A DNA stretch of 64,000 bases, taken from assembly GCA_964406665.1 (NCBI GenBank), contig CAYOSQ010000001.1, positions 71,412 through 135,411 of the forward strand. Reading direction: 5' to 3'. Positions within the stretch are counted from its first letter, which is position 1. Each line of letters starts with the position of its first letter. A model generated the notes under the pieces. The model made no database searches. It saw nothing but the letters and a program-made list of their open reading frames with translations, and was not told the origin of the DNA. This document shows positions 1 through 64,000 of this stretch, in pieces. Source of the DNA: an uncultured Planctomycetia bacterium. GTDB taxonomy: Bacteria; Omnitrophota; Gorgyraeia; VGKH01; JBHPFN01. Made by a program: the position numbers and the translations under genes.

Positions 1-175
1 CCTTCTCCCAATCTTTCAAAACCATCAGGGTCTTTATCCACCACAACAACATTGTGTCCCTCTGAAGAAAGAAGCTGAGCAAGCTCTGAACCTACTCTTC
101 CGCATCCGATAATAACAATATACATATTTATCCTCTTCGTCTTAATACACAAAACGCTTTAAGACGTTGGTTAAG

Positions 176-529
176 TTAAGCTGATTTTTTAACTAGTTCA
201 ACTATTTTCTTAAGCGCCTTAGGGTCTGATGTCGCTATTTCTGAAAGCATCTTCCTATCCAGCTCTATCTTAGCGTCCTTCAAACCTTTGATAAACCTGC
301 TATAGGTTAAACCGGCTGCCCGACATGCCGCATTGATGCGCACAATCCAAAGTCTGCGGAAAACTCTCTTTTTTACTTTGCGATCGCGGTATGCATAAAC
401 CATGCTATGCATAATTGATTCTTTAGCATGTCTATAGCGTTTACTTCTATCGCCAAATTGTCCCTTGGCTTTTTTCAGGACTCTTTTTTTTCTTTTGCGA
501 CTTGCTACTGAATGTTTTACTCGAGCCAT
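176..529 (-). CDS. rplT: 50S ribosomal protein L20
   Basis: Translation [23 protein letters not shown]...RINAACR is a clear L20 pattern; sits in the canonical thrS-infC-rpmI-rplT operon. Confidence 0.9.
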
Positions 530-594
530 AAAATTACATCCTCCTTGTTTTTCTCTATAAAACTTCTCGTGTGCTTATCTCATATGATACCGCG

Positions 595-810
595 TTAACC
601 GTACGGCAACAACTTTTTTATTGCTGATTTCTGATTAGCGCTGACAAGATTTGATTTTCTCAATCTACGTTTTCTTTTTGATGTTTTTTTAGATAAGATA
701 TGGCTCTTATTTGCACGTGCGCGCTTAAGCTTACCTTTTTTTGTTAGCCTAATCCGCTTAGCCACACCTTTTTTTGTTTTTAACTTCATTTTTTTTGTTT
801 TTAACTTCAT
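595..810 (-). CDS. rpmI: 50S ribosomal protein L35; N-terminus carries an in-frame duplicated heptapeptide MKLKTKK-MKLKTKK from a perfect 21-bp tandem duplication (769..789 / 790..810), so an alternative start at 789 is possible
   Basis: Lys/Arg-rich small protein between infC and rplT; the tandem repeat tttttttgtttttaacttcat x2 is visible in the sequence. Confidence 0.8.
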   Translation of the reverse strand: MKLKTKKMKLKTKKGVAKRIRLTKKGKLKRARANKSHILSKKTSKRKRRLRKSNLVSANQKSAIKKLLPYG

Positions 811-895
811 GCTTATCCCTTTCTAAAAGCAAAACTTCTCTCTAGAGTTTCCATAAATCCTAAAGAGCCTATCTATATTTTACGCCAAGCCTATG

Positions 896-1417
896 CTATG
901 TACTCTTAGGAGCGAACGTAACGCTCATAATCCGTCCTTGCATAGACGGGCCTTTTTCAATCTGACAAATTTCAGCACAATCTTCGATGAACCTGTTTAA
1001 AATTTTTACCCCCAGGTCTTTATGCGCCATTTCCCTGCCACGGAAAAACAGATTAACCTTAACTTTATCTCTCTTGCTAACGAAATTATGAAGCTTTTTG
1101 AGCTTCACTTGATAATCATGTTCTTCAATGTGTGGTTTAACTCTGATTTCTTTTAGATGTGTAACCTTAGAATGTTTTTTGACCTCACGTTCCTTTTTTT
1201 CCTGGTCATACTTATACTTACTAAAATCCAGGACACGGCAAACCGGAGGCTGCGCTTGCGGAGCAACCTCAACCAAATCCAAACCACTTTTCTCGGCAAT
1301 TTCTATCCCTTTAGAAGTAGGGACAACTCCCAGCTGTTCACTGTCGGGGCCGATCAACCTGATTTCCCTAACACGTATTCGCTGGTTTACTCTAATATAC
1401 TTCTGAATTGTTACCAC
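896..1417 (-). CDS. infC: translation initiation factor IF-3; GTG start as drawn (IF-3 genes often use rare start codons)
   Basis: IF-3-like sequence (LIGPDSEQLGVV..., VKVNLFFRGREMAHKDLG); GGAG-containing SD upstream; operon context. Confidence 0.88.
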   Translation of the reverse strand: MVTIQKYIRVNQRIRVREIRLIGPDSEQLGVVPTSKGIEIAEKSGLDLVEVAPQAQPPVCRVLDFSKYKYDQEKKEREVKKHSKVTHLKEIRVKPHIEEHDYQVKLKKLHNFVSKRDKVKVNLFFRGREMAHKDLGVKILNRFIEDCAEICQIEKGPSMQGRIMSVTFAPKST

Positions 1418-1431
1418 CTCCTACTTTTTAC

Positions 1432-3153
1432 TTACTGTCTATTTTTTTCCTTAACATCTTCTGCCACATGCTCGATAAACTTCTGCGCGCTCATACTGCC
1501 TAAATCACCCAAAGCTTTACTACGTATGCTGAATGATTTTTGTTGTATTTCTTTATCGCCAATCACAACAACGTAAGGGATTTTTTCCAACTCTGCCTCG
1601 CGGATCTTCTTTCCTAAAGATTCTTGTCGCGAATCCACAACAGCGCGCAGAGAACTTTGCTGTAATTGTACCAATAACTCTTTCGCGTATGCTAAATGAG
1701 TATCCTTGATAGGCAATATCTTTACCTGTGTCGGCGATAACCAAACCGGCAAAGCGCCGGCATAATGCTCTATGAGTGCGCCCATAAAACGCTCCAGACT
1801 ACCTAATATAACTCGGTGCAGCATAATAGGTCTGCGCTCTTTGCCGTCAGAAGCAACGTAGTTTAAATTAAACCTTTCAGGCAAAGCAAAATCACACTGT
1901 ATAGTAGCACACTGCCACTCTCGCCCCAAAGCATCCTTGAGTTTAATGTCGATCTTAGGACCATAAAAGGCCCCGTCACCTTCATTTATCTTATAGGATA
2001 ATTCCTTTTCTTGCAAGGAATCTTCAAGCGCAGTAGTTGCTTTATCCCAATCTTCCAAAGTGCCGATAAATTTATCAGGGCGAGTGCTTATTTCAATACC
2101 CACATCCTCAAAACCAAAATCTTTCATAGCAGCAAAGACGAAATCGACAACCCCTTTAATCTCTTCTTTAACCTGCTCGGGCGTACAAAATATATGAGCG
2201 TCATCCTGTGTGAAGCCGCGCACACGTAAAAGACCATGTAACACACCGCTTTTTTCATGACGATAAACCGTACCAAGTTCGAAATAGCGAATTGGTAAAT
2301 CCCGGTAAGAACAAATCTTGGATTGATAAATAATAATGTGGCCCGGACAATTCATAGGCTTGATGGCAAATTCTTGGCTATCAACATCAAACGTATACAT
2401 GTTCTCTTTATAATAATCATAGTGTCCGCTTTTCTGCCAAAGCTGCCCACGCATAATATTAGGAGTAATTACCATTTCATAGCCACGCTTTAGATGTTCT
2501 TCTTTTTCATAATCCTCGATTATCTTACGCAACATTGCCCCTTTAGGATGATACAACACAAGGCCCGCCCCCACATCCTCATAAAAATTAAAAAACCCTA
2601 GTTGTGGTCCGAGTTTACGATGGTCGCGTTTTTTAGCCTCTTCCAAAAGCTTAAGATGATGTTTTAATTCTTTTTCTGTATTAAAAGCTGTGCCATATAT
2701 TCTCTGCAACATAGGATTGGTTTCAATCCCATGCCAGTACGCGCCAGCAATAGATAAAAGTTTAAAGGCCTTTATCTTACCTGTTGATTCTACGTGAGGG
2801 CCTTTGCATAAGTCCACAAATTTATCCCCAGTTTTATAAATAGTAATGGTGTTGCCTTCTAAATTGTTAATTAACTCTAACTTATAATCCTCTTTTAATT
2901 TCTTAAATAACTTAACAGCTGTGGATTTATCAATTTCTTCTTTTATCAAGGGAAGATCGGCTGCGATTATTTTTTTCATACTGTTTTCGATTTTTTCCAG
3001 ATCATCCGGAGTAAAAGGTTCTTTTTTATCAAAATCATAGTAAAATCCGTCGGAAATAGATGGCCCGATGGCTATCTTGGTTTCCGGCCACAACTCTTTA
3101 ACTGCCTGAGCCATTATATGTGAACAGCTATGTCTTAAGACTTCTAAATTCAT
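1432..3153 (-). CDS. thrS: threonyl-tRNA synthetase (short form, 573 aa)
   Basis: MNLEVLRHSCSHIMAQAV... and class II aaRS motifs; thrS-infC-rpmI-rplT synteny. Confidence 0.93.
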   Translation of the reverse strand: MNLEVLRHSCSHIMAQAVKELWPETKIAIGPSISDGFYYDFDKKEPFTPDDLEKIENSMKKIIAADLPLIKEEIDKSTAVKLFKKLKEDYKLELINNLEGNTITIYKTGDKFVDLCKGPHVESTGKIKAFKLLSIAGAYWHGIETNPMLQRIYGTAFNTEKELKHHLKLLEEAKKRDHRKLGPQLGFFNFYEDVGAGLVLYHPKGAMLRKIIEDYEKEEHLKRGYEMVITPNIMRGQLWQKSGHYDYYKENMYTFDVDSQEFAIKPMNCPGHIIIYQSKICSYRDLPIRYFELGTVYRHEKSGVLHGLLRVRGFTQDDAHIFCTPEQVKEEIKGVVDFVFAAMKDFGFEDVGIEISTRPDKFIGTLEDWDKATTALEDSLQEKELSYKINEGDGAFYGPKIDIKLKDALGREWQCATIQCDFALPERFNLNYVASDGKERRPIMLHRVILGSLERFMGALIEHYAGALPVWLSPTQVKILPIKDTHLAYAKELLVQLQQSSLRAVVDSRQESLGKKIREAELEKIPYVVVIGDKEIQQKSFSIRSKALGDLGSMSAQKFIEHVAEDVKEKNRQ

Positions 3154-3231
3154 AATGTGTACAATCTTCCTTGGCCCCTCAGCTCAGTTCGATTTAGAGC
3201 CTCGGGATGGATTTTGCGAAGCAAAATCACA

Positions 3232-3306
3232 TGGGCCCAAGAGGACTCGAACCTCTGACCTCCACGATGTCAACGTGGCGCTCTAACCAGGCTGAGCTAT
3301 GAGCCC
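3232..3306 (-). tRNA. tRNA-Val (anticodon GAC)
   Basis: Reverse complement gggctcatagctcagcctggttagagcgccacgttGACatcgtgg...ttcgagtcctcttgggccca folds as a cloverleaf with a 7-nt anticodon loop ttGACat. Confidence 0.85.
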
Positions 3307-3319
3307 GACAATTATTCAA

Positions 3320-3403
3320 TGGGCAAGGTGGGAGTCGAACCCACACGGCCTTGCGGCCAAAGGATTTTAAGTCCTTCGTGTATGCCATTCCACCACTTGC
3401 CCA
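3320..3403 (-). tRNA. tRNA-Leu (anticodon TAA), long variable arm
   Basis: Reverse complement gggcaagtggtggaatggcat...aaggacttaaaatcc...ggttcgactcccaccttgccca; anticodon loop ctTAAaa; type II tRNA. Confidence 0.8.
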
Positions 3404-3477
3404 ACAAAACAATTTTGCCCCTCGCGCTCTATTCTTTACCTATAAGTGCTCGGGACCAGATTTTGCTCTGCAAAATC

Positions 3478-3552
3478 TGGAGGCGCGGACCGGACTCGAA
3501 CCGGTGAATAATGGTTTTGCAGACCACCGCCTTACCGCTTGGCTACCGCGCC
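3478..3552 (-). tRNA. tRNA-Cys (anticodon GCA), CCA encoded
   Basis: Reverse complement ggcgcggtagccaagcggtaaggcggtggtctGCAaaaccat...ggttcgagtccggtccgcgcctcca. Confidence 0.8.
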
Positions 3553-3606
3553 ATTTGCTAACTCAACAAAGAACAATACTTTACACCAACCGCGCTAAAT
3601 AATCAA

Positions 3607-4155
3607 CTATTTTTTTAGTATGCGCTTAGTTTCTTTTATAATATCATCTACGTCAGCCAAGCGACCAATACCAACTCTGCCATCAGCAAGCTTGCCTTTA
3701 GCAGGACCTACGAAACGGTAGCCTATAGATTCGAGTAAGGCAATATTATCCTGCACAATTACATTTTTGTACATGCCATCATTCATTGCCGGTGCGATTA
3801 ACACAGGTTTATTAGTTGCCATGACTGTGCAAGTCAACAGATCATCTGCGATACCAGAAGCAATCTTGCCAATTATATTTGCTGTTGCCGGAGCTATTAA
3901 AAATAAATTGGCCCTTTTAGCTAAAGAAATATGCTCAGCATCATATTCATCAGATAACTCATCAAATAACCCGCGATACACGCGGTTTCTTGAAATAGTC
4001 TGAAAAGTAAGTGGAGTAATAAATTCTTCCGCGTCCTTTGTCATGATTACGGTTGTACTATACCCAGCTGCTTTGAGACCACGAATTATGTCGCAACTTT
4101 TATAAGCTGCTATGCTACCGGTTACTCCGATTATAATTTCTTTCTGCATTGCCAA
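3607..4155 (-). CDS. coaC: phosphopantothenoylcysteine decarboxylase (CoaC flavoprotein half only, 182 aa); no CoaB domain fused
   Basis: IIIGVTGSIAAYKSCDIIR...PAMNDGMY flavoprotein motifs; gmk-rpoZ-coaBC-type neighbourhood. Confidence 0.75.
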   Translation of the reverse strand: MAMQKEIIIGVTGSIAAYKSCDIIRGLKAAGYSTTVIMTKDAEEFITPLTFQTISRNRVYRGLFDELSDEYDAEHISLAKRANLFLIAPATANIIGKIASGIADDLLTCTVMATNKPVLIAPAMNDGMYKNVIVQDNIALLESIGYRFVGPAKGKLADGRVGIGRLADVDDIIKETKRILKK

Positions 4156-4162
4156 AATTCAC

Positions 4163-4468
<306 letters not shown>

Positions 4469-4500
4469 TCTTCCTCCTGTTTCAAATCAATAATACTCAT

Positions 4501-5100
4501 TTATTTTTTGTAGCTCTCTGCTAACACTATTGCTGCCAATGCTTTAGAGGCTACAGCCAACCTATCGTTTACAATTATATAATCATATTTCTTGGCAAAT
4601 CCCATCTCCCAGCAAGCCTTGTTCAGCCTAAATTGCAGGCGCTTGGCCGTTTCTGTAGAACGGCCGCCCAGTCTTTTTTTCAAAACTTGCATAGAGGGAG
4701 GCATTATAAAAATTGTAACTGCTTTCTTAAATACCTTTTTAATACTCATCGCACCTTTAACGTCAATACACAAAAGAATGCTTTTACCTTTTTTTAAAAC
4801 ATCCTTTACATTTTTTTTTGGCGTACCGTAGTATGCGCCGAATACTTCTTCCCACTCTAAAAGTTGACCAAGCTTTTTCATTTTCATGAATTTCTTCTGC
4901 GTTAAAAATTTATAATCGGCACTAGCAGATTCGCCCTTGCGCCTAGCTCTTGTAGTAACAGATATCGACCTAACTAAGCTATCTTTGATCTCTTTGTGCG
5001 AGAGGAGCTTTTTACATAATGTTGTCTTGCCGCTTCCTGATGGACCTGAGACAATGAAAACCTTCGGCTGAATATTTTTTGCAAAAATCTTACTCGACAT
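4501..5100 (-). CDS. gmk: guanylate kinase
   Basis: P-loop GPSGSGKTT, with CIDVKGAMSIKKVF and TETAKRLQFRLNKA motifs. Confidence 0.9.
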   Translation of the reverse strand: MSSKIFAKNIQPKVFIVSGPSGSGKTTLCKKLLSHKEIKDSLVRSISVTTRARRKGESASADYKFLTQKKFMKMKKLGQLLEWEEVFGAYYGTPKKNVKDVLKKGKSILLCIDVKGAMSIKKVFKKAVTIFIMPPSMQVLKKRLGGRSTETAKRLQFRLNKACWEMGFAKKYDYIIVNDRLAVASKALAAIVLAESYKK

Positions 5101-5908
5101 TCTGCAACTGCTCCCTCATTTTCTCAACTAGACTTTTCATGGTTATAACAAAATAAGATATTTTGCTATCAGGCAATTTTGCACCGATGGTATTAATTTC
5201 TCTTTGCATCTCTTGAGCAATAAAATCTAGCTCTTTGCCAACAGCGCGCTTCTTTTTTTGTTGCAATCGAAAATTTTTAATATGGAAATTTAATCTTTCA
5301 ATCTCTTCATTAATATCAACGCTTTTTAAAAACATAGAGCAATCTTCGGGAGATAGCAGCTTACTCTTTTTTCTAATTACATTCTTTGCTTGCTTACTCA
5401 TCATCTGCAAAGAGCTATCTAAGCCCATAACATGCTTCCTAAGATCTGCCTCTATGCTGTCGCCTTCGGCCTCTCGCATATGAATTAGATTATCTAACGC
5501 CATATCAAGCGTCTTCTTAATTAACGGCCACATCTGTTGCAATTGCAGACTCTGTTCGTTAACATTCAGAACTCCTTGCAGGCCAAAGAGATGCGATAAA
5601 CCAAGATCGTCTTTTAGCTTAAGCTTCTTCCCTAAGCCCCTTAAAGCCTTTACATAATTCGCAGCTAACTTGTCGTTCAAAACTATTTTTTGCGCTTTCA
5701 TAGGAACAAAGCTAAAAGAAAGATTAATCCTTCCGCGAGAAATATTTCTTTGTAATTCTTTTCTAATCCTGTCATCCAACAAATTAAATCCGTTGGGCAA
5801 ATGAAGAACAGCGTCAAAAAAACGATGATTAAGGCTGCGTATTTCCACCGCAAGTTTTCCTAAGGGCGACTGCAAGCTTGCTTGTCCAAATCCTGTCATG
5901 CTTCTCAT
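5090..5908 (-). CDS. yicC: YicC family stress-induced protein
   Basis: N-terminal MRSMTGFG and C-terminal DUF1732-like region; yicC-gmk-rpoZ synteny. Confidence 0.8.
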   Translation of the reverse strand: MRSMTGFGQASLQSPLGKLAVEIRSLNHRFFDAVLHLPNGFNLLDDRIRKELQRNISRGRINLSFSFVPMKAQKIVLNDKLAANYVKALRGLGKKLKLKDDLGLSHLFGLQGVLNVNEQSLQLQQMWPLIKKTLDMALDNLIHMREAEGDSIEADLRKHVMGLDSSLQMMSKQAKNVIRKKSKLLSPEDCSMFLKSVDINEEIERLNFHIKNFRLQQKKKRAVGKELDFIAQEMQREINTIGAKLPDSKISYFVITMKSLVEKMREQLQNVE

Positions 5909-5985
5909 AATAGTCCTTCTTTTAAAAGAAAAAAATTATATAACAAAAAACTAATTTCAAAATTGTTCGGGCAAATCCAATAATT

Positions 5986-6489
5986 CTAAGCCCAAACCAA
6001 CTTTCTACGAACCTTCTCTGCTGAGTTTTTAGCAGGGTATGATTCCACGATAATTTCGCTTGGCTCAAACCAAAGCTTGATCTCTCGCTCAGCCTCTTCA
6101 AGAGACGAAGAAACATGTATTACGTTTTCATAAATACCAAGCGTGGTAATCCTACCAAACGAACCTCTGATAGATGTTGAATCAGCCTCTTCCGGATTTG
6201 TTTCACCAGCTAACTCTCGGCATTTTTTAATTGCATCAGTGCCGCAATAAACCAATGCCATAACCTTGCGTCTAGAATGTAACTCTCCACGTAAATATTT
6301 TATTAGTGCATTGAAAAAAGGCTCATTGCGCAAATGGCGATAATGCTCAATTGCCCGCTCTCTTGAAACCCGAGTTACTTTGGAAGCCACAATTTCAAGC
6401 TTGGTTTCAGACAGCCTGGTTAAAATATTCCCCGTAAGAGACTTTTTCAAACCATCTGGTTTAATTAAAATTAATGTAAATTGTTTCAT
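5986..6489 (-). CDS. ndk: nucleoside-diphosphate kinase-like protein
   Basis: LILIKPDGLKK...NILTRL...NVIHVSSSLEEAEREIKLWF resembles the NDK fold and motifs. Confidence 0.6.
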   Translation of the reverse strand: MKQFTLILIKPDGLKKSLTGNILTRLSETKLEIVASKVTRVSRERAIEHYRHLRNEPFFNALIKYLRGELHSRRKVMALVYCGTDAIKKCRELAGETNPEEADSTSIRGSFGRITTLGIYENVIHVSSSLEEAEREIKLWFEPSEIIVESYPAKNSAEKVRRKLVWA

Positions 6490-7337
6490 TTTCTAAACAC
6501 CTCTAGAATTCTATCCAGGTCCTCAAGTGAATAATAATCAATCATTATTTTCCCGCGTTTTTTTGAATGTTTAATCCGCACCTTGGTGCCAAGAAAATGT
6601 TGCAGCTCTTCTTCAAGAGCTGCAACATACGGATCTTTTTTGGAAGGAGCACCCTTCTTTTTTAATTTCTCTTTAGGTGTAGCTATTTTTACTAAACTCT
6701 CTAACTCTCTGACAGACAAAGACTTAGAGATTAAATCTCTAAACATCTGCAGTTGTTGTTCAATAGATTCTAATCCCAGCAAGCCTCTAGCATGGCCCAT
6801 GCTGATCCTACCTTTGGAAACAGCTTCCTGAATTTCCAAAGGAAGTTTTAATAAACGCAGAGTATTCGTAATCGATGTTCTGTCTTTGCCAACTGCCTGA
6901 GCAATGCGGTCCTGTGTAAAGCTGAATTCATCCATGAGCCTCTGAAAAGAATGTGCTTCCTCAATAGGATTCAACTCTTCTCTTTGGACATTCTCGATTA
7001 TTGACATTACCAAAACATCTTGCTCAGAAACAGAGCGAACAATCGCAGGAATGGTTTCCATGCCCAAGGATTTTGCTGCGCGCAACCTGCGTTCACCAGC
7101 AATTAATTCGTAACCGCTTTCTGATTTTCTAACTAGAATCGGCTGCAGAACTCCCTGCTCTTTGATTGAAGCAACTAATTCTTTCAACCGCTCACCATCA
7201 AATTCTTCTCTAGGCTGATAGCGGCTAGGTTGCACTCGAGTTGTTTCTACATAAAGAATATTAGCTCTTTCTTCTTTGGGAACATCATCAGGAATGAGCG
7301 CTGTCAATCCCTTTCCCAATGCTCTCTTCTTGTCCAT
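6486..7337 (-). CDS. parB: chromosome partitioning protein ParB/Spo0J
   Basis: KRALGKGLTALIP N-terminus plus ParB box and HTH (RAAKSLGMETIPAIV); overlaps the parA 3' end by about 50 nt. Confidence 0.9.
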   Translation of the reverse strand: MDKKRALGKGLTALIPDDVPKEERANILYVETTRVQPSRYQPREEFDGERLKELVASIKEQGVLQPILVRKSESGYELIAGERRLRAAKSLGMETIPAIVRSVSEQDVLVMSIIENVQREELNPIEEAHSFQRLMDEFSFTQDRIAQAVGKDRTSITNTLRLLKLPLEIQEAVSKGRISMGHARGLLGLESIEQQLQMFRDLISKSLSVRELESLVKIATPKEKLKKKGAPSKKDPYVAALEEELQHFLGTKVRIKHSKKRGKIMIDYYSLEDLDRILEVFRK

Positions 7338-8163
7338 TCTGACCTCCTGGCATATGCTCGGCCTCTAAGGGTTCTGACGCCACTACTGAATTGTCATCGT
7401 TAAGCGGCAGGCCTAAAATTTCGTTTGCTAAATTTTGATATCTTTTTGCTCCGATGGAAGACTTATCATAAATACTGATCGGCTTACCAAACCCCGGGGC
7501 TTCACTAAGACGAATGTTGCGCGGAATAACCGTTTGATAAACCTTGTCTTTAAAGAATGATCTAATTTCTGCAATGACGTCGTTTGTTAAGTTGGTGCGA
7601 TAATCAGCCATGGTCAAAACAACGCCTTCAATAATTAGCTTAGGATTTAAACGATCTTTTACCAAATTAATAGTTTTGAGAATAAGCGATACACCCTCAA
7701 GTGCGTAATACTCGCATTGAATTGGAACAATTACAGAATCAGCTGCCACTAAAGCATTTATAGTAATAAGACCCAGCGATGGCGGACAATCGATAAAAAC
7801 ATACTCAAAATCTCCCCTAATTGACTCTAAGCAAGACTGTAATCTGAATTCTCTATTTTCAGCGCTAATTAACTCAATTTCTATTGCGCTTAAATCTATA
7901 TTGGAAGGCACTGCTGAAAGATTGGAAATTGCGGAATTAACTATTGTATCACTTACTGATTTATCACCTAAAAGTGCGTGGTAAGCTGATTCTTTGATTT
8001 GGTTTTTATCTATGCCTATCCCGCTTGTAGCATTGCCCTGCGGGTCTATGTCTACCAATAGCACTTTCTTGCCTGAAAGCGCCAAAGCTGTGGATAGACT
8101 AACGGCTGTAGTGGTCTTACCTGTTCCGCCTTTTTGATTACAAATGGCAATAATTTTAGCCAT
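7288..8163 (-). CDS. parA: chromosome partitioning ATPase ParA/Soj
   Basis: KIIAICNQKGGTGKTTTAVSL deviant Walker A motif. Confidence 0.9.
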   Translation of the reverse strand: MAKIIAICNQKGGTGKTTTAVSLSTALALSGKKVLLVDIDPQGNATSGIGIDKNQIKESAYHALLGDKSVSDTIVNSAISNLSAVPSNIDLSAIEIELISAENREFRLQSCLESIRGDFEYVFIDCPPSLGLITINALVAADSVIVPIQCEYYALEGVSLILKTINLVKDRLNPKLIIEGVVLTMADYRTNLTNDVIAEIRSFFKDKVYQTVIPRNIRLSEAPGFGKPISIYDKSSIGAKRYQNLANEILGLPLNDDNSVVASEPLEAEHMPGGQNGQEESIGKGIDSAHS

Positions 8164-8229
8164 CGCGTCCTATTGTATGTTCCACGTGGAACGTTACTAA
8201 ATTATATTGTATTTATAATTAAGAAAAAA

Positions 8230-8421
8230 TCAAGTGTTTTTTTCGTTTTTAAGCTGAACAGAGATCTTAGCCGGCTTAGCGCCTTTCATGCCAAAAAGCC
8301 CTTTTTGCTCCTCGGAAAGCACTTTAACCACAATTTCTTCTCTGGAAACCTTAAGTTCAGCTAGTGCCTTCTGAATGGCTTCTTCTACATTTGAGCCTTC
8401 AAATTCTAAAGGTTTATCCAT
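8230..8421 (-). CDS. Jag/KhpB N-terminal domain-only small protein (63 aa)
   Basis: Sits immediately after yidC where jag normally lies; EAIQKALAELKVSREEIVVKVLSE resembles Jag_N, but no KH or R3H domains follow. Confidence 0.45.
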   Translation of the reverse strand: MDKPLEFEGSNVEEAIQKALAELKVSREEIVVKVLSEEQKGLFGMKGAKPAKISVQLKNEKNT

Positions 8422-10003
8422 TAACCACCACTTTTGCTGCGCTCATTTTAAGCTGCGCAACAGTAGTTAAAATTGTATAGCAAAACCAATAAAGCGCTAA
8501 ACCGCTGGGGAAATGATAAAAAATAAACGCAAATAAAATAGGAAAAACAACGGCCATAATTCGCTGCTGCTCAGCAGCTTGTCCCGTAGCAACGTTATTT
8601 TTCATAGACATTTTTTGCTGGACAGCCATTGCAACAGCCATCAAAAGAGGCAACAAGTTAATGTCCGAGCCAATAACGGGAAATTCTCCAGATAGGACAA
8701 ATAAACGATCTGGCTCAGATAAATCTTTAATCCACAAGAAATTAGCGCCTTTCAATTGAATAGAGCGCATTAAAGTCTGGTAAAGCGAGAAGAAAACCGG
8801 CATCTGGAAAACAAGCGGCAAACAACCACCAAACGGATTAACCTTGTTTTTACGATAAAGCTCCATAACCTCTTTGTTCATTTTTTGAGGATTATCCTTA
8901 TGCTGGCTGCGTATTTGCTCCATTTCCGGTTGCAATGCTTGGAGTCGCTTCATAGAATTCAAGCTTTTGCTCGTAAACGGATAAAGGCAAGAGAAAATCA
9001 ACACGCTCAGCAAAATAATACAAACTCCCCAATTAGGCACAATTTTATGGATCCATCGCAAAATTGACATTAACGAAGTAACAATAGCATCTAGCTTACC
9101 AAAATATACTATTTCTGCAAAAGATTGATCCGCGCTAGAGAGCAACTCAACATCTTGAGGGCCAGCATAAAGCACAGCCTGTAAATTAGCCCAACTTTGA
9201 GGTGCGATTTCCATAACAGTTGGCCTTATGGATGAAATATATTGTCCAGAATCATTAACTTCTGCAGAAAAACCACTAACAGTAAACAATGGCTTAAAAA
9301 TAACGCAAAAATATTTACCGCGACTTCCAACCCATTGCAATGAAGAGGTTATTTCTAATCCCGATTTTTTACTTATACGAGTGTAATTTTTACGTAACAT
9401 CTTATCTGGTAAGGAGATAGACAATTCTATGAAATTCTTTTCGCGACCAGATAGCTTTGGCGATTCGGAATTCATATCTACTGAATGGCATAAAACAGGA
9501 GGGATTAATATGTTTTTTTCACTGCTCAAATTTTTTATCTTCAAACCTAACTCTATGCTATTATTTGACTTATTAACTGAAAATGTTTTTGTAATATCTA
9601 CTTTATCGTCGACATAAGTAAGCTCTGCCTTATTGTCAGATTGGACAAAAACAAATGGTGTACTCTCAAATCCTTCTAATCCAAAAATATTTTTTTGCAA
9701 AAGTAAACTATCATATTTCTTAATTCGTACTTCTTTTAAACTGCCACCAAGCTTTGAGAAAACAAGCTTCAGCTCAGGGGTGTCCATCTCATAAAGTTCA
9801 TCAGATAAAATCTCTGAATCCTGGTAAACAGGAGATGATGTTGCAGCGCTGACTGGGGCTAATTGCGCGCCAGAAGTAGTTTCTGCCGGTAAAATTTCGC
9901 TAACTTCTTTATCCACAGGCGGATACATCTTTGTGACAATCTTTTGATACGAAACAAGCACCAAAAAGCATAGTGCTAAAGCTAATATTGTTCTTTTTTC
10001 CAT
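8414..10003 (-). CDS. yidC: membrane protein insertase YidC
   Basis: NPFGGCLPLVFQMPVFFSLYQTL and a C-terminal 5-TM region; rpmH-yidD-yidC synteny. Confidence 0.9.
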   Translation of the reverse strand: MEKRTILALALCFLVLVSYQKIVTKMYPPVDKEVSEILPAETTSGAQLAPVSAATSSPVYQDSEILSDELYEMDTPELKLVFSKLGGSLKEVRIKKYDSLLLQKNIFGLEGFESTPFVFVQSDNKAELTYVDDKVDITKTFSVNKSNNSIELGLKIKNLSSEKNILIPPVLCHSVDMNSESPKLSGREKNFIELSISLPDKMLRKNYTRISKKSGLEITSSLQWVGSRGKYFCVIFKPLFTVSGFSAEVNDSGQYISSIRPTVMEIAPQSWANLQAVLYAGPQDVELLSSADQSFAEIVYFGKLDAIVTSLMSILRWIHKIVPNWGVCIILLSVLIFSCLYPFTSKSLNSMKRLQALQPEMEQIRSQHKDNPQKMNKEVMELYRKNKVNPFGGCLPLVFQMPVFFSLYQTLMRSIQLKGANFLWIKDLSEPDRLFVLSGEFPVIGSDINLLPLLMAVAMAVQQKMSMKNNVATGQAAEQQRIMAVVFPILFAFIFYHFPSGLALYWFCYTILTTVAQLKMSAAKVVVNG

Positions 10004-10006
10004 ATT

Positions 10007-10213
10007 TTATTCTACAGGATCGTAGCCTCCTTCAAATAATTGATTACATCTTGCAACCCTGGAAACACCTTTTATTGTTCCTTTGACAAAACCCCATCTG
10101 TCCAGCGAACTTAAAAAATATTCAGAGCAAGACGGATAATACCTACAACTATGTGGTAGTATAGGGCTGATACATTTCCGATAAAAATTTATGAGAAGCT
10201 TTAGTATTATCAT
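10007..10213 (-). CDS. yidD: membrane protein insertion efficiency factor YidD
   Basis: ISPILPHSCRYYPSCSEY signature. Confidence 0.85.
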   Translation of the reverse strand: MIILKLLINFYRKCISPILPHSCRYYPSCSEYFLSSLDRWGFVKGTIKGVSRVARCNQLFEGGYDPVE

Positions 10214-10221
10214 GGATAGTA

Positions 10222-10359
10222 TCAGACAGCTAGACGCGCGCGGCCTTTGCGACGTCGTCGTTTTAAAACTGCGCGGCCAGAAGCAGAGCGCATTTTCCGA
10301 CGGAAACCATGCGTGCGCTTACCTTTTTTCTTTGTAGGAGTAGTGAGTGTTTTCTTCAT
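10222..10359 (-). CDS. rpmH: 50S ribosomal protein L34
   Basis: Hand translation of the reverse strand gives MKKTLTTPTKKKGKRTHGFRRKMRSASGRAVLKRRRRKGRARLAV; not in the supplied ORF track because it is below the length cutoff. Confidence 0.85.
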   Translation of the reverse strand: MKKTLTTPTKKKGKRTHGFRRKMRSASGRAVLKRRRRKGRARLAV

Positions 10360-10631
10360 GGTTTCAGAATTATAACATAATGGCTGTTGAAGTCAAGTAA
10401 TTTTGGCAGATAAAAATCGCATTGCAAATATTGTTGTTATGAATAACTGTGTTTTATTTTTTTGCATAGATCTGTTTTGGCAAAAATTTTTCATAGCGGT
10501 TTTTTTCACCTAAATAATTTCCTTTTGAGAATTAATAGCTATCAAAAAATGAAGAGAAAAATTTCCTTGAAAAATGTTTTTTCTTTGTTATAATGGTAAC
10601 ACTTAATTACAAAACTGGCTGTGCATAACTT

Positions 10632-10640
10632 GTGAATAAT
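10632..10640 (-). promoter_or_regulatory. DnaA-box-like 9-mer (TTATTCACA on the minus strand) in the rpmH-dnaA intergenic region
   Basis: Matches TTATNCACA; the same 9-mer recurs at 12093..12101. Confidence 0.3.
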
Positions 10641-10714
10641 GTTAATAACCGATTTTCAGTTATAGTGTGTTTACGAATTGCATGTGTTTCTCGCCGAGAA
10701 AATAGAAAGTTGCC

Positions 10715-12061
10715 GTGGAATTAAAAGAATTAAAAACTTATTGGGAACAAGCTCAGGGCTTTATTAAAGATCATGTTGGCCAAGCTGCGTATGAGACTTG
10801 GTTCTCTTCAATCCAGGCCGTACCCGCAAGCCCTGACCAAATCTTCCTTGAGATGCCTGATGACTTTTTCAAAGAGTGGGTGGTTGAACACTATGAAAAA
10901 ATCATACAGGAGTCGCTTAATAATGTTTCCGCTGAGGTCATCAAACTTGCTTTTAGGGTTAATCCTGATGTGATAAAAAAAGATGCTGTTGTTAAAGAAG
11001 TATCTCTCACACCAAGATACCCAATTCAAAACAGAAGACCTGCAGCTAACTTAAATCCGCGTTTTTCTTTTGATAGTTTTGTTGTGGGGCCCAGCAATCG
11101 CTTTACCCATGCTGCCTGTCAAGCCGTGGCTGAATCGCCTGCGAAAGCTTACAATCCGCTATTTATCTACGGTAAAGTAGGCTTGGGCAAAACTCATCTT
11201 ATGCAGGCAGTGGTACAAAAAATACGACAAGGCAAACCCGACTTGACGAGCTGTTATATAACTTCTGAACGCTTTACAAACGAACTTATAAACGCGATTC
11301 AACACCACTCAACCGAAAAATTCCGTCATAAATATAGGGAAATCGATATCCTACTTATTGATGATATCCAATTTATCGCCGGGAAGGAAGCCACACAAGA
11401 AGAATTTTTTCATACTTTTAACGCACTATATGACAACCATAACCAAATCGTGCTTTCTTCTGATAGGCCGCCTAAAGAAATTCAACACATGGAAGAAAGG
11501 CTTGTTTCTCGGTTCGCCTGGGGGCTTATAACTGACATACAACCACCGGATTACGAAACCCGTGTAGCCATTCTAAGGAAAAAAATTGAGAGAGAGCCCG
11601 TTAAGGCTCCTGATGATGTTATAGAATTTATTGCTCAACAAATTCAATCTAATATTCGCGAACTAGAGGGTGCACTTATTCGCGTGGTGGCATACTCGTT
11701 GTTGGAGGAAAAAGAAATTTGTTTAAGTATGGCTCAGGACGTTCTTAAAGATCTAGTGCGAGAAACCAGGGTGAATATCTCGGTTGAGGTTATTCAAAAA
11801 AAGGTGGCGGAAACATTTAATATCTCCATAAATGAACTTAAAGCAAAAAAGAGGAATAAAAACATTGTATTACCTAGGCAAATTGCTATGTTTCTATCTA
11901 GAGAACTTACAAATCTATCTTTGCCGGAAATCGGCGAGTCTTTTGGTGGTAAAGACCACACAACAATTTTACATGCCTGGAATAAAATACAAAGGGTCAT
12001 CAAAGAAGATCGAGACCTAAAATCAACGGTTGATAGAATTGTTCAAGGGTTTAAACAATAA
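10715..12061 (+). CDS. dnaA: chromosomal replication initiator DnaA (GTG start)
   Basis: AAA+ Walker A GKVGLGKTHL, box VII, and a C-terminal DNA-binding domain. Confidence 0.95.
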   Translation: MELKELKTYWEQAQGFIKDHVGQAAYETWFSSIQAVPASPDQIFLEMPDDFFKEWVVEHYEKIIQESLNNVSAEVIKLAFRVNPDVIKKDAVVKEVSLTPRYPIQNRRPAANLNPRFSFDSFVVGPSNRFTHAACQAVAESPAKAYNPLFIYGKVGLGKTHLMQAVVQKIRQGKPDLTSCYITSERFTNELINAIQHHSTEKFRHKYREIDILLIDDIQFIAGKEATQEEFFHTFNALYDNHNQIVLSSDRPPKEIQHMEERLVSRFAWGLITDIQPPDYETRVAILRKKIEREPVKAPDDVIEFIAQQIQSNIRELEGALIRVVAYSLLEEKEICLSMAQDVLKDLVRETRVNISVEVIQKKVAETFNISINELKAKKRNKNIVLPRQIAMFLSRELTNLSLPEIGESFGGKDHTTILHAWNKIQRVIKEDRDLKSTVDRIVQGFKQ

Positions 12062-12206
12062 TACACAAGGTTATACATATATTATTCACAAGACGAATTA
12101 TTATATTATATTTAACTTAAAACACTTAGAAACATATTAACTTATAAACAAACACTATTATAACTATTACTATTTTTATGTTAATAAATATATATAAGGA
12201 GACTCA
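12062..12206 (+). promoter_or_regulatory. candidate oriC / DNA-unwinding region between dnaA and dnaN
   Basis: Extremely AT-rich 145-bp spacer containing TTATTCACA (12093..12101). Confidence 0.35.
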
Positions 12207-13289
12207 ATGAAAATTCAAATTGACAAAGGAGATTTATTAAAAGGTATCCAAACAGTACAAAACACAATATCTTCAAAAATAAGCCTACCCATTTTAAACA
12301 ATATACTTATAGAAACACAGGGTAAAAACTTACGGTTTATAGGTACTGATTTAGATGTTGGTATATCCTGTTTAGCACCTGTTAACATTTTAAGTGAGGG
12401 AGCGATAACTTTACCAGCAAAAAAAATAGGCGATATCATAAGAGAGCTACCAAATGGTGAGGTTACTGTTATTGTTAAAAAGAACAACATGGTTGACATA
12501 GAAAGCGGCAGCTGTAGATTTAAATTAATGGGGTTGCCAAAAGATGAATTTCCAAAACTACCTGAATTTAAAGATAAAGAGTCTATAAAAATACCCAGGG
12601 AAGACTTAAAAGAAATGTTAAACCTAACCTCCTTCGCTGTGTCACATGAAGAAACACGCTATATTTTAAACGGAATTTTACTAGAGGTGAAAAACGGTGT
12701 TTTAAGATTGGTTGCAACCGACGGAAGAAGGCTGGCTTTGGCAGAGAAAAAAATAGATGCAAAAAAAGAGATAAGTGTTATATTGCCGATAAAAGCTGTA
12801 CAAGAACTAGTGCGCAACATTGTAGATGAGGGACCGTTGTCGCTTGTTGTGAGTGGTACACAAGCATTGTTTGAGATGGATGATTTTTTAATGGTTTCTC
12901 GTTTGATTGAAGGAGAGTTTCCTAATTATAACCAAGTTATTCCCGAAGCTACGGAAAATAAGATTAAGGTTGGTCGCGGAGAATTTTTAGCTGCTATTAA
13001 AAGAGCCAATCTTTTGTCTACTCAAGATTCTCAAGCGGTAAAATTTGAAATCTTCAAAAATCGCGTAGTTGTTTCTAAGGTAACCCCAGATTTAGGAGAG
13101 TCTCGAGAAGATGTGGGTGTAGAGTATTCAGGAAAAGAATTTTTTGTGGGATTTAACCCACACTATTTAATAGATGTATTAAAAAATCTCAATCAAGAAA
13201 CCATTGAGCTTGAGGTTACTGAAGCTGATAAACCTGGTGTAGTTAGAGCCCCGGGATATTTGTATCTAGTACTTCCTATGAGGTTGTAG
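12207..13289 (+). CDS. dnaN: DNA polymerase III beta sliding clamp
   Basis: MKIQIDKGDLLKGIQTV... three-domain clamp; dnaA-dnaN synteny. Confidence 0.95.
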   Translation: MKIQIDKGDLLKGIQTVQNTISSKISLPILNNILIETQGKNLRFIGTDLDVGISCLAPVNILSEGAITLPAKKIGDIIRELPNGEVTVIVKKNNMVDIESGSCRFKLMGLPKDEFPKLPEFKDKESIKIPREDLKEMLNLTSFAVSHEETRYILNGILLEVKNGVLRLVATDGRRLALAEKKIDAKKEISVILPIKAVQELVRNIVDEGPLSLVVSGTQALFEMDDFLMVSRLIEGEFPNYNQVIPEATENKIKVGRGEFLAAIKRANLLSTQDSQAVKFEIFKNRVVVSKVTPDLGESREDVGVEYSGKEFFVGFNPHYLIDVLKNLNQETIELEVTEADKPGVVRAPGYLYLVLPMRL

Positions 13290-13290
13290 T

Positions 13291-16103
<2,813 letters not shown>

Positions 16104-16203
16104 CAGTTAAAAGAGAACAGCTGGTTTTTATAATTCTTGTTTTTAAAAATTTTTTGTGATACAATTTGCTCTTAAAACATTTTTATAGTATAAGGATATA
16201 ATA

Positions 16204-18654
16204 ATGAGAAATTTCCAATCTAAAGAAAAAATTATTCCTGTTGGCATAGAAGAGGAGATGAAGGCATCTTATCTTTCGTATGCTATGAGCGTTATTGTTG
16301 GGCGTGCTCTGCCTGACATCAGAGATGGCTTAAAACCTGTGCATCGGCGCATATTGTTTGCCATGCAGGATCTTCATCTGGAGCACAATAAACCTTATAA
16401 AAAAAGCGCTCGAATTGTTGGAGAAACTTTAGGTAAATATCATCCTCATGGAGACATGGCAGTTTATGATGCTTTGGTTAGAATGGTGCAGGAATTTTCT
16501 TTGCGTCATCCGTTGATTGATGGTCAGGGAAACTTTGGTTCTGTTGACGGAGATGCTCCTGCAGCCATGAGATATACTGAGGCACGGCTGGCGTCTATTG
16601 CTTCAGAGATGTTGGTAGACATTGATAAAAACACCGTCGATTTTACACCTAACTTTGATTCTTCTTTAAAAGAACCTTCTGTTTTGCCGGCGAGCCTGCC
16701 GAATCTTTTGCTAAATGGCTCAAGCGGAATCGCTGTTGGTATGGCAACAAATATTCCTTCACACAACTTGGGCGAATTAGTTGACGGCATTACATATCTT
16801 GTTGATAATCCTGAGACAGAAATAAAAGGTCTGATGCGCTATATAAAAGGTCCTGATTTTCCTACCGGTGGAATTATTTGTGGTAAGGGCGGGATTAAAT
16901 CTGCTTTTGAAACAGGACGTGGCAAACTTTCTATCCGGGGTAGAGCGAACATAGAACGTCAGAAAGGCACCAAAGATGCAATAATCGTTTCTGAGATTCC
17001 TTATCAGGTGAACAAGGCAACTCTTATTGAAAACATGGCTCGTCTTGTGCAGGAGAAAACCATCGACGGCATTACTGATATCCGCGACGAATCTGACAAG
17101 AATGGTATGCGTGTTGTTATAGAATTACGCAGAGACGTTGAGCCACAAATAATATTAAATCAGCTTTATAAGCATACTCAATTGGAAACTACGTTTGGTG
17201 TTATCATGCTTGCCCTTGCCGATGGTAGGCCTCATATTTTAAATCTGAAACAGATTTTAGTATATTACATAGATCATCGCAAAAATATCATTAGAAGAAG
17301 AACCAAGTTTGAGTTAGATAAAGCTGAGCGCAGAGCTCATATTTTAGAAGGTTTAAAGATAGCTCTTAAATTCATAGATAAAATAATCAAAACCATCAAG
17401 ACTTCTAAAAACACAGCTGCTGCCAAAGTTGCTTTAATGAAAAATTTTGATTTATCCGATGTGCAAGCTCAGGCAATCCTAGAGATGCAGCTGCAGCGTT
17501 TAACAGCTTTAGAGCGAGACAAAATTGATGCCGAATATAAAGAGTTGCTTAAGAAAATCGAACTGCTTAAAGCCATACTTGCTTCTGAGAAAAAGGTTGA
17601 GGGAATAATTAAAGAAGAGCTTATTGCTATTAAGAAAAAATATGCAGATGAGCGCCGCACGGAAATTATTGCAGAAGTTGAAGAGATTGAAATAGAAGAC
17701 TTAATTGCCGAGGAAGATATGGTAATTACGCTTAGCCACGCAGGATATATTAAACGTTTAGCAGTTAGCGCGTATCGTAAGCAAAAACGCGGCGGTAAAG
17801 GTGTAACTGCTATGGAAACCCGAGAACAGGATTTTGTGAAACATCTTTTTATTGCTTCTACCAAAGACTACCTCTTGATTTTTACCAACAAAGGCCGTGC
17901 TCTATGGCTTAAGGTATACGAGCTACCCATTGCTTCTCGTTCAGCAAAAGGTAAGGCGATAGTTAACCTTCTTCAGGTTGCTTCTGACGAAACAATAACC
18001 TCGGTTGTGGCTGTTAAGGAATTTTCTGAAGATCAATATTTAGTGCTTTGTACAAGAGCAGGGCTTATCAAAAAAACACAACTTTCCGCATTCTCTAATC
18101 CACGTAAGGCAGGTATTGCCGCGATTACCTTAGATAAAGATGATCGTTTGGTTGATGCGGCTCTTGCTGACGGAAAACGCGAGATTTTATTAGCAACTAA
18201 AGAAGGCCAGGCTATTCGTTTTCACGAAAAACATGTTCGCGAAATGGGTAGGCAAGCCAAAGGTGTACGAGCAATCAAGCTTGCTAAAAAAGATGAAGTT
18301 GTAGGCATGGAGGTTCTTCCTCAGGAAATTCATAAAATGGAGATGACCTTTTTAACAGTTACTTCAGGCGGTTTTGCTAAGCGCACAAATTTTGAAGAAT
18401 ATCGCTTGCAAACTCGCGGGGGCAAAGGTATTATTAATCTGAAAGTTACAAGCAAAAATGGCCACGTTGTGGGAGTAAAGGCTATACATAAAGAAGACGA
18501 AATTATGTCGGTTACGCAGCAGGGTATGATAGTGCGCTGTCCGGCAAAAGATGTTCGCGCAAGCGGAAGAAGTACACAAGGTGTGCGCCTGATCAATATG
18601 GGAAAGGGCGACATAGTTTCTTCAGTTACTAGAGTTGTTGCAAAAGAAGAGTAA
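16204..18654 (+). CDS. gyrA: DNA gyrase subunit A
   Basis: [23 protein letters not shown] and catalytic Tyr region; C-terminal beta-pinwheel repeats. Confidence 0.95.
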
Positions 18655-18658
18655 TTAC

Positions 18659-18733
18659 GACCCCATCGTCTAGTCTGGTCTAGGACACAAGCTTTTCAAG
18701 CTTGCGACCGGGGTTCAAATCCCCGTGGGGTCG
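18659..18733 (+). tRNA. tRNA-Glu (anticodon TTC)
   Basis: gaccccatcgtctagtctggtctaggacacaagcttTTCaagcttg...ggttcaaatccccgtggggtcg; anticodon loop ttTTCaa. Confidence 0.8.
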
Positions 18734-18843
18734 TAATTTTTTGTTTTGAAAGCGCTATCTCAAAAAGGCCTAATTCAGTGGCAAACTTACTATTAGCGTG
18801 ATATACTATAGGTGCGGAAGTAATACAATCGAATATAATAAAA

Positions 18844-18869
18844 GGGTCAAGAAATTGACCCTTTTTTTG
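18844..18869 (+). terminator. rho-independent terminator after gyrA-tRNA-Glu
   Basis: gggtcaa-gaaa-ttgaccc hairpin followed by TTTTTTT. Confidence 0.6.
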
Positions 18870-18974
18870 TTGCTCTTTTAATAACAGTTTTATCAGGAAT
18901 TTAAGTACTTGTAAATACATTAGTTAAGAGTATTAAGTGTAAAAACAACATTTTTTAACCGCGCCACAAATATC

Positions 18975-19003
18975 TTGACATAATAATAAGCAAGTAGTAA
19001 AAT
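18975..19003 (+). promoter_or_regulatory. sigma70-like promoter (TTGACA-17-TAAAAT) upstream of the secreted-protein cluster
   Basis: Consensus hexamers with 17-bp spacing, visible in the sequence. Confidence 0.4.
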
Positions 19004-19093
19004 AATCGCTAAGATTGACAACATGGATTTACCCAACTTCCTGAAAATTTTTATTAACAAAAGAAGTCGCTAGAAAAACTAGGACTTAAAGCC

Positions 19094-20509
19094 ATGGAAA
19101 GAAAGCCAAAAATCATATCTAAACACTCTTCAAAAGCATACCTATTATTTTTAATGGTCATAGGGGTTTGTTTTCTTTCTGCCAATACCTGCTTTGCTGC
19201 TTTCACTTTAAACGCTACTCCTTATGAAGGTGGATTCGACTTACGTTTTGGTTCTGTTGCAGGTGGGGCAAAGGCAAATAAGGAAGTTTCTATTAGCGTA
19301 ACAAGCGATATTGCAAAACAATATCGTGTAATTCAAACTTTTGCTCCTCTTACCAACTCAAAAGGTACAAAGCTGCCAACAAATTCTGTGAGAGTATATA
19401 CATTAAGAGGTTCTAATGCGGCAGGTACTTTGGGCTATGATGTTGAAAGCCCAATTTTTTTAGGCCCGATGGTTCTTTATACTTCTGCAAGCGCTGGCCG
19501 CAGCGATTCTTTTGTTGCAGTTTATTCTGTTGATGTGCCGGCAGATCAGGATCCTGGGCTGTATCGTGGCAGATTGATTTATAGTCTGGAGCCGATTGGA
19601 GCAGCTAACCAGGCACCAGTTATTAAAACACTAAATATATCTGTTGAAGTTGGATCATCTGCACAGCTTAAGGTCGAGACAATAACCGGCGGGAAGACAG
19701 TTATTTTAAAAACTTCCGCAAGTCAACAGGATTTATCACGAGACGTACGCATACAAGTAACTGGTTCTCTGGGCAATCGTTATCGTATTGTACAAAAACT
19801 GTCTAGGCCGATTACTAGTGCAACAGGAAAACAAATTGCCAAAGAGGGTGTATCTCTTTATGCACAAGGTGGAGAAAAAGGACAGCTTGGTATAAAAAAA
19901 CTCAGCTCTTTACCTGCAACGAATGTTATTTTATATACTTCTGACGAGCGCGGCAGCGCCGATGAAATCATTTTAACTTTTGCTTTGAATGATATCGATC
20001 AAGACGCCGGGATTTACCGTGGTGCATTAACATATACGATTGAAAGCTCTGTTCCTGTTAAGGGTGCAGGCATGACACAGATGTTGCCAATAGAAATTGA
20101 GGTGACTCCGTTGTTTAATCTTGTTGTTACAACAGATCATTCGGGCAGCATCGTTTTTAGAGATTTAAAACCGAACCAGCCTCCCAAGACAAGCGTATCT
20201 TATGTTGAGATCAAAACTAATTCTGATAAACCATATCAGGTAATGCAGACGGTTTCTGGTCTTTTAACTACCAAGGAAGGTAAAACAATTCCTGCGGGAT
20301 TTTTTAAATTGAAAACAACATCTGAAGAAAACAAAGATGGAATTAAATATCCTAAAGAGGCTGCTGTAGAGGATGGACAAATGGTTTTATTTACGTCGCG
20401 AGACGGAAAATCTGCGAAGCTGAAAGTTATTTATAAACTGGACATACCAAGAGACATCCATTCCGGTAACTATTCTACCGGAATTATATATTCTTTATTA
20501 GAGATGTAG
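19094..20509 (+). CDS. secreted protein with three tandem SCPU-like (spore coat U / Csu-type pilin-like) domains
   Basis: Signal peptide; three roughly 140-aa repeats each containing an xxYRVIQT-like motif and ending G(L/I)YRG.L.Y(S/T)(L/I)E. Confidence 0.45.
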   Translation: MERKPKIISKHSSKAYLLFLMVIGVCFLSANTCFAAFTLNATPYEGGFDLRFGSVAGGAKANKEVSISVTSDIAKQYRVIQTFAPLTNSKGTKLPTNSVRVYTLRGSNAAGTLGYDVESPIFLGPMVLYTSASAGRSDSFVAVYSVDVPADQDPGLYRGRLIYSLEPIGAANQAPVIKTLNISVEVGSSAQLKVETITGGKTVILKTSASQQDLSRDVRIQVTGSLGNRYRIVQKLSRPITSATGKQIAKEGVSLYAQGGEKGQLGIKKLSSLPATNVILYTSDERGSADEIILTFALNDIDQDAGIYRGALTYTIESSVPVKGAGMTQMLPIEIEVTPLFNLVVTTDHSGSIVFRDLKPNQPPKTSVSYVEIKTNSDKPYQVMQTVSGLLTTKEGKTIPAGFFKLKTTSEENKDGIKYPKEAAVEDGQMVLFTSRDGKSAKLKVIYKLDIPRDIHSGNYSTGIIYSLLEM

Positions 20510-20550
20510 ATGCCTTATTGTAAATCTGACAACGAGGAGGGGAATTACAA

Positions 20551-21171
20551 ATGATTAGAAAAGCAACCATTGCATTGCTAGCGGTATTGTTTTTAGGCAT
20601 GAGTTCAATGTGCTATGCCGACAATATTGTGAACGTAGATGTCAACGCTCAGATCCCCGATATGCTGGAGTTGAGTTCATGGATTAAGTATTTTATGGAC
20701 GAAAACCAAACTCCATTAGGTGATGCTGAAAGCTTTGACTTTGAGACACTGACACATACCCTAGAAGGAGGAGGAGAGGCCGGCGTATGGTTTTCGAGGA
20801 AATGGTTTACCATTTATCTCGTTGCTAATACTGGTGGCAGACGCTATCAGCTTAAGCAAACCTGTACTGGTGTAACCTCTGGTGGCAACGACATCAACAG
20901 CGCATTCGTTGTTACGCCTAATTATTCAGAATATGATGAATTAGGTGGTGTACCACAGGGTCCGATTCCTGGAACAATAGGTGTTCCAAATTTGGCTGTA
21001 TCAACAGACCATGTCCTTTATACAAGTGACACTGGTGGTTTAGCTCGTATAATCCAGGGTATTTACGCTATTCCTAACGAGAGCGAAGTAACTGGATATG
21101 AATCAATTAGTTTTGATACTCCACAGGGTGTTTACGGTGGTGAGGTAGTTCTTACAGCGGTGCTGTATTAA
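20551..21171 (+). CDS. secreted single-domain SCPU-like putative pilus subunit
   Basis: Signal peptide; RRYQLKQT and C-terminal GVYGGEVVLTAVLY, homologous to the repeats in the upstream gene. Confidence 0.4.
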   Translation: MIRKATIALLAVLFLGMSSMCYADNIVNVDVNAQIPDMLELSSWIKYFMDENQTPLGDAESFDFETLTHTLEGGGEAGVWFSRKWFTIYLVANTGGRRYQLKQTCTGVTSGGNDINSAFVVTPNYSEYDELGGVPQGPIPGTIGVPNLAVSTDHVLYTSDTGGLARIIQGIYAIPNESEVTGYESISFDTPQGVYGGEVVLTAVLY

Positions 21172-21176
21172 TATAT

Positions 21177-21360
21177 AGTTAAGGGGAAACAGTTGACCTC
21201 TTGCACAGCGCAGATCTTGTCTTTATAAGCTGCGATAGGCAAAACTTGTTGCCAGCTGAATAATAAATTCAAGAGAAAGCTTGTCATAATCTTTGATTGT
21301 TTGGTATAATATCATATAATATTTATCAAAGATTAAAAGGGGTCTGTGTTTCCCCTTAAC
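21177..21360. repeat. 15-bp perfect inverted repeats (agttaaggggaaaca / tgtttccccttaact) flanking a 154-bp segment that carries a TTGTCA-18-TATAAT promoter
   Basis: IR-L 21177..21191 and IR-R 21346..21360, visible in the sequence. Confidence 0.5.
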
Positions 21361-21391
21361 TATTATAAAGCACTAATTTATAAGGAGGCAA

Positions 21392-22237
21392 ATGAACATA
21401 AGGCATTTGTTGATGAAGAGAATCTGTCTATGGTTTTTAATTTGTGCTGCTTTGTGCTTGTTTGGTGTAGTTTATAATGCTGATGCAAGCACAGTCCGCC
21501 TGCAAAGACCAAAGGTTAGATTGAGCATTCCCTCCGGAAGTACTGAAAGCGGTTCAATTACAGTAGCTAATCCCTCGGATAAGAACGTAAATGTTAAAGC
21601 GTATCTCGAAGACTGGATATATACAGCCACACAAGATGGAATTAAAGATTTTGCTCCGCCAGGGACAACTCCTTTGTCGTGTGCGAAATGGATCAGCTTT
21701 TATCCTGCCGAATTTACTCTGCCGCCGTTTGGGTCTAGGGAAATATTTTTCGTGGTTAAAGTTCCCAAGGCAGTAGACGGTGGACATTATGCAGTATTAT
21801 TTTTTGAAACCGTTGTGGGATCAACTGTAGATGCTACCGGAGTCAATATTTTAATTAAAGGGCGCATTGGGTCATTATTTTATATAGAGGCAGGGGGCGT
21901 ACAAAAAGAAGCAACCATTACAGATATTTCTATTGCTAAAGCAGGTAAGGAAACTGCAATAGAAGCAGTTTTAAATAATATTGGCAACGTTGATATAACC
22001 GCCAACGGTTCTTTCAATATCATCGACAGCAAGGGCATGGTTTTTGCAAGAGGTAAGTTTAATGAGGTTTACACTTTTCCTGGAGATAAGGCGACCATAG
22101 CATCTGCTTGGTCTGCGAAAATTCCTGCAGGAGAGTATGATTTAATAATAACGTTGGACTTAGGCAATAAACCTTTAATATACGAAGCAAAGATTAATGT
22201 AAATGCTGCTGGCGAGGTACGCTATGTTGCCCCTTAA
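21392..22237 (+). CDS. PapD-like periplasmic pilus chaperone-like protein
   Basis: Signal peptide; VRLSIPSGSTESGSITVANPSDKNVNVKAYLEDW, ISFYPAEFTLPPFGSREIFFVV and VNILIKGRIGSLFYIE resemble the N-domain strands of chaperone-usher chaperones. Confidence 0.4.
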   Translation: MNIRHLLMKRICLWFLICAALCLFGVVYNADASTVRLQRPKVRLSIPSGSTESGSITVANPSDKNVNVKAYLEDWIYTATQDGIKDFAPPGTTPLSCAKWISFYPAEFTLPPFGSREIFFVVKVPKAVDGGHYAVLFFETVVGSTVDATGVNILIKGRIGSLFYIEAGGVQKEATITDISIAKAGKETAIEAVLNNIGNVDITANGSFNIIDSKGMVFARGKFNEVYTFPGDKATIASAWSAKIPAGEYDLIITLDLGNKPLIYEAKINVNAAGEVRYVAP

Positions 22238-22258
22238 GAATAGAAAAAAAAGGAGTTT

Positions 22259-25200
22259 ATGCGTAGCTGTAAAAACAGTCAGAGTATTTGTTTAAAAACA
22301 ATCATCGCAAGATGTATTCTTGCGATTCTTACATTGTCCTTTTTTTCTGCAAGCCTTCTTTTTCTCTCCAGCAGCCCAGCTTACTCTGAAGACCTTTCTG
22401 ATTTCCTCTGTGAATTAGCCACCAAATATTATGAGCGCGGAGATTATCCTAACGCGTTACACGAATTCAAAAAAGCTTTAATGATCAATCCCCATAATCG
22501 CACTGCGCAAAAATACATTGCAATTATCAGCGATCTAGAAGAAGTTGTTGTTGAGCCATCACCTTATCTGCCCATCGAAAGCATTCCTCAGGAATACAGA
22601 GACAAAGCTATTAAAAATGCACTGGATAGTTTTGATGAGGTTATTTTTGTAAAAGAGCCATATATCCAAGAAGAAACAGAATCTCAACCACCATTAATTA
22701 TTATTGATTCAGATGACGAACAAACTTTTCCTCAAGAAGAGCTGGATAAGTTTGATGAGGTCAGGGTCTCTAGAGAGCAGACTATTTTGGAAGATGTTCC
22801 TAAAGAACCCTCGATAGTAATATCTCCTGTGCAGGATAGGGAGATTATTGTTCGAAGTGCGCTCGATGAATTCGAAGCACGGTATGGGGCGGAAGATATT
22901 GTAGATATTGTGCCAGAGCCAGAAGAGATTGTTGAGGAAGAGCCCGAACACGAAGAAGCTATTTATTATCCTATCGAACCAGAGGAAGAATTTCCAGAGG
23001 AATTTGTTTCTACATCTTATGTTGAACCTTCCACAGACATAGAAAAGCCAAAGGGTTTTAAGCGTCTTTATCTTAATGTAGAAGTTAGGGCTTCGCAGCC
23101 ACAAACACAAATAAGTTTACAAATAGACAGAGATTTAATAATTATTGGAAGTAATATTGCTAGGTTTCTTGTGATTAATCCTGAAATTTTAGAGATTGTT
23201 AGATTGCGTCCCGACGAGATAAAGCTTGTGGCTAAGAAAATTGGAAGTACTTACGTGCATATCTGGGATGATGAAGGCCGGTGGACTTTTATCGTTCAAG
23301 TGTCACCGTTTCGCTCTGGCAGGCCGACACTTGCCGAGCTATATCGTCAGCAAGCCGAAGAGGCTGGTTCGTTAAAATTCCATTATTATAATGAATGGCG
23401 TTCGTTTTATTCTGGAAGAAGAGCGGATAACCTAACAAGGGATTCTCTTACTCTATATCAAAGCTTGGGTCTTGATATGCAGACTCCTTATGGAGATGTT
23501 GATGGCCGCGTTCAATTAAACAGGCTAAATGAAGAAAGCGAGCTCTCATTTTATACTTTAGGATTAACCGATGGCATGGTAGGTCCGTTTAAGAATTTTG
23601 ATCTACGTGCTTTAGATTATTATATAGATTTTGATAATATTTCTTTTGGTGGTGCGAGCTTGCGCGGTGTGAGGTTAGATGCAGAAGCATTTAATGAAAA
23701 AGTGGATTATACGGTTTTCTGGGGCAAAGAGAAAAGTGGGGCATTTGGTCCACTTGCTCCGGGGCTTGAGGGTTCAAACAAGTCATATCTTAAAGGTATA
23801 AATTTTGGATTCAACTCTCCGGAAAACCTTTATCAGACGCTTTCCTATTTCGCCGGATATGGTTCTGATAGGAGTTCTTTGTTGTTCCAAGATGCCTATG
23901 ATTATACGGGCGAGCTTAACTTAGGCGATACAAAATTATTTACCAACGTCGGACACGATGGCTATTCTCTGGCTTATATGCTAAGAGGTGTATATACCGT
24001 TCCTAAGCTTCAGTTAGCCGGCGAGTTTAGAAATATTGACGATGATTTTTATAGCATAACCGGCAGACCTTATGCATCAGGAGAAGTTGGTGGTTTGGTG
24101 AGCTATCGCTATGCCCCTTCCAGAGATCTAGATATCTCAGGACGCCTGAATGTTTATAGGGACACCTTGTTTCCTAACCCTCAACACAAAGAAAGATATA
24201 ATGCGGATTTCGATACTGCCATACGCTATACCATTAATCCTAGTACATCTATGAGGTTAGATTATTATAATGTTCATGATACCGGCACTATATCGCCGCA
24301 TAAAGATGAGTCTGTAGGATTATCCTTGTACAAAACAATTGATTTCATTAGGCCGCTTAGTACGTTTGTAAACTTAAGACATCAATCTAGTAAAAATCCT
24401 AGTTCGACAACTCTGGACTATAAAAATGAAAAAGCTGGCTTTGGCGTAAGAGTTGGCTTAACCGATACGCTTAATTATTATATCTCCAAGGAATTCAATT
24501 GGCTGGAGGATTATGCCGGAGATGTAGAAAAACCGCATGTTTTTGAGACGGGGCTTGATTATAATACCCAAATTCTCGACAGCCCGTTTTATATAACCTC
24601 TAGGCTTTATTTCCGGGATGAAGAAAATGCTGCTTCAACAAGAAGTTTCTTGGCTGGTGAAGATAATTTAGAAGGACAGGCTGAATTAAGGTATACCCCC
24701 AACGAAGATTTTAATTGCTACGCAAATCTACGAGTTAATAACTACTGGGCGGAAAACGCCGATACTACCAAGCGCACAGAAGCAGAGATTCGTTTCGGTA
24801 CACAATGGACTTTTGATACCGGCTTGAAATGGAATCCCATAGGTAGCATAACAGGCATTGTTTTTAAAGACTTGAATTCAGATGGCAAGCGTCAAGCGGA
24901 CGAGATTGTTATGAAGGATATTAAAATTTTCTTAGGAAGAGAAAAATTTGATATAACCGATGAAGAAGGAGCGTATATCTTTAAAAATATCCGTGCTCGC
25001 AAAGCCTTTGTTTACTTAGATACTAATACGCTACCAGCTGGATATGTGCCGACGGAAGAGAAATCCCAAGAGATAACAATTCAAAACGGCAAACTTATAA
25101 ATGTTGATTTTGGTGTTATAGCGCGTTCCGAAATATATGGTATTGTGTTTAAAGACTTAAATAGCAACGGAGAATTTGATGCTCAAGACGAAGGCGTGAG

Positions 25201-25420
25201 AGATGCTGTTCTATCTTTAGAAGATGGTTTAACAACCTCTACGAATGCAAGAGGTCAGTTTTATTTAAGAGAAGTTGCTCCTGGAAAACACACTCTTACC
25301 CTAGACATAAATAGCCTACCTATTAATCTTATTCCTTTGGTGCCGTTATTTAAAGAGATAGAGGTGTTTGAGGGAATTACCTATGTGCACAATATTCCTT
25401 TGAAAGAAACACAAGACTAA
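22259..25420 (+). CDS. large outer-membrane/cell-surface protein: N-terminal TPR, acidic linker, pilus-assembly (CpaC/secretin-N-like) domain, beta-rich Y/G/D/N region, and two C-terminal Cna-B/SdrD-B-like domains; putative usher-like component
   Basis: Motifs LQIDRDLIIIGSNIARFLVINPEILEIVRLRPDEIKLVAKKIGSTYVHIWDDEG; duplicated GIVFKDLNS(D/N)G...D modules at the C-terminus. Confidence 0.45.
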   Translation: MRSCKNSQSICLKTIIARCILAILTLSFFSASLLFLSSSPAYSEDLSDFLCELATKYYERGDYPNALHEFKKALMINPHNRTAQKYIAIISDLEEVVVEPSPYLPIESIPQEYRDKAIKNALDSFDEVIFVKEPYIQEETESQPPLIIIDSDDEQTFPQEELDKFDEVRVSREQTILEDVPKEPSIVISPVQDREIIVRSALDEFEARYGAEDIVDIVPEPEEIVEEEPEHEEAIYYPIEPEEEFPEEFVSTSYVEPSTDIEKPKGFKRLYLNVEVRASQPQTQISLQIDRDLIIIGSNIARFLVINPEILEIVRLRPDEIKLVAKKIGSTYVHIWDDEGRWTFIVQVSPFRSGRPTLAELYRQQAEEAGSLKFHYYNEWRSFYSGRRADNLTRDSLTLYQSLGLDMQTPYGDVDGRVQLNRLNEESELSFYTLGLTDGMVGPFKNFDLRALDYYIDFDNISFGGASLRGVRLDAEAFNEKVDYTVFWGKEKSGAFGPLAPGLEGSNKSYLKGINFGFNSPENLYQTLSYFAGYGSDRSSLLFQDAYDYTGELNLGDTKLFTNVGHDGYSLAYMLRGVYTVPKLQLAGEFRNIDDDFYSITGRPYASGEVGGLVSYRYAPSRDLDISGRLNVYRDTLFPNPQHKERYNADFDTAIRYTINPSTSMRLDYYNVHDTGTISPHKDESVGLSLYKTIDFIRPLSTFVNLRHQSSKNPSSTTLDYKNEKAGFGVRVGLTDTLNYYISKEFNWLEDYAGDVEKPHVFETGLDYNTQILDSPFYITSRLYFRDEENAASTRSFLAGEDNLEGQAELRYTPNEDFNCYANLRVNNYWAENADTTKRTEAEIRFGTQWTFDTGLKWNPIGSITGIVFKDLNSDGKRQADEIVMKDIKIFLGREKFDITDEEGAYIFKNIRARKAFVYLDTNTLPAGYVPTEEKSQEITIQNGKLINVDFGVIARSEIYGIVFKDLNSNGEFDAQDEGVRDAVLSLEDGLTTSTNARGQFYLREVAPGKHTLTLDINSLPINLIPLVPLFKEIEVFEGITYVHNIPLKETQD

Positions 25421-25471
25421 TTTCGTAAAGCCATGGATGAGAGTGGTCAGGATTATTTTTGTGGCGCAGCA

Positions 25472-25726
25472 TTATCTTTCATAAAAGCTGTACAATTTAG
25501 CTTCTGTTAAGCGCTCTTCCTGAACACACAGCCTTTTTGTAGTATCTCGAATTTCAGCTTTAGCAGCTTCGATTTCACTTTGTTCTGTGTCCATCTCTAG
25601 CAATGCAGGGATTCTTGCAGAAACAGAAACTCGAGCAGTATTACCTGCCTCTACCGCGCTAGCCATCAAAGCGCAACCCAGCAAAATAATAACTAAAACG
25701 TTTGTAATAATCATTGTCTTTTTCAT
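25472..25726 (-). CDS. small secreted hypothetical protein (start at MKKTMII, preceded by GGAGGTG)
   Basis: Signal peptide followed by a charged helical region; the gene downstream of the tandem riboswitch candidates. Confidence 0.5.
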   Translation of the reverse strand: MKKTMIITNVLVIILLGCALMASAVEAGNTARVSVSARIPALLEMDTEQSEIEAAKAEIRDTTKRLCVQEERLTEAKLYSFYER

Positions 25727-25754
25727 CGGTACCACCTCCATAAATTTTCAAAAA

Positions 25755-25782
25755 AAGCCCCTTCGAAAGAAGGGGCTTTGCA
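25755..25782 (-). terminator. intrinsic terminator (expression platform of riboswitch 2)
   Basis: Minus strand aaagcccctt-ctttcgaa-ggggcttt followed by TTTTTTGAAAATTT, immediately upstream of the CDS start. Confidence 0.55.
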
Positions 25783-25812
25783 AGTAGCAGTTAACGGAAT
25801 CCAAAATAAGGA

Positions 25813-25905
25813 CTACGGCAACCCGACAACCATAAAGACAGCCGATGTCTTTTTAGGCTCAAGGCTTTGTGCCCTACTCTTTCGAAGTAGTTTACTTTTA
25901 AGGAT
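25813..25905 (-). ncRNA. candidate c-di-GMP-I (GEMM) riboswitch aptamer, copy 2 (proximal to the CDS)
   Basis: Minus-strand RNA GUAAACUACUUCGAAAGAGUAGGGCACAAAGCCUUGAGCCUAAAAAGACAUCGGCUGUCUUUAUGGUUGUCGGGUUGCC matches the recalled GEMM-I consensus (GCAAACC, GAAA-capped P1, GGACGCAAAGCC, GGGUUACC-like 3' end). Confidence 0.55.
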
Positions 25906-25929
25906 TTGAAAGAACGTTGCTTCCAACAA

Positions 25930-25960
25930 AAAACCCTAGAATTTTTCTAGGGTTGCTACT
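25930..25960 (-). terminator. intrinsic terminator (expression platform of riboswitch 1)
   Basis: Minus strand ccctagaaaaattctaggg followed by TTTTTTGTTGG. Confidence 0.55.
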
Positions 25961-25961
25961 T

Positions 25962-26042
25962 TTGGCAACCCTGCCGCCTTCCCCCTTTCGGGAATAAGGC
26001 CGTTGGTTTTGCGTCCTTAGATTTCTCTAAGTTTGCCTTTTT
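25962..26042 (-). ncRNA. candidate c-di-GMP-I (GEMM) riboswitch aptamer, copy 1 (distal)
   Basis: Minus-strand RNA GCAAACUUAGAGAAAUCUAAGGACGCAAAACCAACGGCCUUAUUCCCGAAAGGGGGAAGGCGGCAGGGUUGCC; P1 CUUAGA-GAAA-UCUAAG with the GACGCAAAACC core. Confidence 0.5.
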
Positions 26043-26237
26043 CAAAAGCTAATATACTCTATAGAAACTATAGCACACAAAAAGCGCTTTTTCAAGTTGG
26101 CCAGGTAAATTTCTGAAAATTTTTAAACATCCTATTATGACATTTAAGCGTAACCGCTGAATTAGCTTTACTTTAGGTTTCTGCTATGATAGAATAGCAT
26201 TCACATTCAACAATATTTTTTAATCAAAAAACAAAAA

Positions 26238-28067
26238 ATGTGCGGCATAGTAGGTTATATAGGAAGCAATAATGCATTGCCGATGTTAGTTAAGGGTCTG
26301 CAGAGGCTCGAATATCGAGGCTATGATTCTGCCGGCATAGGGGTTATTGCTGAAGGTGAAATAGCAATCCGCAAAAGACCGGGAAAACTTAGGGATCTTA
26401 TGTGGTCTCTTAAACATTTTCCGTTTAAAGAAGCTACTGTTGGTATAGCCCATACGCGTTGGGCAACTCACGGTGTGCCTAATCAAGCCAATGCTCATCC
26501 CCATTCCAGCAATTCTAAAAAGATAGCACTTGTTCATAACGGAATAATTGAAAACTATCAGTCTCTCAAGGATAAATTAATAAAGCAGGGAGTACAATTT
26601 AACTCTGATACTGATACAGAAGTAATAGTACAGCTGATTGATAAATATTACAAGAATGATTTAAAAGAAGCGGTTCTCAAAGTGCTTAGGCTCATAAAAG
26701 GTTCTTATGCCTTAGCCATCATTTCTTTAGATCAGCCCGACAGGATAATTGCAGCTAGGCAGGATTCTCCGTTGATAATAGCTAAGGGTAAAATTGGAAA
26801 TTTCGTTGCCTCTGATTGTCCTGCTATCATGGAATACACAAAAGATGTAGTCTATCTCGAAGATGGACAACTAGCCAGCATTACTAAAAACAATATTGAG
26901 ATTTTTAACGTATCCAGCGGTAAAAAAGTTTCTTATAAATGGCATAAGCTTACATATGATATTTCTGCTGCAGAAAAAGAAGGCTATCCACATTTTATGC
27001 TTAAGGAAATTTTCGAACAGCCCAAGGTGGCCAATAAGATTATCTCGTCTCGCATTTCCGGTAACAAGATAGCATTTAACGAGCTAAAAATAAAGGACAG
27101 CGCTTTAAAGAAGACAAAAAATATCGTTATTGTTGCCTGTGGCACTGCGTATCATGCTGGTCTCGTCGGCAAATATATTATAGAGACAGTTGCGCGCATA
27201 CCGGTTAATGTGGATGTATCAAGCGAGTTTCGTTATCGCGACCCACTAATAGATAAGAACACTTTGGTTATTGCTATAAGTCAATCAGGAGAAACCGCTG
27301 ATACTCTTGCAGCGGTTCGTTTGGCTAAACAGAAAAAGGCAAAGATATTATCTATTTGTAATGTTGTGGGTTCGTCTTTAGTTAGAGATTCTCATGGAGT
27401 GATTTATACCTATGCCGGTCCGGAAATCGGAGTGGCGTCTACTAAGGCTTATACTGCGCAGCTGGAGATCTTGTATTTATTCGGCTTGCACCTTGCCAAG
27501 CTTAGAGGCGCGGTATCTGTGGGAGTTCTCAAGAAGCTTTTGTCGACATTCAAAAATATTCCTCGTTTGCAGAAGAAAATTTTAGCAAGCGAAAAGGCAA
27601 TAAAGCGCATTGCAGAGCGACATCATCATTTTGGAAGCTTCCTATATTTAGGAAGGAACATCAACTTTCCTACAGCACTAGAAGGAGCGTTAAAGCTAAA
27701 AGAAATTTCCTATATTCCGGCAGAAGGATACGCTGCTGGAGAGATGAAGCATGGCCCCATTGCATTGATTGATGAATATAGAGCTGTTGTTTGTGTGGCA
27801 ACCGCGTCTTCCGTATATGAAAAAATGTTATCCAACATTCAAGAAATACGTGCTCGACAGGGAACAGTTGTTGCGGTTGCAAGTCAGAATGATAAAGACA
27901 TACAAAACTATGTAAAAGAAGCTATCTTTATTCCGCGCTCGCAAGAGCTTTTTTCACCACTGCTGACCATTGTCCCTCTTCAGCTTCTTGCATATTATGT
28001 TGCTGTACGCCGTGGTTGCGATGTAGACCAGCCGCGCAATTTAGCAAAATCCGTAACAGTCGAATAG
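26238..28067 (+). CDS. glmS: glutamine--fructose-6-phosphate aminotransferase
   Basis: MCGIVGYIG N-terminal nucleophile, two SIS domains, C-terminal ...KSVTVE. Confidence 0.95.
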   Translation: MCGIVGYIGSNNALPMLVKGLQRLEYRGYDSAGIGVIAEGEIAIRKRPGKLRDLMWSLKHFPFKEATVGIAHTRWATHGVPNQANAHPHSSNSKKIALVHNGIIENYQSLKDKLIKQGVQFNSDTDTEVIVQLIDKYYKNDLKEAVLKVLRLIKGSYALAIISLDQPDRIIAARQDSPLIIAKGKIGNFVASDCPAIMEYTKDVVYLEDGQLASITKNNIEIFNVSSGKKVSYKWHKLTYDISAAEKEGYPHFMLKEIFEQPKVANKIISSRISGNKIAFNELKIKDSALKKTKNIVIVACGTAYHAGLVGKYIIETVARIPVNVDVSSEFRYRDPLIDKNTLVIAISQSGETADTLAAVRLAKQKKAKILSICNVVGSSLVRDSHGVIYTYAGPEIGVASTKAYTAQLEILYLFGLHLAKLRGAVSVGVLKKLLSTFKNIPRLQKKILASEKAIKRIAERHHHFGSFLYLGRNINFPTALEGALKLKEISYIPAEGYAAGEMKHGPIALIDEYRAVVCVATASSVYEKMLSNIQEIRARQGTVVAVASQNDKDIQNYVKEAIFIPRSQELFSPLLTIVPLQLLAYYVAVRRGCDVDQPRNLAKSVTVE

Positions 28068-28075
28068 TTTGCGAA

Positions 28076-28762
28076 ATGCTTTATATAGTCTCAACACCCA
28101 TAGGCAATTTAAAAGATATTACGTTAAGAGCTATCGAAGTTTTAAAAAACGTAGATATCATCGCTGCAGAAGATACGCGTCAGACTAAAAAGCTTACCAC
28201 TCATTATGGAATAAAAACCCCGCTTACCAGCTATTTTGAACATAATAAAACCACAAAAGGTCAATATATTCTTAAGCTTCTTAAAGAAGGAAAAGATGTT
28301 GCCTTGGTATCTGATGCCGGAACTCCGGGAATAAGTGATCCGGGATACTATGTTATTAATCTAGCCATGGAAAACAAAATGGAAGTATCAGTCATTCCTG
28401 GGGCTACCGCATTAATTGCCGCCTTAACATTGTCAGGGTTGCCGTTACATAAATTTGTTTTTGAAGGATTTCTTCCTATTAGGCAAGCAGCTCGTAAGAA
28501 GCGCCTTCAAGAGCTATCTTCGGAAGGTAGAACAGTAATTTTTTATGAATCCCCCCATAGATTGATTAGATGCCTTGAAGATATTATAGAGGTTTTGGAT
28601 GATCCCGAAATTGTTTGTTGCAGAGAGCTTACGAAAAAATTCGAGGAGACAAAAAAAAGCCGCACAAGCATCATTCTTGAACATTTTCGCCATAACAAGC
28701 CACGGGGTGAATTTGTGCTGGTTTTTAACCTGAAAAGCAAAAAATATTTGTCAAGACAGTAA
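28076..28762 (+). CDS. rsmI: 16S rRNA (cytidine1402-2'-O)-methyltransferase RsmI (start trimmed to MLYIVSTPIGN)
   Basis: LYIVSTPIGNLKDITLRAIEVL...AEDTR tetrapyrrole-methylase-fold motifs. Confidence 0.85.
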   Translation: MLYIVSTPIGNLKDITLRAIEVLKNVDIIAAEDTRQTKKLTTHYGIKTPLTSYFEHNKTTKGQYILKLLKEGKDVALVSDAGTPGISDPGYYVINLAMENKMEVSVIPGATALIAALTLSGLPLHKFVFEGFLPIRQAARKKRLQELSSEGRTVIFYESPHRLIRCLEDIIEVLDDPEIVCCRELTKKFEETKKSRTSIILEHFRHNKPRGEFVLVFNLKSKKYLSRQ

Positions 28763-28823
28763 ATTTAACCAATTGATATATAACGGCTTACATTGAAAAC
28801 CTCTATTAACTATTTTACCAGCT

Positions 28824-28851
28824 TGTTAATTAAATCTGTGCGTGCTATACT
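28824..28851 (+). promoter_or_regulatory. sigma70-like promoter (TTGTTA-17-TATACT) ahead of a roughly 160-nt leader of the pilin-like gene
   Basis: Hexamers and spacing visible in the sequence. Confidence 0.35.
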
Positions 28852-29016
28852 TTATATAGACAATGTTGAAAGGGTTGCCCGTCCAGAAATCTGGATTGGG
28901 TGGCAAAACTATAGGACCGCTTTGTTTAGCAGCGGCAACCAGTTGCCAGCATTGAATAATGTAGACCCATTCTAATGGAGTGGGTTATTTTTTATGGGTT
29001 TTAAAAGGAGATTAAA

Positions 29017-30342
29017 ATGAGGTCAAGAGGATTTTCTTTACAAGAAGTTCTGATTACTATTGTTTTAGTTCTTGTTTTAGGTGGGGCAGCGTTTAAAGCA
29101 CTTGTTGTTGGCCAAAACACATTTTTTTCTAGCTCTGCTCTGCTAGACTTGCAGCAACATGCTCGTGAAGGCATAGATAGAATGACAGATGAATTACGAC
29201 ACAGCGCATCGGGAAAAGTTACAATTTATCAATGTCCTTCAGAAGTATGTGAGGGTGGCGCTATAGCATTTCAGGTTCCTGTAGTTACGGATGATCCTAT
29301 AGCTGGAAGCACATTTAAACCAACCGGCTTTGGTGCCGCACAGAAAAAGTGGGGGTTTGATGGAAGGGAAAGTTCTTCACCAATTATTTATTTGGCTCCT
29401 GCTGCCGGCGGTGCTTTGTCTCAATATAGTGGTAAATTAATTAGATTAACATCCAAAGATCAATATTGTGGAAATGGTATCTGTGAGACCGGAGAAACAA
29501 TAGCTTGTTGTCCTGATTGTAGTTTTGTTTCTGGTGATGGAGTATGTTGTTCTAATTTAGGAGAACGCTCTTGGAATTCTAGCGATTGCGGGGCTTGTTT
29601 TCTTAAAGAGACGCCCATACAGATGGCAGATGGAACTTCAAAAAATATTGAAGATATAAAAATTGGTGATATGGTATTATCTTTTGATGAGCAGGAAAAG
29701 AAGTTAGTGGCTGACGAAGTAAAAAACGTTGCTAAACAAAAAGCAGATAATTATATTATAATAAATGGCCATTTAAGGGTTACACCCAATCATCCGTTTT
29801 ATAGTAATGGTCGATGGATGCCCATAGGAGATCTACAAGTAGGAGATGTTATTTTTACTTCACAAGCCAAAGAAGAGCTTATTACGGAAATTGTAAAAGT
29901 TGAAGATACTGTTGAAGTATATGATATAGAAGTTAATCCATATCATAATTATTTTGCCGGAGGCTATCTAGTGCACAATAAGGAGGTATTGCCAGAAATA
30001 CCACCAGTTATGGAAGGTGGCGGTTCGTTTGAAATACCTGGCGGGCGCAGTTGGCTAGGGCCTCGTTTGTTTCTAGGCATAGCCTTTGCTCAGGAAGTTT
30101 CTCCTTTAGCACCAAATATAGATATGTATGATACATTGCCTGCGCTTGACAGTATATCTAATTATGATATTAAGATTCTTGCAGAAGACGTTAGAGGGGT
30201 TTATTTTCTTGGTACGCCCCTTCCGCCGGATAAGCCAAACACCGTAACAGTATTTGTGGATATGTATAAAGAGATTTTTGGCGGCGGTGACGTGCAGACA
30301 CATTTATCAACAGAGATGAAGTTAAGAAATCTTAGTTTGTAA
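29017..30342 (+). CDS. type IV pilin-like protein (class III signal peptide RG|FSLQE) with a Cys-rich module and an embedded Hint/BIL domain (about nt 29596..29979)
   Basis: N-terminal MRSRGFSLQEVLITIVLVLVL; Hint blocks CFLKETPIQMADGTSKNIEDIKIGDMVLS, TPNHPFY and VYDIEVNPYHNYFAGGYLVHN. Confidence 0.6.
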   Translation: MRSRGFSLQEVLITIVLVLVLGGAAFKALVVGQNTFFSSSALLDLQQHAREGIDRMTDELRHSASGKVTIYQCPSEVCEGGAIAFQVPVVTDDPIAGSTFKPTGFGAAQKKWGFDGRESSSPIIYLAPAAGGALSQYSGKLIRLTSKDQYCGNGICETGETIACCPDCSFVSGDGVCCSNLGERSWNSSDCGACFLKETPIQMADGTSKNIEDIKIGDMVLSFDEQEKKLVADEVKNVAKQKADNYIIINGHLRVTPNHPFYSNGRWMPIGDLQVGDVIFTSQAKEELITEIVKVEDTVEVYDIEVNPYHNYFAGGYLVHNKEVLPEIPPVMEGGGSFEIPGGRSWLGPRLFLGIAFAQEVSPLAPNIDMYDTLPALDSISNYDIKILAEDVRGVYFLGTPLPPDKPNTVTVFVDMYKEIFGGGDVQTHLSTEMKLRNLSL

Positions 30343-30368
30343 ACTTATATTTTTGAAGAAAGTGAGTA

Positions 30369-33140
30369 ATGATGAGAAGCTTTAGGCTTAACAACAAGGG
30401 AGCAGCTCTTCTGCTAATTTCTCTTTTATCGCTTATAATGTTAGCGGTTATCGCAGGAGTTCTGTTTTCTCGCACTGTAGGAGAAAATCTGTTGGTTAAA
30501 AATGAACAGATCAGCTTTGAAGCACAGTATGCTGCAGAACAAGGAGCGGAGGCGGTATATTTAGAGCTATTAAATGCTCCGTTTCGTTCTCGGTGGTATA
30601 CACACGAAGTTCCCAATTTTCACTTTGGAGACAATACTTTGGATCAGGCGAATCCTCCTGTCGTTTCTACGGCCGATCTCGTAGTTCCCAACACCATGAT
30701 TAATACTTTAGGAGAATATGCTTCTACTGATGGTAGCAATGTCAGCTTTATTGCTAAAATATATAATGATCCTTCTACTTTATATTCCGGAAGAGAAAAA
30801 ATTATCCTGATAAAAGGTTTTAGCAGTGATGGAAGGCGCTCAAGATTATTGGCTGTTAAGGCTTCGATGCATTCTTTATTTGAATATTTTATGTTTGCCC
30901 CAACAACAGGAATAAATTTTGAAGGCGGTACTTTTGATGCCGGCGGAGGTAAAATTCATTCCGAAGGCGGGATGCAATTTTATTCAGGTGCAGAGATTAA
31001 TAATGTAAGTCAGCTAAGCACTTCCGGCGGATCATTTTTCTACTATACGTATCCACGCAGACCACCATTATGGATTGATCCTGTTGCTGGAGTTCCGCCA
31101 CCAGGAATGTTTACAGATGCCGACGGAAGAACTTTGGCTATGCGCGAAGATACAGGATCGCCGGATGGAACCACTTGGGCAGAGATATTTGCTCTTGGGC
31201 CTGATTTTGCTCCTGAAGACTATTGGCAACAGGGGTGGTGTGGCAATGCAGAAGCATTTGAGGAGTGCTCTTTTGATGTTCAGGCAGCCACTATGTATCC
31301 TGATACAGGCGCCGAAGGTCTCTTAGAGGATAAGTTTATACACCAAAGCACTACCGGTCGCTTAATGGGAGATAGGTATGGAGCTATTTGTTATAACCCG
31401 AATGTAGGTTATGAAACCAGTTGGGATTGTGCAGAGCTCTGGGGTACATATGAGGCAGGAGCGATTTGGGATATGGTTGATCCAGATTTTGATACTGATT
31501 CTGCAAGAGTATATATGTATGATGATTATGGATCATCTACGGAATTAAACAGTAGCGCAGCTACAATACAGCCCGTAGGCGCAGATCCTGTTAAGCTTCC
31601 TAACAGGCTTTTGGATTCTCCATATAGACGACCTAAATATTATACTGATCAGAATCAAGAGGGATATCGCCGCGAAGAACATGATGGGGAGCATTATGTT
31701 TATCCTGCTAATACAGGAGCGGGGGCATATGATCCGGAGGACATGGAAGGTACTTGTTCGGGTGAGGTATGTCCAGATGTTACATATCTTAACAGTCTTA
31801 AACAGCCGGAATCTTGGTCTACATTTTTGCAAGATACCGGATTATACGGAACTGTAATGGATGCTAACACAGGCGCACCAGAAGAAGGCATTGCTCCTCC
31901 GAGAATAGACGCTGATGCATTAAGGGATCTTGCCATGCAAGATGGCATTAGGATTATTAATACTGTGGATTCTGAGGAGTGGAATGATAATCCAGAACTA
32001 TATTATGAGAATCCTGACTTTACTTTGCAAGACAACGGAAGCTACCAGGTTATAATCAAGGGGCAGATTTACATGCCAAATCCAGAAGGCAAGATTATAG
32101 TTAATATACCTGGGTTAGGTTCAGTCACTCTGTTTGAAAAAATAGGGTTTTATCGCGCAATTGATACACACTACGAACAATCTGTCAAAATCGACGTAGG
32201 TAATCTTAAGGCTGCTATGGCGGAAGATCCTGATAATTTTGCCACAGATTTAAACTTTGCTTATTCCGATTACCCAGTAGCCTTGGTAAATGGAGAAAGT
32301 CTCCCAGAGGGTGGTTGGAGTGTTGTTTCCGACGGAGCAGTTTATATAACAGGTAATTACAATACCGTTGATTATCAACCAGCTATGGTTTTAACGCCGG
32401 TTAATAAAACATATCTGCTTGGTCCGGATTACGATTTTCCTGACTATGTTCCGTATACTTTGGAGCATGTAGACGAAAACTACAATATGCCTGATGGGGA
32501 ACAGGATTGGTGGAATAATAATTATAATGATCAGAAACCATCAGAAGTTAATGAGGATATGACATATCGTGTATCGATAATAGGTTATAATGCTGCAAAA
32601 ACTACTTGGTTGCGTTGGGAAAACAGTAATGAGATTTGGAGTGATTGGAATGGAGGGCCAGATCGTCCATGGATTACGAAAGAGATCGCAGGAACTTTGT
32701 ATCGTCTGCCGTATGATCCAAGTGCTTCTCCGGGTGACGAGGATTATTATAATCGTGTATACGACTATGGAGGTGTTGGTAGAATTGCAAGAAGAAAATG
32801 TACGGGTTGCAATGGCGTAGGTCATACCATGGGTATTGTTCCTGATGGAGCCGGATATGCTGTTTGTCGAGGTTGTTCGGAATGGTGTTTTACTCCAGGA
32901 GAAGGAGTGAGTGCGACTAACATAGGCTCTTTATGTGATAATTACGATGGCCCTCAAGCCTCTACTGGTACTAACAGCACTACTTATTCTTGGGAGCCAG
33001 ATTATATGAATGGTAATTTGCCGCCCCCTGATTTAGCAGGTATGAATTTTGCTGCCTGGATGTTGCTTGCGGACACACAAGAGAATTTTAATAATCACCT
33101 AAGTGCATTGCAAAGTGAGGAAACTGAAATTATAGAATAA
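30369..33140 (+). CDS. large (923 aa) PilX-like minor-pilin/tip-associated protein with C-terminal CxxC pairs
   Basis: N-terminal NNKGAALLLISLLSLIMLAVIAGVLFSRTVGENLLVKNE resembles PilX_N; C-terminal CTGCNGVGH...CRGCSEWC. Confidence 0.45.
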   Translation: MMRSFRLNNKGAALLLISLLSLIMLAVIAGVLFSRTVGENLLVKNEQISFEAQYAAEQGAEAVYLELLNAPFRSRWYTHEVPNFHFGDNTLDQANPPVVSTADLVVPNTMINTLGEYASTDGSNVSFIAKIYNDPSTLYSGREKIILIKGFSSDGRRSRLLAVKASMHSLFEYFMFAPTTGINFEGGTFDAGGGKIHSEGGMQFYSGAEINNVSQLSTSGGSFFYYTYPRRPPLWIDPVAGVPPPGMFTDADGRTLAMREDTGSPDGTTWAEIFALGPDFAPEDYWQQGWCGNAEAFEECSFDVQAATMYPDTGAEGLLEDKFIHQSTTGRLMGDRYGAICYNPNVGYETSWDCAELWGTYEAGAIWDMVDPDFDTDSARVYMYDDYGSSTELNSSAATIQPVGADPVKLPNRLLDSPYRRPKYYTDQNQEGYRREEHDGEHYVYPANTGAGAYDPEDMEGTCSGEVCPDVTYLNSLKQPESWSTFLQDTGLYGTVMDANTGAPEEGIAPPRIDADALRDLAMQDGIRIINTVDSEEWNDNPELYYENPDFTLQDNGSYQVIIKGQIYMPNPEGKIIVNIPGLGSVTLFEKIGFYRAIDTHYEQSVKIDVGNLKAAMAEDPDNFATDLNFAYSDYPVALVNGESLPEGGWSVVSDGAVYITGNYNTVDYQPAMVLTPVNKTYLLGPDYDFPDYVPYTLEHVDENYNMPDGEQDWWNNNYNDQKPSEVNEDMTYRVSIIGYNAAKTTWLRWENSNEIWSDWNGGPDRPWITKEIAGTLYRLPYDPSASPGDEDYYNRVYDYGGVGRIARRKCTGCNGVGHTMGIVPDGAGYAVCRGCSEWCFTPGEGVSATNIGSLCDNYDGPQASTGTNSTTYSWEPDYMNGNLPPPDLAGMNFAAWMLLADTQENFNNHLSALQSEETEIIE

Positions 33141-33167
33141 TATATATTGCCAGAGACTTTTATCTAC

Positions 33168-33200
33168 GCAGCCCTTTCTTTAAAGAATGGGCTGTTTTTT
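33168..33200 (+). terminator. rho-independent terminator after the pilin locus
   Basis: gcagccc...gggctg hairpin followed by TTTTTTT. Confidence 0.5.
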
Positions 33201-33217
33201 TCAGATAATATATTGCC

Positions 33218-33246
33218 CTTGACATTATTGAAATTTAATGCTATAT
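33218..33246 (+). promoter_or_regulatory. pyr operon promoter (TTGACA-17-TATATT)
   Basis: Consensus hexamers visible in the sequence. Confidence 0.4.
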
Positions 33247-33317
33247 TTCTACAAATACCTTTAAGCTGGTACTGTGAGACTGGCAAGGACAAGACATGAA
33301 AACAAAAAAACAACATT

Positions 33318-33350
33318 CAATAATGACCTCGAAAAACAATCGAGGTATTT
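33318..33350 (+). terminator. pyr leader attenuator terminator (putative PyrR-controlled)
   Basis: acctcg-aaaaacaat-cgaggt hairpin followed by ATTTTTTTG, 25 nt before the pyrR start. Confidence 0.5.
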
Positions 33351-33374
33351 TTTTGTCCACGAAAAACTAAAATA

Positions 33375-33914
33375 ATGAAAAATAATAAAAGAATTTTAGA
33401 TAAAACCAGCATCGAGCGCACCTTAAAACGCATTGCCCATGAAATCATTGAGAAGAATAAGGGTGTTTCAGATGTTTGCTTGGTTGGGATAAGAACAAGA
33501 GGCGTGTTTCTTGCTGAGCGTCTCAAAGAATACATACAACAAATAGATAGCAAAGATGTTGCGCTAGGTGTTTTAGATATCACTCTTTACCGTGACGATT
33601 TAACCTTAGTTGCTGAACAGCCGGTTATAAGGCAGACACAAATAGACTTTGATATTACTGATAAAAAAGTTATTTTAGTCGACGATGTGTTGTATACCGG
33701 ACGTACCATAAGGTCTGCGTTAGATGCTTTAATAGACTTTGGCAGACCTAAAACTATTCAGCTTGCGGTATTGATTGACCGCGGCCATAGAGAATTGCCT
33801 ATCCGGGCGGATTACGTGGGAAAAAATATTCCTACGGCTAAGACCGATACCGTAGAGGTAAGTCTTAGGGAACAAGATGACAAAGATGAGGTTGTAATAG
33901 TTGAGCGAGAATAA
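33375..33914 (+). CDS. pyrR: bifunctional pyr operon regulator / uracil phosphoribosyltransferase PyrR
   Basis: [21 protein letters not shown] PRTase motif. Confidence 0.9.
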
Positions 33915-34845
33915 AACTATCTGGACAAAGAAAGATCTTATAGGTCTTAAAGAGTTAAGCGCAGAAGAAATCCTTTTGATTTTAGATACTGCTGCTTCGT
34001 TTAAAGAAATTTCTACCAGAGAAATCAAAAAGGTTCCTGCCCTAAGGGGTAAAACAGTAGTCAATCTTTTCTATGAGCCGTCTACTCGCACGCGCGTATC
34101 GTTTGAAGTTGCAGCCAAAAGATTATCCGCAGACGTTATCAATATTGCCACCGAAACATCCAGTGTTAAAAAGGGTGAAACTATAATAGATACAGGAAGA
34201 AACCTCCAAGCATTAAAAGCAGACATTATAGTTATGCGTCATAACTCTTCAGGATCTGTAGCTTTATTAGCTAAAAGTGTAGATGCAGGCGTGGTTAATG
34301 CCGGAGATGGTTGGCATGCGCATCCAACGCAAGCGCTTTTGGATATTTTTACATTAAGAGAGAAGATTGGCAATGTTAAAGGTAGGCACGTAGTTATCGT
34401 CGGAGATATTGCACATTCTAGGGTAGCGCGTTCCAACATCTGGGGATTGACCAGACTTGGTGCGACAGTAACAGTATGTGCTCCGCCACTACTAATTCCA
34501 CCGGGTGTTGAGCAAATGGGAGCGCGCATTAGCCATAATATTGATGAAGCAATTAAGGATGCCGATGCTGTTAATGTTTTACGCATGCAGTTTGAGAGAG
34601 ACGAAGGAAATGCTTTCCCTAGTCACATGGAGTATTTCAGTAAGTTTGGAATTACACAAGATAGACTGGATAAAATTAATAATGATATTATAGTTATGCA
34701 TCCCGGGCCGCTTAATCGCGGAATCGAGATATCCAGCGAAGTTGCCGATGGCCCTAACTCAGTTATTTTAGAACAAGTAACTAATGGGATTGCTGTACGC
34801 ATGGCAGTTCTATTTTTAGTTTCAAAAGGAAGCGAAAGACCGTGA
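33901..34845 (+). CDS. pyrB: aspartate carbamoyltransferase catalytic subunit
   Basis: STRTRVSFE and HPTQALLD motifs. Confidence 0.9.
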
Positions 34846-36122
34846 ATATTTTAATTAAAAACGGAAATATTATTGATCCCGCAAACAATACTAATGAGAC
34901 GCTGGATATTTTAATAAAAGACTCTAAGATATTTAAGCTGGATAAAAATATTCAGGCGAAAGCAGATGAGGTGATAGACGCTAAGGATAAAAAGGTAATT
35001 CCTGGTTTAGTAGATATGCATGTGCATCTTAGAGAGCCGGGAAGAGAAGATCAAGAAACCATAGCCAGTGGTACTTCGGCAGCAGTAAAAGGTGGCGTTA
35101 CTTCTGTATTGGCAATGCCCAATACCGGGATTCCTGTTGATTCTATTGATGTTGTCAAGCTGGTTAAAGGTATTATCAAGAAAGATGCTAAAGCAAATGT
35201 TTTGATTGCAGGTGCGATTACTAAAGGGCGTTTAGGCAGAAAGTTAACTGATGTTGAGCAGCTTGTCGAAGAAGGCGCAATTGCAATTACTGACGATGGT
35301 TCTTCAGTAGATGATGAGAATATTTTCTCACAGGCCTTAAAGAAAGCTAAGACAGCAAAGTTGCTAACAATTTGTCACAGTGAAGATTCTCTGCTTGCAA
35401 AAAAAGGCGTTGTAAATTTAGGCCTAGTTTCTACAATTCTTGGTTTAAGAGGCGTATCAGCAGAATCAGAATATAAAAGAATTGAAAGAGATATTGCCTT
35501 AGCTGTAAAAGCTAAGGCCAAAATTCATATAGCACACGTTAGCTGTAAAGAATCTGTAGGCGTGATTGCCAAAGCGAAAAAGAAAGGTATTAATGTAACT
35601 GCAGAAACCGCCCCTCACTATTTCTCTTTATATGACGAGCTACTTTTTGATTACAATACCGATATGAAAATAAACCCGCCGCTACGCAGCAAAGCAGATG
35701 TAGAAGCGATAAAACAAGGGTTGTGCAGTGGAGCTATAGACTGTATAGCATCAGACCATGCACCACATACAGTTGCAGAAAAAGACCGTGTGTTTGATTT
35801 AGCTCCCTTCGGAACGATTGGCCTGGAGACTGCTTTGGCAGTTGCGATTACAGAGTTGATTGATAAAGATGTTTTAAGTTGGCTTGAGCTGGTTAAAAAA
35901 ATGTCTTTAAATCCCGCAAGGATACTTAAAACAAAAAAAGGCAATCTTACTCAAGGATCAGATGCGGATATTGCAATAATTGATCCGAAAAAAGAATGGG
36001 TAGTGTCTGTGGATAATTTTGTATCTAAGTCGCACAACTCTGCTTTTCTTGGAAGGAAGCTAAAGGGAGTAGTTGAGTACACTGTTGTCGGAGGAAAAAT
36101 CGCATATAAAAACCAAAAATAA
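34842..36122 (+). CDS. pyrC: dihydroorotase
   Basis: VDMHVHLREPG metal-binding motif and amidohydrolase fold. Confidence 0.85.
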   Translation: MNILIKNGNIIDPANNTNETLDILIKDSKIFKLDKNIQAKADEVIDAKDKKVIPGLVDMHVHLREPGREDQETIASGTSAAVKGGVTSVLAMPNTGIPVDSIDVVKLVKGIIKKDAKANVLIAGAITKGRLGRKLTDVEQLVEEGAIAITDDGSSVDDENIFSQALKKAKTAKLLTICHSEDSLLAKKGVVNLGLVSTILGLRGVSAESEYKRIERDIALAVKAKAKIHIAHVSCKESVGVIAKAKKKGINVTAETAPHYFSLYDELLFDYNTDMKINPPLRSKADVEAIKQGLCSGAIDCIASDHAPHTVAEKDRVFDLAPFGTIGLETALAVAITELIDKDVLSWLELVKKMSLNPARILKTKKGNLTQGSDADIAIIDPKKEWVVSVDNFVSKSHNSAFLGRKLKGVVEYTVVGGKIAYKNQK

Positions 36123-36259
36123 GATGTCCGTAAATGCAAATATCGGTTTTTTCAAAAAAGGGTCCGGTCAAGCCGGACGTTACTTTATATTGACCAATGT
36201 AAATAAATCAATTAAACTATTATTTATCAAACACGCCAAAATATTTATAGGATAACAAT

Positions 36260-37501
36260 ATGAAATTTATCGCAGACTTCCATATTCACTCTAAATACAG
36301 TCGAGCTACCAGCAGAGACATGGATGTGAAGAATATAGCTCACTGGGCAAAGCTAAAAGGTATTCAGCTTATGGGTACAGGAGATTTTACTCATCACCTT
36401 TGGCTGGAAGAGCTCAAAAATACTCTTGAATCACAAGACAATGGCTTGTTTGTTTACGGCGGAATAAATTTTATTCTTACTGCCGAGATAAGCAGTATTT
36501 ATTCTAAGCGTGGTAAAACATATCGTATTCATAATGTTTTATTCGCACCAAGCTTTGAAGTGGTTGATAAGATAAACAACGCTCTTTCTTCCATTGGTAA
36601 TTTAGCATCTGATGGAAGACCAATTCTCGGGCTTGATGCAGAAGAGTTGGTTAGGATAGTTATGGATATATCTTCGCAGTGTTTTGTGGTGCCGGCACAT
36701 ATTTGGACACCATGGTTTAGTGCATTTGGAGCAAGTTCAGGGTTTGATAGTTTAGAGGCGTGTTTCGGTAAACAAGTAAAGCACATACACTGTTTGGAAA
36801 CAGGTCTTTCCAGCGACCCGGCGATGAACTGGCGCTTAAGTGCAATTGACCACTGCAGCTTAATAAGTAACTCTGATTCTCATTCCCCTTCAAGAATAGG
36901 TAGAGAAGCAAATGTTTTTGACTGTGAGCTTACCTACGCCGATATAACTGATACGCTCAAATCAAAAGATAAAAAAAGGTTTTTAAGTACAATAGAATTT
37001 TTCCCGGAAGAAGGAAAGTATCATTACGATGGACACAGAAACTGTAACACCCGCCTTACTCCTGAGGAATCTCTGGAAAGAAATAATATATGTCCGAAGT
37101 GTAATAAACCTTTAACCATAGGAGTGATGCATCGCGTCACAAAATTAGCTGACAGGCCTATTGGCTTTGTTCCTGATAATGCAATTCCCTATAAGAACCT
37201 TATTCCTCTGGTGGAAATAGTTGCTGATGCAAAAGGACTTGCTACTAGAACTTCTAAGGCAGTAGAACAGGAATATTATAATTTAATCGGCAGGTTTGGT
37301 ACGGAGTTAGAAATATTATTAAATGTTCCAGAGGAACAGTTGCGTAGCTCTATTTCAAGCCGTATTGCTGAGGGCATTATGCGCGTTAGGCAAGGCAAGG
37401 TGCATATTTATCCAGGCTATGATGGTGAATATGGCAAGATAGAAATATTCGGAAAAGATGAACCAGAAGATAAAGGTGAAGAACAGCTAAGCATGTTTTA
37501 A
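36260..37501 (+). CDS. PHP-domain protein with C-terminal zinc ribbon (endonuclease Q-like / TIGR00375-like)
   Basis: MKFIADFHIHSKYSRATS PHP start; CPKCNKPL zinc ribbon. Confidence 0.45.
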   Translation: MKFIADFHIHSKYSRATSRDMDVKNIAHWAKLKGIQLMGTGDFTHHLWLEELKNTLESQDNGLFVYGGINFILTAEISSIYSKRGKTYRIHNVLFAPSFEVVDKINNALSSIGNLASDGRPILGLDAEELVRIVMDISSQCFVVPAHIWTPWFSAFGASSGFDSLEACFGKQVKHIHCLETGLSSDPAMNWRLSAIDHCSLISNSDSHSPSRIGREANVFDCELTYADITDTLKSKDKKRFLSTIEFFPEEGKYHYDGHRNCNTRLTPEESLERNNICPKCNKPLTIGVMHRVTKLADRPIGFVPDNAIPYKNLIPLVEIVADAKGLATRTSKAVEQEYYNLIGRFGTELEILLNVPEEQLRSSISSRIAEGIMRVRQGKVHIYPGYDGEYGKIEIFGKDEPEDKGEEQLSMF

Positions 37502-37547
37502 TCCGTGCCTACCAGAAAAATCTGAAATAGATGTAATTGTCAAGGAA

Positions 37548-38018
37548 ATGTCAAATCAAAAACAAATAAATGTAAGTGTAATAGGCGGTCATAAATGTTC
37601 TAATGAGGTGGAGCAGGATGCCCACAAAATAGGCATAAATATTGCAAAAGTGGGTGCTAAATTAGTATGCGGTGGGCTCAGCGGTGTTATGGAAGCTGCT
37701 GCAAAAGGAGCAAAAGAAGCCGGAGGCGTGACTATTGGAATATTGCCGGGAAGTGATAAAGCAGAAGCTAATCCGTATATTGATATAGCAATTCCGACTG
37801 CAATGGGTCATGCTAGAAATACATTAGTGGTACAGGCCGCTGATATTGTGGTTGCCTTACCCGGAGAACATGGAACTCTTTCTGAAATCGCCACAGCTCT
37901 AATTTACAAAAAGCCGGTTATAAGCTTAAATTCTTGGGATATAAAAGGAGTTATTAAAGTCACAACTGTAGAAGAAGCAATTAGGGAAATAAAAAAACAT
38001 TTAGGTAGATTTAATTAA
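37548..38018 (+). CDS. LOG/TIGR00725-family Rossmann-fold protein
   Basis: GGLSGVMEAAAKGAKEAGGVTIGILP and PGEHGTLSEI motifs. Confidence 0.5.
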   Translation: MSNQKQINVSVIGGHKCSNEVEQDAHKIGINIAKVGAKLVCGGLSGVMEAAAKGAKEAGGVTIGILPGSDKAEANPYIDIAIPTAMGHARNTLVVQAADIVVALPGEHGTLSEIATALIYKKPVISLNSWDIKGVIKVTTVEEAIREIKKHLGRFN

Positions 38019-38021
38019 TAG

Positions 38022-38423
38022 ATGAAAAGCATTAATATTAAAACTGGTTTTCAAACAGAACTAATAGATATAACAGGTAAGGTTCAGCGCGTAATCGATG
38101 CACAAAAAAATAAAGACGGAGTTTGCTTAGTGTTTATTCCGCATACAACTGCTGGTATTACCATTAATGAAAATGCCGATCCGTCAGTACAAAAAGATAT
38201 TTTGAAAGAATTGAATAAAGTAATTCCTTTTAATGATAATTATTCTCATGCAGAAGGGAATTCTGCGGCTCATATCAAAGCTTCTCTTCTAGGCTCGTCA
38301 GTAAATATTATTATTGAGAACGGTCAGCTGAAGCTAGGTACCTGGCAGGGGATTTATTTTGCTGAATTCGACGGACCCAGAAATCGAGAGGTTTGGATAG
38401 ATGTTTACGGAGGTAAGGGATAA
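38022..38423 (+). CDS. yjbQ: YjbQ/UPF0047 family protein (secondary thiamine-phosphate synthase enzyme)
   Basis: HTTAGITINENADPSVQKD...GTWQGIYFAEFDGPR motifs. Confidence 0.65.
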   Translation: MKSINIKTGFQTELIDITGKVQRVIDAQKNKDGVCLVFIPHTTAGITINENADPSVQKDILKELNKVIPFNDNYSHAEGNSAAHIKASLLGSSVNIIIENGQLKLGTWQGIYFAEFDGPRNREVWIDVYGGKG

Positions 38424-38426
38424 GTT

Positions 38427-39227
38427 ATGCCAGAGTTGCCAGAGGTTGAAACCATAAGAAAGGAATTATACAGAAACGTTTTAGGTAAAACAATTAATAG
38501 GGTTATTGTTAAAAATCCAAAAGTAATCAAAGAGCCTTCTCGGGATAAGTTCGTCAGGTTTTTAAAAAATGCCAGAATTAAAAATGTAATTAGAAAAGGA
38601 AAAAGCCTTATTCTTGGTTTCTCTAACGGAAAATTTTTAACAGTGCATCTGCGCATGACAGGGCAATTGGTTTATCCGGGAGCCGAGAACAATGCACGCG
38701 TAAGTTTTAAGCTTTCTGATGGGAACACCCTGGATTATAACGACCGGCGGCTGTTGGGAGAATTGCGGCTGGTTGATGATTGGAGTAAGATGAGGTTTTT
38801 TCAGGCTCTTGGCCCTGAGATTGTAGAGCTTACGCCGAAAGCCTTCAGCCAGATGCTTTCTAAAAAAACTACCAAGATCAAGCCTTTGATTATGGATCAA
38901 TCTTTCATTGCCGGAGTAGGGAATATCTATGCGGCCGAAGCATTATTTAGAGCGAGGATTCATCCCCAGAGGTCTGCTAAGTCGTTGTCTGGTAAAGAAA
39001 AACAATTGCTTTTTAAGGAGATAAAAGATACACTAAGTGAAGCAACAAAACATAAAGGTTCATCTATAGATCAATATGTAAGGCTCTCCGGAAAAAGTGG
39101 GGGGTATGAAAAATACCATAAGGTCTATGGGAAAGAGAACGAGCCCTGCCTTAAGTGCAAAGCAAAGATTAAGCGTATTGCTTTAGGTGGCAGGGGAACA
39201 TATTTTTGTCCAAATTGTCAAAAGTGA
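38427..39227 (+). CDS. mutM: formamidopyrimidine-DNA glycosylase
   Basis: MPELPEVETIRKEL N-terminus and a C-terminal zinc finger CLKC...CPNCQK. Confidence 0.85.
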   Translation: MPELPEVETIRKELYRNVLGKTINRVIVKNPKVIKEPSRDKFVRFLKNARIKNVIRKGKSLILGFSNGKFLTVHLRMTGQLVYPGAENNARVSFKLSDGNTLDYNDRRLLGELRLVDDWSKMRFFQALGPEIVELTPKAFSQMLSKKTTKIKPLIMDQSFIAGVGNIYAAEALFRARIHPQRSAKSLSGKEKQLLFKEIKDTLSEATKHKGSSIDQYVRLSGKSGGYEKYHKVYGKENEPCLKCKAKIKRIALGGRGTYFCPNCQK

Positions 39228-40024
39228 AACAACTAAAAAAAGCCCAATCACTAGTTAAAATCATCAGAAATCAAAGAATAGCTTCAGGTTATTTTAAAAT
39301 AACCCTATCTGCTCCAGCCATTGCCAAAGCCGCATTGCCCGGACAATTTATCAATATTAACGTCAGAGATGGATATGATCCCTTGTTAAGAAGACCACTT
39401 AGCATGCATAGGGTTTTGGATAAAAGAAACATAGAGTTATTGTTTGAAGTTGTGGGAAAAGGCACCAATGTTCTATCTCGCAAAAAGCCAGGGCAGTTAC
39501 TTGATGTTGTTGGGCCTTTAGGCAAAGGGTTTGATTTAAAAATACGCAGCACCTCAGACATTATTTTAGTTGCCGGAGGCATGGGTGTTGCCCCGCTTAT
39601 ATTCTTAGCTGATGAGCTTAAAAAGATAAAGAATCCAAAAGCAAAGATCATTGTTATGCTAGGGGCGCAGACAAAAAATAAGATTTTATGTGAAAAAGAA
39701 TTTAAGCAGATAGGTTGTGACGTTGAGATTTCTTCCGACGATGGCTCACGCGGATATAGGGGATTTATTGCAAGACTGCTTAATGAGAATCTGCATAAAA
39801 GAGATTGTATGCCAGCTGCTATTTTTGCCTGCGGTCCACATTTAATGCTTAAGGAAATATCCAGAATTTCTAAAAGATACAACATACCTACGCAAATATC
39901 TCTTGAAGAGCATATGGCTTGTGGTATAGGTGCGTGTTTTGGTTGTGCCGTGGCAACCATAGATGGATATAGAAGGGTTTGTAAAGATGGGCCTGTTTTT
40001 AACGTTGGAGATATAATTTTTTAG
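39206..40024 (+). CDS. pyrK: dihydroorotate dehydrogenase electron-transfer subunit
   Basis: FNR-like fold plus a C-terminal 2Fe-2S motif CGIGACFGCAV. Confidence 0.8.
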   Translation: MSKLSKVKQLKKAQSLVKIIRNQRIASGYFKITLSAPAIAKAALPGQFININVRDGYDPLLRRPLSMHRVLDKRNIELLFEVVGKGTNVLSRKKPGQLLDVVGPLGKGFDLKIRSTSDIILVAGGMGVAPLIFLADELKKIKNPKAKIIVMLGAQTKNKILCEKEFKQIGCDVEISSDDGSRGYRGFIARLLNENLHKRDCMPAAIFACGPHLMLKEISRISKRYNIPTQISLEEHMACGIGACFGCAVATIDGYRRVCKDGPVFNVGDIIF

Positions 40025-40035
40025 AGAGGTTTTAT

Positions 40036-41181
40036 ATGTCAAATAAACCGTTTGTATCCATAATTATTCCGATTAAGAATTTCGAGCGTACCATAGAGAA
40101 AACTTTTGAGTATTTGCTTAATATCGATTATCCCAAAGAATCTTGGGAAATCATTATTGCCGACGGTGGCTCTACTGATTCAACAATAAGAATTATCAAA
40201 GATTGGCAGAGTAGATATTCTTTTATCAAGCTGGTTGAGGTTCCTAACTGTCCTACCCCCGGCTATGCCCGTAATAAAGCTTTAGAGGCAGTTAAGGGAG
40301 AATTTATTTTCTTCACTGATGCTGATTGTGCTCCTTGCCCTGAATGGATAAATCTGATGTTGGGAATATTTCAGAAAGATGAAAAAATTGCAGCGGTAGG
40401 GGGAGAAGTTTATACGCTGCGCGTTGACCCAGATAACCTTGTAGAACTGTGGTGTGAACATTTTCGCTTTAACATGGTTGCTCCCAGGTATGGGTTTATT
40501 AAAGAAGGATATTTTCCTCTTTTGCCCGAAGACCCTTTGCCTTCAGATGTAGGAGGGCATCATGCATATTTCTTTGGAACTTGCAACGTTGCTTATAGAA
40601 AGAAAGCTTTAGATGAAGTGGGCGCGCGTTTCTGGGATAATCCTACCGGCGAAGATATGGATTTTAGTTTTCAGCATCAGAAAAAAGGATGGAAGTTTTA
40701 TTTTTTACCCAGCGCAAAGTTAGATCATATGCATCGCGCTGATTTGCGTTCCTTAAGAAAAGTTTGGGTAGCATACGGTGGGGCACACATGCCGCTGTTA
40801 AGTAAATACCTTAAGAAGAAACGCATGGAGATTATATTTCAGTTTTTAAAAGGTGCATCCATAAAATTCCACTTTCCTCTGGCTGGATTAATTTATCTGG
40901 GTAATTTTCATATGATGCATGTTTTTGGATTAAGTTTTATTGTGGGAATAGTTTTAAGCATTATTTTTTCTGGAATCGGCTTTAAGATATTTACTCTGCT
41001 TTCTTTAGGGCTGGCAATATATTTCGCACAGCAGTATGCAAAATGGATGTCTTATATGGAGCCAAAGAATAAATTCTTTACATGGTATAAAATGAAATAT
41101 CTTACAAACCTGAGTTTTTTTATCGGAGGTTTGAAAGAGTTCAAGAAGTATAAGATTCTTTGTATCGAGCCGAGTTTTTAG
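40036..41181 (+). CDS. family 2 glycosyltransferase with a C-terminal transmembrane domain
   Basis: VSIIIPIKNFERTIEKTFEYLLNIDYP...FTDADC GT-A motifs. Confidence 0.7.
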   Translation: MSNKPFVSIIIPIKNFERTIEKTFEYLLNIDYPKESWEIIIADGGSTDSTIRIIKDWQSRYSFIKLVEVPNCPTPGYARNKALEAVKGEFIFFTDADCAPCPEWINLMLGIFQKDEKIAAVGGEVYTLRVDPDNLVELWCEHFRFNMVAPRYGFIKEGYFPLLPEDPLPSDVGGHHAYFFGTCNVAYRKKALDEVGARFWDNPTGEDMDFSFQHQKKGWKFYFLPSAKLDHMHRADLRSLRKVWVAYGGAHMPLLSKYLKKKRMEIIFQFLKGASIKFHFPLAGLIYLGNFHMMHVFGLSFIVGIVLSIIFSGIGFKIFTLLSLGLAIYFAQQYAKWMSYMEPKNKFFTWYKMKYLTNLSFFIGGLKEFKKYKILCIEPSF

Positions 41182-41196
41182 TTTCAGGAGGGCATT

Positions 41197-41556
41197 ATGA
41201 ATATAGCGCTGTGTGCTGTTTTAGGAGCTGTTGCAGGGGTGTTAAGTGGGTTATTCGGCATTGGCGGTGGAATAATTCTAGTGCCAGCACTTGTATATAT
41301 GTTTGGCCTTACGCAACATCAGGCTCAGGGGACAACTTTAGCCATATTGATTCCGCCCATTGGTCTATTAGCAGCGCTACGCTATTACTATAGTGGACAC
41401 GTTAAGCTTAATATGGCAGCGTTTATATGTCTGGGTTTTTTCTTTGGGGCACTTCTAGGCGCACACTATATTCAATCAGTTCCTGATCCGACATTGAAGA
41501 AGATGTTCGGGTTGTTGTTAGTAGCTGTGGGTGCAAGAATGATATTTTTTAAATAA
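41197..41556 (+). CDS. TSUP (TauE/SafE) family half-size membrane protein
   Basis: 4-TM protein with GIGGGIILVPAL motif. Confidence 0.55.
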   Translation: MNIALCAVLGAVAGVLSGLFGIGGGIILVPALVYMFGLTQHQAQGTTLAILIPPIGLLAALRYYYSGHVKLNMAAFICLGFFFGALLGAHYIQSVPDPTLKKMFGLLLVAVGARMIFFK

Positions 41557-41558
41557 TT

Positions 41559-42479
41559 ATGAATATGCCTAACTTATCAGTTAAGATTGGAAAATTGAAA
41601 CTAAAAAATCCAGTAATGGTAGCTTCAGGCACATTCGGATATGCCGAGGAACTTGAGCGCTTTATGGATTTGAAAAAGCTGGGTGCGCTTGTTACTAAGA
41701 CAATTACTTTGAAAGAAAAACTAGGCAATCCACCGCCACGCACCGTGGAGACCGCAGCAGGTATGCTTAATGCTATTGGCCTGGAAAATCCGGGTTTACA
41801 GGTTTTTGTTAGAGATAAGCTTCCGTTCTTTAAGAATACAGGAGTGCCGATTATTGTAAGTATTGCCGCAGATTGTGACGCTGATTTTCGTAATTTAACG
41901 CGTTCTTTAAATAGAACAGAAGGCGTCGCTGCTCTGGAGCTAAATTTATCCTGCCCAAATTTAGGAACGAAAACCCTGGTTTCCCAAATTGATAAAGCAA
42001 CATACAGAGTTGTGAAGATGGTGCGTAAATCAACATCTCTGCCGCTTATTGTTAAGCTTACTCCGAACGTGACAGATATAGGATTAATAGCAAGGGCGGC
42101 GGTTTCTGCGGGAGCTGATGCCATAAGTTTAGTGAATACATTTTTGGGACTAGCAATCGATGTTGATACTAAAAGACCAAAGCTTGCAAATATTACTGGA
42201 GGTTTAAGCGGTCCGGCTATAAAACCTATTGCTCTTAGGATGGTAAGGGAAGTTTCTCACGCTGTAGATGTTCCTATAATTGGCATGGGTGGCATTATGA
42301 ATACCACAGATGCGTTAGAGTTTATTATTGCAGGTTCAACAGCTGTAGCTGTGGGTACGGCCAGCTTTATTTCTCCGGGAGTATCTGGCGAGATTGTTGA
42401 TGGATTAAGTAAGTATCTTTTAAAAAATAAAATTAATAATATCAATCAATTAATAGGTTCATTAATTACGCGCAGATGA
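41559..42479 (+). CDS. pyrD: dihydroorotate dehydrogenase catalytic subunit (class 1B)
   Basis: NPVMVASGTFGYAEE and NLSCPN motifs. Confidence 0.9.
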   Translation: MNMPNLSVKIGKLKLKNPVMVASGTFGYAEELERFMDLKKLGALVTKTITLKEKLGNPPPRTVETAAGMLNAIGLENPGLQVFVRDKLPFFKNTGVPIIVSIAADCDADFRNLTRSLNRTEGVAALELNLSCPNLGTKTLVSQIDKATYRVVKMVRKSTSLPLIVKLTPNVTDIGLIARAAVSAGADAISLVNTFLGLAIDVDTKRPKLANITGGLSGPAIKPIALRMVREVSHAVDVPIIGMGGIMNTTDALEFIIAGSTAVAVGTASFISPGVSGEIVDGLSKYLLKNKINNINQLIGSLITRR

Positions 42480-43126
42480 GAGATAAATTAATAGTTGCTT
42501 TAGATGTTGATAGTTTTGCAAAAGCACGCAGCCTTGTTAATAAATTATATCCTAGGGTTAAGATATTTAAAGTAGGCAGCCAGTTGTTTACTGCTTGTGG
42601 CCCAAAAATAATAGATATTATTAGAAAAAAAAGAGCCAAAGTATTTTTGGATCTCAAATTTCACGATATTCCTAATACTGTCAAAAATGCAGTAATTGCG
42701 GCAAAGAAGCTTAATGTTTTCATGCTTACAGTTCATGCCTCAGGGGGAGAAGAGATGCTTTCTGCTGCAACTTCTGTTGTTAAGAGACCGCATATAGTTG
42801 GGGTAACTGTTTTAACAAGCCAAAAGAGTACAGTAACAGAAAGCAAAGTACTCAATCTGGCTAAGCTGGCAAAAAAATCTGGTGTTGATGGAATAGTTTG
42901 TTCTTATAAAGAAATTGCAGCTGTCCGGAAGAAGATTGGGAAAAGATTTATTATCGTGGTTCCAGGTATTCGCCCCAAAGGTTCCAGCAGAGGTGATCAG
43001 AAAAGAGTAGCAACCCCAAAAAAGGCAATAGAAGCCGGAGCAGATTTTATTGTTGTAGGTAGGCCTATAGTGAAAGCCAGGAATTCTTTAAAGGCTGCCG
43101 AAGAGATTCTACAGGAAATTAAATAG
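42476..43126 (+). CDS. pyrF: orotidine 5'-phosphate decarboxylase
   Basis: LIVALDVDS...KVG and DLKFHDIPNTV motifs. Confidence 0.85.
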   Translation: MRDKLIVALDVDSFAKARSLVNKLYPRVKIFKVGSQLFTACGPKIIDIIRKKRAKVFLDLKFHDIPNTVKNAVIAAKKLNVFMLTVHASGGEEMLSAATSVVKRPHIVGVTVLTSQKSTVTESKVLNLAKLAKKSGVDGIVCSYKEIAAVRKKIGKRFIIVVPGIRPKGSSRGDQKRVATPKKAIEAGADFIVVGRPIVKARNSLKAAEEILQEIK

Positions 43127-43132
43127 TTTATT

Positions 43133-43372
43133 ATGAGCGAACTCAGCGTATCGGTTATAATGCCGGACAAAAAAATATTTGAAGGTAAGGTGCAAGAAAT
43201 TGTTGTTCCCGGACAAGAGGGAGGGATGGAAATTTTCCCTAATCACGCTCCTTTATTAGCGGCTCTTAAGAAAGGCAAAATAGTAGTTAAGGGTGAATCT
43301 GAAGAAGAGTTTGAAATCGAATCAGGTTTTATTGAAGTGCATAATAACGTAGCAACAATACTTGCGCGCTAG
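43133..43372 (+). CDS. atpC: F1 ATP synthase epsilon subunit (beta-sandwich domain only, 79 aa), located at the 5' end of the operon
   Basis: VIMPDKKIFEGKVQEIVVPGQEGGMEIFPNHAPLLAALKKG resembles the epsilon N-domain. Confidence 0.7.
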   Translation: MSELSVSVIMPDKKIFEGKVQEIVVPGQEGGMEIFPNHAPLLAALKKGKIVVKGESEEEFEIESGFIEVHNNVATILAR

Positions 43373-43380
43373 ATTTTATT

Positions 43381-43590
43381 TTGAATAAAAACAATTGGGT
43401 ACATTATTTTGGCTTAGTGATGCAGCTCGGATTGGTTATCTCCGCCTGTATTTTAGTAGGTTTGTTAATCGGTGTTTTTTTAGATAAGATATTTAAGACG
43501 AATGGAATTTTTTTAGTTGTATTTCTTATTTTTGGAATTGTTGCTGGATTTAAAAGCGCATATCAAGATATTATGAGATCAAGTAAATGA
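43381..43590 (+). CDS. AtpZ-like small membrane protein
   Basis: 2-TM, 69 aa, in operon position upstream of atpI. Confidence 0.4.
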   Translation: MNKNNWVHYFGLVMQLGLVISACILVGLLIGVFLDKIFKTNGIFLVVFLIFGIVAGFKSAYQDIMRSSK

Positions 43591-43967
43591 ATGTCCCAAT
43601 AGAATATATAGTATACAAAATAAATATTTTAAAGAAGTCTTTGGTGCTTTTGGGCTTACTGGTAATATCCGGAACTTTTTTAAATAAAGGCTTTACGCTT
43701 GGGGTATTTATGGGTGGATGTATTTCTCTGGCACAGTTTTCCCTGCTTTCTAAGCACATACTGCAGATGAAAGAGTTGGCGGTTAAAAGCGCACAGAGAT
43801 ATATTATAATTAGATTTCTTCTTATGTATGCAATAATGGGCTTTGCACTTTTTATCGGCATTCAAAAGAACCTCGCAACATTCTTTGGAGTTGCCGCGGG
43901 GTTATTAATTGTTCAGGCAACTATTTATCTGGATAATTTTGTAGCAACTTTTAAAAAAAATAAATAA
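43587..43967 (+). CDS. atpI: ATP synthase protein I-like membrane protein
   Basis: 4-TM small protein preceding the Fo genes. Confidence 0.4.
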   Translation: MNVPIEYIVYKINILKKSLVLLGLLVISGTFLNKGFTLGVFMGGCISLAQFSLLSKHILQMKELAVKSAQRYIIIRFLLMYAIMGFALFIGIQKNLATFFGVAAGLLIVQATIYLDNFVATFKKNK

Positions 43968-43969
43968 TT

Positions 43970-44209
43970 ATGTCGTCAGAAATAATCAAAATTGTATCTT
44001 TGGCAGCAAGCGGAATATGCATGGGCTTAGGCGCCGTAGGGCCGAGTATGGGCATAGGGATTATTGGCTCTAAAGGCCTTCAAGGGATTAGTGAAAATCC
44101 TAAGCAAGAAGGAGTGCTTTTGAAAACCATGCTTATTGCTATGTCTATTGCCAGCACCACGGCTATTTATGCATTAATTATCTGTATGCTGCTAATTTTT
44201 GTAATTTAG
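43970..44209 (+). CDS. ATP synthase c-subunit paralog lacking the ion-binding carboxylate (Ser at the Glu position)
   Basis: Aligns with the downstream atpE (GAVGPSMGIGIIGSKG...), but helix 2 reads IAMSIASTTAIYALI versus [15 protein letters not shown]. Confidence 0.5.
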   Translation: MSSEIIKIVSLAASGICMGLGAVGPSMGIGIIGSKGLQGISENPKQEGVLLKTMLIAMSIASTTAIYALIICMLLIFVI

Positions 44210-44221
44210 AAAGTTTATTCT

Positions 44222-44953
44222 ATGCAAGATATCGGCGCTATAAGCACGCATGCTTTTACAATACCGCAGTTAGGTATTCAGCTTACTGTAAACCCAGTGA
44301 CTTTGATAACCAGCTGGGCTATTATGGGTTTTCTTGGCGTCGTATTATGCCCGGTTGCTTTTCGTCTGCGCAGGTTTCCTGGTAAGCTTCAAGCGGGGTG
44401 TGAATTATTCTACACAGCTTTTTCTGATATGGCTTACGAGGCTATGGGTAAGGATGCAAAAAAGTTTATTCCTTTAGTTGTAACTATATTTTTATTTGTA
44501 CTTGTTGCTAATTGGGCAAGTGTTATTCCGGGAGTTCACAGTCCTACAAAGGACCTAAACACTTGTTTAGGTTTAGGAATTTTAGTATTTATAGTTGCCC
44601 ATGTTTCCGCTATAATGAAAAAAGGATTAAAAGCATATATTACAGATTATTTTAAGCCCTATCCATTTTTTCTACCGATTAATTTAATTGGAGAAGTAGG
44701 AAAGGTTTTGTCGCACTCGTTTCGTTTATTCGGTAATCTTTTCGGCGGGGCGATAATCTTATCTTTAATTGGTCCGGTAACCCTAGAGATTTTCAAGGCG
44801 CTTAATTTTCCTGTGTTTACAAGCGCTCCGTTTTTGCTGATTTTATATTTTATTCAAACAGCATTTTTTGGAATTTTTGTAGGTTTGGTTCAGGCATTAG
44901 TGTTCAGCTTGCTGGCGTTGACATATATAGCGATTTTAAGAGAAGAACAATAG
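44222..44953 (+). CDS. atpB: ATP synthase Fo subunit a
   Basis: LSHSFRLFGNLFGG conserved Arg helix. Confidence 0.9.
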   Translation: MQDIGAISTHAFTIPQLGIQLTVNPVTLITSWAIMGFLGVVLCPVAFRLRRFPGKLQAGCELFYTAFSDMAYEAMGKDAKKFIPLVVTIFLFVLVANWASVIPGVHSPTKDLNTCLGLGILVFIVAHVSAIMKKGLKAYITDYFKPYPFFLPINLIGEVGKVLSHSFRLFGNLFGGAIILSLIGPVTLEIFKALNFPVFTSAPFLLILYFIQTAFFGIFVGLVQALVFSLLALTYIAILREEQ

Positions 44954-44956
44954 TAG

Positions 44957-45292
<336 letters not shown>

Positions 45293-45317
45293 AGTTTTAT
45301 ACAATTGAGAGGGCAAG

Positions 45318-45800
45318 ATGAATCTTAATTTTACATTAATAATTCAGATAATAAGCTTCGCTATATTTTTAGGACTTTTGACTAAATTTTTTTATAGGCC
45401 TTTGATGAATTATTTAGAAGATAGATCTGCCCAGATTAAGAAAATGGTAGAAGAAACCGAAGGAAACAGAAATATTGTTAACGAGGAAATCAAAAAGGTC
45501 CAGGAGGAGCTTAAAAAAACAAAAGAACAGGTCATCAAAATGAAAAAATCTGCTTCGCATGAAGCAGATAAGCATAGAAGAGCAGCTCTTGAGCAGGCTA
45601 AAAAAGAAGCTGCCGAGTTGCTTGATAGAGCAAAAAGCGAGATTAAAAAAGAATTAGCAGATGCTAAAGAGAAGCTCAAGGTAGAGGTCGCATCTCTTTC
45701 TATAGATGTTGCTATGAAGATTCTAGATAGAGAAGTAAAAGAAAAAGACCATAAAAAACTTATTAGTGAAGCGATAGAAGAATTAGGTAATGCAGGATAA
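45318..45800 (+). CDS. atpF: ATP synthase Fo subunit b
   Basis: Single N-terminal TM followed by a long charged coiled coil. Confidence 0.75.
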   Translation: MNLNFTLIIQIISFAIFLGLLTKFFYRPLMNYLEDRSAQIKKMVEETEGNRNIVNEEIKKVQEELKKTKEQVIKMKKSASHEADKHRRAALEQAKKEAAELLDRAKSEIKKELADAKEKLKVEVASLSIDVAMKILDREVKEKDHKKLISEAIEELGNAG

Positions 45801-46332
45801 CGTAGAAATATTACATGATAGATACGCCCGAGCTCTTTATGAGCATGCTAAAGATACCGGTGAGGTTGATAAGGTAATGCGTCAATTACAGGCGTTAAAT
45901 GATTTATGGTTATCAAATAGTAATTTCAGAGTCTGCTTAAGGCATCCCTTGATTGCCCGCTGGGAGAAAAAACAAGTTATGAAGCAGTTGGCAAAAATTA
46001 AAGATTGCTGTGAGACGCTGCTTAATTTTGTTAATATTCTGATCGAGAATAAAAGAGGCGGTTTAATTCACGGAGTATTTCTTAAATTCAAAGATCTTTA
46101 TGAACTTTATGAAAATAGAGCCAGTGTCGTTTTAGAAAGCGCGAGAGAGTTGTCCAACGAAGAAAAACAAAGAATGAAACAAGCCTTAAGTGAGGCGTTG
46201 AAAAAGAACGTTTCCCTAAAAACCCGCGTTAATAAAGATTTAATTTCAGGAGTAAGGATCCGTCATGGGGATACTGTATTTTCTAACAGTTTGATTTCAA
46301 AATTAAATAGATTAAGAGAGGGAATAGTATGA
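45790..46332 (+). CDS. atpH: ATP synthase delta (OSCP) subunit
   Basis: Position and size; [11 protein letters not shown] resembles the OSCP N-terminus. Confidence 0.75.
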
Positions 46333-47840
46333 AAATTAAGCCCAGCGAAATAACGTCCATTATTAAACAACAGATAGAAAATTATGAAAATAGGATAGAA
46401 ACAGCTGAAACTGGAACTGTGCTTAAAGTTGGAGACGGAATAGCAGAAATTTATGGCCTGGATCAGGCTATGTCTGGTGAGCTGTTGGCATTTCCTCAGA
46501 ATATATATGGCATGGTTTTAAATTTAGAAGAAGCTACAGTGGGAGCATGTATTTTTGGTGATGATTCACTTTTAAAGGAAGGCGATGAAGTTAGACTCAC
46601 CGGTAAAATCGTTGAGATAGGCGTAGGAGAAGAATTAATTGGTAGAGTGGTTAATGCCTTAGGCCAGCCCGTAGATGGTAAGGGAGACATTAAAGCTAGA
46701 CAAACTAGCCCTGTTGAGAAGATAGCTCCTAATGTTGTAAGTAGGCAGCCGGTTAAAGAACCTCTGTATACAGGAATAAGGGCAATTGATGCTATGATTC
46801 CTATAGGTAGGGGTCAGAGAGAATTAATCATCGGTGATAGGCAAACAGGTAAAACCGCTATCGCAATTGATACAATCTTAAATGCTAAAGGAAAAGACCT
46901 TATATGTATTTATGTGGCAATTGGACAGAAGAATTCAACAGTTGCCTCAATACAGGATACATTAACGAAACATGGTGCGATGGATTATACAGTTATTGTC
47001 AACGCAGCTGCTGGAGAAGTTGCCCCCATGAGATATTTAGCTCCATATGCCGGATGTACAATAGGAGAGTTTTTCCGTGATAACGGTAAGCACGCGCTGA
47101 TTGTTTATGATGACCTTACTAAACACGCCCAATCCTACAGAGAACTTTCTTTGTTGCTGAGAAGGCCTCCGGGACGCGAAGCGTATCCGGGAGATATTTT
47201 TTATTGTCATTCAAAACTACTAGAGAGAGCTTGTAAATTCAGCGAAGAAAACGGCGGAGGGTCGCTAACGGCGCTGCCGATCATAGAGACACAGGCAGGT
47301 GACGTAACAACGTATATACCAACCAATGTTATTTCTATTACAGACGGACAAATTTATCTGGAAACTAGTCTATTTTATCAAGGTGTGCGCCCGGCAATTA
47401 ATGTAGGCTTAAGCGTTTCTAGAGTTGGTGGTAATGCTCAAGAGAAATCTATGAAACAGGTAGCTGGAAGGCTTAGGTTGGATTTGGCACAGTTTCGAGA
47501 GATGGAATCATTTGCTCAATTTGGAACCGAGCTCGACAATGCTACTATTCAACAGCTGGAAAGAGGCAAGCGGCTAGTAGAGATCTTAAAACAGCCACAG
47601 TATAAACCTATGCCTCAAGAAGAGCAGGTAATAATTATTTTTGCCGGTGTGCGCGGTTTAATTGACGAGATCGACATTAATGATATGGAGCGCTTTCAGA
47701 AAGAGCTATTTGTGTTTTTAAAAGAAAAGCACGGTACCTTGCTTGAACAGCTAAGTCATGAGAAGGTTGTGTCCGATTCCCTGGAGCAGGAATTGACTTT
47801 AGTAATTGAGGAATTCAAAAAACAGTTTGTGAGATTATAA
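46329..47840 (+). CDS. atpA: ATP synthase F1 alpha subunit
   Basis: Walker [16 protein letters not shown]. Confidence 0.95.
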
Positions 47841-47842
47841 TT

Positions 47843-48700
47843 ATGGCAACCTTGCGCAGCATAAAAAATAGAATTGGTAGCGTTGAAAAAATTAGGAAAA
47901 TTGCTAAAGCTATGGAGATAGTAGCGCTTACTCGTCTGCGCAAGATTGAACAAAAGACTCAGGAGGCCAGGGATTATTTCGACAGGCTGCGTGATTTAAT
48001 GTTCGGCGTTGCTGATAATTTACTTTATGAGGCACATCCTTTCTTAAGAGAGCGAAGCTCAATAAAAAAATCAGCTGTAATTTTAGTTGCTTCAGATAAA
48101 GGTTTATGCGGAAATTTTAACGCCACTATTCTTAGTTCTTTTGATAGGTTTGTATCAGAAAACCCTGGTTTAAATATTGCCGGAATAGCCGTGGGAAAAA
48201 AATCAGAAACCATTTTTAAAAAACGCAAAATTGAAATAACAGTTGCCAGCGCCCCAGCTTCTCTAAAGGCGCATGATTATCTTGATACAGCTTCACAGCT
48301 TGCAGAAAAGATAGCTAAATTGTATTTAGACAGAGAAGTTGATCAACTGGTAATAATTTACAATAAATTTAAAATGCAATTTTTAGGCTCAGCTGAAATC
48401 CTTAAATTACTGCCTTTGAAGCTAGAGGGGTTTAAGATTAAAAGAATAAGAGATTATATTTATGAGCCCGATGCTTATGCAGTATTAGATCAGTTGTTAA
48501 AAGAATATCTTACTAATCAAATCGGGCAGGTGATTTTAGAATCTAACGCTGCTGAAGAAATGGCGCGTATGCTGGCGATGAAACAGGCGCGAGATAATGC
48601 CAACGAGGTAATAGATAAATTAAATTTAAGTTATCATAAAGCACGTCAGTCCAGCATTACAAGAGAGCTGGTAGAGATTACCACAACATTAAACGCATAG
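47843..48700 (+). CDS. atpG: ATP synthase F1 gamma subunit
   Basis: MATLRSIKNRIGSVEKIRKIAKAMEIVALTRL. Confidence 0.9.
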   Translation: MATLRSIKNRIGSVEKIRKIAKAMEIVALTRLRKIEQKTQEARDYFDRLRDLMFGVADNLLYEAHPFLRERSSIKKSAVILVASDKGLCGNFNATILSSFDRFVSENPGLNIAGIAVGKKSETIFKKRKIEITVASAPASLKAHDYLDTASQLAEKIAKLYLDREVDQLVIIYNKFKMQFLGSAEILKLLPLKLEGFKIKRIRDYIYEPDAYAVLDQLLKEYLTNQIGQVILESNAAEEMARMLAMKQARDNANEVIDKLNLSYHKARQSSITRELVEITTTLNA

Positions 48701-48712
48701 ATCATTTATTAA

Positions 48713-50140
<1,428 letters not shown>

Positions 50141-50149
50141 AGAAATCTT

Positions 50150-50238
50150 TTTGTTGACAAAAAAAGCCTCTGTTATTATTATAGTATGAATATTAAAGGG
50201 CGATTAGCTCAGTTGGTTAGAGCATCTGACTTACATTC
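50150..50238 (+). pseudogene. duplicated tRNA-Val(TAC) promoter plus 5' half (acceptor, D arm and anticodon stem-loop up to ...ttacattc), truncated; direct repeat of 54890..54978
   Basis: 50198..50238 is identical to the first 41 nt of the intact tRNA-Val at 54938; the upstream TTGACA-17-TATTAT promoter is about 80% identical to the one upstream of the intact gene. Confidence 0.55.
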
Positions 50239-50312
50239 CAATCTGAGTTTTTTTCATAAGCTGTTGTAATTGCTGTAAATACGGTCTTCGTAAATCACTT
50301 ACGGAGATTTTT

Positions 50313-50377
50313 TGTTTTAATAGAGTTTAATAGTTTTTAATGGTTTTTAATGCTGTATGGACACCTATATGGACACC
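50313..50377 (+). repeat. four tandem ~10-bp units (g/t)ttttaat(a/g)g, followed by two direct repeats tatggacacc (50356..50365 and 50368..50377), in the leader of the giant gene
   Basis: Visible in the sequence: gttttaatag agtttaatag tttttaatgg tttttaatgc, then tgTATGGACACCtaTATGGACACC. Confidence 0.45.
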
Positions 50378-50514
50378 AAGTAGGCAGGGGGTGGGCTTAA
50401 GGGGATATCCACATAGTTAGACCGAAGGTCGTCAAGAAACCGCTTTCTTGAAACACTACATTTACTCTTTTCTTTGTAGAATTAGATGTTATTCTTTTAG
50501 TAATAGACAGATAA

Positions 50515-50650
50515 AGGTAAACCATCAGAGATGGTGGGACGCAAAGCCACGGGTCTAGGAAGGGTCAGCCTAGATTAATATAAAGTCTTTTTGAAGAATA
50601 TCTTAGGCAATTATCCTTTATTTAGATAGCCGGGTTACCAAAAGGTGGTT
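50515..50650 (+). ncRNA. candidate c-di-GMP-I (GEMM) riboswitch aptamer, copy 3
   Basis: GGUAAACCAUCAGAGAUGGUGGGACGCAAAGCCACGGGUCUAGG...AGCCGGGUUACC; an 11-bp GU-containing stem gccggguuacc-aaaa-ggugguucggc followed by a U-rich tract, then the AAGGAGAG SD and ATG at 50683. Confidence 0.45.
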
Positions 50651-50682
50651 CGGCTTTCTATTTAAACATAAGGAGAGTTAAA

Positions 50683-53600
50683 ATGAAAAAGAAAAAAATC
50701 CTAGGAATAATTATTTGTTTAATAGTGATAGCAAGCCTCTGTTTTTTAGGTAATGCTGTGGCATTTCAAGGTCAAGATGCTAATACAAAATTAAATCAAC
50801 AGGCTAATAAGCTTTTGACGCCAGATGTGAAAAAGATCAATGAACTTGCGTCTGATGTCCGGGCAAATATCGAAAGACTCACTCAGAAAAGAAGTGACAT
50901 AGAAATTTCGAGTTGGAATTTGTCTACGGAGACACCACATAGAATAATTTCTAAAAACATTAGATTAGGCAAAAATATTCAAATCAACAAAGATAATATA
51001 GAGTCACTTACGAAAAATTTCATTTTGAGTCAACGAGATTTGCTGAAAGCGGATATAACTAATCTGAAGTTAATAAGGGCGCATAACATCAACAATAAAT
51101 GGTATGTAACATATCAGCAATATCTAAATAATATCCCAGTATATTATGGACTTGTTGAAATTAGAATGAGTGGAAAAGGAGAAATTTCGCTTTTTGGTTC
51201 AGATTACCATTCTGAAATAGAAATTTCCACCAAACCTTCGATTCTTGATGAAAAAGTTATACGCATAGCTCAAAAGGATATTGAGTTCAATGAAAGCACA
51301 GATTCAATATTTTCTTATCCAGGACTTATAGTTCTACCTGTTCAAGATGGCGGATCTATAAAATATCAGCTTGCCTACAGACTCGTACTTTCTACCAAAA
51401 ACCCTATTGGAAGCTGGGTTTTCTTTATTGATGCGCACAATGGAACGATACTTGCCAAGTATAACAATATCAAATTTTACCAAATTGATGGCAGTGTTAA
51501 TGGAGAAATATTACCGCAATATTATGATGATGAATTGGTGCAGAAAAATTTTATTCATGAAAGGGTTGAAGTTCAAGATATTGGATATGATTATACTGAT
51601 TTGGATGGATATTTCAGCATTACTGGAGATGCAGATGAAGGAGAGCAATTTACTTTAATTTCAGAATTAAAAGGCCCATATGTAGATGTGGATTATGAAG
51701 ATGGTGATGATGCAATTTATCTCGAAGAAATTGAAGCTCAGGGAACGTATGATTGGACATGGGATGCTTCTTTAGGGAGGCAGGACGAACTCAATGTTTA
51801 TTATCACGTCAATCGAATCCATGATTATGTAAAGAATAATCTTGGGTTTTCTGGCATGGATTATCAAATGAAGGCAATGGTTTCTGTTTTTGAATATTGG
51901 GATAATGCATTTTACAACCCAGATGATGAAAGCATTAACTTTGGAGCAGGTGGTGTAGCTTATAGAAATTTTGCTCTTTTTTCTGACGTTATTTATCATG
52001 AGTATGCCCATGGCGTTACTGATCATATTTATCCGGAAGGTTCGCTGCCTTATTTTGGACAATCAGGAGCAATGAACGAGGGTTTTTCAGATTACTTTGC
52101 GTGTACAATTAGTAATGAGCCTTATTTAGGAGAGGGGGGGCTCAGTAAATTTGGCTTGCCATACATGCGTACAGTTGATAATTCGGCTCGATACCCAGAT
52201 GATTATATCAACCGAGTACATCATGACAGCATGATTTTTTCTGGTTCTTTGTGGGATTTGAGAGAAATGTTAATAGATAAATACGGTGAGAATTATGGCA
52301 TAAAAAAAACCGATACTTTATCACATCTTGCTCGCTTTGGATATCCTGAAAATTTTGAGGATTATCTCCTTGAACTTTTATTTGTTGATGATGATAATGG
52401 CAATATTTATGACGGCACACCTAACTCTGTCGAAATATATACGGCTTTTTCTAGACATGGAATAGGTCCTGAGCCCACTGCGGTAGGTATTCAATATTTT
52501 GGTTCATTTATTGATGATGCAAATGGCAATAATAACGGATTGCTTGATCCGGGTGAAACTGTAGAGCTTGAAGTCACCCTTTTAAATAATCTTATAGAAA
52601 GTCTAGGCGGTTATGCAATTCATAATGTTACAGCTAGGCTAGTTAGCGTCGATCCATATATTACCGTTTCGAATAAGAAAATTTTGGTTGGAGATCTTAA
52701 ACCTCAGGAAACGGGTGTTGCAAGATTTAAGATTACGCTGGAAGATGCACCTGTTGATTGGAACGATTATCAAATTGACTTTTCTTTAGAAATAACCGGT
52801 TCCCCTGTTACTACAAATAATTTTTCTATAGATGCTACGGATTTTTGGCAAAGCAATTTTCGGATTCCAGTTGCATTTTTGGATTTGACTCATAGAAAAT
52901 CCTGGTATTATGATGAAGAGCTAGGAAATAATGATCGTTTTGCAAATCCGGGGGAAACAGGAGAGATATTAATTGCTGTTAAAAACACCGGTCTTCTTGT
53001 TGCCACGGGAGTAGTTGTAAAAGTTGCTTCAAACAGTCCATATGTATTTGTTCTAGAGGATGAGGCTTATATTGAGGATATCGATCCAGGAGATAGTGGA
53101 TATGCTTCTGTGATGGTTCAATTTTCTGATACAGTTCCCGTAGGCATAGAAGTTGACTTTAAAGCTGAAATTAGCGCTGACGAAGGTTTTTTAATGTATT
53201 TTCCAATAGAGATATTTGTTCCCAGGATAATATTTGATGATCATGCTTCATCAAGCGGAGTTGTTGGGGATTCTACTTATTATCTTCAGCAAGCTGTGTT
53301 TGGTGATTATGATAATGATAATGATCTGGATATCTATATGGCTATGCATGAAGATTGGACAGTTCCAGCCCTGGATTTGCTCTATCGAAACAACGCAGAT
53401 GGCACGTATACAGAGTTAGGAGAAGAAGCAGGAGTGAATTCATTGTTGTCTTCAACGCGCGCTACGTTTTTTGACTATAATAATGATAACTGGCTAGATT
53501 TATTTATTTTGCACGATGAGGATAATACTCTGTTTCGCAATAATGCAGATGGAACTTTTACTGATGTAACTATGGAAGCAGACATAGATACTAACGGACA

Positions 53601-54732
53601 GGGTAACACAAACAATACCGCAGGTATATTAATCGGAGATTTTGATAACGATGGTTGGCTTGATGTATTTACCGGCGGAGCATTCTATCGAAATAATGCT
53701 GACGGTAGCTTTACTGATATCATTGAGCACTCAGGTATCATAGGGGGATCCGGCTATAAATATGTATCAATAGCCCTTGATTTCGATAACGATAATGACT
53801 TAGATATTCTCTGGTCAAGCCGTGACGAAGATGTTCTCTATCGCAATGACGGCAACTTTACGTTTTTTGATATTTCTATAGAAGCAGGTATATTAGAGCG
53901 TGAACAATTAATTATTAGCGATATAGCAATAGGTGACTATAACAATGATGGTTGGCTTGATGTATATATTGTTTCACGCGGAGGATATTCATGGTATAAC
54001 CCAACCCCAAACATGCTTTATCGTAATAATGGCGATAGTACATTTTCGGAGGTAGGGGCATATGCCGGAGTAAATGATAGTTTAGCATTAGGAGGCGACG
54101 CAATTTTTGCCGACTATAATAACGACGGATACTTAGATATTTTTGTAGCAAATGAAGGTAGGCAAAGCGAAGATTGTTATGGTGGTTGCTCTAGGTCGTT
54201 TCAGGCAGACTCTCTTTTTATAAATAACGGTAATGATACATTTTCTGATATCGTTTCTGGAACTATGGCAACTGCACCAGAAGTTGGAAGCACGCTTAAT
54301 TGGAGGATTAGCTCCGCAGATAGCAATGATGATGGGTTCTTGGATATATACTATGCCCATACTGATTTCGATAGTCCAGATATTAATCAACTACTTATTA
54401 ATGATTATTTTACTGATACACAAAATAATTGGCTTAAGGTTAAGCTTGAAGGAACAACAAGTAACAAAGATGGTATCGGAGCTAAAGTAAAAGTTGTTTG
54501 TGATGGTCAAGAACAATTAAGAGAAGTATCTAATCATCAGGGGCAGAGTTTAGAAGTAGAGTTTGGACTAAAAGGATATTCATCGATAGATTTGTTAGAA
54601 ATAACCTGGCCAAGTGGACAAATGCAAAGCTTGCAAGATATAGCTGCGAATCAGACTATTGCTGTTATTGAAGAGGATAGGCCACCAAGGCCACATCCGG
54701 GCAAGAAGTCCATTTTACCCTTTTTGTTTTAG
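50683..54732 (+). CDS. giant (1349 aa) secreted multidomain protein: M36 (fungalysin)-like zinc metalloprotease, FG-GAP/VCBS-type beta-propeller repeats, and a C-terminal ASPIC/UnbV domain
   Basis: Signal peptide; HEYAHGV (HExxH) with downstream NEGFSDYF Glu ligand; repeated DYDNDNDLDIY / DFDNDGWLDVF / DYNNDGYLDIF motifs; C-terminal NKDGIGAKVKV...LEITWPSGQMQSL. Confidence 0.7.
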   Translation: MKKKKILGIIICLIVIASLCFLGNAVAFQGQDANTKLNQQANKLLTPDVKKINELASDVRANIERLTQKRSDIEISSWNLSTETPHRIISKNIRLGKNIQINKDNIESLTKNFILSQRDLLKADITNLKLIRAHNINNKWYVTYQQYLNNIPVYYGLVEIRMSGKGEISLFGSDYHSEIEISTKPSILDEKVIRIAQKDIEFNESTDSIFSYPGLIVLPVQDGGSIKYQLAYRLVLSTKNPIGSWVFFIDAHNGTILAKYNNIKFYQIDGSVNGEILPQYYDDELVQKNFIHERVEVQDIGYDYTDLDGYFSITGDADEGEQFTLISELKGPYVDVDYEDGDDAIYLEEIEAQGTYDWTWDASLGRQDELNVYYHVNRIHDYVKNNLGFSGMDYQMKAMVSVFEYWDNAFYNPDDESINFGAGGVAYRNFALFSDVIYHEYAHGVTDHIYPEGSLPYFGQSGAMNEGFSDYFACTISNEPYLGEGGLSKFGLPYMRTVDNSARYPDDYINRVHHDSMIFSGSLWDLREMLIDKYGENYGIKKTDTLSHLARFGYPENFEDYLLELLFVDDDNGNIYDGTPNSVEIYTAFSRHGIGPEPTAVGIQYFGSFIDDANGNNNGLLDPGETVELEVTLLNNLIESLGGYAIHNVTARLVSVDPYITVSNKKILVGDLKPQETGVARFKITLEDAPVDWNDYQIDFSLEITGSPVTTNNFSIDATDFWQSNFRIPVAFLDLTHRKSWYYDEELGNNDRFANPGETGEILIAVKNTGLLVATGVVVKVASNSPYVFVLEDEAYIEDIDPGDSGYASVMVQFSDTVPVGIEVDFKAEISADEGFLMYFPIEIFVPRIIFDDHASSSGVVGDSTYYLQQAVFGDYDNDNDLDIYMAMHEDWTVPALDLLYRNNADGTYTELGEEAGVNSLLSSTRATFFDYNNDNWLDLFILHDEDNTLFRNNADGTFTDVTMEADIDTNGQGNTNNTAGILIGDFDNDGWLDVFTGGAFYRNNADGSFTDIIEHSGIIGGSGYKYVSIALDFDNDNDLDILWSSRDEDVLYRNDGNFTFFDISIEAGILEREQLIISDIAIGDYNNDGWLDVYIVSRGGYSWYNPTPNMLYRNNGDSTFSEVGAYAGVNDSLALGGDAIFADYNNDGYLDIFVANEGRQSEDCYGGCSRSFQADSLFINNGNDTFSDIVSGTMATAPEVGSTLNWRISSADSNDDGFLDIYYAHTDFDSPDINQLLINDYFTDTQNNWLKVKLEGTTSNKDGIGAKVKVVCDGQEQLREVSNHQGQSLEVEFGLKGYSSIDLLEITWPSGQMQSLQDIAANQTIAVIEEDRPPRPHPGKKSILPFLF

Positions 54733-54775
54733 CTTGTCGATCTGAAGACCGCGAGTTTAAATCTTATAGTGCCTG
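54731..54775 (+). pseudogene. tRNA-Asp 3'-half fragment (anticodon-loop to T-arm, acceptor degenerate) abutting the stop codon of the giant gene
   Basis: ttgtcgatctgaagaccgcgagtttaaatcttatagtgcc versus the intact attgtcgatctgaagatcgcgagttcaaatctcgtcgggccc at 55153..55194. Confidence 0.4.
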
Positions 54776-54937
54776 TCACCTCCACATTTTTTGAAATCTG
54801 ACTATGCCGCTTATTTCCACCGCTATTGTTTTACCAACAAGCGCTTCCGCAGAATAACTTAACTCGTTATCATTGTCTCCGAATAATTTTCTATTGACAG
54901 TTAAGGATTATATCATTATCATAGTATAAATATTAAA

Positions 54938-55011
54938 GGGCGATTAGCTCAGTTGGTTAGAGCATCTGACTTACATTCAGAGGGTCGAGGGTTCGAGTCC
55001 TTCATCGCCCA
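54938..55011 (+). tRNA. tRNA-Val (anticodon TAC)
   Basis: gggcgattagctcagttggttagagcatctgactTACattcagagggtcgagggttcgagtccttcatcgccca. Confidence 0.85.
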
Positions 55012-55120
55012 TTAAGATTTTGCGAAGCAAAACTAGTCCTGAGCTTTTGTTGGATTAATTGTTTGAAGCGAGGGACCAGGATAAAAAATCTGTTCTTTGT
55101 AACATAGGGTAATTTTCTAA

Positions 55121-55195
55121 GGGCCCGTGGTGTAGCTTGGTTAACATGTCAGATTGTCGATCTGAAGATCGCGAGTTCAAATCTCGTCGGGCCCG
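55121..55195 (+). tRNA. tRNA-Asp (anticodon GTC)
   Basis: gggcccgtggtgtagcttggttaacatgtcagattGTCgatctga...gagttcaaatctcgtcgggcccg. Confidence 0.85.
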
Positions 55196-55260
55196 TTAAG
55201 TTTGCCGAAGGAAAATAACACCGAGCTTATTAAAAATAAGCGAGGAGACATTAAACCAAA

Positions 55261-55295
55261 CCCCCGTATTGACTTACGGGGGTTTTTTATTTTTT
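55261..55295 (+). terminator. rho-independent terminator after the tRNA-Val/Asp pair
   Basis: cccccgta-ttgactta-cggggg hairpin followed by TTTTTTATTTTTT. Confidence 0.55.
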
Positions 55296-55408
55296 CTCTT
55301 TCGATGTGAAACTTTTTTTATAATTTTGTTGTCTAAGGCAATGAAAGGAGGTGGGTAGAAAACTTGAAGGGTTACAAAAAGACTTATAAAAAGAGGAGGA
55401 TAAGAATT

Positions 55409-55798
55409 ATGAAAAAAATAATTACAGTTTTTATGATTGGTTTAATATCTTTGGCTGGTGTGGTAATCTTTTTGACCCCTGGCTATGCGAGCGATTGGGA
55501 TACAGCAGGAAAGATATTTGCAGGTATTGAAGGAATGAGAGTGCTCTCAGGTGGCAACATAGATATTATTGGCAGCATGACAGGGATAAACAGACATAAA
55601 GGACATTCACATACAAGTTATGCTAAATGCCATCCGCACTGTTCGCATAGGGTGTGGGTTCCTAAAATGGTTTGGAAGAAAAAATACGTTCCGCAACATA
55701 AAGAATACAGCGAAAAATATGGTGAAATCATAGTAGAAAGCCATTACATCAAATATCAGGTTGAACGGGGAGGAAAATGGATTTACGCATGTAAATGA
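55409..55798 (+). CDS. hypothetical secreted His/Cys-rich small protein (start trimmed to MKKIITVF after AAGAGGAGGA)
   Basis: Signal peptide/TM; HKGHSHTSYAKCHPHCSH cluster; no family recognised. Confidence 0.35.
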   Translation: MKKIITVFMIGLISLAGVVIFLTPGYASDWDTAGKIFAGIEGMRVLSGGNIDIIGSMTGINRHKGHSHTSYAKCHPHCSHRVWVPKMVWKKKYVPQHKEYSEKYGEIIVESHYIKYQVERGGKWIYACK

Positions 55799-55966
55799 GC
55801 CAAAGCTTCTTAAATATTACAAAAAAAGTGAAAAAAGAGGAGACGGTATCTCCTCTTTTTTATCATCTTAATGTGAAAAACCCCTGAAAATCAACAAATA
55901 TCGTTTATTTTCTTTTATTGAGATTATAGCTTTTCTTATGTTATAATAGCCGCAAAAGGAGTTGGC

Positions 55967-56287
55967 ATGGTTAGCTTTGAAGAATTCAAAAAGCTTGAGT
56001 TGGTTACGGCAAAAATCAAAAGTGTCGAAGACCATCCTAAAGCAGATAAGCTTTTTGTATTGAAAATTGATATTGGCACAGAGGAAAAAACTTTGGTTGC
56101 AGGTATTAAGCAAAACTATTGTCCCGACGAGCTAATTGGTAAATCTATAGTAGTTGTAAGTAATTTAGAACCTGCTGAAATTAGAGGCGTGGTATCAGAA
56201 GGAATGTTGTTGGCTGCTCAAGATGAAAACGGCATATCTGTTTTGTCTCCTGATAGAGAAATTAAAATAGGTAGTAAGGTAAGATAA
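55967..56287 (+). CDS. tRNA-binding protein (CsaA/EMAP-like OB fold)
   Basis: FKKLELVTAKIKSVEDHPKADKLFVLKIDIG...LVAGI resembles MetRS C-terminal-like tRNA-binding domains. Confidence 0.65.
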   Translation: MVSFEEFKKLELVTAKIKSVEDHPKADKLFVLKIDIGTEEKTLVAGIKQNYCPDELIGKSIVVVSNLEPAEIRGVVSEGMLLAAQDENGISVLSPDREIKIGSKVR

Positions 56288-56288
56288 T

Positions 56289-57590
56289 ATGGAGATTAAA
56301 TTATATTTAATAGTTCTGTTTTTCGGAACACTGTTAGGTTTAAATCTTGCCCGTTTATTAATTGTGAAAATTTCAAGGACAGAAGTAGTTGAAGATGAGA
56401 AAAAGGCTCGAAGCAGAGAATCTATGATACGAAAGGTTCTAAGTAGAGTTCCGGAAGTAGGTGCAGATAAACAAAAAGTTAAAACTGATTCATCTGTTTT
56501 GGAGAAGAAAATTCTCTATGAAGATGAGCTTAACCGGATTCTTCAGATTGAGCAGGAGATTTCCGCTAATGCTCAATTAGCAGATGTTTCTCGTGTCATA
56601 GTCGAGAATGCCATGAAGACATTTGGTGTTGATAGATGTGTTTTACTGTTGCTTGATCCGGAAACCAAAATACTTAAAATACAATATTCTATTGGTTTAA
56701 TCGATGAAGATATTAATAGTACGAGTCTTAAGTTAGGAGAAGGATTATCTGGTTATGTTGCCGAGAGAAATCAGATGATGGCTATAGAAGATGTTAAAAA
56801 AGAATTCTGGTCTAAGGGAGAAAAAGAGTATTATTACACCGGCCCCCTAGTCAGCATTCCCCTAACGACACAAAACATGGTTTTCGGAGTATTGAATATC
56901 GATCGTAAGAAAACAGGAGAGGTTTTTAACGACGACGATATCCGTTTTATCAAGAGTTTAGCTGTGCAGAGTGCGATTGCCATACAAAATGCCAGATTGT
57001 ACGAAGAGGTTCAAGAGGGCTATCTCAGGACAATAATGGCTTTGGCAGAAGCCTTGGATGCAAAAGACCCGTATACTCATAAACACTCAGAGAACGTTAC
57101 CAGGTTTGCCGTGGCAATTGCAGAGGAGCAGGGATTATCTTTATCAGAGATTGAAAAAATTAGAAGAAGTGGTCTTATGCACGATATTGGAAAAATCGGT
57201 ATTAAAGACGATATCCTTACAAAGCCTGGTAAATTGACCGATGAAGAATTTGAGCAGATAAAAACTCATCCTGAGAAAGGTGAAAGCATCCTGCGGTCTT
57301 TGCCTTTTCTGGAGGAAATCTCAAAAATAGTACGCCATCATCACGAACGTTATAATGGTGCAGGATATCCGGATAAGTTAAAAGGTTATCAAATAGAATC
57401 AGGTGCTAAGATATTGGCGGTTGCGGATGCGTTTGATGCCATGGTATCTGATAGACCATATCGAAAAGCATTGAGTTTAGAAATAGCACGCGGAGAATTA
57501 GAGCGCAACAGCGGAACACAGTTTGATCCGGCGGCAGTTGAGGCATTTCTTAAGGTCCTTCAGAAAAATCCAAACATTATTAAAAGTTAG
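56289..57590 (+). CDS. membrane-anchored GAF + HD-GYP domain c-di-GMP phosphodiesterase
   Basis: N-terminal TM; GAF-like middle; HDIGKIGI and HHERYNGAGYP motifs. Confidence 0.75.
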   Translation: MEIKLYLIVLFFGTLLGLNLARLLIVKISRTEVVEDEKKARSRESMIRKVLSRVPEVGADKQKVKTDSSVLEKKILYEDELNRILQIEQEISANAQLADVSRVIVENAMKTFGVDRCVLLLLDPETKILKIQYSIGLIDEDINSTSLKLGEGLSGYVAERNQMMAIEDVKKEFWSKGEKEYYYTGPLVSIPLTTQNMVFGVLNIDRKKTGEVFNDDDIRFIKSLAVQSAIAIQNARLYEEVQEGYLRTIMALAEALDAKDPYTHKHSENVTRFAVAIAEEQGLSLSEIEKIRRSGLMHDIGKIGIKDDILTKPGKLTDEEFEQIKTHPEKGESILRSLPFLEEISKIVRHHHERYNGAGYPDKLKGYQIESGAKILAVADAFDAMVSDRPYRKALSLEIARGELERNSGTQFDPAAVEAFLKVLQKNPNIIKS

Positions 57591-57605
57591 TCATATCATT
57601 ATCTT

Positions 57606-58028
57606 ATGGCAGAAGTATTAACAGAAAATATTCGTATATCTACAGAAGGCAATACCGACATTGTGGATATTTCAGATTTAGTTCAGAAAAAACTGAGCTC
57701 AGTAAAATTTAAAAATGGTATTGTTAATATTTCTGTTGCAGGTTCTACTGCATCAATTACAACTTGTGAATATGAACCTGGCGTTATATCGGACCTGAAG
57801 CAAATATATGAAAAACTTATTCCTGAAAATAAGCAGTATAATCATAATTTTGCTTGGAAAGACGGCAATGCACATTCTCATTTAAGAGCTGCTCTTACGG
57901 GTCCGAGTGCTTCTATTTCATTTCAGGATGGTGAGCTTTGCCTGGGGACTTGGCAACAGATAGTTCTTCTAGATTTTGATAATCGGCCTCGCCAGAGAAA
58001 TATTATGCTTCAGTTTATCGGTAAATAA
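57606..58028 (+). CDS. second YjbQ/UPF0047 family protein
   Basis: GTWQQIVLLDFDNRPRQRN resembles GTWQGIYFAEFDGPRNRE of the paralog at 38022. Confidence 0.6.
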   Translation: MAEVLTENIRISTEGNTDIVDISDLVQKKLSSVKFKNGIVNISVAGSTASITTCEYEPGVISDLKQIYEKLIPENKQYNHNFAWKDGNAHSHLRAALTGPSASISFQDGELCLGTWQQIVLLDFDNRPRQRNIMLQFIGK

Positions 58029-58030
58029 TT

Positions 58031-58528
58031 ATGGCTTCGGTTGAGCTTAAACAATTTATTCCTTCTCACATATGTATCAAGTGTGATGTTTGCTGTAGAT
58101 TTACAGAAATGGATAGCGATTGGACACCTAAGCTAACTAAAGAAGAGCTATTATGTTTGGTTGAAGAAGGATATCCCCCCAGCATTTTTAAAAAAAATCA
58201 AAGCATCAGAGCCGTTCTATTTAAAGATGTCTATATTTGTTCGTTGCTTGCACATGCTGAGCATAAATGTACAATTTACAAACATAGGCCTTTTGAATGT
58301 AGCTTGTATCCTTTTATTTTGGAAAAAGATAATGGTAAATTGATGTTGAGTGTTGATACACAATGTCCTTTTATAAAAGACAAACTAGAATTTGTTGAAT
58401 TTAAAAAGCATGTTGAATATTTATATAAAACTTTGTCTTCACAAGCCTGCCGTAGCTTAATTGCTGATAATCCGCAATTGATTGATGCTTATAGAGGATC
58501 AGTCATTGCGCTGTGCGAGCTAAGTTAA
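58031..58528 (+). CDS. YkgJ-family cysteine-cluster (CxxCxxCC) protein
   Basis: CIKCDVCCRF motif. Confidence 0.45.
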   Translation: MASVELKQFIPSHICIKCDVCCRFTEMDSDWTPKLTKEELLCLVEEGYPPSIFKKNQSIRAVLFKDVYICSLLAHAEHKCTIYKHRPFECSLYPFILEKDNGKLMLSVDTQCPFIKDKLEFVEFKKHVEYLYKTLSSQACRSLIADNPQLIDAYRGSVIALCELS

Positions 58529-58532
58529 TAAA

Positions 58533-59420
58533 ATGAATACCTTAAAGTTGAAAGATAGAAAAATTTTTGACCGCTTTATTAATTTAAAAGGGAGTTCTCT
58601 TTCCTGTTTCTCATTTGCCAATGTTTTTATATGGAGCGATGTCTTTGACATTTCTTGGGAATTTATCGACGAAAATCTTTGTATTTTTATGAAAGATTCC
58701 ATAGGTTGCTTTATGTATTTGCCTCCTTTGGGTAGTTCGCACAGTGAGAATGTTCTGGAGAAATGTTTTTGCACTATGGAGGAAATTAATAACGGAAGCG
58801 GTATTTCTAGGATTGAGAATATAGACAAAGAAGATGTAAGTTTTTTTCGAGATACGGGCTTAACATGTAGAAGAAAAGATGGAGAATATGTTTATTTAAC
58901 AGAAGAACTTTGCAATTTAAAAGGTGATTCTTATAAGAAAAAAAGGTCAGCTAGAAATTATTTCTTGAAAAATTACAACTTTAGAATTGTGCCTTTTTCT
59001 TCTAAATACACAAATGATTGCACAGCTCTTTATGAGCGTTGGGCGAAAAGTAGAAGTGCTGCTAATGATGATTCTATTTTTCAACAGATGCTCAAAGATT
59101 CTTATACTGCTTTGAGTAGGGCGCTTGAGCATTATGGTAGTTTAGATTTGCAGGGTAAGATTGTGCTTGTAGATGGTATGGTCGCAGGTTTTAGTATTGG
59201 CTATGCAGTAAGCAAAGACACATTCTGCATTATTTTTGAGATTACAGATTTAAAGATTAAGGGTTTATCTCAATTTTTATTCTGGGATTTTTCTAAAGAC
59301 AAAAAAGAATTTCGCTATATTAACGCAATGGATGATTCAGGATTAGATAGTCTTCGTAAAGTAAAATTATCTTACAGGCCACATAAAATTGAGCCTGTAT
59401 TTATTGCTAGCAAGAATTAG
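58533..59420 (+). CDS. hypothetical protein, possibly DUF2156-like acyltransferase fold
   Basis: Weak resemblance only (FANVFIW); no firm motif. Confidence 0.3.
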   Translation: MNTLKLKDRKIFDRFINLKGSSLSCFSFANVFIWSDVFDISWEFIDENLCIFMKDSIGCFMYLPPLGSSHSENVLEKCFCTMEEINNGSGISRIENIDKEDVSFFRDTGLTCRRKDGEYVYLTEELCNLKGDSYKKKRSARNYFLKNYNFRIVPFSSKYTNDCTALYERWAKSRSAANDDSIFQQMLKDSYTALSRALEHYGSLDLQGKIVLVDGMVAGFSIGYAVSKDTFCIIFEITDLKIKGLSQFLFWDFSKDKKEFRYINAMDDSGLDSLRKVKLSYRPHKIEPVFIASKN

Positions 59421-59421
59421 A

Positions 59422-60243
59422 ATGAAAGATAAAATTGAAGATATAAAATTTGTTATAGTTGACGTTGAGACAACAGGACTATCTCCATTTTCTGGTGATA
59501 GAATTTGTGAAATAGCAGCGGTAGAAGTAAAAAATAAAGAGATACTTGATGTTTTTCATTCTTTGGTTAATCCCCAGCGACAAATATCTGCGGCAGCATC
59601 AGCGGTGAATCATATTACTAATTCTATGGTTAAAGATGCTCCTTCAAGCCGGACAATTATGTCAAAGTTTTTAGGATTTATAAAGGGAAGTTGTCTTGTG
59701 GGTCATAATGTAAATTTTGACATGGGCTTTATTAGAAATGAGCTTTCTCTAATCGGCAAGAGCATTTCTCAGAATACCGGGATAATTGATACTTTGAGCA
59801 TGGCTAGAAGTCTTCTTCCTAAGTTTGAAAGACACGCTTTGTGGTATTTATCTCAGGCTTTAAATTTACGCACTGTGCAGGAGCATAGAGCACTTTCTGA
59901 TGTAAAATTGACAAAACAGGTTTTTGATAAACTTATTGATTTGGCTAGAGGCCAGGGCGTAGATTCATTTTCTAGCTTGCATAATCTTTTTGGAGTAAAT
60001 TCTGATTTAAACGATATGTTAAACGACGACAAAATTTCATCAATAAAAAAAGCTATTAATAGTAAAGCTATGTTAGAGATTCAATATCTTTCTTTTAATG
60101 GTTCTGAAGTTACCAAGCGCAAGGTTTCACCAGAAGAAATTAAAGAACAAAGAAATAATTATTTCTTAGATGGTTTCTGTCATTTGAGAAATGAAAAAAG
60201 GAGTTTTAGGGTTGATCGGATCATTGCAGTTAAAAACATATGA
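59422..60243 (+). CDS. DEDDh 3'-5' exonuclease (DNA polymerase III epsilon-like) with a C-terminal domain (start trimmed to MKDKIEDIKF)
   Basis: VIVDVETTGLSP Exo I, HNVNFDMGF Exo II, and HRALSDV Exo III motifs. Confidence 0.7.
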   Translation: MKDKIEDIKFVIVDVETTGLSPFSGDRICEIAAVEVKNKEILDVFHSLVNPQRQISAAASAVNHITNSMVKDAPSSRTIMSKFLGFIKGSCLVGHNVNFDMGFIRNELSLIGKSISQNTGIIDTLSMARSLLPKFERHALWYLSQALNLRTVQEHRALSDVKLTKQVFDKLIDLARGQGVDSFSSLHNLFGVNSDLNDMLNDDKISSIKKAINSKAMLEIQYLSFNGSEVTKRKVSPEEIKEQRNNYFLDGFCHLRNEKRSFRVDRIIAVKNI

Positions 60244-61654
60244 TTATGTTGGTGACGGCATAGCTGTATTTAATGCTGTTAAGCATCGCGAGGGCAGCTT
60301 TTTCTTAGATAGCAGCATGGATGTTTATGGGCTGGGTCGTTTTTCTTTCATAGGGTTTGATCCTTTTCTTATCTTAAAAAAGAAGGATAAAAAGCCGTTT
60401 CAAGATTTAAGGAACGCTCTGAATAAGTTTAAAGTAAATGGTTTTGATCAGGTTTCTCCTTTGCCTGCAGGGGCAGTAGGATTTTTTGGTTATGATTTAG
60501 GTTTATTAATGGAGAAGGTGCCTCTTAAAGCAACAGACGATTTATTGTTACCGGATAGTTTGATAGGATTTTATGATGTTGTTATTACGATAGATCATTG
60601 GCAGAAAAAATTACATATTTTTTCTTCCGGGTTGCCTGAAAAAAATAGTATTTTAGCTAAAAGACGCGCAGTGTTGCGTCTTAAAGAGACTATTAGAATT
60701 TTATCAGAAATAGAAATGGATGGCGGAAAATATGATAACACCCTTCCTGTGATTATTGCAGAGACAACACCTTGTTATGGGTCATTGGGTATAACAAGTA
60801 ATTTCAGCAAACAACAATATCTTCAGATTGTACAAAAAGCGTTGCGCCATATTGCTGCTGGAGATATCTATCAGGTAAATCTTTCACAGAGGTTTGCTTT
60901 AGAGTTGCCGCGTTCATTTTTAAATTCTAAAGATAGAGAATTTGCCATGTTTAAATTATTGCGCAATATTTCTCCGTCTTCGTTTGGAGCATTTTTCAAT
61001 TGTGAAGATTTTACTATTATTAGTTCTTCTCCAGAAAGATTCCTTCAGGTGCGTGAAAGAAATGTAATAACTAGACCCATGAAGGGTACTCGTGCCCGGG
61101 GAAGCAGCAGCCTGGAAGATAAAATAAACAAAAAACAATTACTCAACAGTAAGAAAGACAGTGCGGAGCTGTTAATGATAGTTGATTTACTTAGAAATGA
61201 TTTAGGCAGAGTTTGTGAATATGGTTCTGTAAAAGTTAAGGAAATGCGAAAACTGGAGACGTACAATACAGTTTTTCAAACTACCTCTACGGTTGAGGGG
61301 TTGTTGCATAAAGACAAAGACAGAGTTGATTTGCTTAAAGCATGTTTCCCCGGTGGGTCTATTACAGGATGTCCTAAGATTCGTTCTATGCAAATAATAG
61401 AGGAGCTAGAACCAACCAGGCGCTCTGTATATACCGGTTCTTTGGGATATTTAAGCTTTTCAGGAAATATGGATTTGAATATTCTAATTAGGACATTACT
61501 TGCAAAAGATGATAAAGTGTATTTTCAGGTTGGTGGTGGGATTGTGGCAGATTCTAAGCCGGATAAGGAATACCAAGAAACATTAATAAAGGCCAAGGCA
61601 TTATTTTCCTGCCTGCAATCTCAGTGTAGCGAAAAAGCAATGATTAAGGCCTAA
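60191..61654 (+). CDS. pabB: aminodeoxychorismate/anthranilate synthase component I family protein; start uncertain, as the drawn ORF overlaps the upstream gene by 53 nt
   Basis: Chorismate-binding C-terminal motifs (PGGSITGCPK, GGGIVADS). Confidence 0.65.
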   Translation: MKKGVLGLIGSLQLKTYDYVGDGIAVFNAVKHREGSFFLDSSMDVYGLGRFSFIGFDPFLILKKKDKKPFQDLRNALNKFKVNGFDQVSPLPAGAVGFFGYDLGLLMEKVPLKATDDLLLPDSLIGFYDVVITIDHWQKKLHIFSSGLPEKNSILAKRRAVLRLKETIRILSEIEMDGGKYDNTLPVIIAETTPCYGSLGITSNFSKQQYLQIVQKALRHIAAGDIYQVNLSQRFALELPRSFLNSKDREFAMFKLLRNISPSSFGAFFNCEDFTIISSSPERFLQVRERNVITRPMKGTRARGSSSLEDKINKKQLLNSKKDSAELLMIVDLLRNDLGRVCEYGSVKVKEMRKLETYNTVFQTTSTVEGLLHKDKDRVDLLKACFPGGSITGCPKIRSMQIIEELEPTRRSVYTGSLGYLSFSGNMDLNILIRTLLAKDDKVYFQVGGGIVADSKPDKEYQETLIKAKALFSCLQSQCSEKAMIKA

Positions 61655-61657
61655 AAT

Positions 61658-62488
61658 ATGGATGAATCAATAATTTATTTTAACGGTAAGATTATTCGAA
61701 GCGATAAGAGAAAAACTGTTTGTTTTAAAGACTCAGGTTTTTTATACAGCCTAGGTTTGTTTGAGACCATGCGTTCGTATAGTGGAAAAATTTTTTGTTT
61801 CAAAGAACACATTAAGCGCATCAAAAGGTCAGCTGTTTTGCTTAAAATTAATATAACCGAGAACGAAAGAGAATTACAAGCTGCAGCTAATAATGTTTTG
61901 CAGAGGAATAAATTGAAGAATGCCTATGTTAGACTTACATGTTGGAAGGGCGACAAAGAAATAAATACCTTAATATTTGTAAAGAGCTTACCAAAGCTTC
62001 CCCAAGGTATTTATAAGAATGGATTTAAGGCATTAATATCTGATTTTCGTGTGAATGAATATTCTGCAATTGCAGGGATTAAATCATTGAATTATTTGAA
62101 TTTTTATTTAGCAAGACGTTTTGCTCAGATAAAAGGATATAATGAAGCGATAATGTTAAATACGAAAGGTTCTGTTGTCGAAGGCTCGTACAGTAATTTA
62201 TTTATTGTTAAAAATAAAATATTGTTTACGCCTTCACTGGATTGTGGCTGTCTTCCTGGTATTGCCAGAGGAGTAGTTTTAGATTTGGCCAAAAAGCTTA
62301 AGATTAAAGTAAAAGAAACAAGAATTGCTTTAAAGGAATTGATTTCGGCGGATGAAGTATTTGTAACAAATTCTCTTATAGAAGTTATGCCGGTTACTTA
62401 TATTAAAGATAAAAAAATCAACAAAGGCATTACAGGAGAAATAACAGGAATATTATCTAAGCAATATAGAGGGTTGGTAGAAAAGTGA
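61658..62488 (+). CDS. pabC: class IV aminotransferase / aminodeoxychorismate lyase-like
   Basis: Fold-type IV PLP enzyme pattern; location after pabB. Confidence 0.6.
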   Translation: MDESIIYFNGKIIRSDKRKTVCFKDSGFLYSLGLFETMRSYSGKIFCFKEHIKRIKRSAVLLKINITENERELQAAANNVLQRNKLKNAYVRLTCWKGDKEINTLIFVKSLPKLPQGIYKNGFKALISDFRVNEYSAIAGIKSLNYLNFYLARRFAQIKGYNEAIMLNTKGSVVEGSYSNLFIVKNKILFTPSLDCGCLPGIARGVVLDLAKKLKIKVKETRIALKELISADEVFVTNSLIEVMPVTYIKDKKINKGITGEITGILSKQYRGLVEK

Positions 62489-63645
62489 TTAAAAAAAGTA
62501 TAAAACAATTAGTGGTGCCAGTTAAGTTTTCCCACTCTGCACTGGCTTGCGGTTCGGATTTAAAAAACACCTTCTGTTTTGCTAGAGGGAAATCTTTATT
62601 TATGAGTGAGAATAATGGAGATTTGGAGGATCTGAGTAATTTTTCTAAATATGAAGGAAACATTTGTTCTGCTGAAAAAAAGTTTAAGGTGGCCCCGAAA
62701 TTTATAATATATGATTTACATCCTGAATACTGGTCGGCAAAATTTGCGTCTGCAAAACTGAAAAATAATTCTAGGCTTACCGGAATACCTATACAGCACC
62801 ATCATGCTCACATAGCTTCTGGTATGTGGGATAATAATTTGACTTCAAAAGTTATTGGTGTTAGTTTCGATGGAACCGGTTATGGATTTGATGGAAATAT
62901 ATGGGGAGGGGAGTTTTTTGTTGGAGGATATAACAATTTCCGCAGAGTAGCGCATCTAAAGAATATGATGGTTCCTGGTGGAAAGCAGGCAATAATTGAG
63001 CCATGGCGCATGGCATTTTCCTGGCTGTATTCTATTTATAAAGACGATATCTGGAATTTAAAGATAGATTTTATCAAGAAACTAAACAGAAAAAATGGTC
63101 GCTTGATTACTCAAATGATTGATAAGGAAATTAACTGTCCAAAAACTTCAAGCGCAGGAAGATTGTTTGATGCTGTTTCTGCACTCCTGGGTATCAGAAA
63201 TAAAGTTTTGTTTGAGGCTCAGGCGGCAATAGAGCTGGAAAAAGCAGCTGCGAAAGCCAAGATTTTCCTACAGAAGGCATATAGCTATGAAATAAAGTCA
63301 GGAGATTGCATGGTAATCAACCCGGCTGGAATCTTTAGAGATATAGTGGCAGATTTGAACCGCAAGGTGTCTTTAGAAAACATCGCCTACAGATTTCATT
63401 ATACTGTTGCCCAGATTATAAAAGATACATGCTTAAGATTGCGCAAAAAATACAAAATAAATAATGTAGTGTTAAGCGGGGGAGTTTTTCAAAATAAGAT
63501 TTTGAGAAATTTAACTAATGAATTAATGCAAAAAGATAAATTTAGTGTTTACTCTCATAATAGAATTTCCACAACAGATTCTGGTATAAGCGTTGGACAG
63601 TTAATGATCGCCAGACAGCGCATTAATAGAAAGGTAAGAAAATAA
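62485..63645 (+). CDS. hypF: standalone HypF C-terminal (Kae1/YgjD-like carbamoyltransferase) domain protein, lacking the acylphosphatase/Zn-finger/YrdC N-terminal domains
   Basis: ACGSDLKNTFCFARG..., IQHHHAHIASG and GVSFDGTGYGFDGNIWGGEFF motifs; followed by hypC and hypD. Confidence 0.6.
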   Translation: MIKKSIKQLVVPVKFSHSALACGSDLKNTFCFARGKSLFMSENNGDLEDLSNFSKYEGNICSAEKKFKVAPKFIIYDLHPEYWSAKFASAKLKNNSRLTGIPIQHHHAHIASGMWDNNLTSKVIGVSFDGTGYGFDGNIWGGEFFVGGYNNFRRVAHLKNMMVPGGKQAIIEPWRMAFSWLYSIYKDDIWNLKIDFIKKLNRKNGRLITQMIDKEINCPKTSSAGRLFDAVSALLGIRNKVLFEAQAAIELEKAAAKAKIFLQKAYSYEIKSGDCMVINPAGIFRDIVADLNRKVSLENIAYRFHYTVAQIIKDTCLRLRKKYKINNVVLSGGVFQNKILRNLTNELMQKDKFSVYSHNRISTTDSGISVGQLMIARQRINRKVRK

Positions 63646-63846
63646 ATGTGTTTAGCAATACCCATGAAGATAGTTAAAATAGAGGGTGATTTTGCCACTG
63701 TTTCCGTCGCAGGTGTAAAGCGCCGAGCTAATATCCATCTGGTTCCTAATCCTAAAATCGGAGATTATATTATTGTTCATGCAGGTTTTGGGATACAGAA
63801 ATTGAATGAAAAAGAAGCGAAGAAAACCCTTAAATTATTCAAATGA
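63646..63846 (+). CDS. hypC: hydrogenase maturation factor HypC
   Basis: MCLAIPMKIV N-terminus. Confidence 0.8.
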   Translation: MCLAIPMKIVKIEGDFATVSVAGVKRRANIHLVPNPKIGDYIIVHAGFGIQKLNEKEAKKTLKLFK

Positions 63847-64000
63847 AATATATTGATGAATTCAGAAATAAATCGGCAGCGAGAAAGATCATAAAAAAGA
63901 TCTATAAAATTACTCCAGAAGATTTTAGGATTAATCTTATGGAAGTTTGCGGTACGCACACAAATAGCTTTTTTCGCTACGGATTGAATAATCTTCTGCC
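63844..64000 (+). CDS. hypD: hydrogenase maturation factor HypD (5' partial; runs off the window)
   Basis: MKYIDEFRNKSAARK...MEVCGTHT. Confidence 0.6.

Follow-up and report, generated by a model that had tools for sequence, protein, structure and literature searches.

A 923-residue pilin-like protein, probably the capping minor pilin of a type IV filament in Candidatus Omnitrophota

Introduction

ComZ is a pilin with a β-solenoid placed before its last strand and a pilin domain closest to that of GspK, and it has been argued to be located at the pilus tip together with its partner PilA2 (PMC6561018). A domain of this kind is also present in cyanobacterial PilX proteins, which lack Glu5, cap the filament and have been proposed as replacements for PilY1 (bioRxiv 10.64898/2026.02.12.705559). 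PilB of Streptococcus sanguinis is described as having two modules, one of them von Willebrand factor A-like (bioRxiv 10.1101/2021.01.27.428410). The members of the Omnitrophota, for which a 2023 survey recorded no cultured isolate, are thought to live in attachment to other cells. Genes for type IVa pili are common in the phylum (PMC10066038).

The 64,000-nucleotide stretch of DNA analysed here (the window) is assigned to the Omnitrophota because the GyrA it encodes is 87–70% identical to Omnitrophota GyrA. On its forward strand, positions 30369–33140 encode a giant protein of 923 residues, which we regard as probably a ‘capping’ minor pilin of the GspK/PilX class from a type IV filament of Candidatus Omnitrophota, the filament being most likely a type IVa pilus.

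Anatomy of the giant

The open reading frame, which starts with ATG, has the coordinates and length given in the original prediction. The N-terminal sequence, MMRSFRLNNKG|AALLLISLLSLIMLAVIAGVLFSRTVGENLLVKNE, begins with a short basic leader of residues 1–11 (30369–30401, forward strand, as are all features below) that ends in Gly11 at position −1 of a candidate prepilin-peptidase site, KG|AALLL, at which PilD would process the protein. As in capping pilins, the leader is followed by a hydrophobic segment of approximately 20 residues (MMRSFRLNNKG|AALLLISLLSLIMLAVIAGVLF), and position +5 is Leu16, not Glu. Residues 12–69 (30402–30575) form the α1-helix, which passes from hydrophobic to amphipathic, and residues 109–168 (30693–30872) form antiparallel β-strands that we read as a pilin-fold sheet. 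The head, of approximately 700 residues (173–870; 30885–32978), is made up mostly of short β-strands and is rich in Tyr, Trp, Asn and Asp; conserved strands at residues 871–900 (32979–33068), close to the C terminus, are interpreted as rejoining the pilin sheet.

Relative to supplied SwissProt-type background frequencies, Tyr and Trp are enriched 2.1-fold, Asn 1.6-fold and Asp 1.4-fold, in line with the predicted richness in these residues, and acidic residues outnumber basic ones by 133 to 55. Self-BLAST found no internal repeats, as had also been predicted. The 12 Cys residues include a cluster at residues 811–856 (32799–32936) with CTGC at 811–814, CRGC at 833–836, C840 and C856, so the C-terminal CxxC pairs that had been noted are present, but they are specific to the window sequence and are not conserved in the family: among 50 family members Cys occurs at position 811 in 30 and at 833 in 27, at 836 in 12 and at 814 in only 2, whereas R834 is retained in 45. 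A conserved metal site of the form CxxC...CxxC was rejected on these counts, and a putative disulfide between C811 and C833 seems more likely.

The whole protein had no match in Pfam or NCBIfam. The original prediction had drawn on a likeness of the N terminus to PilX_N. PilX_N (PF14341) was the sole Pfam match of the isolated N terminus (residues 12–58 aligned with profile positions 3–48 of 51; E = 0.012), but its 16 bits fall below the gathering score of 25.5 bits and are not diagnostic, an ordinary small pilin from a related locus (L008) reaching 16.5 bits. PilX_N was likewise the only recurrent Pfam match on N-terminal fragments of the family (4 of 30 at E ≤ 0.1, the best at 6e-4), and 50 whole family members had no match in Pfam. 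A PilY1-like identity was rejected, the Pfam scan having revealed no PilY1/PilC domain and the N terminus being pilin-like.

A family of giants

The giant is evidently no chance open reading frame, since an exhaustive HMMER scan of 1.84 billion representatives recovered 93 relatives at E ≤ 1e-3, 67 of them at E ≤ 1e-10. Approximately 90 related cluster representatives are mostly 650–1076 residues long; four full-length relatives are 35–37% identical to the giant, and those representatives that have a source name are annotated as ‘hypothetical protein’ from Candidatus Omnitrophota. A word-indexed homologue search returned the query alone, both with the single protein and with a 50-sequence profile, and a locus scan with a five-sequence alignment (A3) found two genomes. 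Searched against PDB sequences, the family profile recovered neither ComZ nor GspK; its one match was to a Geobacter pilin, over the N-terminal helix (E = 0.36).

Across 50 family members, Gly occupies position −1 in 47, the residue at +1 is most often Phe, and that at +5 is Ile, Leu, Val, Met or Ala and never Glu. In the helix that follows the membrane segment, A56, G59 and E66 are nearly invariant, and the motif that they form with W76-T78-H79 is kept across approximately 90 divergent clusters. Family occupancy is 0.85–0.91 over the strands at 109–168 and 0.97 over the C-terminal strands at 871–900; the head has conserved cores at residues 181–240, 481–540 and 631–750 and is variable at 241–480 and 751–870.

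The near-invariant Gly and the helix motif bear on a different reading, in which the giant is a signal-anchored (type II membrane) periplasmic or surface protein that has a pilin-like N terminus and never polymerises. That no curated pilin model passes its threshold on the giant would fit such a protein, as would the occurrence of sub-threshold PilX_N matches on any pilin-like helix; ComZ itself is not a predicted PilD substrate (PMC6561018). Conservation of this kind across so divergent a family argues against a mere anchor, and with the modelled helix and the gene order described below it makes this reading quite improbable.

Predicted structure

A model of the giant was built by AlphaFold2 with the 50-sequence alignment (pLDDT 76.6, pTM 0.79); a single-sequence run gave a pLDDT of 34. 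The N-terminal helix spans residues 2–69 in the model, with mean pLDDT values of 82–97 in 10-residue blocks, and at 68 confidently modelled residues it far exceeds a membrane anchor. DSSP assigned strands at 109–111, 117–119, 126–133, 143–151 and 158–168 (block means 81–95) and, near the C terminus, at 871–874 and 891–900 (block means 79–90). Runs of short strands occur in the head at 173–269 and 630–684, whereas the region of the Cys cluster is poorly modelled, with pLDDT below 50 over 815–829 and 841–868. The order of these secondary-structure elements suggests that the head is an insertion in a pilin fold.

Besides the long N-terminal helix, structure prediction, which had been proposed as a check, gave ComZ (6qvi) as the sole near-significant match of a Foldseek search against the PDB (E = 1e-3, the next match having E = 2.8), but the match is weak, with a probability of 0.3–0.38, a TM score of only 0.11–0.21 and an r.m.s.d. 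above 20 Å. The runs of short strands and the terminal strands at 871–900 are compatible with a triangular β-solenoid lying between the last two pilin strands. The profile search gave no sequence match to go with the weak structural one to 6qvi.

The head might instead be an enzyme or toxin, for example a β-helix protein that degrades polysaccharide or cell wall, delivered by the tip to prey or host cells, with adhesion secondary. β-Solenoids are typical of glycan-degrading enzymes of the tailspike type (PMC6561018), aromatic and acidic residues are abundant in the giant, a Hint domain of the pretoxin type is present in its partner pilin, and Omnitrophota have been proposed to be predators or parasites (PMC10066038). 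Yet no catalytic or other family was found in Pfam or NCBIfam across 50 members, Foldseek returned no enzyme or viral tailspike and, against viral structures, nothing better than E = 0.9, and the invariant residues yielded no catalytic motif; delivery of an enzyme or toxin is accordingly very improbable.

The partner pilin and the two-gene unit

The gene directly upstream (29017–30342) encodes a minor pilin of 441 residues in the PilW/GspJ position, with a Hint-domain insertion. It has a prepilin start, RG|FSLQE, in which Glu5 is present, and scores slightly under the cutoffs of N_methyl (17.8 bits) and TIGR02532 (16.0 bits). The Hint domain matches PT-HINT (E = 4e-16) and has intein N- and C-terminal motifs. 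The two genes are separated by 26 nt, no terminator candidate was seen at their junction, and an intrinsic terminator at 33168–33202 (stem 33168–33195, −16.5 kcal/mol, z = −3.0, followed by seven U) closes the pair, which would form one transcription unit. From the upstream Hint-pilin and this terminator, the original prediction had proposed a two-gene surface-fibre tip module.

That prediction had also denied that this was a standard pilus operon, which holds because a regex scan of the window found only one canonical prepilin motif and no small PilV/GspI-like gene, and Pfam scans of approximately 27 window open reading frames revealed no gene for a pilus motor, platform or peptidase and none of the PilMNOPQ set. 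The idea that the window includes an operon for pilus machinery was rejected on the same grounds. A search for machinery genes elsewhere had been suggested, and some do occur at the loci of relatives: a T2SSE ATPase near L008, and pilM and a secretin gene at L015. Separately, a protein of 1053 residues encoded at 22259–25420 has a T2SS-T3SS_pil_N domain and belongs to another cluster, of unknown secreted proteins.

At all 12 loci examined, a giant lies directly after a pilin of one family or after another giant, the latter only where that giant itself follows a gene with a prepilin motif. The same partner family is present at all 12, and at every related locus the pilin immediately preceding the giant is a homologue of the window pilin. 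The arrangement is pilin–giant at L004, L005 and L013, Hint-pilin–giant at L007 and L018, and Hint-pilin–giant followed by a further pilin and/or giant at L010, L016 and L017. At L015 a pilin–giant pair adjoins pilM, the secretin gene and three small open reading frames. Full sets of small pilin, mid-sized pilin and giant occur at L009 (pilin173–pilin218–giant) and L008 (giant–pilin129–pilin198–pilin181–pilin212–giant), so that the giant is encoded last, after PilV/GspI- and PilW/GspJ-like pilins; in the window one prepilin-motif gene precedes it. This constant position behind a prepilin-motif gene also speaks against a signal-anchored protein that never polymerises.

The order of small pilin, mid-sized pilin and giant at L008 and L009 mirrors gspI–gspJ–gspK, and together with the T2SSE-family ATPase adjoining the L008 cluster and the GspK-like pilin domain of ComZ (PMC6561018) it raises the question of whether the giant is instead the GspK-type tip of a type II secretion system (T2SS) pseudopilus, or of another non-surface filament, acting in the periplasm to push or select cargo. 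We consider this rather unlikely. The surroundings of the giant at L015 follow a type IVa-style layout, the Pfam families T2SSK, T2SSI and T2SSJ are unmatched, and the filament commonly reported for Omnitrophota is the type IVa pilus (PMC10066038); a head of approximately 700 residues with hypervariable regions, and a partner with hypervariable inserts, would also be easier to reconcile with an exposed surface undergoing diversification than with a piston in the periplasm.

Members of the partner family share the blocks FQVPV, WG, LIR and IIAxDI and a C-terminal motif that is mostly LRN or a close variant, and they differ at a single hypervariable site that houses a Hint domain, a Cys-rich insert or nothing. 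Six partner pilins have the Hint domain, which starts with a conserved Cys at position 1 and ends in His-Asn, the next residue being Lys or Arg. Because Lys or Arg follows His-Asn, the domain would be unable to splice, and a canonical splicing intein was rejected on this basis (3 of 3 aligned Hint-pilins).

Leader RNA and riboswitches

Upstream of the two genes, positions 28859–28954 encode a divergent, uncertain c-di-GMP-I-like leader RNA, followed by an intrinsic terminator at 28964–28993 (a 10-bp stem at 28964–28986, then a T-run) that is a candidate expression platform. The leader matches the Rfam c-di-GMP-I model over its full length with 17.6 bits (E = 0.3–0.4), short of the gathering threshold of 35 bits (RF01051, clan CL00126), and it scores 15.5 bits (E = 0.18) against a custom model, R1. 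At the related loci, riboswitches above the Rfam threshold lie 60–110 nt upstream of the Hint-pilin at L007 (59.6 bits), L010 (56.7 bits), L018 (48.5 bits) and L017 (43.5 bits), and R1 matches lie directly upstream of the giant at L005 (29.1 bits), L004 (28.5 bits) and L013 (22.9 bits). A hairpin of the form ACCCATyC...GrrTGGGT with a T-run, equivalent to the window terminator, is found 3′ of the aptamers at L007, L010, L004 and L013.

The window leader aligns well with the R1 matches of L005, L004 and L013, with compensatory changes in the P0 and P1 helices, and folds as two hairpins within a closing stem. It keeps this stem, the P1 and P2 hairpins and the GCAAAAC and AGUUGCC blocks, while GGyAAACC is replaced by GGUUGCCC, which gives a continuous P1 helix. 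The window leader may respond to ligand.

A more speculative proposal, which we think unlikely, makes the pilus tip a c-di-GMP-gated self-processing device and, as a separate matter, makes the leader RNA of the window subgroup, in which the canonical internal loop gives way to a continuous P1 helix, a GEMM-I variant whose ligand specificity has changed. After deployment of the tip, the Hint domain, which occupies the hypervariable loop of the partner, could cut the pilin or attach it to a nucleophile; if so, the giant cap would be released, or locked covalently onto the surface of prey or host. The device is envisaged for ultra-small, host-dependent Omnitrophota.

Discussion

If the giant is a capping pilin, its basic leader ending in Gly and its hydrophobic helix would direct a pilin-style insertion in the inner membrane and, because it lacks Glu5, it could enter the filament only as the first subunit, at the far end. 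It would pair, by way of its helix and small pilin sheet, with the pilin encoded upstream, in the PilW/GspJ position, and this pair would nucleate the filament. The acidic, aromatic-rich head, inserted before the last pilin strands, would then sit on the pilus tip and serve as plug and adhesin, in the manner of ComZ in Thermus, β-solenoid PilX in cyanobacteria and PilY1/PilC in Proteobacteria. Because the units of relatives stand behind c-di-GMP-I-class riboswitches with terminator platforms, synthesis of the tip is probably linked to c-di-GMP.

The two-gene tip module of the original prediction is thus supported, mainly by family anatomy and gene neighbourhood rather than by the PilX_N match, whereas the location at the tip is a point we infer. 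Several considerations count against a capping pilin: no curated pilin family reaches its threshold on the giant, the PilX_N score is unspecific and the ComZ match weak, the window has neither a PilV/GspI-like pilin nor assembly machinery, the window leader scores below every threshold, and exposure at the surface would require a head of approximately 95 kDa to pass the secretin.

With the capping-pilin reading, approximately 90 clusters of very large ‘hypothetical’ Omnitrophota proteins would gain a name and a testable role, and the c-di-GMP-I-class riboswitches would couple the building of one particular pilus tip, through RNA, to a second messenger. The hypervariable site of the partner, with its Hint domain, Cys-rich repeats or nothing, would mark the tip as a fast-evolving contact surface, and is the obvious place in which to seek host or prey specificity.

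PilY1/PilC proteins have a Sec signal and a C-terminal β-propeller domain and are not pilins; unlike them, the giant has its own pilin-type N terminus and no detected propeller domain. It resembles them as a proposed large tip protein combining filament plug and adhesion (bioRxiv 10.64898/2026.02.12.705559). PilB and PilC of S. sanguinis join a pilin module to a bulky domain with a direct role in adhesion (bioRxiv 10.1101/2021.01.27.428410), to which the giant may be likened; unlike PilB, it has no known domain, and its extra region is apparently inserted rather than appended.

Like GspK of the T2SS and PilX of Pseudomonas aeruginosa, the giant is the largest and last-encoded minor (pseudo)pilin and lacks Glu5. 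Those proteins cap the GspI–GspJ–GspK or PilV–PilW–PilX priming complex, and the gene order is the same at L008 and L009. P. aeruginosa PilX has approximately 195 residues. Unlike these proteins, the giant is approximately five times the size of a typical PilX, as first predicted, with T2SSK unmatched and PilX_N below threshold. The insert of GspK is α-helical and lies at a different insertion point (PMC6561018).

ComZ of Thermus thermophilus (PDB 6QVI), from the tip of the competence pilus, is likewise a large minor pilin encoded beside a minor pilin partner, PilA2, which it binds, and its bulky β-rich domain before the last pilin strand, argued to cap the pilus, has an apparent counterpart in the modelled giant. 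ComZ is shorter, the 6qvi chains of 498–518 residues lacking the signal peptide and hydrophobic N terminus, and it shares no detectable sequence similarity with the giant, on which it superposes poorly. ComZ binds DNA, whereas DNA binding by the giant is disfavoured because it is strongly acidic; and the five-gene pilin locus of ComZ has neither a Hint domain nor a riboswitch, whereas the unit of the giant includes a Hint partner.

The cyanobacterial proteins PilX-Com and PilX-EPS/HpsA resemble the giant in their PilX position, lack of Glu5 and bulky apical domain, which separates the penultimate strand from the last, and dedicated PilV/PilW partners accompany them; they are proposed to act as tip plug and adhesin (bioRxiv 10.64898/2026.02.12.705559), in another phylum, and are likened here by description only. 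Unlike them, the Omnitrophota family is mostly organized as a two-gene unit, with Hint or Cys-rich inserts in the partner and c-di-GMP-I-class riboswitches upstream. If the capping-pilin reading is correct, a PilX with a bulky head replacing PilY1 would be common to Thermus, cyanobacteria and Omnitrophota, the Omnitrophota having the largest head of the three and a unit reduced to two genes.

A giant member of an unnamed Omnitrophota family

The open reading frame (ORF) at 30369–33140 (+) starts with ATG and encodes a 923-residue protein, exactly as in the original prediction, and the N-terminus, composition and cysteine motifs described for it are all present. By composition count against author-supplied, SwissProt-type frequencies, this giant protein contains Tyr and Trp at 2.1 times, Asn at 1.6 times and Asp at 1.4 times background, with 133 acidic versus 55 basic residues and 12 cysteines; as had been suggested, self-BLAST revealed no internal repeat.

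The whole protein had no match in Pfam or NCBIfam. Residues 1–93 alone matched only PilX_N, over nearly the complete 51-position profile, at 16 bits (E = 0.012), which is below the Pfam gathering score of 25.5. PilX_N, the likeness originally proposed, is thus the sole match of this segment but is not diagnostic, because the same profile gives 16.5 bits for an ordinary, bona fide pilin of 129 residues encoded at a related locus; among 30 N-termini of the family, just 4 have E ≤ 0.1. Such a match would also suit a plain membrane-anchored protein, a reading that we consider quite improbable when the family features and genomic position described below are set beside it.

A word-indexed homologue search with the giant returned nothing beyond the query itself, whereas phmmer, run against 1.84 billion representatives, gave 93 hits at E ≤ 1e-3, of which 67 have E ≤ 1e-10. 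Four of the hits are related over the full length (900–956 residues, 35–37% identity) and the remainder are mostly 650–1076 residues long; those with a source name are labelled ‘hypothetical protein [Candidatus Omnitrophota bacterium]’ at NCBI or ‘hypothetical protein’ at JGI. GyrA of the window is 87–70% identical to Omnitrophota GyrA. In giant numbering, the conserved cores of the family are residues 1–240, 481–540, 631–750 and 871–900, separated by variable stretches at 241–480 and 751–870. Sequence comparison links the giant head to no recognisable relative, and a Pfam scan of 50 family members gave no match at E ≤ 0.01 except a marginal CBM_20 in one; a head acting as a tip-delivered enzyme is highly improbable.

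The C-terminal CxxC pairs noted originally are present in the giant (CTGC at residue 811 and CRGC at 833), but only the first cysteine of each is kept family-wide: C811 in 30 and C833 in 27 of the 50 aligned members, with C814 in 2 and C836 in 12, and R834 in 45. Cysteine pairs 291/300, 341/354 and 463/468 are restricted to the five closest relatives. The cysteine-cluster region is poorly modelled by AlphaFold2; the even number of cysteines in an exported protein suggests that disulfides are more likely than a metal site.

Predicted capping-pilin anatomy

A glycine immediately precedes the hydrophobic segment in 47 of the 50 aligned members, most commonly followed by Phe, and position +5 is I, L, V, M or A and never Glu. 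Lack of Glu5 characterises the terminal PilX/GspK subunit (bioRxiv 10.64898/2026.02.12.705559). Residues A56, G59, E66 and a W76-x-T78-H79 motif are near-invariant.

AlphaFold2, run with the 50-sequence alignment, yielded a usable model of the giant (pLDDT 76.6, pTM 0.79), in which a helix (residues 2–69) and strands between residues 109 and 168 are followed by a long, mostly β region containing runs of short strands, and then by confidently modelled, conserved strands at 871–900. This order of elements and their conservation suggest that the head is inserted ahead of the last pilin strands. The sole near-significant Foldseek match in the PDB was ComZ of Thermus thermophilus (6qvi; E = 1e-3, probability ≤ 0.38, TM ≤ 0.21), the second-ranked match having E = 2.8. 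ComZ is a pilin in which a β-solenoid of approximately 380 residues is inserted ahead of the last strand; the pilin domain most closely resembles GspK, the protein binds the adjacent minor pilin PilA2, and a location at the pilus tip has been argued (PMC6561018). On the evidence of the family features, the genomic position and the predicted anatomy of its N-terminus, the giant probably belongs to the capping-pilin class.

Gene neighbourhood

The gene neighbourhood is the strongest evidence for this reading. In a survey of 12 loci with family members (L006 and L012, whose sequence lacks the 5′ flank, give no upstream gene), every giant gene with 5′ flank directly follows a partner-family pilin, or a giant that itself follows one; the sole exception is the first giant of L008, which opens its operon. 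The arrangement is pilin–giant in L004, L005, L013 and L015, the last back to back with pilM, a secretin gene and three small ORFs; Hint-pilin–giant in L007 and L018; Hint-pilin–giant–pilin–giant in L010 and L016; and Hint-pilin–giant–giant in L017. Small and mid-sized pilins with N_methyl motifs at or near threshold complete the set in L009 (pilin173–pilin218–giant, behind a two-component system) and in L008 (giant–pilin129–pilin198–pilin181–pilin212–giant, with a T2SSE ATPase near). This succession, from small through mid-sized pilin to giant, matches both gspI-gspJ-gspK and pilV-pilW-pilX. The gsp likeness, with the ATPase near the L008 cluster, would also fit the tip of a periplasmic pseudopilus, which we regard as unlikely beside the pilM and secretin gene neighbours in L015.

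The window holds just the last two genes of this set. A regular-expression scan found a single canonical prepilin motif across the 64 kb, and Pfam scans of approximately 27 ORFs found no pilus assembly genes; the pair is therefore a detached two-gene module rather than a standard pilus operon, as originally proposed. The terminator predicted downstream of the giant gene was recovered as a stem at 33168–33195 (−16.5 kcal/mol, z = −3.0) followed by seven U.

Beyond it lie a strong promoter-like site (33219–33247) and a terminator-like hairpin with T-run (33326–33346), just ahead of pyrR-pyrB-pyrC (pyrR-like gene, 33375–33914); the hairpin could be a PyrR-type attenuator, but no Rfam family is matched there at gathering score. 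Elsewhere, a cluster at 19094–25420 includes three ORFs (471, 206 and 281 residues) with hydrophobic signal-like N-terminal segments and no family match, and ends with a 1053-residue protein with TPR, T2SS-T3SS_pil_N and SdrD_B/CarboxypepD_reg-like domains. This cluster, which is distinct from the pilin pair, may represent a so far undescribed system for secretion or for a surface fibre. The window also contains yidC (−, 8414–10003), dnaA (10715–12061), dnaN, gyrB and gyrA in that order, with the cumulative GC skew minimum at approximately 8000–10700, between yidC and dnaA, and thus probably the chromosomal replication origin.

The partner pilin and its Hint domain

The partner pilin gene (29017–30342) ends 26 nt upstream of the giant gene; its product begins MRSRG|FSLQEV and matches N_methyl and TIGR02532 weakly. 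The Hint domain previously assigned to it is clear (PT-HINT, E = 4e-16), spanning approximately 29596–29976, from residue C194 to His-Asn at 319–320. Other Hint-bearing partners occur in L007 (5636–6970), L010 (857–1972), L016 (1–1066), L017 (304–1509) and L018 (2792–3928). These bacterial-intein-like domains start with Cys and end with His-Asn, followed in the three that were aligned by Lys or Arg instead of a nucleophile, and therefore cannot splice as inteins.

Partner pilins share the blocks FQVPV, WG, LIR and IIAxDI and a C-terminal motif that is mostly LRN or a close variant. Their hypervariable insertion site holds a Hint domain, CGNGxC Cys-rich repeats (L004, L013), a short Cys-rich stretch (L005, second pilin of L010) or nothing (L008, L009), which marks a predicted surface loop of this PilW/GspJ-position partner as an insertion hot spot. 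Hint-type elements seem common in Omnitrophota, because some GyrA homologues from other genomes (P0172, P0191, P0193; 1013–1276 residues) also have domains of intein or Hint type (PF14890, PF14528, PF13403).

Leader RNAs and riboswitches

An intrinsic terminator (28964–28986) lies 30 nt ahead of the partner pilin start codon, preceded by a leader (28859–28954) whose match to the c-di-GMP-I aptamer spans the full length but is weak (17.6 bits) and, taken alone, would be noise. All four Hint-pilin–giant modules with upstream DNA carry an above-threshold c-di-GMP-I-clan aptamer 60–110 nt ahead of the pilin start codon. The scores are 56.7 bits in L010, 48.5 bits in L018, 43.5 bits in L017 and 59.6 bits in L007; the L007 match is to RF03167, the model of the GGC variant, although the sequence reads CAAAGC and so keeps the canonical A at the position that defines the variant. 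A custom covariance model built from nine bona fide aptamer copies detected variant leaders immediately 5′ of the giant gene in the loci most closely related to the window, L005 (7509–7597; 29.1 bits, E = 6e-5), L004 (7832–7927; 28.5 bits, E = 8e-5) and L013 (4792–4909; 22.9 bits, E = 2e-3), and scored the window leader at 15.5 bits (E = 0.18); all four fall under the Rfam threshold and three are significant with the custom model. The four align well and have the terminator in common. Their closing stem and P1 carry compensatory changes, and the blocks GCAAAAC and AACCAGUUGCC are conserved; a continuous helix (P1) replaces the canonical GGyAAACC / GGGrCrCAAAGC internal loop. Because of the aptamers in four modules and the aligned variant leaders, we conclude from sequence comparison that the pilin–giant module was, in all likelihood ancestrally, controlled by a c-di-GMP-I-type riboswitch. 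The variant leaders may form a divergent c-di-GMP-I-like subclass, a candidate riboswitch variant with another ligand.

Three bona fide c-di-GMP-I aptamers lie elsewhere in the window. Two are in tandem (25814–25906 and 25961–26047, −; 62.9 and 78.2 bits), upstream of an 89-residue ORF (25741–25472, −) with a hydrophobic signal-like N-terminal segment. A motif in this ORF, VSVSARIPALLEM, is similar to VDVNAQIPDMLEL in the opening residues of the 206-residue ORF (20551–21171). Tandem aptamers also occur in L004 (15619–15837). The third (50506–50642; 62.8 bits) contains a long insertion and lies ahead of ORF 50683–54732, which encodes 1349 residues with a thermolysin-type M4 peptidase domain, FG-GAP repeats and an ASPIC/UnbV domain. 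A GAF and HD_5 (HD-GYP-type) protein (56289–57590), which we take to be a likely c-di-GMP phosphodiesterase, fits a genome that relies heavily on c-di-GMP signalling.

Comparison with known tip complexes

The best-supported reading of the giant is a PilX/GspK-class cap, which would be partnered by the pilin in the PilW/GspJ position. What most sets the module apart is its link to riboswitches and its Hint-bearing partner. Omnitrophota are an uncultured phylum in which cell attachment is central to lifestyle (PMC10066038). The enlarged head would do the job of PilY1/PilC, a role likewise proposed for the bulky heads of ComZ (PMC6561018) and of the cyanobacterial β-solenoid PilX (bioRxiv 10.64898/2026.02.12.705559).

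What the first reader, a model, noticed from the sequence alone, without database searches (positions are those of the whole stretch)
50150..54978. 4.6-kb single-gene island bounded by a duplicated tRNA-Val promoter plus 5' half on the left and a tRNA-Asp 3'-half remnant on the right, next to the intact tRNA-Val/tRNA-Asp pair
50198..50238 is base-for-base identical to the first 41 nt of tRNA-Val(TAC) at 54938, and its TTGACA-17-TATTAT promoter is also duplicated. The copy breaks in the anticodon loop. Directly after the giant gene's stop codon (54731..54775) lies a degenerate copy of the tRNA-Asp anticodon-loop-to-T-arm segment. The simplest reading is that a second Val-Asp tRNA pair was split by the inserted DNA, with breakpoints in both anticodon loops. 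The captured tRNA promoter now apparently drives the roughly 440-nt riboswitch-containing leader and the giant gene. No integrase or transposase is present, so the mechanism is unclear.
Basis: seen in the sequence. Interest (0 to 1): 0.7.

Follow-up and report, generated by a model that had tools for sequence, protein, structure and literature searches.

The report
Integrase-less gene island scarring tRNA-Val/Asp locus
In an uncultivated Omnitrophota bacterium, one large c-di-GMP-controlled secreted-protease gene sits in a conserved tRNA-Val/tRNA-Asp locus between two dead tRNA fragments, and an intact tRNA pair next door does the work; this is an unusual but recognisable kind of tRNA-locus insertion scar, not a new type of system.

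Summary
50198-50238 matches the first 41 nt of tRNA-Val(TAC) exactly. Its TTGACA-17-TATNAT promoter is duplicated but diverged. 54731-54776 is a decayed (38/46) copy of the tRNA-Asp anticodon-loop-to-3'-end segment. Between them lie a terminator, a c-di-GMP-I riboswitch and a 1349-aa secreted M4/M36-peptidase + FG-GAP/VCBS + UnbV gene.

All eight Omnitrophota relatives examined (atpD 71-84% identical) carry atpD-promoter-tRNA-Val...tRNA-Asp. None has the giant gene, so the island is lineage-specific. Their Val-Asp locus is a rearrangement hot spot. It holds swapped small genes (GIY-YIG, four-helix-bundle), an orphan tRNA-Asp 5' half broken in the anticodon loop, a tRNA-Val nested in another, and short duplications of tRNA 3' ends.

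The two fragments have decayed unequally (0/41 vs 8/46 mismatches, p=0.006). An intrinsic terminator separates the copied tRNA promoter from the riboswitch. Composition and codon usage are host-like. I found no integrase among the ORFs of 150 aa or more that I screened across the 64-kb window.

Best reading: a decayed, recombinase-less tDNA island (CIME-like) built in several steps. How it arose remains unresolved.

The parts
50148..50197 (+). Promoter copy 1 (-35 TTGACA 50154-50159, 17-nt spacer, -10 TATTAT 50177-50182), 8 nt after the atpD stop. Positional and sequence orthologue of the tRNA promoter in relatives.
50198..50238 (+). Orphan tRNA-Val(TAC) 5' fragment: acceptor 5' strand, D-arm, anticodon 5' strand, anticodon loop and 2 more nt. 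41/41 identical to 54938-54978.
   Evidence: not called as a tRNA
50283..50319 (+). Intrinsic-terminator-like hairpin T1 (11 bp, 3 G-C) plus TTTTTTGTTTT. It is the first terminator after atpD and after promoter copy 1. It resembles terminator T2 of the intact tRNA unit (24/30 with one gap); I read the stem differences as two both-sided (C-G to T-A) and one one-sided change.
   Evidence: stem-pair reading by eye from the sequences
50320..50505 (+). Leader segment of unknown origin. Best sigma-70-like site is only ACTACA-16-TAGAAT (50455-50482, 8/12). No similarity to relatives or to the rest of the window.
50506..50642 (+). c-di-GMP-I riboswitch aptamer with a roughly 50-nt insertion in one loop.
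50628..50665 (+). Expression-platform terminator (12 bp, then a T-rich tail). Its 5' arm is the 3' conserved strand of the aptamer, so ligand binding should prevent termination (inferred ON switch).
50683..54732 (+). 1349-aa ORF: hydrophobic N-terminal stretch that looks like a signal peptide (by eye, no predictor run), M4/M36-type metallopeptidase region, FG-GAP/VCBS repeats, UnbV_ASPIC domain. C-terminal module complete relative to homologue P0223.
54731..54776 (+). Decayed tRNA-Asp(GTC) remnant: anticodon loop, anticodon 3' strand, variable loop, T-arm, acceptor 3' strand. 38/46 to 55151-55196. Overlaps the ORF stop codon.
54777..54887 (+). Unique 111-nt spacer (Y) with no detectable similarity to any other part of the locus or to relatives. 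Its end, GAATAA-7 nt-TTGACA, weakly recalls the atpD stop region.
54888..54937 (+). Promoter copy 2 (TTGACA 54894-54899, 17-nt spacer, TATCAT 54917-54922) of the intact tRNA unit.
54938..55011 (+). Intact tRNA-Val(TAC).
55012..55120 (+). 109-nt Val-Asp spacer. My reading of the printed sequences suggests its Val-proximal hairpin and TCCTGAGC motif recur in relatives' spacers; the blastn extended only about 20 nt past the tRNA in one relative (L168). It holds no gene, unlike most relatives.
   Evidence: (visual comparison)
55121..55195 (+). Intact tRNA-Asp(GTC).
55258..55295 (+). Strong intrinsic terminator T2 of the intact tRNA unit (11 bp, 6 G-C, T-run).

Best explanation
WHAT IT IS. This is a lineage-specific, recombinase-less island in the conserved atpD / tRNA-Val / tRNA-Asp locus of an Omnitrophota bacterium. 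It is best described as a decayed tDNA island (CIME-like) built in several steps at a recombination hot spot. Formally, about 4.74 kb (terminator T1, leader, riboswitch, giant gene, tRNA-Asp 3' remnant, 111-nt spacer, second promoter plus Val 5' half) lies between two copies of a promoter+tRNA-Val-5'-half repeat.

Shown:
- The atpD-proximal promoter+Val half is the native, now dead, copy.
- The distal compact promoter-Val-Asp-terminator unit is the working one.
- The giant gene is absent from every relative examined.
- The break points fall at or next to the anticodon loops. Islander (PMC4383910) lists the anticodon loop as one of the crossover sites of tyrosine integrases in tRNA genes.
- The Asp remnant is older, or at least more decayed, than the Val half.

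Inferred history:
- The cargo entered by recombination in tRNA anticodon-loop DNA, leaving a displaced Asp 3' fragment at its far end. That polarity relative to the cargo is the common one.
- A later event (deletion, or a second recombination within the Val gene) removed the inner tRNA halves and any recombinase gene. It left the 5'-fragment signature at Val, a minority polarity.
- The tRNA part of the Val repeat stayed identical either because that last event is recent or through gene conversion.

HOW IT WORKS NOW (inferred). The distal unit supplies tRNA-Val and tRNA-Asp. Promoter copy 1 and the atp operon read into the Val half and are mostly stopped by T1. That insulates the giant gene, which is switched on by c-di-GMP through an anti-terminating riboswitch. 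Its transcription starts either at a weak promoter near 50455-50482 or from read-through of T1.
For: Repeats and their sharp boundaries.

The Val...Asp pair follows atpD in all eight Omnitrophota relatives examined (L004, L084, L085, L087, L168, L169, L170, L174), and none has the giant gene. One further atpD hit (L173, 80% identical) has a different neighbourhood with no tRNAs and is not counted.

Promoter copy 1 shares TTTTTGTTGACA and TATTAT exactly with relatives.

Hot-spot behaviour in relatives:
- L168 has an orphan tRNA-Asp 5' half (38/38), broken after TTGT of the anticodon loop, then a 380-nt insert and an intact Asp. This is the same polarity as the window's Val.
- L084 and L087 have a tRNA-Val split in the T-loop by an insert that carries a complete second tRNA-Val.
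- L170 and L085 have 21-nt and 13-nt duplications of tRNA 3' ends flanking GC-rich mini-inserts.

Unequal decay of the two fragments.

No integrase or transposase domain in the island, nor among the ORFs of 150 aa or more screened in the window.

Precedent: Islander lists 159 of 3919 tDNA islands with a displaced 5' fragment and 2083 with an anticodon-centred site (PMC4383910). CIMEs are defined as elements that kept attL/attR but lost integration and transfer genes (PMC5704250).

Terminator T1 and the riboswitch platform.
Against: - No integrase, integrase remnant or recognisable att arm sites were found, so the site-specific step is inferred only from break positions and polarity.
- The island has host-like GC content and codon usage. 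The giant protein has no close homologue (39% identity or less). No donor or intact parent element is known.
- The Asp remnant lies upstream of the intact Asp gene. That is not the canonical arrangement relative to that gene and forces an extra step (a pre-existing second unit, or a later acquisition of one).
- The T1/T2 resemblance is only suggestive: best of 22 other terminator-like hairpins, and 0 of 500 shuffles reached its score (p<0.002), but the match is T-rich. It fits some sub-histories better than others.
- The nearest relatives are distant (84% atpD identity), so there is no true empty site at strain level.
Confidence: 0.45

Rival explanations
1. Nuclease-initiated break repair without any integrase. 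A small GIY-YIG nuclease gene sits in the Val-Asp spacer of most relatives. That nuclease, or another structure-specific nuclease, would cut the tRNA genes at hairpin loops (anticodon loop, T-loop). Repair by one-sided homologous recombination plus illegitimate joining would then copy in foreign DNA together with a fresh promoter and 5' half. That leaves an orphan 5' half at the cut.
For: - GIY-YIG ORFs lie between Val and Asp in L085, L168 (one pseudogene plus one new copy), L169 and L174.
- In L168 the 380-nt insert between the orphan Asp 5' half and the intact Asp consists essentially of a second, only 31% identical, GIY-YIG gene and no integrase.
- The window's Val scar has the same polarity and break position.
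- The Val identity block is sharply bounded, as expected of a recombination tract.
- Phage T4/T6 SegB, a GIY-YIG enzyme encoded inside a tRNA cluster, cleaves within tRNA genes and drives recombination-dependent segmental amplification (PMC13096335; PMC2330249, abstract).
- Homology-facilitated illegitimate recombination is an established route for one-end-anchored insertion (PMC3240628, abstract).
Against: - The window has no GIY-YIG gene or remnant (tblastn).
- The relatives' proteins are 85-125 aa, catalytic domain only, without the DNA-binding domain of SegB-type homing enzymes. NCBIfam gives no homing-endonuclease assignment.
- The GIY-YIG gene is so widely conserved in the slot that it may simply be a resident gene.
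- The Val and Asp break sites share no sequence motif.
- No cleavage data exist.
Confidence: 0.25
2. A tandem second Val-Asp unit arose by duplication. In one event the inner part of the atpD-proximal unit (Val 3' half, spacer, Asp 5' half) was then replaced by the cargo. Gene conversion from the intact Val has since kept the orphan Val half identical.
For: - Both ends of the cargo coincide exactly with the inner ends of the two fragments, and the ORF stop overlaps the Asp remnant.
- Relatives show that the Val-Asp interval is a slot where genes are exchanged: GIY-YIG, four-helix-bundle protein, or nothing.
- Both promoters are about equally similar to the relatives' promoter.
Against: - Unequal decay, 0/41 vs 8/46 mismatches, p=0.006, needs an added assumption: gene conversion acting on one 41-nt fragment but not on the other 46-nt one.
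- It offers no mechanism for two simultaneous breaks at anticodon loops.
- It does not explain why a T2-like terminator sits at the left end of the cargo.
Confidence: 0.2
3. Two complete tRNA units (each promoter-Val-Asp-terminator) once flanked a resident giant gene. The proximal unit then lost 235 nt in a recent deletion running from the Val anticodon loop to 18 nt past Asp. That left promoter-Val half-44 nt-T1. The Asp remnant is an unrelated, older scar.
For: - T1 resembles T2 and keeps its hairpin despite sequence changes in the stem.
- The offset of the promoters (4740 nt) and of the terminators (4975 nt) differs by 235 nt. That equals Val 3' half + spacer + Asp + 18 nt (coordinates).
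- It explains the perfect identity of the Val half, which would have been a functional gene until recently, alongside diverged promoter spacers.
- Host-like composition of the giant gene.
Against: - The 44 nt before T1 show no significant similarity to the 44 nt before T2.
- The Asp remnant sitting exactly at the ORF stop is left unexplained.
- No relative has two units.
Confidence: 0.1

Closest known systems
tDNA genomic islands as catalogued by Islander (tyrosine-integrase islands in tRNA/tmRNA genes), specifically the minority class with a displaced 5' fragment and an anticodon-centred site
   Same: An intact tRNA gene and a displaced fragment of it in direct orientation bracket a block of accessory DNA. 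The break is at the anticodon loop. The incoming side carries what is needed to regenerate the gene, here a promoter plus the 5' half. The block is absent from relatives (PMC4383910).
   Different: - I found no integrase among the ORFs screened in the island or the 64-kb window.
- There is a single cargo gene.
- Composition is host-like.
- A fragment of a second, different tRNA (Asp) marks the other end of the cargo.
- The promoter part of the repeat is strongly diverged.
CIMEs (cis-mobilizable elements): decayed ICE/IME that kept attL/attR but lost integration and transfer genes
   Same: Flanking att-like repeats in a tRNA gene, no recombination or transfer genes, and a hot spot where elements accrete (PMC5704250).
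   Different: No related ICE or IME is known in Omnitrophota. Derivation from such an element and mobilisation in cis are untested. The repeat lies at the 5' end of the target gene, not the 3' end.
SegB-type GIY-YIG homing endonuclease action in phage tRNA clusters (T4/T6)
   Same: A GIY-YIG gene embedded between tRNA genes (in relatives), breaks inside tRNA genes, and recombination-dependent segmental duplication of tRNA-containing segments (PMC13096335).
   Different: The setting is a bacterial chromosome, not a phage. The relatives' proteins lack a DNA-binding domain. The window itself has no GIY-YIG gene. No cleavage has been demonstrated.
c-di-GMP-I riboswitch control of secreted or surface proteases and adhesins (for example in Clostridioides difficile; from my own knowledge, not checked here)
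   Same: A c-di-GMP-I aptamer with a terminator platform lies upstream of a large secreted metalloprotease/repeat protein.
   Different: The phylum is different. The aptamer carries a large loop insertion. The upstream context is a dead tRNA gene plus a terminator.

Membership tests
Islander-type tDNA genomic island | Intact tDNA and a displaced fragment of the same tDNA, in direct orientation, bracketing the island | tested here: met
   Val 5' fragment 50198-50238 and intact Val 54938-55011, 41/41 identical. This is the 5'-fragment polarity, 159 of 3919 islands in PMC4383910.
Islander-type tDNA genomic island | Crossover at an anticodon-loop or T-loop/acceptor site of the tRNA gene | tested here: met
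   Val identity ends 2 nt past the anticodon loop. Asp remnant identity starts at or just before the anticodon loop. The Asp start is less certain.
Islander-type tDNA genomic island | Tyrosine integrase gene inside the island | tested here: not met
   The only independent ORF of 60 aa or more is the 1349-aa peptidase/FG-GAP protein. No recombinase domain appears among the ORFs of 150 aa or more screened in the window.
Islander-type tDNA genomic island | Island absent from related genomes (empty site) | tested here: inconclusive
   All eight Omnitrophota relatives examined lack the giant gene and have one Val...Asp unit. The nearest has only 84% identical atpD. The three closest contigs are the same population, 99.98-100% identical.
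Islander-type tDNA genomic island | Excision as a circle with an attP junction | not testable with these tools
   Needs reads or PCR from the source samples.
CIME (cis-mobilizable element) | Retains attL/attR-like repeats but has no integration or transfer genes | tested here: met
   definition from PMC5704250.
CIME (cis-mobilizable element) | Derived from an ICE/IME and mobilisable by accretion with one | not testable with these tools
   No related element found: the viral-contig scan for the Val half gave 0 hits, and the giant protein has no close homologue.
Homing-endonuclease-driven tRNA-locus duplication (SegB-like) | GIY-YIG endonuclease gene in or next to the duplicated tRNA segment | tested here: not met
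   tblastn of three relatives' GIY-YIG proteins against the window gave nothing below E=0.5. The gene is present in relatives L085, L168, L169 and L174.
Homing-endonuclease-driven tRNA-locus duplication (SegB-like) | Endonuclease cleaves within the tRNA genes | not testable with these tools
   Biochemical assay required.
c-di-GMP-I riboswitch (RF01051) | Score above the Rfam gathering threshold, with an expression platform | tested here: met
   62.8 bits against 35. A terminator overlaps the aptamer's 3' strand.
Functional tRNA gene (for the two fragments) | Complete cloverleaf detected by ARAGORN or the Rfam tRNA model | tested here: not met
   Neither 50198-50238 nor 54731-54776 is called, even at E up to 1 for the Val region. 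The Asp remnant folds no better than shuffles.
Group I intron in a tRNA anticodon loop | Intron RNA model match between the two tRNA halves | tested here: not met
   No intron family hit in the window at gathering threshold, in 50100-50700 at E up to 1, or in the relatives' loci at gathering threshold. The sequence following the insert is a complete tRNA, not a 3' half.

The most novel reading that the evidence does not exclude
In this Omnitrophota clade the atpD-linked tRNA-Val/tRNA-Asp locus may be a dedicated cargo slot serviced by an integrase-independent mechanism. A small GIY-YIG (Slx1/YhbQ-like) nuclease resident in the slot, or another structure-specific nuclease, would cut tRNA genes at their hairpin loops. 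Repair would then install new cargo together with a replacement promoter and 5' half, or even a whole tRNA. This would explain three scars at once: the window's Val half, the Asp 5' half in L168, and the tRNA-within-a-tRNA in L084/L087. That would be a new route of tRNA-targeted gene acquisition in cellular genomes.
Probability: 0.15. Interest if true: 0.7.

Novelty: new variant of a known kind. Interest (0 to 1): 0.4.

Why it matters
tRNA-gene fragments are the standard markers used to delimit genomic islands, and island-finding programs such as Islander require an integrase. This locus shows how a single large adaptive gene can sit in a tRNA locus with textbook fragment scars yet no recombinase. 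The gene is a c-di-GMP-switched secreted protease/repeat protein in a phylum thought to live attached to or preying on other cells.

The scar has the rarer polarity, in which the promoter and 5' half are duplicated, and fragments of two different tRNAs bound the cargo. Such islands would be missed by integrase-dependent island finders. Relatives add several independent partial tRNA duplications at the same site. That makes this a tractable natural series for asking whether hairpin-loop breaks in tRNA genes can arise without integrases.

For annotation, the practical points are these:
- 50198-50238 and 54731-54776 are pseudogene fragments.
- T1 probably serves as the atp operon terminator.
- The giant gene should not be assumed to be driven by the tRNA promoter.

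Tried and rejected
1. The genome-contig scan with atpD returned only relatives at 72% identity or less, from many phyla. Only L004 (Omnitrophica) was useful.
2. The metagenome-contig scan with the downstream HD-GYP protein found nothing closer than 38% full-length identity (at most 53% over the HD domain).
3. The viral-contig scan for the exact 41-nt Val half gave 0 hits.
4. I looked for a decayed Val 3' half after the break, an Asp 5' half before the remnant, and any similarity of the 111-nt spacer or the leader to other parts of the locus or to relatives. None was significant. A 10/12 D-arm-like match (TGTTTTAGCTTG), which would imply a 17-nt deletion between TTG repeats, is not significant: p=0.1 by shuffling, 0.02 by genomic control.
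5. Foreign composition is rejected. The island's GC is 0.34-0.39 against 0.32-0.45 in the flanks. Its RSCU correlation is 0.85 (other genes 0.59-0.92) and GC3 is 0.27, at the low end of the range.
6. Tracing the cargo failed. The next-best homologue is 39% identical over 45% of the protein. Homologues in L171 and L172 lie in unrelated contexts with no riboswitch and no tRNAs.
7. No GIY-YIG remnant is present in the window.
8. No extra RNA family was found in 50100-50700.
9. An acceptor-like 8-bp pairing between the 5' end of the Val half and 50267-50274 appears in the MFE fold. My rough hand estimate puts its chance probability near 0.05, so I did not pursue it.
10. Assembly artefact is rejected: the structure is identical in three assemblies.

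Full report
1. ANATOMY. The window is core chromosome near the replication origin: yidC, parAB, dnaA, dnaN, gyrBA at 7-19 kb. An F-type ATP synthase operon ends with atpD at 50140.
- Eight nucleotides after the atpD stop is a near-consensus promoter (TTGACA-17-TATTAT, 50154-50182).
- Next come the first 41 nt of tRNA-Val(TAC) (50198-50238).
- 44 nt further on is a terminator-like hairpin with a T-run (T1, 50283-50319).
- A 186-nt stretch of unknown origin follows, then a c-di-GMP-I riboswitch (50506-50642, 62.8 bits). Its 3' strand doubles as the 5' arm of a second terminator (50628-50655).
- Then come a Shine-Dalgarno sequence and a 1349-aa ORF (50683-54732). Its N-terminus is a hydrophobic stretch that looks like a signal peptide (my reading; no predictor was run). 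The ORF has an M4/M36 metallopeptidase region, FG-GAP/VCBS repeats and an UnbV_ASPIC domain.
- A decayed copy of tRNA-Asp from the anticodon loop to the 3' end (54731-54776) overlaps the stop codon.
- A unique 111-nt spacer follows, then an intact unit: promoter (TTGACA-17-TATCAT), tRNA-Val(TAC), a 109-nt spacer, tRNA-Asp(GTC) and a strong terminator T2.

- The Val repeat is 91 nt at 86% overall but very uneven. The tRNA part is 41/41, the 15 nt before it 14/15, the promoter spacer 8/17, and the sequence after the break 9/42, which is background.
- The Asp remnant is 38/46 with background flanks.
- BLAST E-values within the window are 1e-18 and 5e-8.
- The locus is 99.98-100% identical in three other metagenome contigs, so it is not an assembly artefact.

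3. WHOSE GENOME, AND WHAT DO RELATIVES LOOK LIKE? The best named atpD matches are Candidatus Omnitrophota/Omnitrophica. Nothing lies between 100% and 84% atpD identity. I fetched eight Omnitrophota relatives (84-71% identical). All have atpD followed by the same kind of promoter, one tRNA-Val(TAC) and one tRNA-Asp(GTC). None has the giant gene. A ninth atpD hit (L173, 80% identical) has a different neighbourhood with no tRNAs and was set aside. L085 and L168 also share the downstream genes (tRNA_bind, GAF-HD-GYP, YjbQ, RNase T-WYL) with the window, so they are truly syntenic. The island is therefore lineage-specific, and the atpD-proximal promoter+Val half sits at the ancestral position. It shares TTTTTGTTGACA and TATTAT exactly with the relatives.

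4. THE LOCUS IS A HOT SPOT.
- In relatives the interval between Val and Asp carries different small genes. These are a GIY-YIG protein (L085, L169, L174; a pseudogene in L168), a four-helix-bundle '23S rRNA IVS' protein (L084/L087), or nothing (L170, L004).
- L168 has an orphan tRNA-Asp 5' half, 38 nt identical, ending after TTGT of the anticodon loop. It is followed by a 380-nt insert with a second, 31% identical, GIY-YIG gene and then the intact tRNA-Asp. This is the same signature and polarity as the window's Val scar.
- L084 and, independently assembled, L087 have a tRNA-Val interrupted in the T-loop by about 135 nt that contain a complete second tRNA-Val.
- L170 and L085 have 21-nt and 13-nt duplications of tRNA 3' ends around GC-rich mini-inserts. 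L085 also has a GC-rich insert in the promoter flanked by duplicated GTTGACA.

5. WHY A SINGLE EVENT DOES NOT FIT.
- If one duplicated pair had been split once, both fragments should have decayed equally. They have not: 0/41 vs 8/46 mismatches, Fisher p=0.006.
- The promoter spacers of the two copies are as different from each other (8/17) as each is from L168 (8/17). The 62 nt from the -10 box to the break, however, are 60/62 identical.
- This pattern indicates a recombination or conversion tract, or a very recent last event, laid over older divergence.
- T1 resembles T2. It matches 24/30 with one gap, none of 500 shuffles scored as high, and T2 is the best match among 22 other terminator-like hairpins in the window. 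From reading the two stems I count two both-sided and one one-sided change that preserve pairing. This is suggestive only.
- The promoter offset (4740 nt) and the terminator offset (4975 nt) differ by 235 nt. That equals Val 3' half + spacer + Asp + 18 nt, which is compatible with a deletion inside a once-complete proximal unit. The intervening 44 nt show no significant similarity, however.
- I could not find remnants of the missing Val 3' half or Asp 5' half.

6. ORIGIN OF THE CARGO.
- GC content (0.34-0.39) and codon usage (RSCU correlation 0.85; GC3 0.27) fall within the range of core genes.
- The protein has no close homologue. The best is 39% identical over 45% of the protein. Homologues with the same architecture lie in unrelated contexts without riboswitches or tRNAs.
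- c-di-GMP riboswitches are native to this genome. A tandem pair at 25814-26047 (minus strand) controls an 89-aa secreted protein from a canonical TTGAAA-17-TATAGT promoter.
- The cargo is therefore either old in this lineage or came from a close relative.

7. EXPRESSION.
- The two tRNA promoters are the only 11/12 sigma-70-like sites in the 5.6 kb scanned.
- T1 is the first terminator after atpD, so it probably ends both the atp operon and the roughly 120-nt Val-half transcript.
- Between T1 and the aptamer the best promoter-like site is ACTACA-16-TAGAAT (8/12).
- The giant gene is thus fed either by a weak promoter of its own or by read-through of T1. T1 is weaker than T2 (3 vs 6 G-C pairs).
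- In the ligand-free fold the platform terminator forms using the aptamer's conserved GCCGGGUUACC strand. I infer an ON switch. Neither point was tested.

8. MECHANISM, AND COMPARISON WITH WHAT IS KNOWN.
- Displaced tRNA fragments with breaks at the anticodon loop or T-loop are the hallmark of tyrosine-integrase islands. Islander counts 3760 islands with a 3' fragment, 159 with a 5' fragment, and 2083 with anticodon-centred sites (PMC4383910).
- The window's Val scar matches the 5'-fragment, anticodon-centred class. The Asp remnant at the far end of the cargo has the common 3' polarity relative to the cargo.
- The defining integrase is missing, so I do not file it as such an island. CIMEs are elements that kept their att sites but lost integration genes (PMC5704250); they are the closest named category, but derivation from an ICE/IME is untested.
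- The main rival is nuclease-initiated break repair. It rests on the GIY-YIG genes in the relatives' slot, on the integrase-free L168 event, and on the SegB precedent in T-even phage tRNA clusters (PMC13096335). The window itself has no GIY-YIG gene.
These histories overlap in part.

9. VERDICT. This is a real and well-delimited tRNA-locus insertion scar with unusual polarity and no recombinase, lying in a clade-wide hot spot. It is a new variant of a known kind. How it arose cannot be settled without closer relatives or read-level data. The captured-promoter idea is weakened but not excluded.

Noticed in passing
L168:9978-10437: An orphan tRNA-Asp 5' half (38 nt, identical) is broken after TTGT of the anticodon loop. 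A 380-nt insert follows, encoding an 85-aa GIY-YIG protein that overlaps the start of the intact tRNA-Asp. Upstream lies an older GIY-YIG pseudogene with a premature stop.
   Followed up: partly
L084:11871-12090 (same in L087:2262-2480): A tRNA-Val gene is split in its T-loop by about 135 nt that contain a complete second tRNA-Val. The inner gene's acceptor stem differs by two compensatory pairs. This is a tRNA gene nested inside a tRNA gene, seen in two independent assemblies.
   Followed up: partly
L085:4856-5101 and 5654-5791; L170:9572-9751; L084:11723-11870: Small GC-rich, hairpin-rich inserts (about 110-250 nt) sit in otherwise AT-rich DNA. They are flanked by duplications of the promoter -35 (GTTGACA) or of tRNA 3' ends (13 and 21 nt). 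They may be miniature elements or remnants of deleted islands.
   Followed up: no
window 43000-50140 (and L084, L168, L169, L170): The atp operon has an unusual order. A short (79-aa) epsilon-like gene (ATP-synt_DE_N) comes at the start of the operon instead of after atpD, and there are two c-subunit genes (79 and 105 aa). The order is conserved in four of the relatives. L174 has the two c-subunit genes but no called epsilon gene.
   Followed up: no
window 25472-26110 (minus strand): Tandem c-di-GMP-I riboswitches (78 and 63 bits), each with its own terminator, lie behind a TTGAAA-17-TATAGT promoter. They sit upstream of an 89-aa ORF that looks secreted (hydrophobic N-terminus, by eye).
   Followed up: partly
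window 56289-57590: A GAF + HD-GYP protein (probable c-di-GMP phosphodiesterase) lies 1.1 kb downstream of the island. It is syntenic in L085 and L168, so it is not part of the island, but it places c-di-GMP turnover next to a c-di-GMP-controlled gene.
   Followed up: no
window 55364-55798: A 144-aa ORF with no Pfam or NCBIfam match, whose N-terminus looks like a membrane or signal segment (by eye), lies directly after the tRNA terminator. It is absent from syntenic relatives L085 and L168, so it is a second lineage-specific gene at this locus.
   Followed up: no
window 29017-30342: A 441-aa ORF with Hint/intein-like (PT-HINT) domain matches.
   Followed up: no
window 55016-55032 and 3210-3226: The same 17-nt palindromic hairpin (GATTTTGCGAAGCAAAA) follows both tRNA-Val(TAC) and, on the other strand, tRNA-Val(GAC). 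Similar hairpins follow tRNA-Val in L084 and L168. It may be a processing or termination signal.
   Followed up: no
window 50199-50206 with 50267-50274: In the predicted fold of the Val-half transcript, the 5' acceptor strand pairs with UAAUUGCU downstream (8 bp, 2 G-U), giving a closed three-way structure before T1. The fold z-score is -2.2, and my rough hand estimate puts the chance probability of the pairing near 0.05.
   Followed up: partly

Follow-up and report, generated by a model that had tools for sequence, protein, structure and literature searches.

The question raised by this locus is whether the 5' leader of a giant gene for a secreted protease carries a riboswitch that responds to cyclic di-GMP (c-di-GMP) and, if it does, in which direction that riboswitch would act. 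An earlier note, made from the letters of the sequence, had proposed a c-di-GMP-I riboswitch in this leader, the third of its kind in the window (the whole stretch of 64,000 nucleotides that was analysed), together with a c-di-GMP regulon of secreted and surface proteins. The sequence that it quoted for positions 50505..50682 of the plus strand is present at that place. Our analysis confirms that the leader holds a class I c-di-GMP riboswitch, which is canonical and belongs to the tetraloop type of GEMM-I; it functions, most likely, as a transcriptional ON switch for a gene encoding a metalloprotease with FG-GAP and ASPIC domains. The features on which this reading is based are compiled in Table 1.

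Table 1. Positions of the leader aptamer, its predicted platform, the gene that follows, the boundaries of the surrounding module, and the tandem pair of aptamers in the window.
Feature	Position	Strand	Details
c-di-GMP-I (GEMM-I) aptamer of the leader	50506..50642	+	RF01051, 62.8 bits; model R1, 92.3 bits
G equivalent to Vc2 G20	50516	+	aligned to RF01051 model position 11
P2 (P1a)	50517..50542	+	outer G-C and U-G pairs, AAA bulge, 6-bp CCAUCA/UGGUGG, GAGA (GNRA) tetraloop
A equivalent to Vc2 A47	50543	+	aligned to RF01051 model position 38
P3 (P1b)	50545..50636	+	10-bp conserved base and ~60-nt rod-like extension (~50556..50624) with internal loops
ACC with presumed C92 equivalent C50638	50637..50639	+	aligned to RF01051 model positions 82-84
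Terminator-like hairpin	50628..50655	+	12 bp, AAAA loop, -14.3 kcal/mol; 5' arm AGCCGGGUUACC
U-rich tail UUCUAUUU	50656..50663	+	directly 3' of hairpin; 5 U in 8
Shine-Dalgarno sequence AAGGAGAG	50671..50678	+	ends 5 nt before ATG at 50683
Regulated gene, 1349 aa	50683..54732	+	signal peptide, M4/M36-type zinc metalloprotease, FG-GAP_3 x5, C-terminal UnbV_ASPIC
Left module boundary	50154..50238	+	sigma-70-like promoter and first 41 nt of tRNA-Val(TAC), truncated in anticodon stem
Right module boundary	54894..55011	+	second promoter copy (~80% similar) and intact tRNA-Val(TAC)
GAF and HD-GYP protein	56289..57590	+	HD_5/HD; intact HD and GYP motifs; N-terminal membrane segment
Promoter-like TTGAAA-17-TATAGT	26095..26067	-	upstream of tandem pair
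c-di-GMP-I aptamer, tandem pair	25961..26047	-	RF01051, 78.2 bits
Terminator of tandem pair	25954..25932	-	with UUUUUGUU
c-di-GMP-I aptamer copy B, second of tandem	25814..25906	-	RF01051, 62.9 bits
Terminator of tandem pair	~25779..25752	-	with UUUUUUU
Tandem-controlled ORF, 89 aa	25741..25472	-	signal peptide, no Pfam match

Identity and structure of the aptamer

Rfam covariance models applied to the whole window at their gathering thresholds returned three matches to RF01051 (c-di-GMP-I). One of these lies in the leader, on the plus strand, and scores 62.8 bits against a gathering threshold of 35, with an E-value of 6.4e-10 when all 4227 families and the entire window are taken into account, which bears out the proposal of a c-di-GMP-I element in this leader. 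Its alignment covers model positions 1-87, the full length of the model, with 0 non-canonical pairs, and its conserved junction sequences are GGUAAAC, GGACGCAAAGCC, and GGGUUACC. The remaining two matches are the minus-strand copies with which the leader had been compared, and both are real (Table 1). Alignment of the three copies on the family structure, a check that had been suggested in the earlier note along with the covariance-model search, revealed compensatory changes in 8 of 18 pairs, with 96.3% of cells paired; when partners were slid as a control, only 30-43% of cells were paired, and 0 of 500 shuffles reached the real value. The three copies were also used to build a covariance model of our own (R1). 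At the locus itself, no locus-specific covariation was found among the four copies in public assemblies; in the three other assemblies (L001, L084, and L085) the locus is 100% identical to that in the window, and the four copies therefore hold no covariation information. By every sequence and structure criterion tested, 50506..50642 is a member of the c-di-GMP-I family, and c-di-GMP is, judging from this membership, its probable ligand.

The two helices of the aptamer follow the family consensus closely. In P2, the conserved flanks of the family (GGYAAAC...GGACGC) were found as GGUAAAC, CCAUCA-GAGA-UGGUGG, and GACGC, with all pairs canonical; among the three window copies, 5 of the 6 stem pairs covary, or 6 of 8 when the outer pairs are counted. 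The base of P3 comprises 10 canonical pairs (50545..50555 with 50625..50636) and the family closing AGCC.CGG.../...CCGGGUU, and beyond this base P3 continues as an imperfect rod-like hairpin up to ~50590. The 60 nt inserted here replace 10 distal P3 positions of the RF01051 alignment, and this distal extension is the sole departure of the aptamer from the consensus. Folded without constraints, 50545..50636 forms a single long hairpin (-24.7 kcal/mol) and 50506..50643 recovers both P2 and the long P3 (-34.5 kcal/mol). The RF01051 model does not include the P1 helix; the P1 pairs of the related RF03167 model were flagged as non-canonical at 50506..50642, where no canonical P1 helix is evident.

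A long P3 is not a rare or novel feature. Screening of metagenome contigs with a narrow pattern (6-bp P2 with a GNRA loop, GGACGCAAAGCC, and, after a gap of 65-95 nt, GGGTTRCC) identified at least 120 long-P3 GEMM-I stretches, and most of the matches listed are full-length aptamers of 119-149 nt according to R1. None of the long-P3 matches listed shows sequence likeness to the P3 insertion of the leader aptamer, and their insertions are mutually unrelated as well. Among these same matches listed, an 11-nt-like receptor of the CTAA type was detected in 35 of 65 aptamers with a GAAA loop versus 1 of 43 with another GNRA loop. The leader aptamer has a GAGA loop and no 11-nt CCUAAG/UAUGG receptor, and a regular helix (UCUAG/UUAGA) occupies the corresponding site in P3, in keeping with the pattern whereby loops other than GAAA occur without the 11-nt motif.

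Expression platform and direction of the switch

The aptamer ends 41 nt upstream of the ATG at 50683 and lies in a 5' leader with a coupled platform. A GU-rich 11-bp hairpin followed by a U-rich tract had been described just before the Shine-Dalgarno (SD) sequence; the hairpin and the tract are both present, although the hairpin is of 12 bp and spans 50628..50655. It comprises 6 G-C, 4 G-U, and 2 A-U pairs, with the tail TTCTATTT, and 50628..50663 as a whole conforms to the pattern of an intrinsic terminator, namely a G+C-containing stem-loop and then a U tract. A total of 3 terminator-like sites were found, 50628..50655 among them, versus 0.4 expected in shuffles. The predicted stability of the hairpin is comparable to that of the terminators of the other two riboswitches (-12.1 and -18.5 kcal/mol).

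Nucleotide for nucleotide, the 5' arm of the hairpin coincides with the 3' strand of P3 together with the C92 region of the aptamer, and 12 nt are shared. Because of this identity, the aptamer and the terminator-like hairpin are mutually exclusive, and an ON switch in which the ligand allows read-through is therefore predicted; given that the aptamer is transcribed and folded first, this is also the simplest reading of the leader. The predicted folding energies describe the same competition. An RNA that ends at 50643 folds as the aptamer, and once the 3' arm is added the minimum-energy structure contains the terminator. For the full leader, the minimum-energy fold holds the hairpin at -47.7 kcal/mol, versus -41.6 kcal/mol when the aptamer is enforced, and this cost of ~6 kcal/mol could plausibly be offset by ligand binding. 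The overlap of aptamer and hairpin in combination with a U tract was identified in 18 of 109 distinct long-P3 GEMM-I elements from metagenomes (matches listed), and clean U runs accompany it in L094, L129, L135, L136, L165, and L166; the overlapping terminator of L135, for example, reads AGCCGGGUUACCGAAAAAAGGUAAUCCGGCUUUUUUAUUUU.

During transcription of the leader, P2 with its GAGA loop and the long P3 hairpin would be the first to form. Binding of c-di-GMP at the junction (G50516, A50543, and C50638) would lock the 3' strand of P3 and the ACC in the aptamer, such that the segment GGUGGUUCGGCU could not invade, no terminator would arise, and RNA polymerase would enter the gene. When ligand is lacking, GGUGGUUCGGCU would displace the base of P3 to yield the 12-bp hairpin and then the U-rich tail, and transcription would stop 20-30 nt ahead of the start codon. 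High c-di-GMP would, in this way, induce the secreted protease. Family membership, the mutual exclusivity of aptamer and hairpin, and the domains of the gene product are shown, whereas ligand binding, termination by the hairpin, the direction in which the switch works, and the site at which transcription begins are inferred; because the U tract is interrupted and the four G-U pairs are consecutive, the efficiency of termination is uncertain.

No sigma-70-like promoter was recognised between an upstream terminator (50283..50309) and the aptamer, that is, in 50310..50505, where 50487..50502 bears a weak resemblance to the -10 region of the tRNA promoter. Further upstream of the leader, at 50315..50377, three to four TTTTAATRG units recur with an exact spacing of 10 nt (phased A/T tracts), followed by two copies of the direct repeat CTRTATGGACAC (arranged as TGGACACC-N4-TGGACACC) that are unique in the window. 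Together, the phased tracts and the repeat may mark a promoter that escaped recognition, in the form of curved DNA plus a site for an activator.

The most serious competing explanation accepts the aptamer as real but places control at the level of translation and/or in the OFF direction, with the hairpin serving as a sequestor of an anti-SD rather than as a terminator. Ligand binding would then free GGCUUUCU (50652..50659) to pair with the SD sequence AGGAGAGUU, and translation would be lowered. Such pairing does appear when the aptamer is enforced, with the SD region 50672..50679 joined to 50652..50659 and the mean predicted probability that the SD is unpaired falling from 0.33 to 0.16; moreover, the hairpin is followed by an imperfect U tract, and the class I riboswitches of Vibrio cholerae do not act via termination (PMC6366702). 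However, the helix between SD and anti-SD would be weak because 4 of its 8 pairs are G-U and it closes a 12-nt loop, and the SD is also paired in the ligand-free fold (with AUCCUU of the P3 extension), so that the predicted difference between the two states is small. The hairpin and its U tail also fit the terminator pattern, as well as a design seen again in relatives, there with clean U tracts. We consequently regard translational or OFF control as unlikely. Since accessibility of the SD is low in both states, a translational layer could nevertheless run opposite to the transcriptional one. A role of the AUCCUUU strand of the P3 extension as a ligand-dependent anti-SD was also considered and was dropped, given that the SD is mostly paired in both states. 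The transcriptional ON switch is thus retained as the preferred reading of the leader.

The regulated gene and its relatives

The product of the gene downstream of the riboswitch yielded domain matches to Peptidase_M4/M36, FG-GAP_3 (five), and UnbV_ASPIC, in agreement with its earlier description as a giant secreted protease with FG-GAP and ASPIC domains, and a signal-peptide-like segment was recognised by inspection at its N-terminus. Alignment with 11 homologs shows that the zinc site HEYAH...E is invariant (H439, E440, H443, and E466). The closest homolog among 5.8 billion proteins, P0002, is 39% identical over 45% of the length. In one of the other assemblies (L085, 7968..10983), gene calling split the protease gene into two overlapping ORFs, one of 70 aa and one of at least 953 aa, which for that sample is suggestive of a frameshift or an error in assembly close to the 5' end.

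No Rfam match was detected upstream of P0002, and R1 identified no GEMM-I element at 80 genome loci of relatives of the protease or at two P0002 loci. R1 detects diverse GEMM-I elements at 45-74 bits, and the negative result at these loci is therefore meaningful. Across the protease family, association with the riboswitch is not conserved.

A probable insertion at tRNA-Val

The window also encodes dnaA, gyrB, gyrA, and yidC, and all named best matches of its GyrB and AtpD are affiliated with Candidatus Omnitrophota (70-84% identity), which assigns the organism to this phylum. Two related Omnitrophota contigs, with AtpD that is 83-84% identical, encode neither the protease nor a GEMM-I element; their gene order is atpD, tRNA-Val, a small GIY-YIG ORF, tRNA-Asp, tRNA_bind, GAF-HD-GYP, and YjbQ. 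In relatives at this level of AtpD identity (contigs L207, L209, and L206), tRNA-Val follows directly after atpD and a 4.7-kb module is absent. In the window, this module lies between a truncated and an intact tRNA-Val (Table 1), and it therefore has the appearance of an insertion. The two boundary copies agree exactly in their tRNA part and are ~80% similar in their promoter part. The riboswitch and its gene thus look like a lineage-specific 4.7-kb insertion at tRNA-Val, which is broken in the anticodon stem, and integration at that position appears to have duplicated the 5' half of the tRNA rather than the usual 3' half. No integrase was found inside the module and no compositional anomaly was detected in it, with a GC content of 0.34-0.38 compared to 0.35-0.43 in its neighbours.

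Two further observations concern this region in the lineage. In L206, a truncated 5' part of tRNA-Val is located just upstream of tRNA-Val and restriction-modification genes are inserted downstream, suggesting that the tRNA-Val site may be a hot spot. The epsilon subunit of ATP synthase in this lineage comprises 79-81 aa, with only the N-terminal domain (L085 418..657, L206 1912..2154, and L209 1868..2113); its gene is positioned at the head of the operon, before atpI, and not after atpD, and the operon contains two c-subunit genes.

An insertion might also carry a decayed, non-functional relic, still recognisable by its sequence, that has ceased to be transcribed with the gene or to regulate it. 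The absence of the module from relatives, the failure to recognise a promoter upstream of the aptamer, and the lack of comparative support at the locus could all be read in this way. Decay is nevertheless improbable, more so than translational control, given that the pairs of the conserved core are all canonical, the ligand-contact residues are all intact, the expression platform is precisely registered on the 3' strand of the aptamer, the gene is intact with its catalytic residues, and four independent assemblies, made from different samples, agree fully at the locus.

Ligand contacts and the tandem pair

In Vc2, the class I riboswitch of V. cholerae, A47 intercalates between the bases of the ligand. 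The G20 of Vc2 contacts G-alpha of the ligand and C92 pairs with G-beta (PMC6140456), and a change of G20 to A is the defining signature of the GEMM-Ib riboswitches that recognise cGAMP (PMC6140456). The equivalents in the leader aptamer are G, A, and C, i.e., canonical; the exact register of C92 within ACC, which we take to be C50638, follows the Vc2 numbering. The model of the c-di-GMP-I-GGC variant (RF03167) has a G at the position equivalent to A47, and the diagnostic stretch around that position reads GACGCAAAGCC in the leader aptamer versus GACGCGAAGCC in the RF03167 consensus. That the leader aptamer senses another ligand, either 3'3'-cGAMP (GEMM-Ib) or the ligand of the GGC variant, is highly improbable: RF03167 was kept as the best clan member in a search with a narrow E-value and a neighbouring paralog (copy B) has A at the G20 position, but the RF03167 score of 57.3 bits is below its gathering threshold of 59, whereas RF01051 is far above its own, and the residues are A, not G, at the A47 position and G, not A, at the G20 position (G50516). 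By these criteria the leader aptamer is neither a GEMM-Ib nor a GGC variant.

The second aptamer of the tandem pair differs in this respect. Copy B has A, not G, at the G20 position (AAAA-GU-AAAC), the signature of cGAMP or bispecific riboswitches (PMC6140456), and instead of sensing c-di-GMP twice, the tandem could therefore act as a gate for two ligands. Each tandem aptamer has a terminator of its own (Table 1) and an apparent antiterminator that pairs with the 3' strand of the aptamer (GCAACCC versus GGGUUGC). This arrangement points to a switch of the OFF type, in contrast to the copy at 50506. The protease and the 89-aa protein thus seem to be regulated in opposite directions, as far as can be judged from their expression platforms.

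Three ORFs for large proteins lie on the plus strand near the tandem riboswitch. These encode a protein of 1053 aa that combines SdrD B-like domains with an N-terminal region of pilus type (T2SS-T3SS_pil_N; 22259..25420), a protein of 441 aa with a Hint/pretoxin-HINT domain (29017..30342), and a protein of 923 aa with no Pfam match (30369..33140). Among metagenomes, contig Ga0302251_1001788 (L135) has three GEMM-I matches within 5 kb, and one of these copies combines a long P3 with an overlapping terminator in a design that is nearly identical to that at 50506..50642.

The earlier note had combined the three riboswitches with an HD-GYP phosphodiesterase gene at 56289 to argue for a c-di-GMP regulon that governs secreted and surface proteins. 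The gene is as described, encoding a protein with GAF and HD_5/HD domains and intact HD and GYP motifs, but its use as evidence for a local regulon did not hold up. It occupies the same place downstream of atpD in relatives without the riboswitch and the protease, where it is syntenic with tRNA_bind and YjbQ; its nearness therefore reflects conserved synteny and not membership in the module, and a part for it in the module or a local regulon was rejected. All that the gene indicates is the presence of a c-di-GMP hydrolase in the organism. A regulon of secreted and surface proteins agrees with the two genes under riboswitch control, one for the secreted protease and one for the 89-aa protein, which has a signal peptide, but these two are the only targets on which the idea is based. 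A broader scenario, in which a self-contained module of riboswitch and cargo was inserted at tRNA-Val, c-di-GMP turns the protease ON and the small secreted protein OFF, and such units travel together, is possible in our view but rather doubtful.

Comparison with known riboswitches

The leader aptamer shares with Vc2 (RF01051) the two-hairpin architecture, the junction sequences, the GNRA tetraloop on P2, and the equivalents of G20, A47, and C92. It differs in the 60-nt distal extension of P3 and in the absence of the 11-nt receptor, both of which are common in the family. Vc2 does not act via termination (PMC6366702), whereas the platform predicted for the leader is terminator-like. In its predicted function the leader aptamer resembles Bc2, which is located upstream of cap (encoding a collagen adhesion protein) in Bacillus thuringiensis and is a class I ON switch that promotes read-through (PMC6366702). 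Both comprise a class I aptamer that promotes read-through into a gene for a surface or secreted protein, as predicted here from structure only, in another phylum and for another gene.

In Clostridioides difficile, a class I riboswitch governs the secreted zinc metalloprotease ZmpI/PPEP-1, which is tied to surface adhesion, and class I switches are OFF switches, such that high c-di-GMP represses the protease (PMC6366702). Both that system and the present one place a secreted zinc metalloprotease under a c-di-GMP riboswitch; however, the switch of C. difficile is OFF, whereas the platform of the leader predicts induction. The protease families are also unrelated: PPEP-1 is an M34-like protease, and the Omnitrophota protein is M4/M36-like and fused to FG-GAP/ASPIC. 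Finally, the GEMM-Ib riboswitches of Geobacter that recognise 3'3'-cGAMP have the same fold and belong to the same Rfam clan as 50506..50642 but carry A at the G20 position, where the leader aptamer has G and copy B has A. This makes copy B the more interesting GEMM-Ib candidate.

Implications for Candidatus Omnitrophota

The riboswitch class, the long P3, and the design of the platform are all ordinary, and knowledge of the class is unchanged; mild novelty is limited to the phylum, the gene carried as cargo, and the context of insertion. A literature search found no paper on c-di-GMP riboswitches in Candidatus Omnitrophota, a group in which c-di-GMP signalling has hardly been described. The present analysis contributes to this group a single well-formed c-di-GMP-I riboswitch whose platform is predicted to be of the ON type, and it names a concrete output of c-di-GMP, namely a secreted zinc protease to which FG-GAP/ASPIC repeats are fused. 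What is more unusual lies to the side of this result: the apparent insertion of the module in a tRNA gene, and the second aptamer of the tandem, with its G20A change of the cGAMP or bispecific type.

If the scenario of an inserted module is true, then one lineage of Omnitrophota would have acquired, downstream of its ATP synthase operon and with duplication of a tRNA promoter and the 5' half of the tRNA, a protease/beta-propeller protein that may serve in attachment to, or attack on, other cells, in bacteria that are ultra-small and possibly host-dependent. Units of riboswitch plus gene would, in that case, represent cargo that arrives ready-regulated.

Follow-up and report, generated by a model that had tools for sequence, protein, structure and literature searches.

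The C. difficile protein ZmpI/PPEP-1 is a secreted zinc metalloprotease with a c-di-GMP-I aptamer in its mRNA leader, and this riboswitch, an OFF switch through which c-di-GMP represses ZmpI, ties cell-surface proteolysis to the decision between the motile and sessile states (PMC6366702). In a 64,000-nucleotide stretch of assembled DNA (the window) we found an intact gene for a large zinc protease, predicted to be exported, which carries a CRTAC1-type calcium-binding propeller and lies behind a c-di-GMP riboswitch that probably switches the gene on. Each component is of a known kind, and what is unusual is only their combination and the insertion between two tRNA halves (Table 1).

The open reading frame (50683..54732, + strand) begins with ATG and encodes 1349 amino acids plus a stop codon, running for 4047 nt without interruption and with all catalytic and calcium-motif residues intact. 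Public collections hold an identical 1349-aa protein, and an independent metagenome assembly (L001) contains a near-identical gene and leader, with two SNPs over 47683-55011 and a single substitution inside the protease gene itself; because of this near-identical copy the ORF is no assembly artefact. The N-terminus is predicted to be a Sec-type signal peptide, consistent with an AF2 model in which a helix (aa 2-22) is followed by a disordered, low-confidence stretch (aa 24-32). No outer-membrane secretion signal was recognisable, the 14-aa tail after the ASPIC domain being without a recognised sorting domain, whilst the C-termini of relatives are T9SS, dockerin or FlgD_ig; in a diderm host the protein could remain periplasmic.

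Table 1. Features of the protease gene, its leader and its borders in the window (aa, residues of the 1349-aa protein).
Feature	Position	Strand	Evidence
Left border: duplicated tRNA-Val promoter (TTGACA-17-TATTAT) and 5' tRNA-Val half	50148..50238	+	Direct repeat, promoter scan
Weak terminator-like hairpin, then TTTTTGTTTT	50283..50309	+	Terminator scan (11 pairs, 3 G-C); consensus match only
c-di-GMP-I (GEMM-I) aptamer	about 50506..50643	+	Rfam RF01051, 62.8 bits (gathering score 35), E 6.4e-10
Possible anti-Shine-Dalgarno AUCCUUU, within P3 insertion	50613..50619	+	Minimum-energy folds (prediction)
Expression platform, intrinsic terminator	50628..50665	+	Terminator scan (12 pairs), folding
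Ribosome-binding site AAGGAGAG	50670..50677	+	Sequence; ends 5 nt before ATG
Predicted Sec-type signal peptide, aa 1-27	50683..50763	+	By eye: MKKKK, hydrophobic core, AVA/F
FTP/PepSY-type propeptide, aa ~70-262	50890..51468	+	Pfam sub-threshold, family profile, Foldseek
All-beta sandwich at propeptide/catalytic core junction, aa ~266-360	51478..51762	+	AF2 strands, pLDDT > 90
Thermolysin-fold zinc metallopeptidase catalytic domain, aa ~361-600	51763..52482	+	Pfam M4, M36, M4_C; PDB profile; Foldseek
Two tandem ~125-aa repeats, aa ~601-860, N/DPGET-x-E motif in each	52483..53262	+	Self-alignment
FG-GAP/VCBS beta-propeller, aa ~861-1240	53263..54402	+	Pfam FG-GAP_3, motifs, AF2, CRTAC1 match
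UnbV_ASPIC domain, aa ~1241-1335, then 14-aa tail	54403..54687	+	Pfam PF07593, CRTAC1 alignment
Right border: decayed 3' tRNA-Asp from anticodon loop onward	54731..54776	+	Direct repeat of 55151-55196, 83% identity
Intact tRNA-Val(tac) 54938-55011 and tRNA-Asp(gtc) 55121-55195	54938..55195	+	ARAGORN, Rfam

Both the Pfam FTP and PepSY matches in the propeptide fall below threshold, and a 59-sequence family profile (positions 53-247) aligns to the thermolysin propeptide with E 4e-18; Foldseek matches it to the propeptides of MCP-02 (3nqz_A, 9e-07) and fungalysin (4k90_B, 2e-06). The region corresponding to the beta-sandwich in the homologue P0075 matches CarboxypepD_reg in Pfam. The HExxH and EGxSD arrangement of the original prediction is present in the catalytic domain, with HEYAH at aa 439-443 and NEGFSDYF downstream, such that E466 lies 23 residues past H443. 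Residues H439, E440, H443, E466 and H513 are invariant in the 59 relatives, whilst Y450 and D470 are each conserved at 90% or more. The description of this domain as 'M36-like' stands in part, as Pfam Peptidase_M36 (aa 427-542, profile positions 173-305) scores above its gathering score (32.9 versus 23.3 bits), but Peptidase_M4 (aa 359-447) scores higher, at 38.1 bits (gathering score 22.4), the M4_C helical-domain match covering 24 residues only. Searched against PDB, the family profile returned the thermolysin proenzyme at 3.5e-36, in a match that takes in the prodomain as well as the catalytic domain; other M4 enzymes followed at 1e-20 to 1e-10, and M36 fungalysin (4k90) reached just ~1e-5. 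In Foldseek the AF2 protease model (pLDDT 91) matched M4 structures (E 4e-13, target TM 0.72), 24 of which (target TM 0.62-0.72) preceded fungalysin at rank 25 (target TM 0.53), and the NCBIfam T9SS-dependent M36 model, whose cut-off is 885 bits, gave only 32. M4 is closer than M36 by Pfam score, PDB profile search and fold; several relatives are labelled 'M36 family metallopeptidase' by NCBI. From the Pfam, PDB profile, Foldseek and NCBIfam scores, the protease is therefore a member of a separate M4/M36-like family, a large one from uncultured bacteria.

The two middle repeats are mutually homologous (27% identity, E 1e-9), match no Pfam family and are presumed to be beta-sandwich spacers, the AF2 model being unreliable here (pLDDT < 50). 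The original domain list had protease, propeller and ASPIC right and missed these repeats (aa 601-860), the FTP/PepSY-type propeptide and the beta-sandwich at aa 266-360. In the propeller, mostly modelled at pLDDT > 90, Pfam FG-GAP_3 matches six stretches (E 3.1e-36) and seven calcium-type motifs (D/NxD/NxD/N-G/D/N-xxD) are found at aa 875, 931, 986, 1033, 1085, 1144 and 1213, in agreement with the at least seven such repeats claimed earlier; one similar motif, at aa 614, is not part of the propeller. The UnbV_ASPIC match (PF07593, aa 1264-1326, E 3.8e-13) belongs to a domain that reaches its usual end and is complete. Although propeller and ASPIC had been listed as separate parts, together they match the murine CRTAC1 crystal structure (9etn) both in sequence (phmmer 1.3e-10, alignment through aa 1330) and in fold (Foldseek E 1.6e-25, target TM 0.71), and are one CRTAC1-family module rather than two separate additions. 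There are thousands of bacterial homologues of this module, the best ~35-41% identical, and UnbV homologues carry the JGI label 'enediyne biosynthesis protein E4'. Pfam and the CRTAC1 sequence and fold matches thereby uphold the proposed architecture, a secreted multidomain protein in which a gluzincin protease is fused to an FG-GAP propeller and ends in UnbV_ASPIC. The original observation holds almost entirely. Pfam assigned the HExxH region to peptidase families M4/M36 and detected propeller and ASPIC, and the AF2 models matched M4 structures and CRTAC1 in Foldseek.

Such fusions had been called uncommon, and we found a few others: P0002 and P0510 join a related M4/M36-like protease to FG-GAP and ASPIC, whilst P0166 joins a Peptidase_C25 cysteine protease to the two repeats, FG-GAP, ASPIC and T9SS. 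Protease fusions with a CRTAC1-like module are rare, not unique. Ranked against the C-module here, those of P0002 and P0510 come 239th and 201st of 246, so the fusions look independent, and from these sequence comparisons independent origins seem to apply. The repeated fusion of the same module type to unrelated proteases suggests an accessory or targeting role.

The c-di-GMP control proposed for the gene has its counterpart in the c-di-GMP-I aptamer directly upstream, which scores well over the Rfam threshold and has its 3' end 40 nt before the start codon. The aptamer core GGGACGCAAAGCC and 3' GGGUUACC conform to the RF01051 consensus, P2 is capped by a GAGA tetraloop and an insertion of ~50 nt enlarges P3; with the aptamer folded in isolation, P2 and P3 both appear in the minimum-energy structure (z -2.3). 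The terminator comprises the stem AGCCGGGUUACC/GGUGGUUCGGCU, the loop AAAA and the tail UUCUAUUUAA, and the Rfam alignment shows that the 3' strand of aptamer P3, together with the junction ACC, makes up its 5' arm. Its hairpin (50628-50655) folds at -19.4 kcal/mol (z -5.0; 0 of 200 shuffles fold as well), the weak points being four G-U pairs in the stem and an interrupted U tract. The minimum-energy fold of the whole leader has the terminator and not P3 (-47.3 versus -40.1 kcal/mol, a gain of 7.2 kcal/mol), and until the terminator 3' arm has been transcribed the aptamer fold has the lowest energy. Because the terminator 5' arm is the P3 and ligand-contacting ACC junction strand, a ligand-bound aptamer and the terminator cannot coexist, and an ON switch is therefore predicted, a direction that rests on thermodynamic in silico folding of one leader sequence. 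In the predicted folds AUCCUUU pairs with the ribosome-binding site in the terminator conformation and inside P3 in the aptamer conformation. Further upstream, the weak terminator-like hairpin would insulate the leader from the duplicated tRNA promoter. No riboswitch was found upstream of the protease gene in relatives, using Rfam for the loci of P0002 and P0066 and a regex for all relatives' loci retrieved. Rfam identified two further c-di-GMP-I aptamers within the window, and a GAF + HD-GYP protein is encoded 1.5 kb downstream. The layout of a tandem c-di-GMP-I leader on the minus strand (26047-25814), in which the antiterminator is a separate element, resembles that of an OFF switch.

The left border of the riboswitch-gene cassette is a 91-nt direct repeat of 54888-54978 (86% identity overall, 100% in the tRNA part). 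Its promoter gives 11/12 matches in the promoter scan, and its 5' tRNA-Val half ends in the anticodon loop and is a pseudo-tRNA, with no ARAGORN call at 50148..50238. On the right, the decayed tRNA-Asp fragment overlaps the protease stop codon and shares 91% identity with tRNA-Asp in relatives. The intact tRNA-Val/tRNA-Asp pair, after which the terminator scan places a strong terminator (55258-55285), is conserved at the same position in relatives by gene order, and the cassette is absent in relatives with the same gene order.

We consider it moderately probable that the locus as a whole encodes a c-di-GMP-gated, exported thermolysin-like zinc endopeptidase zymogen with a calcium-binding CRTAC1-type propeller-ASPIC half. 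At low c-di-GMP the P3 3' strand would pair downstream, forming the intrinsic terminator and halting transcription in the leader, and AUCCUUU would pair with the ribosome-binding site; at high c-di-GMP the ligand would lock the aptamer and keep the terminator arm in P3, with polymerase read-through and a free ribosome-binding site. The protein would be exported by Sec and its propeptide would serve as folding helper and inhibitor, probably being removed as in M4 enzymes, leaving a mature enzyme of catalytic domain, two spacer repeats, propeller and ASPIC. Most tentatively, and by analogy, the Ca2+-loaded propeller may tether this enzyme to a ligand of a surface, a matrix or a partner cell. If so, proteolysis would be localised during the attached, high-c-di-GMP cell state.

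The same protein might instead be repressed by c-di-GMP and produced when cells are motile or unattached, to serve, for instance, in adhesin release or matrix dispersal. ZmpI, the only protease with a class I c-di-GMP riboswitch to have been characterised, is negatively regulated (PMC6366702), the tandem leader in the window resembles such an OFF design and the ON call derives wholly from in silico folding; yet an OFF design would need a separate antiterminator, none lies between aptamer and terminator, and the shared P3/ACC strand means that the bound aptamer excludes the terminator, making repression rather unlikely. The CRTAC1-like module could itself be catalytic or substrate-processing, acting on glycan or another polymer, which would make the protein a bifunctional degradative enzyme and not a tethered protease. 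Propeller enzymes (aldos-2-ulose dehydratase 4a7k, sialidases) do occur among the weaker Foldseek matches and the JGI name of the UnbV homologues refers to biosynthesis, but the best fold matches by far are non-enzymatic, with CRTAC1 followed at ~1e-8 by ligand-binding integrin alpha propellers and GlcNAc-binding PVL lectins, and conservation in the family alignment falls on the Asp/Asn/Gly of the calcium motifs and on structural residues, with no obvious catalytic set. We regard a catalytic module as very unlikely.

It is also highly improbable that the cassette is a recombination remnant, poorly or not expressed, that is decaying after loss of an original C-terminal sorting domain. The flanking tRNA fragments, one overlapping the stop codon, the missing sorting domains and the absence of the cassette from relatives of the same gene order would all fit such a remnant, but they are set against an uninterrupted ORF with a good ribosome-binding site and intact catalytic and calcium-motif residues, the score of the riboswitch, the complete ASPIC domain and the presence of the same gene, bar one substitution, in the second assembly.

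With M4 proenzymes (thermolysin, vibriolysin MCP-02, aureolysin, LasB, Legionella ProA) the protein shares an FTP/PepSY-type propeptide, the thermolysin fold (target TM ~0.7), an HExxH with the third zinc ligand supplied by the Glu of a following NExxSD motif, and a conserved His that corresponds to the transition-state His, but identity is just 15-21% across structural alignments and it differs in the additional beta-sandwich ahead of the catalytic core, the short M4_C match and a 750-aa C-terminal extension that classical M4 enzymes do not have. The spacing from the second His to the zinc Glu is 20 residues in thermolysin and 23 here. The likeness to the M36 fungalysin of Aspergillus fumigatus (Mep, 4k90), in the Pfam M36 match, the EGxSD-like motif and the propeptide fold (4k90_B), is weaker than that to M4 by every measure given above. 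As in the CRTAC1 family (vertebrate cartilage acidic protein 1/ASPIC; bacterial 'CRTAC1 family protein' and UnbV), an FG-GAP propeller with DxDxDG motifs is followed immediately by UnbV_ASPIC, but here there is no EGF-like domain and the module forms the C-terminal half of a protease instead of a stand-alone secreted protein. The order of protease, then CRTAC1-like module, is common to P0002, P0510 and P0166, the last also having both middle repeats, whereas their tails are dockerin, FlgD_ig or T9SS and no riboswitch was found in those examined. Finally, ZmpI is a small, single-domain member of another peptidase family, M34, whilst the protein described here is multidomain at 1349 aa, has a host that is probably a member of the Omnitrophota and stands behind an expression platform whose geometry predicts activation.

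The gene under study opens with an ATG, preceded by AAGGAGAG, and encodes a protein of 1349 aa at precisely the position given in the original prediction (see the table below for coordinates). The reading frame is no assembly artefact, for leader and gene recur in L001, a metagenome assembly of independent origin that differs by two SNPs over 7.3 kb. The expected HExxH motif is present as HEYAH at aa 439-443, and E466, the glutamate of the downstream NEGFSDYF segment, follows 23 residues past H443. In Pfam searches Peptidase_M4 (PF01447) scored 38.1 bits against a gathering score of 22.4 (aa 359-447), Peptidase_M36 (PF02128) scored 32.9 bits against 23.3, covering only profile positions 173-305 of 368, and Peptidase_M4_C (PF02868) was borderline at 24.8 bits against 24.4 over only 24 residues (aa 455-478). 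The description of the protease as M36-like holds only in part: the M4 match is the stronger one and the enzyme is better called M4/M36-like, nearer M4. In an alignment of 59 relatives (A1) residues H439, E440, H443, E466 and H513 are invariant, Y450 is nearly so and D470 is conserved in at least 90% of sequences. These catalytic positions align with the thermolysin HELTH...NEAISD motif, and by sequence they are the predicted zinc ligands, catalytic base and transition-state residues of thermolysin-like gluzincins.

The profile built from A1 matched the thermolysin proenzyme (5a3y) at 3.5e-36, covering both propeptide and catalytic domain, the thermolysin propeptide at 4e-18 and other M4 enzymes at 1e-20 to 1e-10, whilst the M36 fungalysin 4k90 was matched only at ~1e-5; in single-sequence Pfam searches both propeptide families were sub-threshold (FTP 15.6 against 21, PepSY 18.3 against 24). 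An AF2 model of aa 1-604 (pLDDT 91.3) placed 24 M4 structures at the top of the Foldseek ranking (E 4e-13 to 2e-10, target TM 0.62-0.72), the fold match spanning the whole mature enzyme at a target TM of ~0.7, and fungalysin, again weaker than the M4 structures, came at rank 25 with a target TM of 0.53. The modelled propeptide resembles those of vibriolysin MCP-02 and fungalysin, and an extra all-beta domain (aa ~266-360) sits between propeptide and catalytic core. NCBIfam holds no model for the 1349-aa protein, the T9SS-dependent M36 metallopeptidase model NF038113 reaching 32 bits against an equivalog cut-off of 885. On the strength of the A1 profile, Foldseek and NCBIfam results the protease belongs to a separate M4/M36-like family, closer to M4. 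Among GTDB species representatives at least 536 relatives were counted, their lineages being Zixibacteria, Eisenbacteria, Calditrichota, Omnitrophota, Gemmatimonadota and DPANN/Altiarchaeota, and the best locus in a scan of genome contigs was 38% identical. We know of no experimentally defined function for such M4/M36-like proteases of uncultured bacteria. Their usual C-termini are T9SS, FlgD_ig or MAM-type; Pfam found no Por_Secre_tail match, and hence no T9SS C-terminal domain, in the 1349-aa protein.

Downstream of the protease, aa ~601-860 consist of two homologous repeats (27% identity, E 1e-9) with no Pfam match, for which a PDB sequence search returned only a designed protein without a significant stretch and where the AF2 model is unusable (pLDDT <50). 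The propeller and ASPIC domain that had been proposed beyond them were both recovered by the domain scan: FG-GAP_3 (PF13517) in six stretches (E 3.1e-36), with seven calcium-type DxDxDG-like motifs in agreement with the at least seven repeats originally counted, and UnbV_ASPIC (PF07593) directly after the propeller (aa 1264-1326, 49.6 bits against a gathering score of 23.4, E 3.8e-13). The propeller is predicted from these motifs to bind calcium. The two are not separate additions to the protease. Murine CRTAC1 (9etn) was matched by phmmer at 1.3e-10 over aa 928-1330, and the AF2 model of the C-terminal region, a confident propeller (pLDDT >90), matched 9etn_A in Foldseek at 1.6e-25 with a target TM of 0.71. 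Residues ~861-1335 are one single CRTAC1-family module, followed by a tail of only 14 aa after the ASPIC domain with no recognisable sorting domain. The domains originally named are therefore all there; the propeptide, the extra sandwich domain and the two middle repeats had been missed. The bacterial CRTAC1-like family numbers at least 7841 proteins at E <1e-5, a search with aa 150-1349 returned 41,610 representatives at E <=1e-3, and the best identity to bacterial homologues is ~35-41%. To our knowledge no bacterial CRTAC1/UnbV_ASPIC protein has an experimentally defined function.

The fusion itself is uncommon yet recurrent, so its rarity was rightly judged although it is not unique. Among 510 proteins collected for a survey of fusions, only P0002, the closest relative of the protease half (M4/M36-like, FG-GAP, ASPIC and dockerin), and P0510 (FTP, catalytic domain, FG-GAP, ASPIC and FlgD_ig) fuse a protease of this family with a complete CRTAC1-like module; in P0066 and P0075 the protease is combined with a propeller but not with ASPIC. 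A further protein, P0166, has a Peptidase_C25 cysteine protease ahead of the two middle repeats seen here, FG-GAP, ASPIC and a T9SS tail, its alignment covering 97% of aa 597-1349. In an exhaustive search of representatives the best 150 matches listed were mostly giant multi-propeller proteins, and the fusion counts are thus lower bounds. Ranked by similarity to the C-terminal module studied here, those of P0510 and P0002 come only 201st and 239th of 246, and the fusions therefore look independent; a single fusion origin shared with P0002 was rejected, its module being among the most distant CRTAC1-like sequences. The fusion seems to have arisen repeatedly, which suggests that a CRTAC1-like module helps secreted proteases.

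The c-di-GMP control that had been put forward for the gene is matched by a predicted Rfam c-di-GMP-I aptamer (RF01051) in its leader, at 62.8 bits against a gathering score of 35, the end of which lies 40 nt ahead of the start codon; the GGC variant model RF03167 fell just under its gathering score (57.3 against 59). In alignments the core segments AAAGGUAAACC, GGGACGCAAAGCC and GGGUUACC follow the RF01051 consensus, and the aptamer has GACGCAAAG, as in RF01051, and not the GACGCGAAG of RF03167. P2 carries a GAGA tetraloop, P3 is larger by ~50 nt, and the ligand-contacting nucleotides are presumably those of the Vc2 structures. A terminator scan located a hairpin of -19.4 kcal/mol (z -5.0) whose 5' arm is made of the 3' strand of P3 together with the junction ACC, and since this strand serves both, aptamer and terminator are mutually exclusive. 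Folded alone, the aptamer forms P2 and P3; in folds of the full leader the terminator state is favoured by 7.2 kcal/mol, and in that state AUCCUUU of the P3 insertion pairs with the RBS as well. The simplest reading, predicted from one sequence, is that the leader is an ON switch. The repeats ahead of the aptamer may be sites of protein binding or of DNA curvature; a canonical promoter for the riboswitch was not identified in the leader region upstream of the aptamer. Rfam found no c-di-GMP riboswitch upstream of the protease gene at the P0002 and P0066 loci, and a regex screen found none in that position in any fetched locus, including 80 from GTDB. Its sole plausible aptamer lies downstream of the protease gene in a Planctomycetota MAG (L023), where a c-di-GMP-I-core-like sequence, a pattern match only, sits at the edge of the fetched locus ~2.6 kb beyond the protease homologue.

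Other genes in the window touch on c-di-GMP and the cell surface. A small ORF of 84-89 aa, which has a signal peptide and matches no family, is preceded by two c-di-GMP-I aptamers in tandem (78.2 and 62.9 bits), a terminator coming after each. The first aptamer unit has a separate antiterminator-like segment, GCAACCCU, and so looks like an OFF switch, a logic opposite to that of the protease leader in the same genome. Convergent with the small ORF is a gene for a 1053-aa protein with TPR, T2SS-T3SS_pil_N (secretin/pilus N-terminal) and SdrD_B/CarboxypepD_reg-like domains, a candidate component of a surface or pilus-related apparatus. Downstream of the protease, at a distance of 1.5 kb, lies the gene for a 433-aa protein that combines an N-terminal membrane segment with GAF and HD-GYP domains, has both the HDIGK and GYP motifs and is likely a c-di-GMP phosphodiesterase; the position of its gene is kept in relatives, which places it outside the riboswitch-protease cassette.

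The window, with dnaA, dnaN, a sign change of the GC skew near 10 kb and the end of an F-type ATP synthase operon ahead of the leader, is an origin-proximal chromosome region. The last gene of that operon encodes the beta subunit, with no epsilon gene after it; relatives carry an epsilon-like gene (ATP-synt_DE_N) ahead of atpI instead. AtpD shares 84, 78 and 75% identity with proteins that bear the name Candidatus Omnitrophota or Omnitrophica, which makes an Omnitrophota host probable. The gene order of the window recurs in relatives whose AtpD is 83-84% identical: contig L087 reads atpD, tRNA-Val, a small cargo gene, tRNA-Asp, a tRNA-binding protein, GAF-HD-GYP and YjbQ, and L085 and L086 start in the same way and continue after tRNA-Asp with a restriction-modification/helicase island. 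The protease gene is absent from all three. In the window a 4.5-kb segment containing only leader and protease gene is bracketed by two tRNA fragments, both broken at the anticodon loop, with an intact tRNA-Val-tRNA-Asp pair downstream. The relative L085 carries a partial tRNA-Val copy of its own. The two assemblies of this organism, the window and L001, scarcely differ as far as tRNA-Val reaches, and the Val-Asp spacer behind it shows a 61-nt indel between them; this points to a recombination hot spot at which the cassette is a lineage-specific arrival. An integrative mobile element was considered and rejected, no integrase, transposase or inverted repeats being seen in the 4.5-kb insert. The spacer cargo is a 23S_rRNA_IVP protein in two related contigs and a GIY-YIG protein in the third, and since cargo differs among them the same site collects variable cargo.

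Coordinates of features in the window, in the encoded protein and in loci of relatives
Feature	Position	Strand	Description
Gene for 1053-aa protein	22259-25420	+	
Small ORF	25741..25472	-	
Tandem c-di-GMP-I aptamers	25814-26047	-	
ATP synthase operon	43587-50140		
Left bracket	50148-50238		copy of tRNA-Val promoter and first ~39 nt of tRNA-Val, tRNA part 100% identical to intact gene
Repeats ahead of aptamer	50310-50420		four phased TTTAAT(A/G)G repeats and tandem ATGGACACC-N3-ATGGACACC repeat
c-di-GMP-I aptamer (predicted)	50506-50642		
Terminator	50628-50665		AGCCGGGUUACC-AAAA-GGUGGUUCGGCU, then UUCUAUUUAA
Protease-CRTAC1 gene	50683-54732	+	
Calcium-type motifs	aa 875, 931, 986, 1033, 1085, 1144, 1213		
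Right bracket	54731-54776		decayed 3' part of tRNA-Asp, overlapping the stop codon
Intact tRNA-Val-tRNA-Asp pair	54938-55195		
Val-Asp spacer	55012-55120		
GAF-HD-GYP gene	56289-57590	+	
Core-like pattern match	L023:7150-7180	+	GCAAAC...GGGCGCAAAGC
Partial tRNA-Val copy	L085:8872-8929		
Spacer cargo genes	L085:9162-9524, L086:2552-2914, L087:9116-9373		
Restriction-modification/helicase island	L085:9917-15407		
Epsilon-like genes	L085:912-1154, L087:868-1113		

Taking these results together, we consider it fairly probable that the gene encodes a c-di-GMP-induced, Sec-exported and propeptide-processed protease that is positioned by its CRTAC1-like propeller. High c-di-GMP would stabilise the aptamer and hold P3, so that no terminator would form and the RBS would be free, allowing read-through and translation; Sec would export the protein, the FTP/PepSY propeptide would be taken off as in M4 enzymes, and the Ca2+-loaded propeller would place the mature protease on a surface, matrix or partner-cell ligand. 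As a prediction, the active exported metalloprotease is well supported and the direction of the switch moderately so, whilst support for a targeting role of the propeller is weak and comes from analogy and from the fact that the fusion recurs. A leader that turns expression off would have its precedent in C. difficile, where the secreted metalloprotease ZmpI/PPEP-1 is under a class I c-di-GMP OFF switch (PMC6366702), and seems unlikely here beside the simplest reading of the competing P3 and terminator folds. It would be quite surprising if the C-terminal module were itself catalytic; after CRTAC1 its Foldseek matches are integrin alpha propellers and GlcNAc-binding PVL lectins (~1e-8). That the gene is a decaying, non-expressed remnant is likewise highly improbable, as the ORF is intact, its key residues are conserved and a second near-identical copy exists.

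Predatory or host-attached lifestyles have been proposed for Omnitrophota (bioRxiv 10.1101/2023.11.21.568195). A narrower form of the positioned-protease mechanism, which we regard as doubtful, is a c-di-GMP-induced 'adhesive protease' whose propeller would grip a partner or prey surface or a matrix ligand and hold the thermolysin-like protease there; the same plan seems to have arisen independently with M4/M36-like and C25 proteases. If this were true, bacterial CRTAC1/UnbV_ASPIC modules would be a general targeting device for secreted proteases, and a very large, functionally unassigned family would gain its first role.

The protein joins two very large families, the M4/M36-like proteases of uncultured bacteria and the bacterial CRTAC1/UnbV_ASPIC proteins, and the fusion appears to be under the control of c-di-GMP, a signal that is well understood. 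Should the ON logic be wrong, this would be one more multidomain secreted protease and nothing beyond that. Should it be right, signalling through a c-di-GMP riboswitch would be shown for a probable Omnitrophota bacterium, c-di-GMP finding no mention in the papers searched on this phylum, and the predicted ON switch of the leader would contrast with the OFF switch of ZmpI, the only characterised riboswitch-controlled metalloprotease. All components are known, riboswitch control of a secreted metalloprotease has precedent and the system is not categorically new; what is new lies in how the parts are combined, in the ON logic predicted for the leader, in the host, probably one of the Omnitrophota, and in an insertion flanked by tRNA halves.
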